DNA of 32,000 nt from Pyrodictium occultum. GTDB lineage: Archaea; Thermoproteota; Thermoprotei_A; Sulfolobales; Pyrodictiaceae. Where the stretch lies: contig NZ_LNTB01000001.1 in the NCBI RefSeq assembly GCF_001462395.1, positions 990,001 through 1,022,000 on the forward strand, in the 5' to 3' direction. Positions within the stretch are counted from its first letter, which is position 1, and each line of letters begins with the position of its first letter. Made by a program: the position numbers and the translations under genes. The notes beneath the pieces were generated by a model that saw only the letters and a program-made list of their open reading frames with translations, ran no database searches and was not told where the DNA came from. This document shows positions 1 through 32,000 of this stretch, piece after piece.

Positions 1-1441
1 CTCCAAGCGCCACCGAGAGGTAGATTGCATTGTATATGAGCAGCGTGGCCTCTCCGGCCAGGTTCTCGCCCGCCGTCCCCGCCGCCAGCTCCTCGGCGAA
101 GGGGTGTAGCGGGCTGGCCAGCGGCGGGTGGCCATGCCATATGGCGTTCAGCCAGCCGGCTACTGCCGGCAGGGGGCCGAAGAACTCGCCGGCGAGGAAG
201 CCGGTGGCCATGGCTACCGCGCCGAACAGCATGAGTAGTCGGCCATTGTTCCTATCACCCATCTTCCTGTAGAAGAGGTAGTAGCCGGCCAGCAGCAGGA
301 CGAGGCCGTGACCCATGTCGGGGAACATGAGGCCATAGACTAGGGGCAGCGTGAAGGCCATCAGCACCGCTGGCACGAACTCGCGGGGCCTCGGGTACCC
401 GGCCATCTCGAGTAGGCTGGCGAAGGGTGCCAGCTTCTCGCTAACCCTGAAGTAGCTCGGGGGCAGCTTCTCCCCGGCCTCTCCTCCGTGGCCCCTGCTT
501 CCCCCGGTCTCCTCGTACACCAGGGCCGTGTAGCCCCCGCCCAGGCTGGCGAGGGCCTCCTCGAGGTCTCCCTCCCTCCCGGGGGCGATGTACCCGTTGA
601 TCACGGCGAGCAGCCTGGTTATACGGGTGGCCTCGAGGAGGCTGAGCAGCCTCTTGGCAGCCTCAACCTTTACGAGCGCCTCCCGGATCCTGGGGGCGTG
701 GCGCCGGAGAGCCAGGGGCAGTTCCTCCAGCTCCCTGCGCACCCTGCTTATGGCCTCGGCGGGGATTCTCGGCAGGCCCTCGGGCACCTCTAGGGGCACT
801 GCCCTGCTCCGGAGAGCGGCCTTGCCGACCTCCGCCTCAAGCCATGTGGGGTAGGCGACCACAACCGTCTCCATTCCCTCCTCTATCCCGGTGGCATGGA
901 GGCCTGCTATGGCTCCGATTGCCTCAAGGTCGGCTATGAAGCCCGCCACTGAGCCCCGGGGGACGCGGTAGACCTTGGCCCGTATGTAGCTGTTCCTCTT
1001 CAACGCCTCGATATCGATGTTTATGAAGCTGTAGGCCTCCAGCGCGGCCAGCATCTCGGCCAGCTCGGACTCGGGGTTCCGGAGCTGGGAGAGCCTCTCC
1101 ACAAGCGACTCCACGTCCCTCACAGCTCTGTCTATCTCGCCTAGGAGCCTAGAGAGCCCGATGTCGGCCTCACGGCTGATCTTGAGAACCTGCTCCCCCT
1201 CGGCGGCGCCCGCCCCAGCCTCCTCAGCGGCGCGCAGGAGCTCGAGGAGCCGCTGCGCCAGCGACTCCAGCTCGCTGCGCAGGTGGCGTAGGGTCTGCGA
1301 GAGCGCCCCCTCCGCCTCGAGGGGCTCCGGGTGGAGGCAGCCGCACTCGGCCAGCAGCTTGAGGGTGTCGGCTAGCGCCTCCCTAGCCACTATCACCGAC
1401 ACCGGGCTGGTGGGCTGGGCTATGAGCGTGGACGCGGCCAT
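1..1441 (-). CDS. atpI: A-type (V-type) ATP synthase subunit I, N-terminal part. The gene runs off the window at its 3' end.
   Basis: Not in the ORF track because it has no stop inside the window. My translation from ATG (complement of 1439-1441) reads MAASTLIAQPTSPVSVIVAREALADTLKLLAECG... It has a long coiled-coil-like cytoplasmic domain, then membrane helices (FVPAVLMAFTLPLVYGLMFPDMGHGLVLLLAGYYLF). It is divergent from atpF-E-A-B-D. Confidence 0.85.
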   Translation of the reverse strand, partial: MAASTLIAQPTSPVSVIVAREALADTLKLLAECGCLHPEPLEAEGALSQTLRHLRSELESLAQRLLELLRAAEEAGAGAAEGEQVLKISREADIGLSRLLGEIDRAVRDVESLVERLSQLRNPESELAEMLAALEAYSFINIDIEALKRNSYIRAKVYRVPRGSVAGFIADLEAIGAIAGLHATGIEEGMETVVVAYPTWLEAEVGKAALRSRAVPLEVPEGLPRIPAEAISRVRRELEELPLALRRHAPRIREALVKVEAAKRLLSLLEATRITRLLAVINGYIAPGREGDLEEALASLGGGYTALVYEETGGSRGHGGEAGEKLPPSYFRVSEKLAPFASLLEMAGYPRPREFVPAVLMAFTLPLVYGLMFPDMGHGLVLLLAGYYLFYRKMGDRNNGRLLMLFGAVAMATGFLAGEFFGPLPAVAGWLNAIWHGHPPLASPLHPFAEELAAGTAGENLAGEATLLIYNAIYLSVALG

Positions 1442-1500
1442 GCAGCCTCACCGCGGCCGGCGCGCTACCCTTCCTCCCGCCGGCCCTCAGCGTTACTGCA

Positions 1501-1512
1501 ATATTTAAATAT
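1501..1512. promoter_or_regulatory. Perfectly palindromic TATA-like box (atatttaaatat) in the atpI/atpF divergent intergenic region
   Basis: This is the only AT-rich element in the 105-bp GC-rich spacer. It lies 35 nt upstream of the atpF TTG (1547) and 60 nt upstream of the atpI ATG (1441). Confidence 0.5.
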
Positions 1513-1546
1513 CATAGTTCTGCCCCTGGGCCCAGGAGGCCGAGTC

Positions 1547-1855
1547 TTGGCGGCAAGGCGTGTGGTGGTTGTAGCCGACACCTACACGGTCTACGCCTTC
1601 CGCCTCCTAGGGGTGGAGGGCTATAGCGTGAACTCGCCCCGCGAAGCCGCCAGGGTTGTCGAGAGCCTCATACCCCGCGAGGACGTGGGCCTCGTCCTGC
1701 TCTCGGCCGAGTACTTTGACGAGGCGAGGGAGGCTGTGGATAGGTTCCGCCGCGCCCGCAGCGACGCGGTGATAGCCCGGCTCCCCACGGTCCGCGAGCC
1801 GGGCAGGCCCATGGATGTTCAGAGGGAGCTTCTCAGGGCACTAGGCATGGGGTGA
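1547..1855 (+). CDS. atpF: A-type ATP synthase subunit F
   Basis: ~100 aa protein with VVVVADTYTVYAFRLLGVEG...LVLLSAEYFDE, typical of subunit F, placed first in the atp operon. The start is uncertain: TTG 1547, or GTG at 1559/1562. Confidence 0.85.
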   Translation: MAARRVVVVADTYTVYAFRLLGVEGYSVNSPREAARVVESLIPREDVGLVLLSAEYFDEAREAVDRFRRARSDAVIARLPTVREPGRPMDVQRELLRALGMG

Positions 1856-1862
1856 GCCTGCG

Positions 1863-2489
1863 ATGGCTGCGCGCATCCGGCTGATAGGCAGCCCGGAGAA
1901 GCTCGTCGACGAGGTTATTGAGAGGGCTAGGAGGAACGCCGAGGCCAGGATGAACGAGGCGCTGGAGGCAGCTAGGAAGATACTCGACAAGGCCTTCGAG
2001 GAGAGCCTTAGCCGGCTGGAGGAGGAGCTGAGGAGGAGCGCGAGGAGCGCGAGCGAGAGACTGGAGTCATTCGCCGCGCGCCACGAGGTGGAGCTCCGGA
2101 AGAAGATAGCGAAGCTGCGCGCCGAGGCTGTAGAGGAGGCGCTGAGGCAGGCCCTCGAGAAGCTGCGCAGCACTGTGGGCGAGGAGGAGTATACCGGCTT
2201 CCTAGCCAGGCTGCTCGAGGAGGCTGCCAGGAGACTCGCCGCCGAGTATAGGGAGCTGGTGGTGGTGCCGGCGGGGCCTGACAGGGAGGCGGTGAAGAGG
2301 GCGGTGAAGAGGGCGCGGCTCCCCGGCGGGGTCAAGGCGTCCCTGGCGGACGAGACCGTGGAGGGTATAGGCGGCTTCATAATACGCGCCCGGGGCGGCC
2401 CCTCGCTGGATTACCGGCTGGACGTGGTGCTCTCAACGGCAGTAGAGGAGGCTAGGTCCAGGATTGCCAGCATTCTTTTTGAAGAGTAG
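1863..2489 (+). CDS. atpE: A-type ATP synthase subunit E
   Basis: 208 aa. The N-terminal half is a charged helix ([22 protein letters not shown]...) and the C-terminal part is globular ([21 protein letters not shown]). It sits between atpF and atpA. Confidence 0.85.
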
Positions 2490-2566
2490 AGCTTAACGCA
2501 GTCTCTCCCACCCCGGGAGTCGTGGGTGCAGGGGAGGAGCCTAGCCACACTAGTCTAGAAGGGAGG

Positions 2567-4384
2567 ATGAGCAGTATGCCCGTGAAGGGTAGGATTATCC
2601 GCGTGGCCGGCCCCCTCGTGGTAGCCGAGGGCATGCAGGGCGTGCAGATGTACGAGATGGTCGAGGTAGGCGAGGAGAGGCTCGTAGGCGAGGTCAACAG
2701 GATAGTGGGTGACAAGGCCTACATCCAGGTCTACGAGACCACCACCGGCATCAAGCCGGGCGAGCCCGTCTACGGCACCGGGGCCCCTCTAAGCGTGGAA
2801 CTCGGCCCCGGGCTTATAGGCAGGATATATGACGGCATCCAGAGGCCCCTCGACGCTATAAGGGATCAGACGAAGAGCATATTCATACGTAGAGGCGTCA
2901 AGGTCCCCGCCCTCGACCGTGGCAGGAAATGGAGCTTCAAGCCTTCCGGGCTCAGGCCGGGCGACAAGGTGTCCGGCGGGGACGTGCTGGGCGAGGTCCC
3001 CGAGACTTCTCTCGTCACACACCGCGTCCTCGTGCCGCCGGGAGTGCATGGCGTGCTCCGCTGGATAGCCTCGGAGGGCGAGTACACGGTAGAGGACACT
3101 ATAGCCGAGGTGGAGGCGGGCGACGACAGGAAGTTTGAAATCAAGCTATACCACCGCTGGCCCGTCCGCAGGCCCAGGCCTGTAGTGGAGAAAATGGATC
3201 CCGTGGAGCCGCTGATCACGGGCCTCCGCGTTATAGACACCATGTTCCCCATGGCTAAAGGCGGTACCGGCGCCATACCTGGGCCCTTCGGCAGCGGGAA
3301 GACCGTGACCCTCCAGAGCCTGGCGAAGTGGAGCTCCGCGAAGATAGTCATCTACATAGGCTGCGGCGAGCGCGGCAACGAGATGACCGAGGTGCTGGAG
3401 ACCTTCCCAGAGCTGCAGGACCCCTGGACGGGCAAGCCCATGATGGAGCGCACTATACTGATAGCCAACACTAGCAACATGCCTGTCGCGGCTAGGGAGG
3501 CCAGCATCTATACCGGCATAACCATGGCTGAGTACTATAGAGACATGGGCTACGACGTGCTCCTAGTAGCTGACTCCACCAGCCGTTGGGCGGAGGCACT
3601 CCGCGAGATAGCAGGCCGCCTCGAGGAGATGCCCGCCGAGGAGGGCTACCCGAGCTACCTGGCCTCCAGGCTGGCAGAGTTCTACAGCCGTGCTGGCCGC
3701 GTCCGCGTCCCCGGCAAGCCGGAGCGCGTGGGCAGCGTGACGGTGGTCGGGGCCGTCTCGCCGCCCGGCGGCGACTTCACCGAGCCCGTTACCGCTAACA
3801 CTAAGAGGTTCATCCGTGTCTTCTGGGCGCTAGACGCCAAGCTGGCCTACAGCAGGCACTACCCGGCTATAAACTGGCTACTCAGCTACTCCGCCTACGT
3901 CGAGACCGTGGCCAAGTGGTGGCACGAGAACATTAGCCCCAAGTGGCTGGAGTACCGCAACACCGCCTACGAGCTGCTGCTCCGCGAGGACGAGCTGAGG
4001 GAGATAGTGAGGCTCGTCGGCACTGAGGGCCTCAGCGAGAAGGACAAGCTGGTGCTCGAGGTAGCTAGGATCATAAGGGAGGGCTTCCTCCAGCAGAACG
4101 CGTTCGACAAGATAGACGCGTTCGCAACACCGCAGAAGCAGTGGAAGCAGCTGGAGACTATAATAGACTTCTACAAGGCCGCCCTCGACGCCCTCGACCA
4201 CGGCATGACCGTGAAGGAGATACGCGAGAAGCTCGCAGACAAGATACGCGAGTTCATAATGGCTAGGTTCAACGTGCCCAACGACAGGCTGGAGGAGCTT
4301 GACAGGATAAAGCAGGAGCTGCTCAAGGGCCTGGAGGAGCTTATGGAGCAGCGCGGCTCCCTGGCCGCGGCCCCCACAGCCTAG
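2567..4384 (+). CDS. atpA: A-type ATP synthase catalytic subunit A
   Basis: Walker [10 protein letters not shown], plus [16 protein letters not shown] and [10 protein letters not shown] motifs. The track ORF starts at GTG 2522. ATG 2567 is preceded by gaagggagg and matches the usual [20 protein letters not shown]-terminus. Confidence 0.97.
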
Positions 4385-4427
4385 GTTTTCGGCCCCCACA
4401 CGTACCCGTGACCGAGCCATAGGCTGC

Positions 4428-5873
4428 GTGGTGGCAAGAGCCTTGGCGGTGGCCCCCGAGTCGAGAGTTATACGCGAGTATGAGAGTATACGTGAGATAC
4501 GTGGCCCCCTACTCATAGTCGAGGGTATAAGCGACGCGGCCTACGACGAGATAGTGGAGGTGGAGCTGCCCAGCGGGGAGAGGAGGCGCGGCCGCGTACT
4601 CGAGACTGGGAGGGGCTACGCCGTAGTCCAGGTGTTTGAAGGCACTACCGGCATCAGCTTGACCGGGACCAAGGTAAGGTTCCTCGCCAGGACCCTCGAG
4701 GTCAAGGTCTCGGACGAGATGCTGGGCAGGGTATTCAACGGGCTAGGCGACCCGATCGACGGCGGCCCGCCGATAACCAGCGGCGTGTGGCGCGACATCA
4801 ACGGCGACCCGCTCAACCCGGCGGCCCGCGCCTACCCGGAGGACTTCATCCAGACCGGCATCTCCGCCATAGACGGTATGAACACGATGGTCCGCGGGCA
4901 GAAGCTGCCCCTCTTCAGCGGCGCCGGCCTCCCCCACAACAAGCTAGCCGTGCAGATAGCTAGGCAGGCCACGGTCCGCACGGGCGAGGAGTTTGCAGTA
5001 GTCTTCGCAGCCATAGGCGTGATGCACGATGACGCCCTCTTCTTCAAGAAGTTCTTCGAGGAGACCGGCGCTATAAAGAGGGCGGCGCTCTTCATAAACC
5101 TAGCCGATGAGCCCGCCTCGGTCAGGCTGATAACCCCGCGCATAGCGCTCACCCTCGCCGAGCACCTGGCCTTCGACCTGGGCATGCACGTGCTGGTGAT
5201 ACTCACCGATATGACGAACTACGCTGAGGCGCTCCGCGAGATCAGCGCCGCCCGCGAGGAGGTGCCGGGCCGCCAGGGCTACCCCGGCTACATGTACAGC
5301 GACCTGGCGAGCATCTACGAGAGGGCTGGCCGCGCCCACGGGAGGAAGGGCAGCATAACGCAGATGCCCATACTCACGATGCCTAACGACGATATAACAC
5401 ACCCGATACCCGACCTGACCGGCTACATAACTGAGGGCCAGATAGTGCTGAGTCGCGAGCTCTACAACCGCGGCATTTACCCGCCGATAAACGTGCTGAT
5501 GAGCCTCTCCAGGCTGATGAAGGAGGGCATAGGTCCCGGTAAGACTAGGGAGGACCACGCTAATGTCTCCGACCAGCTATACGCAGCCTACAGCCGCGCC
5601 GTGGAGCTGAGGAGCCTCGCAGCGATAGTGGGCGAGGAGAGCCTCAGCGAGGTGGACCGCAAGTACCTGAGGTTCGCGGAGGCGTTCGAGCAGAGGTTCC
5701 TCAAGCAGGGCTTCTACGAGAACCGGAGCATAGAGGAGACGCTCGACATAGCATGGGAGGTGCTCTCGATACTCCCGGAGAGCGAGCTCTACAGGATCAA
5801 GGACGAGTTCATACGCAAGTACCACCCCAAGTACAGGAAGAAGGCGGGCGAGCAGGCCAAGGAGGAGGGCTGA
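4428..5873 (+). CDS. atpB: A-type ATP synthase subunit B
   Basis: [31 protein letters not shown] and [34 protein letters not shown] are canonical subunit B sequences. Confidence 0.97.
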
Positions 5874-5906
5874 GCCCAGCACCCCGGGGTGTAGCAGGCC
5901 TTGTCC

Positions 5907-6566
5907 ATGACCTTCGGCGGCGCCTCTAGGGTGCTGCCAACCAAGATAAACCTGATCAACCTGCGCAGGGAGCTGAAGAACCTCAGGAGGATAAGGAGGG
6001 TAGTCGAGGAGAAGAGGGATGTAATCCTCCTGTACATAAGGCAGCTGGGCCAGGAGTACCGGAGGGAGTACGAGAAGGTCGCCGAGGCGCTGGCGGACGC
6101 CTACCGGAGCTTCTTCCTAGCACTCATGACCAGCGGCGGCCTCGAGGAGGTTAAGCCTGTGCTAGAATCCGTGCCCAGCAGCATGGAGGTGGACGTGGCT
6201 GCCAGGGTGCTGTTCGCCGTCAAGACGCCGAGCTACAGGCTTAGGGGTGATACGGTGCCCCCGCTGCCAGTCTCCGCCGCCCGCCTCTCCCCCTCGCTGA
6301 TCCGGGCTAGGGAGAGGCTGCTGGAGGTCTTCCAGAGCCTGCTGAAGGTTGTGGAGACGGAGGCTGCCATACAGAGGCTGCTGGAGGAGCTGCGGGAGAC
6401 CCAGAGGCTGCTGAACGCGCTCGACTACAGCATTATACCCAGCTACGAGCAGAACATAAAGTACATAAAGCTGGTGCTGGACGACCGGATGAGGGAGGAG
6501 GTGATAAGGCTGAAGACTCTGAAGAAGAGGCTGGCCCGGAGCCGCGGCGGCGAGGGCCTAGCCTAG
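5907..6566 (+). CDS. atpD: A-type ATP synthase subunit D
   Basis: PTKINLINLRRELKNLRRIRRVVEEKRDVIL at the N-terminus and a coiled-coil C-terminus (ETQRLLNALDYSIIPSYEQNIKYIKLVLDDRMREE). The ATG at 5907 is in frame with the track TTG at 5901. Confidence 0.9.
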   Translation: MTFGGASRVLPTKINLINLRRELKNLRRIRRVVEEKRDVILLYIRQLGQEYRREYEKVAEALADAYRSFFLALMTSGGLEEVKPVLESVPSSMEVDVAARVLFAVKTPSYRLRGDTVPPLPVSAARLSPSLIRARERLLEVFQSLLKVVETEAAIQRLLEELRETQRLLNALDYSIIPSYEQNIKYIKLVLDDRMREEVIRLKTLKKRLARSRGGEGLA

Positions 6567-6578
6567 GCCCCTCTCCCC

Positions 6579-7397
6579 CTAGGCCTTCTCCACCCTGAGC
6601 CCCTTCCTCTCCGCGAAGTCCGCCACAAGCCTCTTGACGCGGGAGGATACTTTGGCCAGCCTCACCGAGTCCACCGGGTCCCTGCTCTTATCCACCGCCT
6701 GGGCCAGGACCTCCTCTGTGAGGCTGTTCAGCACGTGCCTCGAGAATATGTGGCTGTAGCACACCCCCTCCTCGAGAACCGCCCTGGTGTGGCTGGCCGG
6801 GTAGTGGGTGTCGCCCACGCCCATTGCTACCGAGGCGCAGGGCTCGCTGAGCCAGCCCCTTTCTAGGACGCGGAGCACCGTCTCCGCCAGGGCCCGGTGG
6901 GCGTCGCTCCTGCCCCACTCTCTCTCGCCGCTCCCGATCTCGATGAACACTATAGGCTTCTTCAGGCTCGTCGGCCCGTGGTGGGTCGCCTCGAGGCTCA
7001 GGCTAAACTCCTGGAGGAGCCCGGCCTCCCCAGCAACCCTCCGGTACTCCCTGATCAGCGCTACCAGCAGCCGGGGCCAGGTGTGGGCCAGCTCCCTGGG
7101 CCTCCCACCGTAGGGGGCCTCCGGCCCGGGGTTGCCGGGGTAGTGGGCTGTGAGGGAAGGCTTTCCGCCGCTGTGCCTGCTGAGCACTATGTAGGCCTCC
7201 ACCTCGGAGGGCGCCACCTCGTCAAGGAAGTCGAGGTGGATGCTGTCCTCCGAGAAGCCCGCCAGGTAGGCATTGAGCCCGGGGCTATGGAGGCACTCAG
7301 CTGCCCTGGGCAGGCTGCAGCTCCTCCAGTCAGTGAGCCTCCGCAGCTCCCTGGCCGCGCCGCTGCCCGCTGTGTCGGGGAGCGAGTACACCAGCAT
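6579..7397 (-). CDS. dtdA: Archaeal-type D-aminoacyl-tRNA deacylase (DTD2)
   Basis: EATHHGPTSLKKPIVFIEIGSGEREW and GVGDTHYPASHTRAVLEEG match the DTD2 family as I remember it from Pyrococcus. The track ORF extends to 7664, but that extension is Arg/Ser/Ala-rich and crosses the atpK promoter and start. ATG 7397 or GTG 7400 gives the family-typical MLVYSLPDTAGS start. Confidence 0.85.
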   Translation of the reverse strand: MLVYSLPDTAGSGAARELRRLTDWRSCSLPRAAECLHSPGLNAYLAGFSEDSIHLDFLDEVAPSEVEAYIVLSRHSGGKPSLTAHYPGNPGPEAPYGGRPRELAHTWPRLLVALIREYRRVAGEAGLLQEFSLSLEATHHGPTSLKKPIVFIEIGSGEREWGRSDAHRALAETVLRVLERGWLSEPCASVAMGVGDTHYPASHTRAVLEEGVCYSHIFSRHVLNSLTEEVLAQAVDKSRDPVDSVRLAKVSSRVKRLVADFAERKGLRVEKA

Positions 7398-7493
7398 CAC
7401 TGGCGCCCTGCCCGCCACTACGGCTCCCTCCCGGGGGCTGGGTGTCCTCAACCGCCTCTCTCCGGCGGCTGCCCTGCGGCCGCGGGATGATAC

Positions 7494-7512
7494 CCGTATA
7501 GTATTTTTATCT
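7494..7512. promoter_or_regulatory. AT-rich TATA-like element (gtatagtatttttatctct) between divergent dtdA and atpK
   Basis: This is the only AT-rich stretch in the spacer. It lies ~35-50 nt upstream of the atpK ATG at 7546. Confidence 0.45.
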
Positions 7513-7545
7513 CTGACATACAACACGCTCAACCGGTGCAAACCA

Positions 7546-7866
7546 ATGGAGATTGGGGCCGGGCTCATGAGGGCTCTCGCCCTGCTGGCGCTACTGTCTC
7601 TGATACCGGCGCTGCATGCGCAGGCGGCCTCCGCCGACCCTGCGGGCAACGTGGCCTCGGCCAAGGCCTGGGCAGCCGCGGCAACTATGGGCCTCAGCGC
7701 CCTCGGCGCCGGCTACGCCCTCGCCAAGGCTGGAGCCGCTGCCAGCGCCGCTGCAGCTGAGAGGCCGGAAGTCGCCGGCAGGCTGCTGATATACCTGGTG
7801 CTGGGCGAGGGTCTCGCCATCTACGGGCTGCTGATTGCCATACTGATAATATTCGCGGTGAAGTAG
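7546..7866 (+). CDS. atpK: A-type ATP synthase proteolipid (c/K subunit)
   Basis: 106 aa. It has an Ala/Gly-rich hairpin with the conserved carboxylate helix LVLGEGLAIYGLLIAILIIF. The track ORF starts at 7273, and the in-frame ATG at 7546 follows the TATA-like box. Confidence 0.85.
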   Translation: MEIGAGLMRALALLALLSLIPALHAQAASADPAGNVASAKAWAAAATMGLSALGAGYALAKAGAAASAAAAERPEVAGRLLIYLVLGEGLAIYGLLIAILIIFAVK

Positions 7867-7878
7867 CCCCGCGGCTAC

Positions 7879-7943
7879 GCCGGAAACCGGCCCACGGTTT
7901 TTAGCAGCGTCACCGGAATCCCCACGGCCGGGGCCCCCTTTTT
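7879..7943 (+). terminator. Putative archaeal terminator region: a short hairpin plus two T5 runs downstream of atpK
   Basis: The hairpin gccgg-aaa-ccggc is at 7879-7891. TTTTT runs are at 7898-7902 and 7939-7943, in otherwise GC-rich sequence. Confidence 0.4.
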
Positions 7944-8013
7944 ACCGAACCAGGTTCTCCAGGCATCCAGCCCCCCGGGTGTTCTCCAGGGCAGCGGAGG
8001 TGCCACGCGCCCC

Positions 8014-9465
8014 TTGCCTGCGAAGAGGGAGCGGTGGAGTAGGGAGTTCTCGCGGTGGTTCGACTGGGTGCTCGAGGAGGCCGGGATCTACGACTACGGG
8101 CGTTACCCGGTCAAAGGTATGGGTGTCTGGCTGCCCTACGGCTTCCAGATTAGGAGGAGGGTTATCGAGCTCGTCAGGAGGGTGCTCGACGGGGCCGGGC
8201 ATGAGGAGGTTCTCTTCCCCCTGCTGATACCCGAGACCCTGCTCCGGAGGGAGAGCGAGCACATCCGTGGCTTCGAGGGTGAGGTCTACTGGGTCGCCCA
8301 CGGCGGCTCGGAGCCCCTCGACGTGAGGCTCGCGCTGCGGCCCACGAGCGAGACGAGTATAAGCTACATGGAGAGCTTCTGGATTAAGAGCTACAAGCAG
8401 CTTCCCCGCCGGTTCTACCAGATAGTGAGCATTTTCCGCTACGAGACCAAGGCCACGCGGCCACTGATAAGGCTGAGGGAGGTAACCACCTTCAAGGAGG
8501 CCCACACGGTTCATGCCAGCTTCGAGGACGCTGACCGCCAGGTGGCGGAGGCTATAGAGCTCTACAAGCGGATATTCGACGAGCTCGGGATACCCTACGC
8601 GGTGAGCAGGAGGCCGGAGTGGGACAAGTTCGCGGGCGCCGTCTACACAGTGGCCTTCGATACAGTAATGCCGGACGGGAGGGTGCTGCAGATAGGCACC
8701 GTGCACCACCTGGGCCAGAACTTCACCATACCCTTCGAGGTCCGCATACAGCTGCCGGACGAGAGCCTCGACTACGCCTGGCAGACGAGCTACGGGCTCA
8801 GCGACAGGGTGATAGCGAGCCTAATAGCCCTCCACGGCGACGATCGGGGCGCCGCGCTGCCCCCCGCGGTGGCCCCCATCCAGGTGGTGGTCGTCCCGAT
8901 ACCTGCCCGCGGGGAGGAGCAGGCCCGGAGGCTGGAGGAGTACATCGGGGAGGTCGAGGAGAGGCTCCGCCGCCTGGGGCTCCGCTACCACGTGGACCGG
9001 AGGGAGGAGGTGAGGCCGGGCAGGAAGTTCTACGAGTGGGAGGCCCGCGGCGTCCCGGTGAGGATAGAGGCCGGGCCCAAGGAGGCTGAGACCAGGACCC
9101 TGGTGGTAGCGCGGCGCGACACCCTCGAGAAGACAGTCGTGAAGCTGGAGGAGCTGGAGGAGAAGCTACCCGGCATCCTCGAGGACGTTGCCAGGGGGCT
9201 CCGCGAGCGGGCTTGGAGCTGGCTGCGCAGCAAGGTGAAGAGGGTCGAGGGCGTGGAGGAGGCGGGGAGGGCTATCGAGGAGGAGAGGGGGATAGTCGAG
9301 CTGCCCTGGTGCGGCAACGAGGAGTGCGGCAAGAGGCTCGAGGAGGAGGTCGACGCGGCGGTGCTGGGCTCGCCGCTGGAGAGGCCGGAGTGGGTTAGGG
9401 GCAAACGGTGCCCCGTATGCGGCCGGCCCGCTGTGACGAGTATAAGGCTTGCGAAGACCTACTAG
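8014..9465 (+). CDS. proS: Prolyl-tRNA synthetase, archaeal/eukaryotic type
   Basis: Class II motifs are present ([34 protein letters not shown]). There is a C-terminal Zn-binding module (CGNEECG...CPVCGRPA) and the terminal Tyr (..RLAKTY) characteristic of this ProRS type. The start is TTG. Confidence 0.95.
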
Positions 9466-9607
9466 CCTCCTCATGCTCCAGGTAGAGGCGGAGGGCCTTC
9501 TCAAGCACCCTCCCTAGGTCCCCATGGCCCTCCCTCTCGGCGGCCCTCTCAAGGGCCGCCGCCTCCTCCTCGCTGAGCGCCACGGCCACGAGCACCTTCC
9601 CGGGCAC
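9395..9607 (-). CDS. Possible small ribbon-helix-helix (CopG-like) protein
   Basis: The first ~48 aa ([45 protein letters not shown]) fit a beta-strand/helix/helix RHH pattern. The GTG-initiated ORF tail overlaps the convergent proS 3' end by ~70 nt. There is no partner gene. Confidence 0.35.
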
Positions 9608-9894
9608 GGCCCCGGACCCCCGCCTATCTGGGGTAGCGGGTGCTACCTTTAGAAGCTGGTAGCCCCACAGCCTGACAGGTATCCAGTATGGCCTCTCCCG
9701 GAGCTGTTGGTAGCACGCGCCCGGCAGGGAGTAGGTGTGAGGGGCTTCAGCGGCCTGGCTCAGCCCATCGGCCCCGGGAGGGGCCTATGGCCGCTTTTAA
9801 CCCTCGTCACCAGCCCTCCCAGGGGGTACCCGGGGCTTGTAGGCCTGTAATTACACCCTCGTCGGGAGGTGTCCCCGGCCAGTTGTCCACCGCC

Positions 9895-10509
9895 ATGGTG
9901 TTCGAGAGGCTGTGGAGCCGGTACGATAGATGGTACGAGAGGAACCGAGTGATAGCCGAGAATGAGCTCAGAGCTGTCCAGGGCCTCGGCCTCCGGGGCA
10001 GGGGCGTCGAGGTGGGAGTCGGGACCGGCTGGTTCGCCTCGAGGCTAGGCGTCGAGTACGGCGTCGACCCGAGCACCGCCATGCTCCGGGTCGCCAGGCG
10101 CCGTGGAGTTGAGGCGGTGCAGGGGGTAGGAGAGGCTCTTCCCCTACGGAGCGGCTCAATGGACTACGTGCTCCTCATAGTTACCCTCTGCTTCGTCGAC
10201 GACCCCGCGGCGGTCGTGGAGGAGGCTGCGCGGGTTGCTAGGAGGGGAGGCTCTGTAGCGGCGTGCATAGTGCCAAGGGATAGCGCCTGGGGCCGCTACT
10301 ACATGGAGCGGAGGACCGAGAGCCCCTTCTACAGGGTTGCCAGGTTCTACACCGTCTCGGAGGTGGAGGATATGATGAGGGAGGCGGGGCTGATGATTGA
10401 TGCCTACAGCTCCGTCCTGCGCTTCCCGCCCTGGGGGAAGCCGGTGGAGGAGGAGCCCGAGCCCAGCCCCCGGGGAGGCTTTGTATGCGTGAAGGCTGTC
10501 AAGCCCTAG
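9895..10509 (+). CDS. Class I SAM-dependent methyltransferase (Methyltransf_11-like), substrate unknown
   Basis: Motif I is VEVGVGTGWF, post-I is GVDPSTAMLRVARRRG, and motif II-like is MDYVLLIVTLCFVDDP. The track ORF from 9688 adds a Pro/Arg/Gly-rich extension that looks non-coding. ATG 9895 is in frame. Confidence 0.8.
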   Translation: MVFERLWSRYDRWYERNRVIAENELRAVQGLGLRGRGVEVGVGTGWFASRLGVEYGVDPSTAMLRVARRRGVEAVQGVGEALPLRSGSMDYVLLIVTLCFVDDPAAVVEEAARVARRGGSVAACIVPRDSAWGRYYMERRTESPFYRVARFYTVSEVEDMMREAGLMIDAYSSVLRFPPWGKPVEEEPEPSPRGGFVCVKAVKP

Positions 10510-11194
10510 CCCCGCCGAGGAGGCGGAGGGCATTAACATAGGCCGTCACGTGGCTGGCCAGGTAGCTGCAGGGCCCGACACTAGCCTCCTCATCCACGGG
10601 GAGCCCCCGTGGCGGGTCCACGCGGAGCCCGAGGACGTAGGCCGTGCCCCGCCGGTGGCGGCGGAGCCTCCCACCCCGCTCGGTGAGCAGCACCACCCGG
10701 TAGCCCCTGGCGCGGAGCGCCCGGAGCAGCTCCACCAGGGGAGGCGCGGGGTCGAGCAGCCTGCAGGCCTCGCCCCGCAGGACGCGGAGAAGCAGCTCGG
10801 CGGACTCGTGCTCGTACTCCATCTCCCCGGGGAGGCAGCTGGGGAGGAGAGAGAGCGCCGCCGGCCTCTCGGAGCCCAGGTAGACTAGTAGCCCACTATC
10901 CTCCTCCAGCCTGCCCCGGGGGTAGAGGGCTGCGAGCAGCACCCGGGCGGCTATGTCGAGCCTCCCGTACCCCGTGAGCCCCCTCCACCGCCTGGGCGGG
11001 GGCCCCGGAGGCCGCTCGCCGTAGGCTATCCAGAGCGTGTCGAGCCTCTCCCTCGTGAGCCCGAGGGGGCCTAGGAGCCGCGCAGCCGCCCTGGCCAAGA
11101 CTCCCCACGCCAGAGCCCCCGGAGGGAGAAGGGGCCCAGAGCTGCCCAGGCCTACCGCGGGGAGGAAGGCGCTCCTCTCCGCGCGCAAAAACAC
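10499..11194 (-). CDS. trmY: tRNA (pseudouridine54-N1)-methyltransferase-like SPOUT protein (TrmY/DUF358 family)
   Basis: GRLDIAARVLLAALY and the C-terminal ..VLGLRVDPPRGLP...SVGPCSYLASHVTAYVNALR resemble M. jannaschii TrmY as recalled. The track ORF (to 11374) overlaps rps26e in another frame. GTG 11194 lies 8 nt after the rps26e stop. Confidence 0.7.
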   Translation of the reverse strand: MFLRAERSAFLPAVGLGSSGPLLPPGALAWGVLARAAARLLGPLGLTRERLDTLWIAYGERPPGPPPRRWRGLTGYGRLDIAARVLLAALYPRGRLEEDSGLLVYLGSERPAALSLLPSCLPGEMEYEHESAELLLRVLRGEACRLLDPAPPLVELLRALRARGYRVVLLTERGGRLRRHRRGTAYVLGLRVDPPRGLPVDEEASVGPCSYLASHVTAYVNALRLLGGARA

Positions 11195-11202
11195 GGGGAG
11201 GG

Positions 11203-11493
11203 CTATACCGTAGGAGTTCTCACGGCCTTGCGCTCCTCCTCCGGCCTCACCTTGACGATGCCGTAGTGGACTGCGCAGCTGACACAGTAGCACTTCTCGA
11301 CGGGATACTTCATTATGATTGCGCCCTTCTTCTCCAGCTCCCTGGCCAGCTGCGGGTCCACCGGGGTGTACCACTTGGTGATGCAGATGGCCTTGTCCCT
11401 GGGGATTAGCCTGCCGCAGTTATCGCACTGGACCACGCGGGTCCGGCCCTTCGACCCCTTATGCCTGCCTCTGTTCTGCCTCTTCTTGGGCAT
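11203..11493 (-). CDS. rps26e: 30S ribosomal protein eS26
   Basis: MPKKRQNRGRHKGSKGRTRVVQCDNCGRLIPRDKAI...CVSCAVH is the canonical S26e sequence with the Cys4 zinc ribbon. Confidence 0.93.
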   Translation of the reverse strand: MPKKRQNRGRHKGSKGRTRVVQCDNCGRLIPRDKAICITKWYTPVDPQLARELEKKGAIIMKYPVEKCYCVSCAVHYGIVKVRPEEERKAVRTPTV

Positions 11494-11580
11494 CCCGGCA
11501 CCCGGTGCCACTAGGGCCGGAGCCTCCTATTTTTAGCTACCCACCCCGCCGTGGACCGGGGCCCTGGGGAAGCCCGTACT

Positions 11581-13113
11581 ATGGCCGTCTGTACAGAGAT
11601 AAAGAGCTTCAAGGACCCCGTCCACGGGTACGTGGACCTCTGCAGCAGGGTCGCCGAGGTTGTGGACACCTGGCCCGTTCAGAGGCTCCGGGGCATAAGG
11701 CAGACGGCCTTCGCCTACCTCGTCTACCATGGGATGGAGCATAGTAGGTTCAACCACAGCCTGGGCTCCGCCCACCTTGCCAGGGAGGTGCTCCACTTCC
11801 TCGCAGGGAACACGAGGATATACTACTGGAGCGCCGGGGGCCCCGAGCTGGCCGGCTACCTGCTCCGTGCCCAGGAGGTGTTCCAGCTAGCAGCCCTCGT
11901 CCACGACATAGGCCACCTGCCCTACAGCCACTCGAGCGAGACCGGGATAGCGGATGCTAGGCTCCTCTACCGGCTGAAGGGGTTCGACAGGCTCCCCCTC
12001 CGCCACGAAGAGTACACGTACAGCCTCCTACCCCATGTGGCCAGGGACGCGGAGGAGGCGGGGATAGAGCCGGTGTTCACCGGCAGCGTGGCCAGCGACC
12101 TTACTCTAATACTCAAGGGCTCCGCAGCCCAGCCCGGAGCTAGGGACATGCTCAGCGAGTGCACAGCGAGCATACTCCACCAGCTCATAGCAGGCGGCCT
12201 CGACGTGGATAGGATGGACTACCTTATACGCGACAGCCTATACGCGGGAGTCCGCTACGGGGTGTTCGACGTAGACCGGCTCATAAGGGTGCTACTGGCC
12301 ACGCCCCTGCTCCGCGACAGGAGCGACGCCGCCTCCCGGCTGAGCAGGAACGCCTGCCGCGTCATGGTCCTGGACAAGGGGGTGAGCGTGGTCGAGGCCT
12401 TCCTCCTGGCGAGGCTCTACATGTTCAGCGAGGTCTATCTCCACCGCGTAGTGGAGGCCTACAACTCAGTCTACTCAAGGCTCTTCAGCCTCCTAGCCCG
12501 CGATGGCTTGATATGCGTGGAGCAGGGCTGCGAGCTAGACATACCTACTCCCCAGTCCCTCGCACAGGGCAGAGAGGAGGCCCTCATGGCCTGGAGGAGT
12601 CTCGACGACACGGCTATGTGGATGCTAATACGCAGCGTCTACAACGGCAAGGTTAAGGCCGGCGAGGAGGCCAGGAGGCTGGCAGCAATGCTCGTCGAGC
12701 GCCGCCACCCACGGGTCTACCGGGTGATAGAGTCTGGGAGCCTATGGGGCCTCTACACACGCTACCTGGAGGAGGCCAACGCACCCCCCTGGGCCAAGCC
12801 CCTCCTAGAAGAGCTTCTAGAGATGCAGCGCGAAAACCCGCTACTCATGATAAGGCCCCTCCGCGTGGACCTGATAAGCCTCGAGCACCTGGGCGTCTAC
12901 AGCCGCAGGCTCGGAGCGCCCCTCAAGCTAGACGACGAGAGAGAGCGTGACCACGAGCTAGCCAGGCTAAAGAGGTTCACCGGCCTAGGCCCCGAGCTGG
13001 GGCTCTACAGGATAGCCGTGTTCACCACTAGGGAGCACGAGGAGGAGGCGGAGAAGGCGTCGAAGCTCCTGGAGAGCCTGGAGAAGGAGGAAGAGAAGGC
13101 AGAGAGGGCCTAG
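11581..13113 (+). CDS. HD-domain phosphohydrolase, SAMHD1/dNTP triphosphohydrolase-like
   Basis: FKDPVHGYVDL, RLRGIRQ, MEHSRFNHSLG, ALVHDIGHLPYSHSSE and DVDRMDYLIRDSLYAGV are the hallmark HD-superfamily dNTPase-like motifs. ATG 11581 follows the TATA-like cctatttttagct (~11526-11538). Confidence 0.9.
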   Translation: MAVCTEIKSFKDPVHGYVDLCSRVAEVVDTWPVQRLRGIRQTAFAYLVYHGMEHSRFNHSLGSAHLAREVLHFLAGNTRIYYWSAGGPELAGYLLRAQEVFQLAALVHDIGHLPYSHSSETGIADARLLYRLKGFDRLPLRHEEYTYSLLPHVARDAEEAGIEPVFTGSVASDLTLILKGSAAQPGARDMLSECTASILHQLIAGGLDVDRMDYLIRDSLYAGVRYGVFDVDRLIRVLLATPLLRDRSDAASRLSRNACRVMVLDKGVSVVEAFLLARLYMFSEVYLHRVVEAYNSVYSRLFSLLARDGLICVEQGCELDIPTPQSLAQGREEALMAWRSLDDTAMWMLIRSVYNGKVKAGEEARRLAAMLVERRHPRVYRVIESGSLWGLYTRYLEEANAPPWAKPLLEELLEMQRENPLLMIRPLRVDLISLEHLGVYSRRLGAPLKLDDERERDHELARLKRFTGLGPELGLYRIAVFTTREHEEEAEKASKLLESLEKEEEKAERA

Positions 13114-13433
13114 GCGCCGCGGAGCGCGACCCACCGGCCCCTCTTCACGATAACGCCCGCTGCCTCGAGCACGCGGAGGGCCTCCTCCGCGTCGGGGCTC
13201 CAGAGGCGGCCGCTGGGGTGCCGGTAGAGCCTCATAACCACCTTCTCGCCGTCCCCGTGCTCCACGTAGCGGCGCCACACCTCCCTGAGCAGGGTGTCGA
13301 GGTCAGCGCTGCCGCCCAGGTCGCGGAGAACCCTCTCCACAGCCTCCATCAGGCTGATGTATCTGACAGACGTGTAGCCCATAGCCAAGAGGCCTAGCAC
13401 CCCCGGGCTGTTGCTTAGGGGTGGTATCACCAT
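13110..13433 (-). CDS. Hypothetical small protein, possibly winged-helix
   Basis: Non-low-complexity composition (SLMEAVERVLRDLGGSADLDTLLREVWRRY...AGVIVKRGRWVAL). The start is ambiguous, 13433 or 13382. Its stop shares the palindrome CCTAGG with the stop of the convergent HD gene. Confidence 0.45.
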   Translation of the reverse strand: MVIPPLSNSPGVLGLLAMGYTSVRYISLMEAVERVLRDLGGSADLDTLLREVWRRYVEHGDGEKVVMRLYRHPSGRLWSPDAEEALRVLEAAGVIVKRGRWVALRGA

Positions 13434-13724
13434 CTAAGATGCACGGCTCCTAGGCGGGGACACGGGCCCACTGCAGACTGAAAGAAACCGTAGAGAATAC
13501 CGTATGAACGGCGTTGAGGACTGAGCCACCGGGGTATCTCCAGCACACACCCGGCTGGAGAGCTATACAGCAGAGCAGTGCAACTATGATATACTATGCA
13601 CCGCAGCCCGGTATGCCGATGCTGCTCGGCCCCACTAGGCCATACCGGGGAATGTGCGTGGTAAAACTAATACAGGCCGAGCCTCGGATACATCAAGTGA
13701 GGACCCCGGGGGAAGTGGTAATCC

Positions 13725-14117
13725 ATGTTCGACGCCTTCCAGGGCATGGAGTGGGTGATTATCCTCCTGGTTATACTGTTAATCTTCGGGCCCAGCAAGC
13801 TGCCCCAGCTTGCCCGCGGCCTCGGCCAGGCCGTCTACGAGTTCCGCAGAGCAAGCCAGGGACTCCTCGAGGAGGATCAGGGAGGCAAGCCCCCGCAGAA
13901 GAGCGCTGGAGGCGTCTCCGGGAGCAAATCCGGCGGCCAGGGCAGCGCCCTCTCCAATATCGACGATGAGACTCTTAGGAGGCTTGCTGAGAGGCTTGGC
14001 GTGAAGGATGCTGATAAGAAGGATAGGGGCAAGCTGATAGAGGAGATAGTGGCGGAGGCGAAGAAGAAAGGACTACTAGACGAGATAAAGACGGAGGCCC
14101 AGCAGGGATCAGGGTAG
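13725..14117 (+). CDS. tatA: Twin-arginine translocase TatA/E family protein
   Basis: The N-terminus GMEWVIILLVILLIFGPSKLPQLARGLGQAVYEFRRA is the canonical TatA TM helix plus amphipathic helix, followed by a charged tail. Confidence 0.88.
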   Translation: MFDAFQGMEWVIILLVILLIFGPSKLPQLARGLGQAVYEFRRASQGLLEEDQGGKPPQKSAGGVSGSKSGGQGSALSNIDDETLRRLAERLGVKDADKKDRGKLIEEIVAEAKKKGLLDEIKTEAQQGSG

Positions 14118-14170
14118 TGGGTAGCCCGCGCCACCGGGGTGGAGCCGCCCCAGCCCAGGGAGCCTCCTAC

Positions 14171-15316
14171 CTAGCCCCTTCCCTTTTCCACCCTGCCCTG
14201 GGTGTCGGCTGGAAGGCTGCCGGTCTCGCTGCTCCCGGAGAGGCTCTGCAGCCTCTCCATGACTACTTCGAGTACCGGCGTGCGCACAGGCTTCTCCGGC
14301 ACCAGGCCCTGAGGCCGGTAGAGGAGCACTAGTATGATGAGCGCGCCCATTATAACGTAGCGCAGGTAGGGGAGCGCGGCAGCTACGGGGCCGGGCACGC
14401 TTATCCCGAGGGTTTCCAGCGCTGAGGTGTTGAGGAACACGTTTATCCCGGCCACCATGGCTGCTCCGAGGAGCGCGCCTAGGTTGTTGGCGGCGCCGCC
14501 GAGCATGACTGCAACTATAACCTCGAAGGTCCTCTCGGGCTTGAAGGTGTTAGCCTGGACGCTGCCGGAGTAGAAGACTAGCAGGGCTCCCGCCACCGCT
14601 GCCATCGCTGAGCCTACTATGAGGGTTTGGAGCCTCAGCCTGGCTATATCGTAGCCGTACACCTGGGCGGCCAGCTCGTCGTCCCTCATCGCCTTGAGGG
14701 CGCGGCCCCAGGGGCTGTTGGTGACCATTTCCGTGTACAGGTAGAAGGCCAGCGCGAACACCACCACTATGACCGCGTATATGACGTCTATCGCGGACTT
14801 GTTGCTGTACCACGCGAGCGGCGTGGGTATTGCGGTGAGCCCGTTGAAGCCGCAGACCGGCCACTGCTCGTTGTAGGCTACTAGCCTCACGACCTCGCCT
14901 ATCGCCAGCAGTGTTATGGCGAGGAAGTCCCCGCCGAGGCGTAGTGTGGGATAGCTGGCCAGGGCCCCCGAGACTGCGCCAAGCACTGCAGCCGCCAGGA
15001 CAGCTACCATGAAGATTAGCAGGTACTGGCCCGGGCTGAGCAGGTGCGAGGCGGCGCTGGAGAGTATGTTGTAGGCCTCTGGCGTACAGTAGGCTGGCCC
15101 CCCGCTGGCCGCTACGGCACCCCCTGCCGCTGCCCAGCTGAGCCCCAGCCAGGCGGCGAGGGCGCCGGCGGTGAAGGCGCCCACGGCCATAAACATTACC
15201 TTGCCGAAGTTGGGTATGCCGCCGTAGCCGTACTCTATGTTGAAGCTTAGGGCCGCTATCGCGTAGACGCCGAACATTACCAGCCACTGGGCTATTATAC
15301 CCTCAACCCCTGCCAT
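14171..15316 (-). CDS. livM: Branched-chain amino-acid ABC transporter permease (LivM type)
   Basis: Polytopic membrane protein with NIEYGYGGIPNFGKVMFMAVGAF and RALKAMRDDELAAQVYGYD motifs. It is the last gene of the liv operon. Confidence 0.92.
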   Translation of the reverse strand: MAGVEGIIAQWLVMFGVYAIAALSFNIEYGYGGIPNFGKVMFMAVGAFTAGALAAWLGLSWAAAGGAVAASGGPAYCTPEAYNILSSAASHLLSPGQYLLIFMVAVLAAAVLGAVSGALASYPTLRLGGDFLAITLLAIGEVVRLVAYNEQWPVCGFNGLTAIPTPLAWYSNKSAIDVIYAVIVVVFALAFYLYTEMVTNSPWGRALKAMRDDELAAQVYGYDIARLRLQTLIVGSAMAAVAGALLVFYSGSVQANTFKPERTFEVIVAVMLGGAANNLGALLGAAMVAGINVFLNTSALETLGISVPGPVAAALPYLRYVIMGALIILVLLYRPQGLVPEKPVRTPVLEVVMERLQSLSGSSETGSLPADTQGRVEKGRG

Positions 15317-15319
15317 GGC

Positions 15320-16264
15320 TCACACCCTCTTCTTGAGCGCGAGCGCCTCTAGCCTTATCACGCCCTCGGGCCGGTACATGAGCACGAGTATGAGTGCTGC
15401 GAGGGCTATAACCGGTGCATAGGCGGTGCTGAGCCCCAGGTACGTGTTGGCCAGGAAGCTCACCACCTGCTCAGCCAGGCCGAGTATTATCCCCGATATA
15501 ATCGAGCCGTAGAACGTGAAGCCGCCCATCGTGGCGGCGGCGAATATCCAGAGGAGCATGAACCAGCCGGTCTCCGGGTCCACGTAGTAGTAGTAGGAGT
15601 AGATGAACCCCGAGAGCCCGGCGAGCCCGCCGCCTATGAGCCAGGCCAGTCTTCTCACATTGTATATGTTGATCCCGGAGACCCTGGCAAGCACGGGGTT
15701 GCTGGCAGTAGCCCTCATGGCCTTACCAGTCCTGGTGCGCGTGAAGAGCCAGTGGAGCGCCAGGGCGAGCACGACAGCGGAGCCTATGGCGAGGAGGTGG
15801 CTCGTCTCAAGCGACACGATACCGCCCATCGTTGCGACCACGCTGCTCCGCTCCGGGAGAGCCACCTGGAGTAGCCCGGCGGTCGAGGCGGAAACAGCTA
15901 GCAGGGTGTAGCGGAGCACGAGGCTCACACCTATGCTCGCGACCAGCAGGTGGAGGGGAGTGGCACCCCTCCTCCAGAGCGGCTTGAAGGCGGCCTCGTC
16001 GCTCACCAGCGCCGCGAGCGCCCCGACGGCCAGGGCCGCAGCCAGCCCTGCTAGGAGGCCCGCCGCGCCGGCGCCGGAGGCTGCTGCGGCCAGGTAGGCG
16101 GCGTAGGCTCCGTAGGTGACGTACTCCGCGTAGGCGAAATTGGGCACCTTGGCGACCCTGAATATGAGGGTGAGGCCGAGCCCCATTAGCCCGTAGAGGC
16201 TGCCGGCGCGGAGCCCGTCAATAACCGCGCCGAGGAGCCCGTAGAGGATGGCCGAGCCAGCCAA
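15320..16264 (-). CDS. livH: Branched-chain amino-acid ABC transporter permease (LivH type)
   Basis: SLYGLMGLGLTLIFRVAKVPNFAYAEY and GKAMRATASNPVLARVSGIN are LivH hallmarks. There is a 3-nt gap to livM. Confidence 0.92.
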   Translation of the reverse strand: MAGSAILYGLLGAVIDGLRAGSLYGLMGLGLTLIFRVAKVPNFAYAEYVTYGAYAAYLAAAASGAGAAGLLAGLAAALAVGALAALVSDEAAFKPLWRRGATPLHLLVASIGVSLVLRYTLLAVSASTAGLLQVALPERSSVVATMGGIVSLETSHLLAIGSAVVLALALHWLFTRTRTGKAMRATASNPVLARVSGINIYNVRRLAWLIGGGLAGLSGFIYSYYYYVDPETGWFMLLWIFAAATMGGFTFYGSIISGIILGLAEQVVSFLANTYLGLSTAYAPVIALAALILVLMYRPEGVIRLEALALKKRV

Positions 16265-16276
16265 CCAGGACCACCC

Positions 16277-16990
16277 CTAGCCATGGTGTATGCCTAGGAA
16301 GAGCTCCTGGAGGTCGCGGCGGGAGAGTATCTCGCGCCCCGTGCCCTCGGCGGCTACCCTGCCGGCTACGAGCACATAGCCCCGGTCCGCCAGCTCCAGG
16401 GCACGGCGGGCATGCTGCTCCACTATGAGTATCGACGCGCCCGCCTCCTCCCTTATCTCTCTCAGCGAGTTGAGCAGCTCTATCGCCACCTTCGGCGCCA
16501 GGCCCGCAGTGGGCTCGTCGAGGAGAAGCAGCCTGGGCCTTGTCATGAGGGCGCGGCCCACGGCCAGCATCTGGCGTTGCCCCCCGCTGAGGGCTCCTGC
16601 CAGCGTTTTACGGAGCCCCCTGAGCACGGGGAATATGTTGAAGACCATCTCCATCGCCTCCCTCACCTTCTCCTCGTCCTGGACGAGGTAGGCCCCCATC
16701 TCCAGGTTCTCTTCCACAGTCAGGTCGGGGAACACGTTATTCGTCTGGGGAACGTAGCCCATGCCCAGCCTGGTCTTAGCCTCGGGGGCCAGCCAGGTGA
16801 CATCACGGCCCTCAAAGAGGACCTGGCCCCCGAACACCCTGGCGACCCCGTAGATGGTCTTCAGCAGCGTGCTCTTGCCGCTACCGTTGGGGCCCACGAG
16901 CGCCACTATCTCCCCTCGATCCACGTAGATGCTGACGCCCTGGACTATGACCATCTTCCCATAGCCGCCCTCGAGATCGCGGGTAGCCAT
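16277..16990 (-). CDS. livF: Branched-chain amino-acid ABC transporter ATP-binding protein (LivF type)
   Basis: Walker A GPNGSGKST, GMGYVPQTNNVFPDLTVEENL, signature LSGGQRQML and Walker B LLLLDEP. The start is ATG 16990, or the upstream GTG at 17002. Confidence 0.93.
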   Translation of the reverse strand: MATRDLEGGYGKMVIVQGVSIYVDRGEIVALVGPNGSGKSTLLKTIYGVARVFGGQVLFEGRDVTWLAPEAKTRLGMGYVPQTNNVFPDLTVEENLEMGAYLVQDEEKVREAMEMVFNIFPVLRGLRKTLAGALSGGQRQMLAVGRALMTRPRLLLLDEPTAGLAPKVAIELLNSLREIREEAGASILIVEQHARRALELADRGYVLVAGRVAAEGTGREILSRRDLQELFLGIHHG

Positions 16991-17007
16991 TACGGCCCTC
17001 ACGGCTC

Positions 17008-17482
17008 GGCACCGCCCTCAGCGGCTGTGGCTATAATGATGGGGAAGTTTAGCTCTACGAAACCCCCACGGTAGAGGAACACCCTGGCCGCCCTCATTAG
17101 CGTGCTCCTCACCCCGAGGATCGCCCTAACCCTGGGCTTCCCGATGTCCAGGTACCTGTACCTGAGCCTCGTCGGCCACTCAGCCTCAACCCCCGTACAA
17201 GTCCATGGGCGGCGGAGGGCTCGGAGCCACTACCTCGATCTCATCGGGCAGTATCTCCCTACCGAGCCCGGCTATCTTGCTCTCAACCATCCTCCCAGTC
17301 ACTTTAACGAAGCACTCCCTGCCAAGCTCTTCGACAACGCTCCACACGTCGTCAGGTGCCACTCCCTTCTTAACGGTTACCTGCTCCTCTCCGTCGAAAG
17401 TTCCCGGGAGTATGAAGGCGATCTTGCCCTTACGCCTCACAGCAGCCACGCGGCCGTAGACTGTTACCTGACCCCCCTTCAG
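17008..17482 (-). pseudogene. aspS: Truncated, frameshifted fragment of archaeal-type aspartyl-tRNA synthetase: N-terminal OB fold plus the start of the catalytic domain
   Basis: Frame 1 (17186-17482) reads LKGGQVTVYGRVAAVRRKGKIAFILPG..EEQVTVKKGVAPDDVW..CFVKVTGRMVESK..REILPDEIEVVAPSPPPPMDLYGG*. A 1-nt frame change at the ggggg-tt run (~17186-17192) continues it as EAEWPTRLRYRYLDIGKPRVRAILGVRSTLMRAARVFLYRGGFVELNFPIIIATAAEGGAEP*. An in-frame stop lies upstream at 17483-17485. The fragment ends inside the conserved EGGAE(LF) motif, 5 nt from the livF ORF. Confidence 0.8.
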
Positions 17483-17517
17483 TCACCACGGCCACCCCGG
17501 CCGCCGGTGGCGTGGGT

Positions 17518-17541
17518 GAGGGTAAATTCGAGGGTAAATTC
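17518..17541. repeat. Perfect 12-bp tandem duplication (gagggtaaattc x2)
   Basis: Read directly from the sequence. It lies in the spacer between the aspS fragment and the divergent methylase gene. Confidence 0.9.
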
Positions 17542-17640
17542 CGATCCACCCTCTGCAAGCCCGGGCAGGCGCTACACGAGTCACACTTGGGCCAGCGCAC
17601 AGAATCATTGCTACATAACACGATTTGAGGAGGAGCCGCT

Positions 17641-18765
17641 ATGGCCATGAAGGTGAACCCGTGGAGCAGGGTGCCTGTGCACAGGATCTACGTCTTCACC
17701 GAGCACGGGCTGACCCCGGGCCTCGTCGAGGCGTTCATGGAGTCTGCTGCTGAGGCCGGGTGCAGGGTTGTGGTGGACCCGTTTGTGGGCAGCGGCGTGG
17801 TGGCCGTGGAGGCTCAGGGCAGGTGCCTGGGCGCGGTGGGGGTGGACGCTAACCCCTGGGCGCTGGTGGTCTCCGCCGCTAAGACTAGGCCCGTGGACCC
17901 CGCCAGGCTCCTGGGCTGGGCCCGCGGGGCCCTCGAGGATGCGGGGGGCCTCGAGCCCCTTATCCCGTCCCCGAGGCTTAGCCGCTATCACCCTAGGGGT
18001 GTCCTCGAGGCGCTGGGGAGGCTCAGGGCCCTGGTGGAGGCCGCCGAGCCGCGGTGGAGGCCCCTCCTCCTAGCGGTCCACGCCTCTGTGGCGGAGAGGT
18101 ATAGTCTTCTCCGCCGCAGCCCGGCCCCCAGGCTCCGCCGCTCAGCCCCCAGGGCGGCGGCCGGGGACGTCTACAGGGAGTTCATGCGGGTGCTGGCCGG
18201 GGCGGCTGCGGACCTGGCGGGGCACAGCTTCTGCGGCCACGTCGACCTCGTGTGGGCGGACTCCACCCTGTGGATGCCTGGGAGGGTGTGCGGGGTGCTC
18301 ACAAGCCCGCCCTTCGCCAACAACATAGACTATATACGGCACTCCATGCTGGCGCTTCTGTGGGCGGGGCTCGCCGGGGGCAGCAGGGACCTCGGCTGGC
18401 TCAGGGGCATCCAGGCCCCCGGCTGCGAGGCCGCCGCCAGGGCGTGGAGGCCCGAGACGGAGGACCCGGAGGCCCGGAGGCTCGCGGAGGCGATAGGGGG
18501 CCGGAGGGCCCGCGGCTACAGGCGCTTCCTCCTACAGTACCTGCACTCCATGGAGAGGCACCTGGCGCTGCTGGCCGAGGCGCTGGAGTGGCAGGCATGG
18601 TACACCATAGGCGACAGCATACTCGGTGGAGCGTACATACCCACCCACAGGCTCCTGGCCCGCGCCGCCGAGAGGCACGGCCTCCGGGCAGCCCTAGAGC
18701 CCCTCGAGCCCAGGTGGAGGCCTGGTAGGAGCCTCTACCTCCTCAGGCTCGAGGCCAGGCGCTAG
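17641..18765 (+). CDS. Stand-alone DNA methyltransferase (N6-adenine/N4-cytosine class). Motif order is I...IV.
   Basis: Motif I is VVDPFVGSG (17776-17796), followed by GVDANPWA. Motif IV is TSPPFANNIDY (SPPF at 18304-18315). The SD-like gaggagg lies 6 nt before the ATG. G+C is very high; for example, 18121-18180 is 49/60 G+C. Confidence 0.8.
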   Translation: MAMKVNPWSRVPVHRIYVFTEHGLTPGLVEAFMESAAEAGCRVVVDPFVGSGVVAVEAQGRCLGAVGVDANPWALVVSAAKTRPVDPARLLGWARGALEDAGGLEPLIPSPRLSRYHPRGVLEALGRLRALVEAAEPRWRPLLLAVHASVAERYSLLRRSPAPRLRRSAPRAAAGDVYREFMRVLAGAAADLAGHSFCGHVDLVWADSTLWMPGRVCGVLTSPPFANNIDYIRHSMLALLWAGLAGGSRDLGWLRGIQAPGCEAAARAWRPETEDPEARRLAEAIGGRRARGYRRFLLQYLHSMERHLALLAEALEWQAWYTIGDSILGGAYIPTHRLLARAAERHGLRAALEPLEPRWRPGRSLYLLRLEARR

Positions 18766-18861
18766 CGCCCTGGCCGCCGTGTGGGAGAAAGCGGCGCTAC
18801 TTGCGGGGCACCGCACGGCCTCCAACGCTCCCGCAGCGCTTGAACCGTTCGCAGCAGAAGC

Positions 18862-18866
18862 TTTTT
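18862..18866 (+). terminator. T5 run in the convergent spacer between the methylase and the DUF499 ATPase
   Basis: gaagctttttagg is the only oligo-T tract in the 106-bp spacer. Confidence 0.3.
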
Positions 18867-18871
18867 AGGTT

Positions 18872-21800
18872 CTAGCCGGCTTCTAGCCTTATCTCCACGT
18901 GCCTTAGGCGTAGTGGGTACGTTGCAAGGAGCCTACTGTTGAGGATCTCCGCCAGATCTTTGAGGCTTAGAGGCTTTGAGCCCGTTTTCCTGGCGAACTC
19001 TACATCCACAGTTATCTCTGTTATTTCTCCAAGCCCTAACGCGAAGTTTATGAGCTTGTTGAGGAGCTCGTGGGTACCGCCCTTGGCACTTATCAACACG
19101 CTGGATCCGCTGGACTCAGACTTCACGAGCGCATCTACATGGCTACTGTAGTTGTAGTCTTTACCCTCAAGCTCCCGCATAGCCTCTAGGAAGGCCTTAA
19201 TGCCTGATATGGTCCTCCGTTCCACGGGGCCCGTATACTCCAGGCGTATACTGATCTCCTCTACAACCCGGTCGAGCGCGCCACTCCTTAGGATCTCCTC
19301 GCGGAGCTGGTAGGGGGTTAGGTCTTCCACTTCCAGGCGCAGATTCACCGGGGACGGTGGGGGCTTAGGTTCGGGGGGCTCCTCCCCGCCTTCACCGGTC
19401 TCCCCGCCTTCCCTGCCCTCGCACTGCCAAGTCTTCTCTTCAGGGTTCCATACCGGGTTCCTGCAGCCCTCCGGAGGCTTGGGCACGCACTTCAGCCCTT
19501 CCCCGCTCTCGAGTACACTACAGGCTTCCCGGGCCTCGGGAGAGCTGCACGGGGCTAGGGTTACGCCTTCCTGGGCAAGGGGCGGCCTCACCATGCACTT
19601 GGGGCCGGAGCTGGTTAGGGCCACTAGCCTGCCGCTCTCAACTAGATCCGCTATGCGCTCGACGACCTTGTTCTCTACCTCTAGGAGTATAACACTCGAG
19701 GGATCCTCCGTGAAGGCGGCTACCACCTCGTCGAGGCTTAAGGGGCGTCGTAAGGCACTGTATCGCCTGAGTATGACGTCCCTCATTAGGTATTCCGGGC
19801 TCACATCCTTCACGAGCTTACCCACGCCCAATAGGGCCTCCTCGACGGACTTGCAGAGGCCCTCCCGAGCCGTTGCTGAAGAGCTTTTTAAGGATATGCC
19901 ACCGAAGACTATGGAGCCGTCCGGCCTGGCGTCCAGCGGGTAGTATAGCTTCGAGTAGAGGGCTGAAATGTCGGAGCGCAGCTCTTTAACTAACTTATCC
20001 CTCATACGGTTAAGCTCGTCCACGTCTTCACGGTCTAAGCCGTAGTACTGCATTTGCTCCGGGCTTAAGAGCCTCGATATCGCTGTAAGCCTTGCTATGG
20101 TTTCGATCAGTGTTTCGTAGAGCCTCTCGTCGGGGATTAGGTAGAGCACAGTGTTCCGGTGACGCCGGTATACCCCGCCGGCCTGGCTGTACGTTGAGAA
20201 ACGCTGTAGCAACTCATCCAGCTTTGACCCGCCAGCCGCGACGTCGGGATCCTCCGGGTCTAGCAGGACGAGCTTTACGCGCGTGGAATCCTCTATATCG
20301 CCGGGGTGCCGGGGCCACACTACAACTTTACACCACCGAACCGGCTTGGCGATCCTATCCAGCTCGCTCCTCAGCTTGTCCCTAACGTACTCCCTACTTT
20401 TCTTGATTATCTCGTTTGCCAGGCGCTTAACTAGGGCGTACACGTTTGCCCGGGTCTTAACCATGTAGAGGGGCTCGCCGTGGCGAGTGCTTCTGTGGAT
20501 GTGTGCAGCGCTCTCTACGAGATAGTCTAGAACCTGCCTAGTGAGCTGCGGGGTGACGCCCCTGATAGGCGTCGCCGAGCCTAGCGCAACCTCCTCGGCG
20601 CTCGAGGGCTTCCCAGCGGCGCTCCTAACCAGTACTGCAGAGTAGACTAGCGACGCTATGGGGGGCATCCCCTCCCGCGTGTGGTGCTCATCGGCCTCCT
20701 CCACTACCTCAATGTCGTGGGAGACCGCTCTTCTGAGGCTTCTCAAGTCCTCGTTTCTAGAGAGCAGCTCGTCTAATATCTCCCTCTTAGTAGCGTCTAC
20801 GTCGCCTAGTAGGACTAAGTCGTAGGCGTCCCCCTTACGTAGCCTCCAATGGAGGGTCCAGGCCATTAGCCTGAGGATATCCCTTGTGCCCTGAAACTCT
20901 GGGATCTCCGCCAGCTCCTTGTAGAGGACGTCTACCAGGTAGGGGTGGAAGGGGTAGCTCTTCACAATCCTCGTTTCATACTCCGTCCTGGCGGCCTCAG
21001 ACGGGAAGAAGGCGCTCTCTTTAGAGTAGAAGTCGGCGTATTCACGCGCGACGGAGCGCGCTACGTCAGGGTCAACCTCTCTTAGAAGAGCGGCTTTTAG
21101 GACGGCCGCGGCGTCGCGGTAGCCCACTATCGACGACGTAGAGGCCACTCTCTTGACGCTAGAGAGTAGCCCCAAAATCCTCTTAGTCTCCTCGACGTAG
21201 CCATACTGCTGGGGGGTTGCTACGGCTAGCACTGCGTAATTAGAATTGGCTACGGCTACTGCGAGGTTCTGGAGGAACATTTGCAGCCCGTCGGCCTCAC
21301 TCCTAATGCTTTCGTCTCTAGAAAGCTCGAGGTTGCGGAGGTACATAGCTAGCTCGTCGATGAGTATCACGGGTCTAACGCCGGCCTCCTCGATTGCGGC
21401 TAGCAGCCTTCCTATCTCCTCGTGGCCTGGCACTAGTTCGCGGTAGCGGCGGATCCTCTGCAGAGCGCTGGCGCCCAGGCCTGCCGAGCGTGCTAGCTCC
21501 TCGAGTATGAAGGTCCACGCGTTTGGGGCTCCATACCGCTCCCTAAGCGTTATAGGGTCGACCGCAGAGCCGTCGAAAACTGCCACCGCGGAGCGTATGT
21601 TGACTGGGCCCTCTACCCCCACCTCTCTAAGGAACTCTCTCAGCCTGCGGCTCTTCAGGGCTTCGGAGAACCTAGCGGCGAGGTGGTAAATGGCTAGTAG
21701 AGTGTGGGACTTACCCCCGCCAAATCCTGTGTGGAGGAGTACGACCGGCTCGTAAGGGCCCCCGCGGAGGAGCCTCTTTAGAACGGTCCCGAGGACCTGC

Positions 21801-21991
21801 CTTAAGCCCTCCGAGAAGTAAGTGCGGTCAAAGAACTTAACAGGGTCCCGGTAGCGCTCATCTACGCATTCGTACCCCCCGCTGGAGCAGCCGTAGTGGA
21901 CGTACCATAGCTGCACGACGAAGCTGGCGCCGGTTATTCGCCCCTCACGTATCTCCTCAAACGCAACCCAGCCGGCACGGCCTGAAGACAC
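18872..21991 (-). CDS. DUF499-type (BrxC/PglY-like) P-loop ATPase, 1039 aa
   Basis: YRDPVKFFDRTYFSEGLRQVLGTVLKRL...VVLLHTGFGGGKSHTLLAIYHL matches my memory of the DUF499 N-terminal consensus. Walker A GFGGGKSH is at 21704-21727 and Walker B is VILIDELAMYL. The GTG start lies 15 nt after the upstream methylase stop, preceded by gggggtgg. Confidence 0.85.
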   Translation of the reverse strand: MSSGRAGWVAFEEIREGRITGASFVVQLWYVHYGCSSGGYECVDERYRDPVKFFDRTYFSEGLRQVLGTVLKRLLRGGPYEPVVLLHTGFGGGKSHTLLAIYHLAARFSEALKSRRLREFLREVGVEGPVNIRSAVAVFDGSAVDPITLRERYGAPNAWTFILEELARSAGLGASALQRIRRYRELVPGHEEIGRLLAAIEEAGVRPVILIDELAMYLRNLELSRDESIRSEADGLQMFLQNLAVAVANSNYAVLAVATPQQYGYVEETKRILGLLSSVKRVASTSSIVGYRDAAAVLKAALLREVDPDVARSVAREYADFYSKESAFFPSEAARTEYETRIVKSYPFHPYLVDVLYKELAEIPEFQGTRDILRLMAWTLHWRLRKGDAYDLVLLGDVDATKREILDELLSRNEDLRSLRRAVSHDIEVVEEADEHHTREGMPPIASLVYSAVLVRSAAGKPSSAEEVALGSATPIRGVTPQLTRQVLDYLVESAAHIHRSTRHGEPLYMVKTRANVYALVKRLANEIIKKSREYVRDKLRSELDRIAKPVRWCKVVVWPRHPGDIEDSTRVKLVLLDPEDPDVAAGGSKLDELLQRFSTYSQAGGVYRRHRNTVLYLIPDERLYETLIETIARLTAISRLLSPEQMQYYGLDREDVDELNRMRDKLVKELRSDISALYSKLYYPLDARPDGSIVFGGISLKSSSATAREGLCKSVEEALLGVGKLVKDVSPEYLMRDVILRRYSALRRPLSLDEVVAAFTEDPSSVILLEVENKVVERIADLVESGRLVALTSSGPKCMVRPPLAQEGVTLAPCSSPEAREACSVLESGEGLKCVPKPPEGCRNPVWNPEEKTWQCEGREGGETGEGGEEPPEPKPPPSPVNLRLEVEDLTPYQLREEILRSGALDRVVEEISIRLEYTGPVERRTISGIKAFLEAMRELEGKDYNYSSHVDALVKSESSGSSVLISAKGGTHELLNKLINFALGLGEITEITVDVEFARKTGSKPLSLKDLAEILNSRLLATYPLRLRHVEIRLEAG

Positions 21992-22006
21992 TACGAGCCA
22001 CCCCCG

Positions 22007-24652
22007 CTAACGGTCGTTTCTCATGTAGTCAAGGAGGCTGCGCTGCCCGGGAGCGCTTGAAGCCCCGCGGCCGTAGGGCTTGCCGCGTATACACACCTCA
22101 TATATACCCTGGAGAGCCTTCTTCTCATCTCCGCTGCTGTCCTCCAGCAGGACCTCTACCAGCCTGCAGACGCTAGCGCTGAGCCCGTAGCCCGCCTCCC
22201 TGAGGGCTTCTACCGCGCTGTCAACGCCGGAGGCTAGGAACCTTCTAACAGCTACTGCGAGGGCCTCGACTAGCGAGTCAGGCTTGATTGGGAGGCTGAT
22301 CTCGTTTAAGCTTCTGATGGAGTACACCTTCCTCCCGCCCGAGGCCCTGGATCCCCGGGTGAACCTCGCGATGAACTCCTCGTGGCTGTACCCGGTCGCG
22401 TACCCCAGCCTCCTCAAGTCGTCGTACTCGGGCTCGCCGTGTACGATGCGCGCCAGGAAGTACATCATTGTAACCTTGTCAACCTCGGCTTTGAGCACCT
22501 CATTAGCTATAACGTCGGACGCTAGGCTGCTGGCTTCATCTATAATGCTCTTAACGCTGACCGGCCGCCCGTCAGGGGTGAGCAGGGGCCAGCAGCCGCC
22601 GGCTAGCTTGAATGCGGCCCCGACGCCGGCCATGAACGCGTCCACGGGCCCAAGGCCTAAGCGTAGCACGTTCCTAACCGCCTCTTCAACAGCGCTTCTC
22701 AACTTATGCTGAAACCTCGCGTCGAAGAAGCACCTGCTGCCCTTCTCTCTCGGGACTGCCCCTATTATCAGCATAGTCCTAGCCGCAGCCTTGCCTACTA
22801 TATGCTGGCTCTTGGGCTGCTCCGAGGCAACCCCCCATACCCCGACAGGCTTCCACCCAGCCTCGAGGATAGCCTTGAACATAGCGTAGAGGCCTTCACT
22901 GCTGCGGTGAGCGTACATAACGGCAAGCCTCTTAGCCCCGAGCTCCCGGACAATGCTTAAAGCGTCTGTGAGCCTCTCCTCGAACCACGCGCCATCCTTA
23001 CCCTGGGCACGGTTAACAACAATCTCGCCATCCTTAGGCGTAACATCCCAGGTGAAGGCCTCAGGGTACAGGTCGCCGATGCTCCGCTTGAGCCACACAT
23101 AGAAGAAGTCGCTAAGCTCACCGTACTGAACGTTATCATAGTAGGGCGGGTCAGCGACAACATAGTCAACCCTATCGACCCCGGCATAGGTGGCTGCATC
23201 GGAGGCATCGCCCAGGACAACCTCGATACCTGAATTAGAGCCCTCCAAAAGGCTCACGATACGCTCGAGAGCCCTGACAACACCCACACGGCCAAAGAAG
23301 GCCCAGCTAAGCAGATCGTTTCGGCTTTTCCCGGGCACTATATCGCCCTCCCCGAAGTCGTCGCCAAACTGGTAAGTGTGACGGCTGAAAGTGTGACCTA
23401 TAGATCCCCTACCGTAGGGATCCCATATCGTTATGGCCGAGTTGTAGTCGAGCAGCCTCCCATGCCCGATGGCCAGGTATGTTGTAACAGCCCTGGCGTA
23501 CTCCCTGTCGTACCCTTCTCGGAGCATTTCGCTATACGCCTCCCTGATGTACTTAACCATGGCTGCATGGAGTAGGAGCTGCCGCGCGTTAAACAGCTTG
23601 TAGAATCTATCCATGCCGCGCAGTAGTACTTCTCGGGTTTTCACGCCTTCCGGTATGGCCTCTATGGGTATGAGGTCCTCTGCTACTAGCTCGCCCCAGT
23701 GGTTTCGGAGGTGCTCCTCCGCCCTCCTGTAGGCTTCTATAATTTCAGGGGTGGGCTCCACGTACGTGCCGTCCTCGAGCTTTACGGCCGCCAGCACCGC
23801 GGGGTGGTGGCCGTAGAGCCCCTCCTCCTCCCACTTCTTCATTGCCTCCCTGTACTGCCTCTGCAGCTCTTTTGAGTCGAGTATGGACCGGGGGCATTTG
23901 AGCCGTTTCCTGTGTATTGTGGAGTATTGCTCCTTGGCTTTGTTTACATCGCTGACGCTCACGATTCTGAGTACCGGGTCTCCTTTGCTGTCGAATCCCT
24001 CCAGCTTCAAGGCGATTTTTCTGTTTCTGGACAGTATTGGATTGGCTAGGCTGGGCATTCTGACTCCTTCTGGGCACGTGTAGACCCGCACCCACACGTA
24101 GCTGGTCGGCCTCCCTTTGGGGTGCGGGGGGTAGAACTGCTCGAGCTCCCTCCTCACATTGCCGGCCAGCCACTCCGCCCAGCGCCTGACATCCTCTACC
24201 AGCTTTTTCCCGTACCTTAGGGGGTACTCTAGTGTCGCCTTGAGGATTATGTAGGCTACTGGGTTGTACTCCACGGCTACGACCTTCTTGAAGCCCATGC
24301 GTAGGGCCTCGAATGCTATGCTGCCTCCCCCGGAGAACAGGTCTAGGAGAACGGAGTCCCCGGCGCGGCTGTGCCTGAACACCCAGTCCCTGTTCACGGC
24401 ATAGTTGTACGCGGGTCTCGGCAGGTTAGGCGTGAGCCTCACGGCGTTCAGGAATTCTGCCACGAAGCTTCTTGAAGGGGGCCCGTTAACGTCGACTGCC
24501 AGGGCTGCTATTGTAGCCCTGCTAGCTGCCAGGGGCCTCCGGGCCCACCAGAGGTGGAGGTAGAAGGACGGAGGAAAGAGTGCAGCTCTCTCCCTCTGCG
24601 ATTCTCTGCTAGCGTTTTCCGTGGGGAAGTAATACGCTATAAGAGGCTCCAA
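22007..24652 (-). CDS. DUF1156-type DNA methyltransferase (putative N6-adenine), 881 aa
   Basis: The N-terminal DUF1156 signature FYLHLWWARRPLAASRA is at 24524-24556. Motif I is DLFSGGG (24323-24343), followed by VAVEYNPVA. Motif IV is VVADPPYYDNVQYGELSDFFYVWLK (DPPY at 23141-23152). The start is TTG. Confidence 0.9.
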   Translation of the reverse strand: MEPLIAYYFPTENASRESQRERAALFPPSFYLHLWWARRPLAASRATIAALAVDVNGPPSRSFVAEFLNAVRLTPNLPRPAYNYAVNRDWVFRHSRAGDSVLLDLFSGGGSIAFEALRMGFKKVVAVEYNPVAYIILKATLEYPLRYGKKLVEDVRRWAEWLAGNVRRELEQFYPPHPKGRPTSYVWVRVYTCPEGVRMPSLANPILSRNRKIALKLEGFDSKGDPVLRIVSVSDVNKAKEQYSTIHRKRLKCPRSILDSKELQRQYREAMKKWEEEGLYGHHPAVLAAVKLEDGTYVEPTPEIIEAYRRAEEHLRNHWGELVAEDLIPIEAIPEGVKTREVLLRGMDRFYKLFNARQLLLHAAMVKYIREAYSEMLREGYDREYARAVTTYLAIGHGRLLDYNSAITIWDPYGRGSIGHTFSRHTYQFGDDFGEGDIVPGKSRNDLLSWAFFGRVGVVRALERIVSLLEGSNSGIEVVLGDASDAATYAGVDRVDYVVADPPYYDNVQYGELSDFFYVWLKRSIGDLYPEAFTWDVTPKDGEIVVNRAQGKDGAWFEERLTDALSIVRELGAKRLAVMYAHRSSEGLYAMFKAILEAGWKPVGVWGVASEQPKSQHIVGKAAARTMLIIGAVPREKGSRCFFDARFQHKLRSAVEEAVRNVLRLGLGPVDAFMAGVGAAFKLAGGCWPLLTPDGRPVSVKSIIDEASSLASDVIANEVLKAEVDKVTMMYFLARIVHGEPEYDDLRRLGYATGYSHEEFIARFTRGSRASGGRKVYSIRSLNEISLPIKPDSLVEALAVAVRRFLASGVDSAVEALREAGYGLSASVCRLVEVLLEDSSGDEKKALQGIYEVCIRGKPYGRGASSAPGQRSLLDYMRNDR

Positions 24653-24732
24653 GCCCCAGCGTCACCCTCAGGGCTCCCGGGCGCACTTAGGAGCTATAAT
24701 AGGGGGTTTGATATACTGTATTTAAGGATTCG
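24653..24732. promoter_or_regulatory. Divergent promoter region with two TATA-like boxes and a 9-bp palindrome
   Basis: ctataata is at 24694-24701 and tatttaag at 24719-24726. The palindrome atactgtat is at 24713-21. This is the only intergenic DNA between the methylase-ATPase operon and the nuclease-helicase operon. Confidence 0.5.
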
Positions 24733-26628
24733 TTGGTTGATCTGTTAAATGCCGGCTACTCTGGGGGCGAAGATTCATTGCTCATTGAAAAGTATATAGA
24801 GTCCGCCACGAAACGGCCTGGTTGCTCGGATTACGCGAGCAGGCTCCTAGACGCCACAAATCACATCGTTAGGGCTAAGAGTGTTGCAACGGCCGCCGCT
24901 CGATGCGTGTTTATGGCGCGCCTCGCGGAGACCCTGGGGATCCGGGGCTTCTACCACTCCGTCCTGCCGGGTAAGGGTGAGGTTATCCACTTAGCTCTGG
25001 CTCTCGCTTTCCCGGAAGTATTCCGGGAAAGCGTTAGGGGCGGAAAAGTCGACTTTGAGCATAATGCTGAGCGAGCTCTGGAGGCCTTGAAGGCCAACGG
25101 AGTCCTCGACTCCGGGCGGCTTGGAATAGGGGGCGAGGATGAGGTTGTTGGGATGACGGCTGAGCTGGCTAGGAGTGGCGTGGAATTCGCCAGGAAAGCG
25201 TTTGAAGCCCTGGCCGGGGATGAGGCTGAGGAGGCCCTGTCCCGTAGCCGCGTTATTGTTGAGCAGCACCTGATAAGCTATAGGCTCCATGTCTGGGCGG
25301 TTCCCGATGTTATTGTCGAGGATCCCGTGGGCCGCTACGCGGCTGTAATAGAGTGGAAAACGTACGCACCCGACCCCTCTAAAGCCCCCAATGTGGATAG
25401 AGCGGACTTAGCTCAGGCCTACGTCTATGCAATGGTTGAAGCTGAGAGGCTCGGGCTGATTAGAGATTATCACCGAGAACCTTGGAGGGCGTTCGATGAC
25501 TACGTCCACGCGGTCCTGGGCAGGGAGTTCCAGGGCAGTGGGGCTCGGGTAATACCTGGCATCGTGAGGCCAAGCCCCACGGGCAAGGCCTCGAGAATTG
25601 TAGACATCCACCCCCTCCTTTGCCGCGATGAGGATAAAAAGAAGAATAGATGCGACTACAGCGAGTTGAAAAAACTTCTTGCACGCATTGTACTGGCTGC
25701 CGAGCACTTAACTCTCTCAGTAACCGATCCGAGGCGCCACTTGAAAAACGCGGGTAACGTGGAGGCTTTGTGCAGCGTTCGAACTAAGGGCGGCATGCGC
25801 CCGGTCTTTAGGCGTGTGCCCGACCCATTTAGTTATGGCGGGATAGAGACGAGGATGCCCATGGGCAACCCTACGCGCACCCCATTGAAGTGGCCCTGCC
25901 TGGTATGCCCCGATAACGTGAGGGAGGCGTGCAGCCTCTACGTCATGAAAGGAGGCAACCTCTACACCCCCGATTTCGCTAAATTCTTCAAGGTAATCAA
26001 TAAGGAGGCTTGGAAGGCTCGCTTCGCCATATACTCGTACCGCGAGAATGCTTTGGCCCCGTATAAGAGCCTCAGAGAGCTGGCCTTACACTATGGCATC
26101 AGCACCAGGGTTCTATCAGAGGGCTCTAGCATCTACAGGTTAGACCTGTTCGACGAGGCATACGTCGACGGGGATGAGCTAGTTTTAACTAGGCGTCCGC
26201 TTCGCTGGGAGATCGAGAAGAACCACCTGTTCACGCTCCGCGAGGGGAAGCCTGTAGCCGTGTTCCTGAACGAGGAAAACGTGCGTGACCCGCTCCTCCG
26301 GATTAGCTTCCACGGAACTGTAAGCAGCGTAAGCTATAACACGGAGAGGGATATGGTCGAGGTTAGGGTTGCGCCGGCTAACAAGCTCTCCAGGATTTAC
26401 TCTATGATATTCGAGAGGTATTATAACGAATATCAGCAAGCATTCTATAACGTTGTAGCGCTTGAGGTTAACGTTGAACTGACACAGCTGGAGCTTCTCG
26501 GTGTGACGGGCTGGGAACTGGGGACTGCCGTGAAGGGGGCTAAGGCCCTAGCCAAGGCTGGGAGCGGCGGGGAGGACCTGGATGATGAGGACAAGCTGGC
26601 CCTACTCTTCGGGGGAGTGAAAGTGTAG
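24733..26628 (+). CDS. Cas4/RecB-like PD-(D/E)xK nuclease domain protein with a Cys cluster and a C-terminal beta-rich domain, 631 aa (Dna2 N-terminal-half-like)
   Basis: The ordered motifs are C58 (AARCVFMARL); GKGEVIH; VPD192VIVED...AVIE207WK209 (25306-25359); Q228AYVY232 (from 25414); and C389-x2-C392-x7-C400 (25897-25932). The exact start is uncertain, because TTG 24733 lies only 7 nt after one TATA-like box. The CDS call is firm, but the function is inferred from motifs. Confidence 0.65.
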   Translation: MVDLLNAGYSGGEDSLLIEKYIESATKRPGCSDYASRLLDATNHIVRAKSVATAAARCVFMARLAETLGIRGFYHSVLPGKGEVIHLALALAFPEVFRESVRGGKVDFEHNAERALEALKANGVLDSGRLGIGGEDEVVGMTAELARSGVEFARKAFEALAGDEAEEALSRSRVIVEQHLISYRLHVWAVPDVIVEDPVGRYAAVIEWKTYAPDPSKAPNVDRADLAQAYVYAMVEAERLGLIRDYHREPWRAFDDYVHAVLGREFQGSGARVIPGIVRPSPTGKASRIVDIHPLLCRDEDKKKNRCDYSELKKLLARIVLAAEHLTLSVTDPRRHLKNAGNVEALCSVRTKGGMRPVFRRVPDPFSYGGIETRMPMGNPTRTPLKWPCLVCPDNVREACSLYVMKGGNLYTPDFAKFFKVINKEAWKARFAIYSYRENALAPYKSLRELALHYGISTRVLSEGSSIYRLDLFDEAYVDGDELVLTRRPLRWEIEKNHLFTLREGKPVAVFLNEENVRDPLLRISFHGTVSSVSYNTERDMVEVRVAPANKLSRIYSMIFERYYNEYQQAFYNVVALEVNVELTQLELLGVTGWELGTAVKGAKALAKAGSGGEDLDDEDKLALLFGGVKV

Positions 26629-26649
26629 CTAGACGTGGGGTGAAGGTTA

Positions 26650-28236
26650 GTGCGCTATAACGTATGCGAGTTGCTCGCGAATGCGCTTAAAACGACGCGT
26701 GCGATAGGCGTTGATGCACTTAATAGTAGCCAGAGGAGGGCAGTCAGTATTATCGAGGAAATCTTCAGAGGTAGGGCCAAGGCGCCTTTAGCGGGGATTC
26801 AGGGGCCCCCGGGCACGGGGAAGACGAGTGTGGTCGAGGCATTCGCGAAGGACTACGTGGCTGACTGGATCGGGGATCACGTTGGCGAGGTAATAATTTA
26901 CGTGGCTCCCACAAACCACCTGGCGGCCCAGGCGTTTGAGCGTGTTGCCTCAGCTCTCCTAGCCCGCGGCTACACGTTAAGAGATATAATTAGCATGGTT
27001 AGAGTTTACGGGTCCAAGATAACGGTCAAGGATTGCGGCAAGGTGCTGAAGTCTCTGACCGGTAAGAGTGGAGGGCTCAGCGAGGAATTGCTAAAGGATA
27101 TTACTTACGGCCCGGTGGATCCCCACATTGTTAGGATAGTATTTACTACCGAGTACCAGAGGGTTAGCGGCAGATTCACCTCTAAACCCGAGCGAGTCCA
27201 CCTGATAGTCGACGAGGCCAGCAAGACGCCATTCTATAGGCCCTTCATAACCATAGTTGACAGTATAATGAGGTACAAGGACTACGCGGCGTCAATGTCC
27301 GTTCTAGGGGATCCGGAGCAGGCTATAACGATCCCCGAAGTCTTTAGGTTGCGCTCTGTTGACCTGCTCATGGACAAGGTCATGCGGTTGCTAAAGAAAA
27401 ACGATTTAATGAAGAGCAACTTCGTAATGCTGGATACAACCTACAGACTGCCGGGTCCCAGCGAGAAGCCGATAAGCCATGGATTCTATGATGACAAGCT
27501 ACAAGCTTTTATGCCTGCTAAGCAGAGATTGAAAGATTTAAGAGACCTATTTATAGATTTAGCAGGTAAGGTAAGATCCAAGCTTGAAATAGAGGCCTCC
27601 TGGGGTTCGCGGATGGATAGACTATTCGGCGCAATATACAATGCGGCGTCTTCAGGAGTCCCGCTTGTTGTTGTTGAAACCCCTAAATTTAGGGGAGAGT
27701 CTTACGCTTCAACCTATGACGCGGAGAGGGCAAGGCTCGCGTTGCACGCATCACTGATATTCGGGTTGTACGCTAGACTCGCCAGGGAAACAGGTGAATA
27801 CCCGATACCATCCATTATGGCTATAGCGCCGTACAGTGATATTGAGGCTAACATAGCATTCAACTTCAAGAGGCTCTATGGCAACATAGCGGAGCCCCCG
27901 ATGTCGGCAACCGTTCACGCGGTGATAGGTGGAGAGGCAGATATAGTAGTGTCGGTTCTTGGAAAGGAGTACGACACGGCGCGCGGGGGATATGTTGGGA
28001 GCGATGACTTGTACAGTACGGTATACTACAACGAGCCTCAAGTCTTGAATGTGCAGCTGAGCAGGCACTACAGGATGATGGTGGTAATAGGGTCCACGAG
28101 ACAGCTGGCGTCTGCGCATTCCTACAGGACCCGGGGACGGGGTGTAAGGGAGGTAGGGAAGATTGCACGGACAGCTAGTATGATGAAGAGGCTCGTGGAT
28201 GACGGTAAAGCCATCGAAATACCGATTGAATATTAA
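26650..28236 (+). CDS. SF1B helicase, Upf1/Dna2-like family, 528 aa
   Basis: Motifs are LNSSQRRAV; I GPPGTGKT (26803-26826); Ia VAPTNHLAAQAFERV; II LIVDEASK; III VLGDPEQ; IV LDTTYRLPGP; V ATVHAVIGGEADIVVSV; and VI LNVQLSRHYRMMVVIG. The GTG start is 21 nt after the nuclease stop and preceded by ggggtgaagg. This gene has the lowest G+C in the window; for example, 27481-27540 is 22/60 G+C. Confidence 0.88.
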   Translation: MRYNVCELLANALKTTRAIGVDALNSSQRRAVSIIEEIFRGRAKAPLAGIQGPPGTGKTSVVEAFAKDYVADWIGDHVGEVIIYVAPTNHLAAQAFERVASALLARGYTLRDIISMVRVYGSKITVKDCGKVLKSLTGKSGGLSEELLKDITYGPVDPHIVRIVFTTEYQRVSGRFTSKPERVHLIVDEASKTPFYRPFITIVDSIMRYKDYAASMSVLGDPEQAITIPEVFRLRSVDLLMDKVMRLLKKNDLMKSNFVMLDTTYRLPGPSEKPISHGFYDDKLQAFMPAKQRLKDLRDLFIDLAGKVRSKLEIEASWGSRMDRLFGAIYNAASSGVPLVVVETPKFRGESYASTYDAERARLALHASLIFGLYARLARETGEYPIPSIMAIAPYSDIEANIAFNFKRLYGNIAEPPMSATVHAVIGGEADIVVSVLGKEYDTARGGYVGSDDLYSTVYYNEPQVLNVQLSRHYRMMVVIGSTRQLASAHSYRTRGRGVREVGKIARTASMMKRLVDDGKAIEIPIEY

Positions 28237-28567
28237 TTATCGGTTGTCCGGAAACACGCCCTGAAGGGGGTAGGGTGGAGTATTGGTAACTCTCTTCAGC
28301 TGGGGCTAAGATGGGCCTCCTATTCTGGATTAAGCTACTTTAACTTTGCCAGGAGGTACTCGGGCCTTGCGGAGTGGCCGTGTTTGGGTGGAATGTACTC
28401 CCTTGACGCCCTTGAGTTTGGGTTTGTAGCGGTAGACGCCTGGCCTTGCTGCTTCGTTGTAAACCCTTCTCTATTACCAGGCTCTAGGATCCCGTTCCTG
28501 AGCCTGTACCTCCCCTCTGCCACGGGCTTGTGCTAGCACCGTCGAGCCTGCCAAAGCAACCAACCCC
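28237..28567. other. Non-coding or degraded junction between the helicase gene and the livG stop
   Basis: It contains only a 62-aa ORF of implausible composition. Two minus-strand frames give short protein-like stretches (AEGRYRLRNGILEPG; VYNEAARPGVYRYKPKLKGVKGVH) broken by stops. Confidence 0.4.
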
Positions 28568-29338
28568 CTAGACCGAGCCTAGGTAGGCGTCGAGCACGCG
28601 CGGGTCCTCGGCCACCTTCTCCGGCGGCCCCTCGGTGAGGACGCGGCCCTCGTGCATGACTATGACGCGTTCTACGTGGTTGAAGAGCACCTCGAGCCTA
28701 TGCTCTATAACGAATATTGTCAAGCCCTCCCGGTTGAGCCTCTCGAGTACCTTGAACAGGTCCTGGGCCAGCCTAGGCGCTACGCCGGCGGTCGGCTCGT
28801 CGAGGAGGAGGACGCGGGCCTCACCCATCAACGCCCTCGATATATCTGTAAGCTTCATCTGGCCGCCGCTAAGCTCCGAGGCGCGGTTAAGCGCCACCCT
28901 AGCCAGCGAGAGGCGGTGCAGCACATCCACAACCCGCTTAGCCAGGCTACTACGCTCCCAGCTCAGCCACTCGCTCCTCCTCAGCAGCGCTGCAAGAGGG
29001 CCGGAGCCCTTCCTATCACGTGCAGCCGTGGCGTCATTCTCCACAACGGTCATCCTGTGCCAGAGGCGGGGCACCTGGAAGCCCCGGACCAGGCCCAGCC
29101 GGTAGAGCTCATGGGGCGGGAGCCCGGTGACTTTCTCGCCGTAGAGGTATACGTCGCCCTTATCCGGGCGATAAATCCCCGAGATCACGTTGAAGAGCGT
29201 GGTCTTACCGCTGCCATTGGGCCCTATCAGCCCGACAAACTCACCATCCCGGATGGATATAGAGACGCCGTCCAGCGCTCGGATGCCGCCGAACCGTTTG
29301 TGGAGATCAACGGTCCTGAGCGCCTCGACACCCGCCAA
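28568..29338 (-). CDS. livG: Branched-chain amino-acid ABC transporter ATP-binding protein (LivG type)
   Basis: Walker A GPNGSGKTT, GLVRGFQVPRLWHRMTVVEN, signature LSGGQMKL, Walker B LLLDEP and a LivG-type C-terminus DPRVLDAYLG. The TTG start is preceded by gggaggt. Confidence 0.93.
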   Translation of the reverse strand: MAGVEALRTVDLHKRFGGIRALDGVSISIRDGEFVGLIGPNGSGKTTLFNVISGIYRPDKGDVYLYGEKVTGLPPHELYRLGLVRGFQVPRLWHRMTVVENDATAARDRKGSGPLAALLRRSEWLSWERSSLAKRVVDVLHRLSLARVALNRASELSGGQMKLTDISRALMGEARVLLLDEPTAGVAPRLAQDLFKVLERLNREGLTIFVIEHRLEVLFNHVERVIVMHEGRVLTEGPPEKVAEDPRVLDAYLGSV

Positions 29339-29616
29339 CTCCGTGGTACCTCCCAGGGACTGCTATGCCACGAGCCCCTTTGCAGCGACGCAAAACCCCG
29401 GGGGAGCCGCCGGGGGCTCCTCCGGGGGATCACAGCATGAGCCAGGGCAGGGGGCGGAGCACCGGGGGGATGTAAGAGGGCTCAGCCGGAGCCAGGGGCG
29501 GTGGGGATCCGGGGACACGCACCAGTATCGGTGTAAATAAGGGCTTCCCGTCACGGGCGCTAAGCTGACGAGCAGGACGCTGGGAAGAAAGGGAAGGCCT
29601 AAAGAGACAATTGGCT

Positions 29617-29638
29617 GGCAGGTGGAAAAAGGCCTGCC
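29617..29638 (-). promoter_or_regulatory. Stem-loop (ggcagg-N10-cctgcc) immediately downstream of the SBP gene stop
   Basis: A 6-bp GC stem whose minus-strand loop contains TTTTT. It begins 9 nt after the SBP stop codon and lies inside a 308-bp intra-operon spacer. Confidence 0.3.
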
Positions 29639-29646
29639 GGGGGCCT

Positions 29647-31023
29647 TCAAGCCGTGGGCTTCTGATACCACTCAGCGCTGTCGGTGGAGCCGTGCCAGAC
29701 ACCTATCTCCACGAACTTGCCGTCCTTCACGGCGAGTATCGAGTAGTCTGCTAGGGCCGCGTCACCGTTCTTGTCCAGCATCTTGTGGCCCGTAGCGCCC
29801 ATGAAGTGGAACGCCACGGTCGGCAGTACCGCCTTGATAGCCCTGCCGTCGTACGTGCCCGCTGTCAGCACGCTAAGCATGGCTATCCATGTAGCGTCGT
29901 AGGTGTAGTAGGCGTAGGTGGTTGGCGCCTCACCGTACTTCTGCTTATACAGCTCCTCGAAGTGCTTGGCCACCGGGTTCTTCGGTATGGCGGGCGCCGT
30001 TGCTATGAAGTGCACCCCCTCCAGGAACTTCGCTATCTCGGGCTTCTCGAGGAACGTCTTGCGGGCCATGCTGTCGGAGCCGAACCACTGCACCCGGCTC
30101 AGTATCGGCGTCTTGGCGGCCTGCTCCAGTATCTTCGTGCCATCGTTGTCGAATGCTATTATCAGTACGGCGGTATGCTCATCGGCGCCGAACTGCTCCA
30201 CCTTGACTGCGAGCTGGTTGACCTCGTTGGTTAGATCGGGCTTATCGGGCTGGTAGAGTATCTCCTCCACTGTGCCGCCGAGCTTCTCGAAGGTCTGCTT
30301 CACCAGCTCTGCGAGGCCGCGGCCGTAGTCATCGTTGCGAGCTATTATTACCAGCTTCGTGTAGCCCAGGCTGTGTATCAGCTTGGCTAGCACGGGGCCC
30401 TGGACGACATCGGGTGGTGCTGCGCGGAACACATAGTCATCGGGGAAGGCGGCGGCCTTACCAGTGCTGCTGGGGCTTATTACCACTATGTGGAGCTGGT
30501 TGGCTATAGGCATCACTGCCCTGGTCTCGCTCGTGGATAGGGGGCCTACGACTATCTGTATACCCTCGCTGGCGAACCTCTTTATCACGTTCACGGCCTC
30601 CTGGGGGTCAGCCTTGGTGTCCTCGTGTATTGGCTTGAACCTGTAGGGTGAGCCGGCCTGCTCCAGGAGCTTGTTCATCTCCTCTATCGCCAGCAGGGCT
30701 GCCTTGAGCCTCCTGGGGCCGTCCACCGCGTAGCCGCCGCTAACAGCTATGGCGAGGCCTATGGGGATCTCCTTGGGGAGGCCCTTAGCGGTGCCGGTGG
30801 CCTGCATAGTGCTCGTCGTGTGCGTCACAGTGGCCGTGGTGGTGGGCTGCGCCGGCTGCGTTGCAGTCTGTGTTACAGTAGCAGCCGGTGCTGGTGACGG
30901 TGTTCCTGTGGATGGATGCCCGCCCGATGTGGCTGCCAGGTAGGCCGCGATGGCCACTATTATTACAGCTATTGCTATACCCGCTACAGCTATACCCGCT
31001 ACACGTGCACCCGTGCCGGCCAC
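29647..31023 (-). CDS. livJ: Branched-chain amino-acid ABC transporter substrate-binding protein (LivJ/K family), membrane-anchored with a Thr-rich linker
   Basis: The N-terminal TM helix (IAVAGIAIAVIIVAIAAYLA) is followed by a Thr/Pro/Ala-rich linker (TVTQTATQPAQPTTTATVTHTTST). A type I periplasmic binding fold follows (IPIGLAIAVSGGYA...VGPLSTSET...). The start is GTG. Confidence 0.9.
   Translation of the reverse strand: MAGTGARVAGIAVAGIAIAVIIVAIAAYLAATSGGHPSTGTPSPAPAATVTQTATQPAQPTTTATVTHTTSTMQATGTAKGLPKEIPIGLAIAVSGGYAVDGPRRLKAALLAIEEMNKLLEQAGSPYRFKPIHEDTKADPQEAVNVIKRFASEGIQIVVGPLSTSETRAVMPIANQLHIVVISPSSTGKAAAFPDDYVFRAAPPDVVQGPVLAKLIHSLGYTKLVIIARNDDYGRGLAELVKQTFEKLGGTVEEILYQPDKPDLTNEVNQLAVKVEQFGADEHTAVLIIAFDNDGTKILEQAAKTPILSRVQWFGSDSMARKTFLEKPEIAKFLEGVHFIATAPAIPKNPVAKHFEELYKQKYGEAPTTYAYYTYDATWIAMLSVLTAGTYDGRAIKAVLPTVAFHFMGATGHKMLDKNGDAALADYSILAVKDGKFVEIGVWHGSTDSAEWYQKPTA
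30974..31003. repeat. Perfect 15-bp tandem duplication (gctatacccgctaca x2) inside the SBP membrane anchor
   Basis: Read directly from the sequence. It encodes the duplicated VAGIA-VAGIA in the TM segment. Confidence 0.9.
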
Positions 31024-31192
31024 GACGGAGCACCCCTGCCCGGGAAGGGCTCTCTACGGCTCTCCTGCGGCCCAGCCCCCGGCTCCAGGCCGGCAGCAGA
31101 CCCGGGGCGTAGAGGACCGGGAACGCGCCTGGAGCCAGGGCTAGGCCGTATTGGAGCTAAGACCGCGCGGATGAAGGCAGCAACTAGTTCGG

Positions 31193-31208
31193 TATAAAAA
31201 TATTTTTG
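31193..31208. promoter_or_regulatory. AT-rich palindrome (tataaaaatatttttg): candidate terminator for htpX and/or TATA box for the liv operon
   Basis: The palindrome aaaaatattttt is at 31196-31207. It lies 45 nt downstream of the htpX stop and ~170 nt upstream of the SBP start. It is the only AT-rich element in this spacer. Confidence 0.35.
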
Positions 31209-31251
31209 TTGATCAAACGTGCGCCGGGACCAGGCCTAGAGGCGCGGGGCG

Positions 31252-32000
31252 CTAGCGAGCGGCGGCCGCTAGGCTGTCTAGGAAGCGGAGCCTCTTGGGC
31301 ACCGGCGGGTGGTCGCTGAGCACCTCCTCCGCGGGGTTCACAGGCTCGCGCTTGAGGCTCTCAACCACCTCGTCTATGTCGCCGGCGAGGCCCCCGGCCC
31401 AGCCGCTGTAGAAGGGGCTGGCAGCGGCGTCCAGGAGAGCGTATATGAATAGTGCCTTGAGGCTGCTCTTCTCCACCATCTCCCGGGCGCCGCCTCCGCG
31501 GTAGTAGAGGTGGAGCCTTGCCAGCGCCCTCTGCATCGGCCTCACGCCAGCCACCGAGGCGCCGTGGGAGTCGGCGTAGTACTCGCGGAGCCTGCTGAAG
31601 GCGAGCACGGCCACCTGCATGACGAAGCTGAGCGCCACGCCCAGTACCCCTAGGAGGGCTAGGTAGAGGCCGCTCCCGCCCTCCTCCCTGTCCCTGCCGC
31701 CGGCGGCGCCGGCCCAGAGCCCGGCGCGTATAAGCCAGACCCCAAGGTAGTATAGGATGCTCGGCACGAGGCCGAGCAGCATTATGACCACCGTGTCCCG
31801 GTGCCGGTGGTGGCCCAGCTCGTGGCCCACCACGGCCAGCAGCTCGTCGCGGGGCAGCATCTCGTATAGGCTCCTGGTGACCGCCACGTAGCGGCCCGAG
31901 AGGAAGTTGCCGTATGCAAAGGCGTTAGGCGGCCCCTCCACCAGCACGGCCTTCGGGGGCTTCATCCCGGCCCGGGCGGCCGCCTCGTCGACTATCTCCT
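31252..32000 (-). CDS. htpX: M48-family Zn metalloprotease (HtpX-like). The 5' end lies outside the window.
   Basis: PNAFAYG and HELGHHRHRD (HExxH) are present, with TM helices and a C-terminal SDHPPVPKRL. The reading frame stays open upstream of the track ATG (..EIVDEAAARAGMKPP..) to the window edge. Confidence 0.88.
   Translation of the reverse strand, partial: EIVDEAAARAGMKPPKAVLVEGPPNAFAYGNFLSGRYVAVTRSLYEMLPRDELLAVVGHELGHHRHRDTVVIMLLGLVPSILYYLGVWLIRAGLWAGAAGGRDREEGGSGLYLALLGVLGVALSFVMQVAVLAFSRLREYYADSHGASVAGVRPMQRALARLHLYYRGGGAREMVEKSSLKALFIYALLDAAASPFYSGWAGGLAGDIDEVVESLKREPVNPAEEVLSDHPPVPKRLRFLDSLAAAAR

Follow-up and report, generated by a model that had tools for sequence, protein, structure and literature searches.

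What kind of genetic system interrupts the Liv ABC-transporter operon of the archaeon Pyrodictium occultum? Within the 32,000-nucleotide stretch of DNA that was analysed as a whole (hereafter, the window), the two halves of this operon, LivF/H/M on the left (14171-17002, minus strand) and LivG/LivK on the right (28568-31023, minus strand), are separated by an island that the initial annotation, made from the letters alone, had described as a candidate four-gene composite defence system. We consider it probable that this island is one integrated five-gene restriction-modification-like defence system, a variant within the BREX-related (Hma) systems built around DUF499. Its components and boundaries, in window coordinates, are the following:

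16277-17002, minus strand: LivF-like ABC ATPase, flanks the insertion on the left; context only (Pfam ABC_tran 8.9e-35; GC 0.647)
17641-18765, plus strand: MT2, DNA methyltransferase, 374 aa, alpha-type motif order (DPFVGSG ... SPPF)
18872-21991, minus strand: DUF499 AAA+/ORC-Cdc6-like ATPase (HmaC-like), 1039 aa; Walker A GFGGGKSHT and Walker B VILIDE, both intact
22007-24652, minus strand: DUF1156-type N6-adenine DNA methyltransferase (HmaB-like), 881 aa; motif I FSGGGS, motif IV DPPY
24653-24777, no strand: spacer between the divergent gene pairs, with tataata and atttaagg as TATA-like elements; GC 0.52-0.54 overall
24733-26628, plus strand: NUC, Cas4-like PD-(D/E)XK nuclease protein, 631 aa (616 aa from 24778); Pfam PDDEXK_1
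26650-28236, plus strand: HEL, Upf1-like SF1B helicase core, 528 aa; GPPGTGKT, VDEAS, GDPEQ, TVHAVIGGE, NVQLSR
28568-29338, minus strand: LivG-like ABC ATPase, flanks the insertion on the right; context only (Pfam ABC_tran 9e-30 and BCA_ABC_TP_C; GC 0.633)

The four open reading frames of the initial annotation (1039, 881, 631 and 528 aa, from left to right) all exist, but the island holds a fifth gene, MT2, that was missing from that count. The four lie between the two halves of the Liv operon and their GC content (0.51-0.585) is below that of both flanking genes. The cassette in P. occultum is a horizontally acquired island. The short gaps within each gene pair are present in the sequence as well, with 15 nt and a gggggtgg motif between DUF1156 and DUF499, and 21 nt and a ggtga motif between NUC and HEL. 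The two pairs do diverge from a common spacer, described initially as 80 bp long and AT-rich; that spacer has 54% GC overall, and just positions 24690-24732 are AT-rich (37% GC). Alignment with homologues indicates that NUC probably starts at the TTG codon at 24778 (MLIEK...), which extends the spacer to 125 bp. We presume that this region acts as a bidirectional promoter; the corresponding spacers in homologous loci, of 59-170 bp, contain TATA-like elements too.

The domains proposed for the leftward pair were recovered by profile searches. The ATPase matches Pfam DUF499 (6.6e-32) and PADLOC HmaC (1.8e-68, over residues 12-736), and the methylase matches Pfam DUF1156 (4.1e-11), in addition to methyltransferase matches, and PADLOC HmaB (3.2e-52). 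Both score far under the cut-offs of the NCBIfam models DUF499_antiphage (88.8 bits for a cut-off of 1200) and DUF1156_antiphage. The window ATPase is part of a separate clade, whose 19 proteins score at least 415 bits before the values drop sharply to 183 bits; the first outgroup examined that has an informative context, L058, is a canonical DUF499-DUF1156-SNF2 helicase operon. Orthologues of the DUF1156 methylase in cassette loci are 48-72% identical.

The domains proposed for the rightward pair were recovered too. The Cas4/RecB-like nuclease domain of NUC was retrieved as PDDEXK_1 (PF12705; 2e-6, 28.4 bits for a cut-off of 22), and its core positions, D192, E207-x-K209 and Q228-x3-Y232, are invariant in 17 sequences and likewise across 12 divergent ones. 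Its invariant cysteines (C31, C58, C347 and C389-x2-C392-x7-C400), which fall in two low-confidence segments of the AF2 model (pLDDT 70, pTM 0.74), form a pattern compatible with an Fe-S staple; C58 and C389-x2-C392-x7-C400 are the candidate ligands of a putative four-cysteine cluster that would bridge the N- and C-terminal flanks of the nuclease core, such that NUC would probably be Fe-S-stapled. Sequence and fold searches of the PDB gave no significant match for the nuclease fold, and NUC has no PADLOC match; its family is tiny, with 84 representatives among 1.84 billion proteins. Approximately residues 413-610 are predicted to form a helical stalk and a beta-barrel, modelled separately as helices, barrel and a long helix (pLDDT 75). 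The best folds for this C-terminal model are those of SETX (8ftm, 1.8e-4) and Sen1 (8ram, 1.2e-3), but the similarity to these proteins and to Aquarius is weak (E from 1.8e-4 to 7e-3, prob at most 0.99, TM just 0.25-0.29).

HEL, which is 100% identical to P. occultum CF15_05350, carries the SF1B helicase domains claimed for it (Pfam AAA_11 at 32.3 bits and AAA_12 at 27.9, each exceeding the cut-off of 27, as well as AAA_19), with SF1 motifs I, Ia, II, III, V and VI, invariant in 30 sequences. Its profile matches in the PDB include Upf1 (4e-13), NAM7, Sen1, SETX, Aquarius, IGHMBP2 and Dda. Since the helicase core begins about 20 residues before motif I, HEL lacks an N-terminal accessory domain. 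The gene directly follows NUC wherever a locus is long enough to reveal the order, and the two genes overlap or are at most 21 nt apart in most loci. The epithet 'Dna2-like' given initially to the pair holds for the domain order: read jointly, NUC and HEL reproduce a PD-(D/E)XK nuclease with Fe-S-compatible cysteines, a putative stalk/beta-barrel and the SF1B RecA1 and RecA2 domains. It does not hold for a specific homology, as Dna2 did not appear among the 60 listed PDB profile matches for HEL, in the sequence search of the PDB with NUC or among the best 50 Foldseek matches for either the NUC or the NUC C-terminal model. Dna2 is, moreover, a single eukaryotic polypeptide acting in replication and repair, whereas NUC and HEL are two polypeptides in a defence setting. 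We consequently rejected an identification of the pair as Dna2 proper, given its two genes and the failure of sequence and fold searches to recover Dna2.

The fifth gene, MT2, matches PADLOC MTase_II models (best 6.9e-12), with no Pfam match at 1e-3 and no PDB match by sequence. Its orthologues (41-66% identity) directly follow the helicase gene in L003-L007, L009, L013, L016, L018-L021, L024, L056, L057, L060 and L061; its position in the window, at the opposite end of the cassette, is thus atypical. In the cassette, this second methyltransferase always accompanies the nuclease-helicase pair. The GC content of MT2 is 0.714, compared with 0.51-0.585 in the other four cassette genes.

The association of the nuclease-helicase pair with DUF1156 and DUF499 genes, which the initial annotation had suggested from a single locus, extends to nearly every relative with a nuclease identity of at least 31%, a co-occurrence beyond chance. 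In a small sample of informative distinct loci from hyperthermophilic archaea, mostly known from MAGs or metagenomes, DUF1156 (and DUF499 where the contig extends far enough) was found at 18 of 19 (L001-L006, L007 and L008 as one locus, L009, L014, L016, L017, L019-L021, L056, L057, L060 and L061). The lone exception, L018, has NUC-HEL-MT2 without DUF1156/DUF499. The linked loci show at least three gene orders besides that of the window, and in L061 the cassette halves are separated by unrelated genes. Their chromosomal contexts also differ: the cassette interrupts the Liv operon in the window, has EF-1alpha on one side and the rpo genes on the other in L003/L006 and adjoins a Piwi gene in L005. 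Among the other neighbours across loci are TnpB, PLD/PIN nucleases and AAA_15/21 ATPases. When each of the five genes is compared with its counterpart in the window, the identities rise and fall together across loci (Spearman rho 0.77-0.95), which partly reflects organismal phylogeny, with n inflated by duplicate contigs. Another lineage of DUF499/DUF1156, distinct from the first (Staphylothermus, L061), is joined to NUC-HEL-MT2 as well, and NUC-HEL appears to have been recruited repeatedly to DUF499/DUF1156 lineages.

How does this cassette compare with known defence systems? All published DUF499-centred BREX-related (BR)/Hma systems, types 1-3, possess a Swi2/Snf2 helicase (PMC12839542; PMC7641849), such that the impression conveyed initially, that no named system has this gene set, is upheld by the literature. 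The closest relative is Hma (Type-1 BR), composed of the HmaA Snf2 helicase-nuclease, the HmaB DUF1156 methylase and the HmaC DUF499 ATPase. The cassette shares with it adjacent, co-oriented HmaB- and HmaC-like genes, a restriction-modification-like logic, a PD-(D/E)XK nuclease and a helicase as effector, and the location in a defence island. The effector of Hma has been established by experiment: it is the PD-(D/E)XK nuclease that is fused with its Snf2 helicase, a helicase of the SF2 type (PMC11232893). By contrast, the effector of the cassette is split over two genes, encoding the Cas4-like nuclease protein and the Upf1-like SF1B helicase, its DUF499 protein falls in a separate clade and it has an additional small methyltransferase. 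No island ORF matched SNF2, Helicase_C or HmaA, the sole helicase there being of the SF1B type, and no SNF2 was found in the cassette loci examined; PADLOC would detect just HmaB and HmaC of the cassette. Type-2 and Type-3 BR and BREX have in common with it the core of a DUF499/BrxC-like ATPase and a large N6-methylase (PMC12839542). In agreement with the initial remark that the usual partners are missing, a Pfam/PADLOC scan of the island ORFs yielded no match to Snf2, to a standalone DUF3780 or HKD-Snf2 (Type-2 BR), to the phosphatase/nuclease PglZ and iSTAND/BrxB (Type-3 BR/BREX) or to BrxL (BREX type 1). Nhi and Mokosh also combine a Upf1-like helicase with a nuclease for anti-virus defence, but neither is known to be linked with methylases or DUF499, and the Mokosh nuclease, which accompanies an MkoA-type helicase as MkoB or is fused to it in MkoC, is a PLD. 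We discarded both as identities of the cassette because HEL matches MkoA in its RecA2 region only (4e-17; residues 259-514 against model positions 888-1099) and Nhi over 60 residues only (2.8e-5; 420-480), that is, through generic helicase motifs, and the island contains no PLD domain.

A distant NUC-HEL clade shows that the pair has other partners. In Sulfolobales, it adjoins DndC-like (1.5e-36) and SspD-like (7e-18) PAPS-reductase genes, paralleling the modification-plus-restriction modules Dnd and Ssp, whereas PAPS-reductase genes are missing from the window; none of the restriction genes DndFGH, SspE and Pbe was seen at these Sulfolobales loci. Such phosphorothioation-type neighbours suggest that NUC-HEL accompanies DNA-modification modules in general, marking it as a candidate portable restriction effector. 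A DNA-modification gene is adjacent to the pair in most informative loci, with exceptions that include L043, L051 and L052.

These different partnerships raise the question of whether the five genes work together. NUC-HEL-MT2 might be a self-contained ATP-dependent restriction-modification system and DUF1156-DUF499 an independent one, modification-only or a degenerate Hma, which merely shares the same defence island. The L018 trio, which may be self-sufficient, agrees with this division, and so do the entirely different partners in Sulfolobales and the varying order and orientation of the halves, between which other genes can intervene; separable halves in a variable arrangement also fit two co-selected systems. 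We nevertheless find it rather unlikely, because none of these loci provides the DUF1156-DUF499 pair with a dedicated nuclease or helicase, the cassette clade of DUF499 is seen only beside NUC-HEL, its boundary coinciding with the switch to Snf2 partners, the second DUF499/DUF1156 lineage independently has the same association, and the linkage has been kept through rearrangements in 18 of the 19 loci.

The combination of an Fe-S PD-(D/E)XK nuclease with an SF1 helicase is typical of the repair enzymes Dna2, AddAB and AdnAB. With this architecture and intact HEL motifs, NUC-HEL could be imagined to serve in housekeeping DNA repair or end resection, as an archaeal analogue of Dna2 or AddAB whose proximity to methylases is incidental, but this is hardly credible for a pair so sparsely distributed, located in the window in a low-GC, operon-splitting island, found elsewhere in contexts as varied as those listed above and so often next to a DNA-modification gene. 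We also deem it highly improbable that NUC-HEL attacks foreign-modified DNA, in the manner of type IV systems, or host DNA upon infection, the methylases being otherwise employed, for example as antitoxins. A gene for EVE, a modified-base reader, does occur next to the cassette in L013, and some loci also have McrB-like AAA_5 genes; earlier work reported EVE genes alongside DUF499 systems, for which a toxin-antitoxin-like reading was proposed (PMC7641849). Yet EVE and AAA_5 genes are found in a minority of loci only, the island of the window has no reader domain, and the co-inheritance of two methyltransferases with the effector is the classic signature of self-protection.

The sequences themselves establish the domain identities, the intact catalytic motifs, the conserved and co-varying linkage, the absence of Snf2 and the acquisition as an island. 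In the mechanism that we infer, the DUF1156 N6-adenine methylase and MT2 would mark the host DNA, with putative specificities, and the DUF499 ORC/Cdc6-like ATPase would scan DNA and license attack where it is unmarked. Restriction would be carried out by a predicted heterodimer of NUC and HEL instead of the usual Snf2 helicase-nuclease, with the C-terminus of NUC supplying the stalk/barrel accessory domain and HEL the SF1B motor core, presumably of 5'-3' polarity. This complex would translocate on the invading DNA and, like Dna2, degrade it, thereby providing anti-viral activity. The cassette would thus represent a previously undescribed variant, where the methylase and ATPase of Hma are joined to a rare two-protein nuclease-helicase that replaces the usual Snf2 helicase.

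More tentatively, NUC-HEL may be a portable restriction motor of a 'split Dna2-like' kind, hitherto unrecognised, that in hyperthermophilic archaea is combined with self-marking modules of different chemistry: in Desulfurococcales, Pyrodictiaceae and Archaeoglobales, m6A/m4C methylation plus a DUF499 ATPase; in Sulfolobales, phosphorothioation of the DndC/SspD type plus KAP or AAA_5 NTPases. In this possible scheme, NUC would donate in trans the 1B stalk/barrel that HEL is missing and, if so, motor activity would need the assembly of both proteins.

What is new here is a cassette built around a small, previously undescribed nuclease-helicase family, within a known kind of system. Our analysis supports the main claims of the initial annotation, which had proposed a four-gene defence system, and the island comprises the following elements:

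17003-17640, non-coding left border of the island, 638 bp
17641-18765, + strand, MT2, a 374-aa DNA methyltransferase with DPFVGSG and SPPF motifs
18872-21991, - strand, DUF499 ATPase (Pfam DUF499 6.6e-32; PADLOC HmaC 1.8e-68)
22007-24652, - strand, DUF1156 methyltransferase (Pfam 4.1e-11; PADLOC HmaB 3.2e-52)
24733-26628, + strand, NUC, a nuclease protein with a PDDEXK_1 (Cas4-like) domain (28.4 bits; cut-off 22)
26650-28236, + strand, HEL, with AAA_11/AAA_12, the signature of Upf1-like SF1B helicases
28237-28567, non-coding right border of the island, 331 bp

The four ORFs originally proposed (all but MT2) lie exactly where they had been placed, every domain claimed for them was recovered by profile search (Pfam, PADLOC), and the 15-nt and 21-nt gaps with purine-rich motifs are present in the window. 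Their catalytic motifs are intact; the DUF499 ATPase and the helicase correspond, at 100% identity, to P. occultum CF15_05335 and CF15_05350, and alignment with homologues points to TTG 24778 as the likely NUC start. The proposed gene content was correct for these four genes but incomplete, MT2 being the fifth gene of the island. The island does split an operon, that of a branched-chain amino-acid ABC transporter (LivF/H/M genes on one side, LivG/LivK on the other), and the same four genes have the low G+C ascribed to them (51–58%, against 63–65% for the flanking Liv genes), whereas MT2 reaches 71%. The 80-bp divergent spacer, described as AT-rich, is so only in its right-hand 43 bp, with 54% GC overall. 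No convincing direct or inverted repeats and no integrase were found at the island borders, and no tRNA genes or Rfam families in the window. The left border holds an unannotated 87-aa ORF (17186-17449, - strand); a 182-aa ORF (17102-17650, + strand) is low-complexity, has no matches and is probably not a gene. Upstream of the Liv operon, an HD-domain protein (11551-13113) with a weak PADLOC dGTPase match (2e-7) and a 273-aa ORF (9688-10509) with a weak match to mad2, a methyltransferase (5e-6), may be further defence-related genes.

Hma is the PADLOC name for the systems to which the DUF1156-DUF499 pair belongs (PMC8565338), and Rakesh and Krishnan (NAR 2026) reclassified these into three types (1 to 3) of BREX-related systems centred on DUF499 (PMC12839542). 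In all of these the helicase is a Swi2/Snf2 enzyme, fused to a PD-(D/E)XK nuclease (type 1) or an HKD nuclease (type 2), or found with PglZ (type 3) (PMC12839542). An earlier description concerns the same Snf2-based operon (PMC7641849), and the only experiment identified the Snf2-fused nuclease as the effector (PMC11232893). The island shares DUF499 and DUF1156 with Hma and the BREX-related systems but lacks their Snf2 helicase, as well as the DUF3780, PglZ and BrxL of types 2 and 3 and of BREX; the absence of such partners had been noted initially, and Pfam and PADLOC scans of the island bear it out. Compared with each named subtype, it thus has two of the defining features and misses the third. 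The catalogue of auxiliary effectors does not mention SF1 helicases, RecB, UvrD or Upf1 (PMC12839542), and Pyrodictium, Staphylothermus, Hyperthermus and Aeropyrum are not named in the portion of its supplementary text that the search covered (PMC12839542). Cas4 phylogenomics reported UvrD-Cas4 fusions and COG1205-linked Cas4-like genes, not the pairing seen here (PMC5704561). In agreement with the idea that this gene set is undescribed, our literature search gave no paper in which either DUF499 or DUF1156 is joined to an effector of the Cas4-like or SF1 kind.

The NUC family is very small: when 1.84 billion representative proteins were searched exhaustively with its profile, 84 passed E ≤ 1e-3 and 56 passed E ≤ 1e-30. 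NUC is covered by no model of PADLOC or NCBIfam, its profile finds no solved relative among PDB sequences (a single spurious match at 0.16), and IMG/VR viral contigs, PLSDB plasmids and GenBank phages contain no relatives. D192, E207-x-K209 and Q228-x3-Y232 are invariant in a 17-sequence alignment, as are six cysteines (C31, C58, C347 and C389-x2-C392-x7-C400), and the core nuclease residues and cysteines remain so once a 25%-identical Sulfolobales member is added. The AF2 model is otherwise reasonable (pLDDT 70, pTM 0.74), with C58 and the CxxCx7C triad in its two low-confidence segments, which would fit a putative cofactor-dependent Fe-S 'staple' of the kind that Cas4, AddB and Dna2 have. 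A Foldseek search with the full-length model returned nothing at E ≤ 1e-3, with Cas4, AddB and Dna2 absent from the top 50, so the nuclease domain gains no support from fold comparison. For the C-terminal third, the prediction is of helices and a beta-barrel followed by a long helix; the PDB entries that match it best are the senataxin and Sen1 helicases (E 1.8e-4 to 4.4e-3, probability up to 0.99), followed by Aquarius (E 7.3e-3, probability 0.69), all with low TM-scores (0.25–0.29). HEL consists of an SF1B core and nothing more. By profile, the solved proteins closest to it are Upf1, NAM7, Sen1, SETX, Aquarius and IGHMBP2; as a single sequence it matched no PDB sequence. Of the likeness to Dna2 claimed at the outset, the domain order stands when the two proteins are read together (nuclease, stalk/barrel, RecA1, RecA2), but Dna2 itself was never recovered in searches and a NUC-HEL fusion was never seen. 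'Dna2-like' is acceptable for the pair as an architectural analogy only.

Relatives were gathered by a one-genome-per-species scan with the NUC profile, a metagenome scan with a wider profile, and exact-protein look-ups of helicase and of DUF499 relatives. HEL directly follows NUC in all loci long enough to tell (tblastn mapping), the two genes often overlapping or lying a few bases apart. As the association proposed initially implies, DUF1156 (with DUF499 where the contig extends) accompanies NUC-HEL in 18 distinct loci among relatives whose nuclease identity is 31% or more. These loci belong to Pyrodictiaceae, Hyperthermus, Aeropyrum, Acidilobaceae, other Desulfurococcales, Staphylothermus hellenicus and an Archaeoglobales MAG. 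A genuine exception in this range is a single locus, L018 (3879-14575), without DUF1156/DUF499: NUC-HEL-MT2 lies beside an Lhr helicase and a 1030-aa Eco57I/PglX-like N6-methylase, which holds the slot of DUF1156 in the Staphylothermus-type arrangement. L022 is uninformative for linkage, its contig stopping at NUC. MT2 is directly downstream of the helicase in most loci reaching that far; it is missing from that place in L001 and L002, the first of which carries an unrelated N6_N4 methylase ~2.3 kb further on from HEL. The window has MT2 at the opposite cassette end from most other loci, with its orientation kept, and its gene order is a circular permutation of the common one. An actual permutation event is unsupported, the window's spacer DNA having no similarity to the L004/L005 spacers. 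The linkage is kept through at least three different gene orders, and also in L061, where the DUF1156-DUF499 and NUC-HEL-MT2 halves have a 252-aa ORF and the gene of an AAA_15/21 ATPase between them. The chromosomal sites differ: the window's cassette is in the Liv operon, those of L003/L006 have EF-1alpha on one side and RNA polymerase genes on the other, and that of L005 has a Piwi gene beside it. All five genes co-vary in their identity to the window (Spearman rho 0.77–0.95), to which shared phylogeny and two duplicate contigs contribute. In L005 (12507-16784), from a Pyrodictiaceae MAG, a gene for a 936-aa Piwi-domain (prokaryotic Argonaute-like) protein and one for an AAA_21 ATPase adjoin the cassette, indicating a defence island. 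In L013 (4638-7718), MT2 adjoins a gene with an EVE domain, a modified-base reader, after which come two integrase fragments; EVE genes were reported earlier with Snf2-type DUF499 systems (PMC7641849).

In the DUF499 search, 19 proteins (at least 33% identity and 415 bits) form a discrete clade, after which scores drop to 183 bits. Two members at its edge (33% identity) sit in full five-gene cassettes, and the first outgroup examined with informative context lies in a canonical DUF499-DUF1156-SNF2 helicase operon. The DUF499 of Staphylothermus and L061 is a different lineage, its nearest relatives among the collected DUF499 proteins falling outside the cassette clade, yet it is likewise joined to NUC-HEL-MT2; two lineages of DUF499 thus seem to have gained this association, or to have maintained it. 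After the DUF499 gene of Staphylothermus (L009, 19346-21608) come a 147-aa ORF and then an AAA_5 ATPase 32% identical to that of a Sulfurisphaera PAPS-reductase locus (L011, 14720-17600), so that an McrB-like component is common to both contexts. A short contig of a genome assembly (L059, 653-7395) carries a HEPN_Swt1-DUF499 gene, a 439-aa ORF and a PIF1/AAA_30/UvrD_C_2 SF1 helicase; it shows only part of what could be another DUF499 system with a non-Snf2 helicase.

A distant NUC-HEL clade (24–29% identity), present in Sulfurisphaera ohwakuensis and on many contigs from hot springs, has neither DUF1156 nor DUF499 nor MT2 as a neighbour. Its neighbours are DndC-like (1.5e-36) and SspD-like (7e-18) PAPS-reductase genes, as in S. 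ohwakuensis (L011, 7039-12855), across the set often with an AAA_5 (McrB-like) ATPase and a 401-aa protein; L025, L027-L031, L034-L042, L044-L046, L053 and L054 share the PAPS-reductase context. These Sulfolobales loci may represent an undescribed phosphorothioation-linked restriction module. In four loci a co-oriented 556-576-aa ORF lies directly upstream of NUC-HEL in an apparent three-gene operon:

L034, 7384-12837, apparent three-gene NUC-HEL operon
L035, 8143-13650, apparent three-gene NUC-HEL operon
L043, 14-5455, apparent three-gene NUC-HEL operon
L048, 126-3509, apparent three-gene NUC-HEL operon

The upstream ORFs of L034 and L043 match a KAP-family P-loop NTPase model, and this NTPase could be the counterpart of the DUF499 ATPase. 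A third context, without an obvious modification gene, occurs in L052 (2287-11193) and L051: the start of NUC overlaps with a 158-aa ORF, genes for a PLDc_2+PIN and a zf-BED protein lie downstream together with a 288-aa ORF, and an AAA_15/21 ATPase and a TnpB-like gene lie upstream. Since NUC-HEL repeatedly stands beside different DNA-modification genes, the simplest reading makes it the restriction arm of a self/non-self discrimination based on modification.

On balance, the cassette is probably one restriction-modification-like system of five genes, in which the DUF1156 methylase and MT2 would mark self DNA, DUF499 would sense or license attack, and a NUC-HEL heterodimer would be the DNA-degrading motor in place of the Snf2 helicase-nuclease. 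Complex formation and polarity of NUC-HEL, the methylation motifs and protection are all elements that we infer. The existence of L018 and the variable arrangement of the halves would also suit a main rival, in which NUC-HEL-MT2 and DUF1156-DUF499 are two co-selected, mechanistically independent systems. We regard this as possible but rather doubtful: the DUF499/DUF1156 pair has no effector of its own, the DUF499 clade ends where the partner switches to SNF2, and a second DUF499 lineage shows the same NUC-HEL association. Beside the single-system reading, a modification-dependent or abortive role and a housekeeping repair role for NUC-HEL both appear improbable.

DUF499-centred BREX-related (Hma) systems are widespread, and their methylase-ATPase 'sensing and marking' half is apparently compatible with a completely different effector than Snf2. 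Such an exchange helps to define which parts are interchangeable and hence the actual role of DUF499. P. occultum grows above 100 °C, and a thermostable two-subunit nuclease-helicase may be of biochemical and structural interest. Unannotated, with few members and no solved relative, NUC-HEL pairs with both methylation and phosphorothioation genes, and offers a tractable way into the question of how self marks are read by the restriction effectors of archaea.

Follow-up and report, generated by a model that had tools for sequence, protein, structure and literature searches.

In Hma, or DUF499-centred BR type-1, systems, HmaA is a Snf2 helicase-nuclease, HmaB a DUF1156 methyltransferase and HmaC a DUF499 ATPase. 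Hma/BR systems rely on helicase-nuclease effectors (PMC12839542, PMC11232893), and in a 2026 survey of DUF499 systems all BR helicases are Swi2/Snf2. Nucleases with an iron staple often partner SF1 helicases (PMC7430649, PMC5704561). Cas4-like nucleases of pfam12705, present as UvrD–Cas4 fusions or operons and as Cas4-like genes with COG1205, have SF1A UvrD-like or SF2 YprA-like helicase partners in bacteria and mesophilic archaea.

We analysed a 32,000-nucleotide stretch of the Pyrodictium occultum genome (contig NZ_LNTB01000001.1, positions 990,001 to 1,022,000; hereafter the window), which contains a five-gene unit comparable to these systems. Its features, in window positions, are as follows:

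17641..18765, forward strand: small second DNA methyltransferase, 374 aa (PADLOC MTase_II 7e-12; DPFVGSG near aa 46, SPPF at aa 222)
18872..21991, reverse strand: HmaC-like DUF499 AAA+/STAND-like ATPase (PADLOC HmaC 1.8e-68; NCBIfam DUF499_antiphage 2e-25)
22007..24652, reverse strand: DUF1156 N6-adenine-type DNA methyltransferase, HmaB-like (Pfam DUF1156 4e-11; DPPY at aa 501)
24653..24732: candidate promoter region for divergent transcription, separating the methyltransferase arm from the nuclease-helicase arm, from a reading of the sequence
24693-24702: TATA-like GCTATAATAG, within the candidate promoter region
24719-24727: TATA-like TATTTAAGG, within the candidate promoter region
24733..26628, forward strand: NUC, the nuclease subunit, an open reading frame of 631 aa with a TTG start
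26650..28236, forward strand: HEL, an SF1B (Upf1-like) helicase of 528 aa with a GTG start (Pfam AAA_11, AAA_12 and AAA_19 above cut-offs)

The DUF499 ATPase and the DUF1156 methyltransferase (for the latter also PADLOC HmaB 3e-52 and NCBIfam DUF1156_antiphage 9e-40) are clearly homologous to HmaC and HmaB, and, as in Hma/BR systems, a helicase and a PD-(D/E)xK nuclease make up the presumed restriction effector (PMC12839542, PMC11232893, PMC8565338). In contrast to those systems, the unit has no SF2 Swi2/Snf2 helicase fused to a C-terminal nuclease (a search of the window for a Snf2 helicase found none), an SF1B helicase and a separate Fe-S-type nuclease are present instead, and the cassette includes an extra, second small methyltransferase. 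NUC–HEL with DUF499 and DUF1156 is a variant not listed in the published survey of DUF499 systems; because that survey reports only Swi2/Snf2 helicases, it is from synteny that we infer a functional coupling of NUC–HEL to the DUF499 and DUF1156 proteins. We consider it probable that NUC and HEL are two subunits of one helicase-nuclease, the restriction arm of a defence cassette based on DNA modification. On our best reading, they would associate as a heterodimeric restriction effector, in place of the Snf2 helicase-nuclease found in Hma/BREX-related systems.

The five genes form a low-GC island (GC 0.50–0.60, against 0.63–0.70 in its surroundings) that interrupts a liv-type ABC transporter operon, and within it the DUF1156 gene and NUC are transcribed divergently. 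A low-GC island inserted within an operon would also suit a pair that replicates or transfers an integrated virus or mobile element, but such a role is hardly credible: the region contains no integrase, replication initiator, capsid gene or tRNA, a search for direct repeats flanking the island found none, and tblastn recovered no homologue from 72,556 plasmids or 50,697 phage records.

HEL lies directly downstream of NUC, on the same strand, in all 52 loci with enough sequence, and in 58 of 61 loci the two genes overlap or have at most 25 nt between them. The original prediction had described the two modules as split instead of fused, and this extends to the whole family: fused homologues were sought and none was found, all 84 NUC clusters (50% identity) among 1.84 billion representative proteins being no longer than 793 aa. 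As the two genes are always together and adjoin DNA-marking enzymes, the pair most likely serves as the half of an anti-virus system that destroys DNA. The DUF499/DUF1156/NUC/HEL layout is shared by seven complete genome loci and many metagenome loci. In 31 loci, which span 29–60% identity, a divergent DUF1156 gene lies directly beside NUC, DUF499 is present in all complete methyltransferase-type loci, and homologues of the small SPPF methyltransferase (41–66% identity) directly adjoin HEL in 24 other loci. The alternative neighbours, in Sulfurisphaera, Stygiolobus (Sulfolobales) and ∼24 of the loci, are a DndC-like gene (PADLOC 1.5e-36; TIGR03183 2.6e-32) and an SspD-like gene (7e-18). Given these two kinds of neighbours, methyltransferases or DndC/SspD-like genes, NUC–HEL looks like an effector module that accompanies either marking chemistry.

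The same variety could reflect a self-contained two-gene defence system, like Hachiman, Gabija or Nhi, that gathers beside methyltransferase or Dnd modules in defence islands with no functional dependence on them. Two unrelated modification modules accompany the pair, and in 18 loci no modification gene is visible; its order relative to DUF1156/DUF499 varies by clade (same strand and 1–3 kb away in L010 and L011, divergent and adjacent in the window); and HEL has weak PADLOC matches to MkoA (the best, 4e-17), Nhi (2.8e-5, over motifs V–VI) and AbiO. We nevertheless regard independence as doubtful, since most of the 18 loci are short contigs that end within 1–3 kb of the pair, DUF1156 keeps its place beside NUC across 29–60% identity, and conservation extends to DUF499 and the small methyltransferase in the DUF1156–NUC neighbourhood. 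A processive nuclease-helicase with no self-marking partner would, moreover, need another rule to tell self from non-self.

Within NUC the following regions can be distinguished:

24889..25443, forward strand: PD-(D/E)xK nuclease core, aa 53–237 (Pfam PF12705; catalytic residues invariant)
25444..25887, forward strand: family-specific inserted region, aa 238–385, from QxxxY to the Cys triad (spacing; conserved columns)
25897..25932, forward strand: distal Cys triad C389-x2-C392-x7-C400 (C58, C389, C392 and C400 each 59/59)
25954..26625, forward strand: C-terminal helix–helix–β-barrel–helix module, aa 408–631, ∼220 aa (AF2 model, mean pLDDT 73.6)

Read directly from the sequence, TATTTAAGG lies only 7 nt 5′ of the TTG at 24733. 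Translation probably begins instead at the TTG at 24778 (aa 16), giving 616 aa, because every homologue begins MLIE at that residue. The evidence supports NUC as a PD-(D/E)xK nuclease of the RecB/AddB/Cas4/Dna2 type, with the “one Cys before, three Cys after” signature. Pfam PDDEXK_1 (PF12705) matches aa 53–237 with E = 2e-6 (28.4 bits against a 22-bit cut-off) and matches 51 of the 59 family members, at best with E = 7e-12. The core motifs are C58 (nt 24904–24906), GxGxxxH86 (GKGEVIH, aa 80–86), D192, E207-x-K209 and Q228xxxY232. In our alignment of the family (59 sequences, 21–62% identity), the invariant residues comprise C58, H86, E177, D192, E196, W208, K209, Q228, Y232, R239, C389, C392 and C400; position 207 is E in 46 sequences and D in 13. 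Both open reading frames of the original prediction are real and its NUC motif positions exact, and the RecB/Cas4-type assignment is borne out by the Pfam match above cut-off and by the invariance of D192, K209, Q228 and Y232. The top Foldseek matches of the core in BFVD are phage exonuclease, Cas4-family and PD-(D/E)XK proteins, all weak and none at E ≤ 0.001.

C58 and the distal triad are a putative [4Fe-4S] “iron staple.” The triad is spaced CX2CX5C in most family members and CX2CX7C in the P. occultum subfamily. The four cysteines singled out in the original prediction are invariant across all 59 members, but the protein holds eight in total. C31 (44/59) and C347 (48/59) recur in most members as well, and conservation of C297 and C307 is limited to the close subfamily. 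AF2 pLDDT falls below 50 around C58, C389, C392 and C400. The predicted insertion ahead of the triad is likewise a family-wide feature, the distance from QxxxY to the triad being 116–181 residues (median 140) in 59 of 59 members. Its conserved columns include an AAEHLTL motif, R279, C347 and P363, and pLDDT over aa 238–385 is mostly 61–92.

The C-terminal ∼200 aa of NUC had been described as β-rich, and the AF2 models place strands at 460–548 and 572–578. The module includes a strongly conserved NV(E/D)LTQLEL motif (aa 580–588; L583 in 59/59). Its best Foldseek match in the PDB is SETX (8ftm_B, E = 8.4e-5, probability 1.00), followed by ZNFX1 (9q9z, 2.4e-3), SETX (8fth, 2.6e-3) and Aquarius (1.5e-2), with low TM-scores of 0.27–0.33 for a model of mean pLDDT 74. 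Dna2 is absent from the top 50 of these structural matches, and no Pfam 1B family matches any NUC member, of 59 searched, at E ≤ 0.1. Domain 1B is the only β-barrel of the Upf1-like helicases (Upf1, Sen1/SETX, ZNFX1, Aquarius and IGHMBP2), in which a single chain carries the stalk, 1B (and 1C) and the RecA lobes. The NUC C terminus is therefore a candidate stalk and 1B barrel donated to the helicase, and, because its best matches are to helicases of this group, the break between the two genes seems to separate domain 1B from 1A.

HEL matches CF15_05350 of P. occultum at 100% identity and has the AAA_11/AAA_12 core of the Upf1-like helicases, with their motifs. Its motifs stand exactly where originally predicted: GPPGTGKT (Walker A) at 52, DEAS at 188, GDPEQ at 220, IGGEAD at 426 and LSRHYR at 470. 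Motifs I–VI of SF1B are invariant among 31 homologues, in which the atypical forms of V (IGGExD) and VI (NVQLSRH) are also retained. Against the PDB, the HEL profile matches Upf1 (5e-14) as well as Nam7, Sen1, SETX, Aquarius and IGHMBP2, and HEL lacks the stalk and 1B module, since the alignment begins ∼176 aa into the Upf1 core. All 90 helicase relatives are 438–570 aa long. These comparisons support the original description of HEL as an SF1B helicase made of two RecA lobes only.

Most Upf1-like helicases act on RNA, as does Mokosh MkoA, and the nearest solved relatives of HEL, the RNA helicases Upf1, Sen1/SETX, Aquarius and ZNFX1, together with MkoA as its best PADLOC match, would suit an enzyme that targets viral transcripts, with NUC as sensor or RNase. 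We find this very improbable: DNA is also a substrate of several Upf1-like enzymes, among them IGHMBP2 and Dna2. HEL is paired with a nuclease domain of the RecB/AddB/Cas4 type, and DNA is what the characterised members of that type cleave (PMC3466216, PMC7430649). Its genomic neighbours code for DNA methyltransferases or DndC-like DNA-modifying enzymes.

On our models, the order nuclease–barrel–1A–2A across the pair resembles that of Dna2 (nuclease, β-barrel/stalk, RecA 1A, 2A), as reportedly seen in the structure that Zhou and colleagues described in 2015. Dna2, of eukaryotes and archaea, and the bacterial Dna2-like Bad also share with the pair a RecB-type nuclease bearing the iron-staple signature (an upstream Cys and a downstream CX2CXnC) and an SF1B motor (PMC7430649). 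In contrast to Dna2, NUC–HEL consists of two polypeptides broken after the barrel, has a ∼140-aa insert ahead of the Cys triad, and occurs in a defence context, not one of replication or repair. We rejected the pair as a member of the Dna2 or Cas4 family: Pfam Dna2 and Cas_Cas4 match none of the 59 NUC members, and HEL is nearer to Upf1 than to Dna2 (2.8e-3 only). The Dna2 analogy of the original prediction goes further than was first described, since the C terminus of NUC looks like the stalk and barrel that HEL lacks, but it does not extend to family membership. With the Dna2-like domain order and the iron-staple Cys signature, and with resection known for iron-staple nucleases that work with SF1 helicases (PMC7430649), the pair might be a housekeeping end-resection or replication-repair enzyme, a split archaeal analogue of Dna2 or AddAB, as the original prediction implied. 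This is improbable for a family that is very rare and patchy (84 clusters among 1.84e9 proteins), lies in a low-GC island splitting a transporter operon, and is not Dna2 by sequence. Almost every locus with enough flanking sequence has DNA-modification genes next to the pair, a context that the original prediction did not take in and that favours a defence effector over a Dna2 of replication or repair. Some loci have Cas3 or McrB-like neighbours.

For a two-subunit restriction effector, we envisage that the methyltransferases would mark host DNA and that the DUF499 ATPase would sense unmarked DNA and license the effector, as proposed for BrxC/HmaC. The stalk/β-barrel of NUC may dock on the 1A lobe of HEL, completing an ssDNA channel of the Upf1/Dna2 type. 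HEL would then move, presumably 5′→3′, along ssDNA from a nick or end, and the threaded strand would be cut by the putatively Fe-S-stapled nuclease, as in Dna2, Bad and AddAB. Since archaeal Dnd-Pbe blocks virus replication without DNA degradation (PMC6459918), degradation is not the sole possible outcome for NUC–HEL.

The pfam12705 Cas4-like systems resemble the pair in coupling a PF12705 nuclease to a helicase and in adjoining Mod/Res-type or other defence genes (PMC5704561). NUC–HEL differs in its SF1B Upf1-like partner, its hyperthermophilic archaeal hosts, and the extra insert and helicase-type accessory domain of NUC. AddAB, RecBCD and AdnAB are, like the pair, multi-subunit helicase-nucleases. 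In AddAB, an Fe-S-stapled AddB nuclease is joined by an SF1 motor from the neighbouring gene (PMC7430649). Unlike HEL and NUC, however, AddA is SF1A and AddB has inactive helicase-like lobes of its own; this group serves recombinational repair with Chi regulation, and its sequence relationship to NUC–HEL is limited to the nuclease superfamily. Nhi (nuclease-helicase immunity) is a defence enzyme that likewise joins a nuclease to an SF1 helicase, but in a single chain; its similarity to HEL is confined to ∼60 helicase residues, and NUC gave no match in the PADLOC search. At two individual loci, the pair adjoins Cas3 (L001) and an McrB-like gene (L012).

The two open reading frames of the original prediction, which proposed a Dna2-like enzyme divided between a Cas4-like Fe-S nuclease and an SF1B helicase, are both present as described, and every one of its motif coordinates is exact.

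24733-26628, + strand, nuclease subunit (NUC), 631 aa
26650-28236, + strand, helicase subunit (HEL), 528 aa

Judged by its sequence, NUC is a member of the PD-(D/E)xK nuclease superfamily. Profile comparison backs this assignment above the curated cut-off, with PF12705 (PDDEXK_1; AddB/RecB/Cas4-like) matching residues 53–237 at 28.4 bits against the Pfam threshold of 22 and matching 51 of 59 family members (best E=7e-12). The alignment of these 59 members, which range from 21% to 62% identity to the query, contains 17 invariant positions: C58, G69, G82, H86, E177, D192, E196, W208, K209, Q228, Y232, R239, P363, C389, C392, C400, and L583. The catalytic residues D192, K209, Q228, and Y232 are thus present in 59/59, and position 207 is Glu in 46 and Asp in 13.

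The four cysteines singled out in the original prediction (C58, C389, C392, and C400) are each found in 59/59 members, and this invariance identifies them as the conserved set. One cysteine before the core and three after it is the “iron-staple” order of AddB, Dna2, and Cas4 (PMC7430649, PMC3466216). NUC has this layout, with one cysteine N-terminal of the core and a CX2CX5C-like group C-terminal of it; the P. occultum spacing is CX2CX7C, and the canonical CX2CX5C occurs in most family members (CX2C spacing in 41/59, CX5C in 32/59). The AlphaFold2 model of NUC has a mean pLDDT of 70 and a pTM of 0.74, with pLDDT falling below 50 at residues 44–81 and 376–413, exactly around the putative Fe-S cysteines. 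Beyond the iron-staple four, C31 is conserved in 44/59 members and C347 in 48/59, and C297 and C307 are kept in the close subfamily only. These additional cysteines may contribute a second metal site or disulfide bonds.

24823-24825, codon of NUC C31
25621-25623, codon of NUC C297
25651-25653, codon of NUC C307
25771-25773, codon of NUC C347

The domain predicted to be inserted between the QxxxY motif and the cysteine triad is real, since a spacer of 116–181 residues is universal in the family and carries conserved motifs such as AAEHLTL. A weak match suggested an Xre/HTH-like identity for the NVELTQLEL region, which we reject, as the model has a strand leading into a long helix at this point. 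Foldseek comparison of the nuclease half with BFVD places phage exonucleases, Cas4-family proteins, and PD-(D/E)XK proteins on top, and these matches are weak (E from 7e-3) and functionally coherent. PDB sequence searches with the nuclease profiles gave chance-level matches only (E>0.1), and neither PADLOC nor NCBIfam has a match for NUC. Assignment to Cas4 proper can be rejected because the Cas_Cas4 profile matches none of the 59 members at E≤0.1 and there are no cas genes in the window; NUC is also three times the size of Cas4.

By the same kind of evidence, HEL is an SF1B helicase of the Upf1-like (AAA_11/AAA_12) type, scoring 32.3 bits for AAA_11 (cut-off 27), 27.9 for AAA_12 (cut-off 27), and 32.3 for AAA_19 (cut-off 25.1). 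As these profiles and PF12705 all match above their curated cut-offs, the motif pattern is not a product of chance. Conservation among 31 homologs of 27–59% identity covers motifs I, Ia, II (DEAS), III (GDPEQA), IV (TYRLP…FY), V (IGGExD…LGKE), and VI (LNVQLSRH), and the motif residues are invariant in all 31 sequences. From family membership alone, HEL would translocate 5′→3′. Searched against the PDB, the HEL profile finds Upf1 (5e-14), as well as Nam7, Sen1, SETX, Aquarius, ZNFX1, and IGHMBP2, with Dna2 only at 2.8e-3. An RNA-directed system of the Upf1/Mokosh kind is one reading of a pair with such a motor, and we regard it as highly improbable for a helicase encoded within a cassette of DNA-methyltransferase genes. 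One compared locus, L011, has a second SF1 AAA_11/AAA_12 helicase of 596 aa, divergently transcribed just upstream of NUC-HEL (2539-4329, − strand).

The proposed architecture of a nuclease and an SF1B helicase split into two is largely right, but the pair belongs to neither the Dna2 nor the Cas4 family. In Dna2, a single polypeptide carries both the nuclease and the SF1B helicase, in contrast to the two ORFs here; the Pfam Dna2 model has no match in NUC, HEL, or the 59 NUC members, and HEL is closer to Upf1. A housekeeping repair enzyme resembling Dna2 would account for the combination of domains, and with the pair lying among defense genes we consider it improbable, if slightly less so than an RNA-directed role.

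In Upf1-like helicases, a stalk and a 1B barrel precede motif I. The alignment of Upf1 to HEL begins ∼176 residues into the crystallized Upf1 core and the HEL Walker A motif lies at residue 52, so that HEL consists of the two RecA lobes alone and, unlike the rest of this family, has neither stalk nor 1B in its own chain. A candidate for the missing elements is found at the C terminus of NUC, which was modeled separately because full-length NUC gave nothing at E≤0.001 in Foldseek against the PDB, where the list is dominated by β-barrel proteins. Residues 408–631 are predicted to form a helix-helix-β-barrel-helix arrangement (pLDDT 73.6), whose best PDB matches are all Upf1-like SF1B helicases, generic β-barrels ranking after them.

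SETX (8ftm_B), E 8.4e-5, probability 1.00 over 206 columns
ZNFX1 helicase core (9q9z), E 2.4e-3
SETX (8fth), E 2.6e-3
Aquarius, E 1.5e-2

The full-length model gives the same ranking, and Dna2 lies outside the top 50 matches of the C-terminal model. Given the low TM-scores to SETX, ZNFX1, and Aquarius (0.27–0.33) and the lack of any sequence match to Pfam 1B models in the NUC family, the modeled fold is suggestive, rather than proof, of a stalk and 1B barrel. If the assignment holds, the gene boundary would fall between 1B and 1A. Dna2 has the domain order nuclease, barrel/stalk, 1A, 2A, and on the same condition the composite order of NUC and HEL would be identical.

The two genes were compared across 75 fetched loci and the window, 62 of them from metagenomes. 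HEL lies downstream of NUC on the same strand in every locus with room for it (52/52), and the genes overlap or are separated by ≤25 nt in 58/61 loci. In the window itself, 21 nt lie between the genes, and a second in-frame stop occurs within this gap. Three further genes complete the P. occultum cassette.

22007-24652, − strand, DUF1156 methyltransferase (HmaB-like)
18872-21991, − strand, DUF499 ATPase (HmaC-like)
17641-18765, + strand, small SPPF methyltransferase, 374 aa

The DUF1156 methyltransferase (Pfam DUF1156 4e-11, PADLOC HmaB 3e-52, DPPY at residue 501) lies divergently upstream of NUC. The DUF499 ATPase matches PADLOC HmaC at 1.8e-68 and NCBIfam DUF499_antiphage at 2.2e-25, the latter below the equivalog cut-off. 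The layout DUF499/DUF1156/NUC/HEL recurs in 7/7 complete genome loci (Desulfurococcales, Pyrodictiaceae, Acidilobaceae, Aeropyrum), and the same four genes occur in rearranged order in Staphylothermus hellenicus and one further genome. The fifth gene, with DPFVGSG and SPPF motifs, matches PADLOC MTase_II (7e-12); neither Pfam nor NCBIfam identifies it significantly, its D12 methyltransferase match (E=0.013) being sub-threshold. In 24 other loci, it is the immediate neighbor of HEL. That NUC-HEL is a stand-alone two-gene system merely co-located with modification genes we judge, beside the recurrence of the four-gene layout, unlikely, though the least so of the alternatives. In the window, the small methyltransferase lies beyond the DUF499 gene, within a stretch whose GC content is ∼0.64–0.69, unlike the rest of the island. 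An ORF of 182 aa (17102-17650, + strand) overlaps its start, has no homolog in the 75 loci and no family match, and may not be a gene.

Together these genes occupy an ∼11.5-kb defense island (∼17100-28500) that splits a liv-type branched-chain amino-acid ABC transporter operon, with GC of 0.50–0.60 across the island (19–28 kb) against 0.63–0.70 around it.

29647-31023, − strand, liv binding protein, one side of the island
28568-29338, − strand, LivG-like ATPase, same side as the binding protein
16277-17002, − strand, second liv ATPase, other side of the island
15320-16264, − strand, liv permease, beside the second ATPase
14171-15316, − strand, liv permease, beside the second ATPase

No flanking direct repeats or tRNA were found around the island, and tblastn detected no NUC-HEL homologs in plasmid or phage collections. 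A replication function for a mobile element, which the island's intrusion into an operon might bring to mind, is the least credible of the readings weighed here. The remainder of the window holds housekeeping genes. Outside the island, ahead of the transporter genes on their upstream side, a 520-aa HD-domain protein is encoded (11551-13113, + strand; HD-associated region sub-threshold at 21.1 bits versus 23.1). In locus L001 (GCA_027046645.1, 414-3146), the cassette directly adjoins Cas3 helicase and Cas3 HD genes, which places it in a defense-island setting.

Operons with DUF499 and DUF1156 genes define the Hma system (PMC8565338), whose HmaA protein fuses a Swi2/Snf2 helicase to a PD-(D/E)xK nickase that defense requires (PMC11232893). 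A 2026 survey renames Hma operons BREX-related (BR) types 1–3, with Swi2/Snf2 helicases throughout, and notes that other nucleases are sometimes nearby, saying no more of them (PMC12839542). Its text does not mention SF1, Cas4, or Dna2 components, and the genera with NUC-HEL are absent from the available part of its supplements (PMC12839542). The P. occultum cassette shares with Hma/BR both the DUF499 ATPase (HmaC) and the DUF1156 N6-methyltransferase (HmaB). In contrast to the SF2 helicase HmaA, usually with its fused nuclease, the helicase here is SF1B, and no Swi2/Snf2 helicase was found in the 32-kb window, among the genes called in loci L001 and L010, or among those listed for L011. In defense contexts, PF12705 Cas4-like nucleases are known as fusions with UvrD-like or COG1205 helicases or as their neighbors (PMC5704561), and iron-staple nucleases associate with SF1 helicases (PMC7430649). 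The pair extends two known kinds, Hma/BR systems and iron-staple nuclease-SF1 helicase machines, its unusual feature probably being a helicase domain 1B supplied in trans. In the literature, we found no account of an SF1B helicase paired with an Fe-S nuclease and linked to DUF499 or DndC-like modules. Nhi, a single-chain nuclease-helicase, differs from the two-chain NUC-HEL and is ruled out as its identity, since HEL matches over ∼60 residues only (E=2.8e-5) and NUC has no PADLOC match.

A second clade has a different setting. In Sulfurisphaera ohwakuensis, Stygiolobus caldivivus, and about 24 of the loci, NUC-HEL sits between DndC-like (1.5e-36; TIGR03183 2.6e-32) and SspD-like (7e-18) genes of the PAPS-reductase family.

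L012 3566-17600, Sulfolobales cluster, Sulfurisphaera ohwakuensis
L013 3736-14621, Sulfolobales cluster, Stygiolobus caldivivus

The cluster also holds three conserved unknowns of about 361, 589, and 474–495 aa. It has no description in the literature searched and may represent an undescribed phosphorothioation-type system. Its neighbors in L012 include a McrB-like AAA_5 ATPase with a partner of 401 aa.

What is observed is that the cassette is conserved, that NUC and HEL are never separated and lie close together, that their catalytic and ATPase residues are intact, and that the helicase has no accessory domains. We favor, as reasonably probable, a model in which the pair is the restriction enzyme of a modification-based defense system. 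The methyltransferases would mark self DNA, and DUF499 would sense unmarked DNA and license the effector; the NUC C-terminal stalk/barrel would complete the HEL channel, and 5′→3′ translocation would feed single-stranded DNA to the putative Fe-S-stapled nuclease. A more specific proposal, to which we give somewhat less than an even chance, is an obligate split SF1B helicase-nuclease whose stalk and 1B β-barrel have moved onto the C terminus of Fe-S-stapled NUC, such that a Dna2-like ssDNA channel forms only on assembly. The heterodimer would then serve hyperthermophilic archaea as a restriction effector that is portable, joined either to DUF1156/DUF499 (methylation, BREX-related) or to DndC-like (phosphorothioation-type) self-marking, and would define, for both system classes, a subtype so far undescribed. 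If this is right, DUF499/DUF1156 (Hma/BREX-related) systems have an exchangeable effector that is not necessarily Swi2/Snf2, contrary to current classification, and one effector serves two DNA-marking chemistries in archaea. The pair would also be a natural SF1B helicase with its regulatory, strand-separating 1B in trans, in which the roles of 1B and the stalk in Upf1/Dna2-type motors could conveniently be dissected with proteins whose thermostability suits structural work.

The NUC family is archaeal, rare, and without annotation, and on this reading it gains a putative function. Only 16 relatives of NUC (35–60% identity) emerged when 5.8 billion proteins were searched with a word index. Exhaustive scanning of 1.84 billion cluster representatives by HMM gave 84 family matches, none longer than 793 aa and none fused to HEL. 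The shortest matches (P0174 and similar) are fragments of the NUC family and not a separate barrel-only family. NUC likely starts at a TTG at 24778 rather than at 24733, as homologs begin there and a TATA-like box lies 7 nt before 24733. P. occultum NUC is itself missing from the 5.8-billion-protein collection, where its best match is 60% identical, and the ORF, which starts with TTG, has probably escaped annotation in the public record or been annotated wrongly there. The adjacent HEL is present in that collection at 100% identity, as P. occultum CF15_05350.
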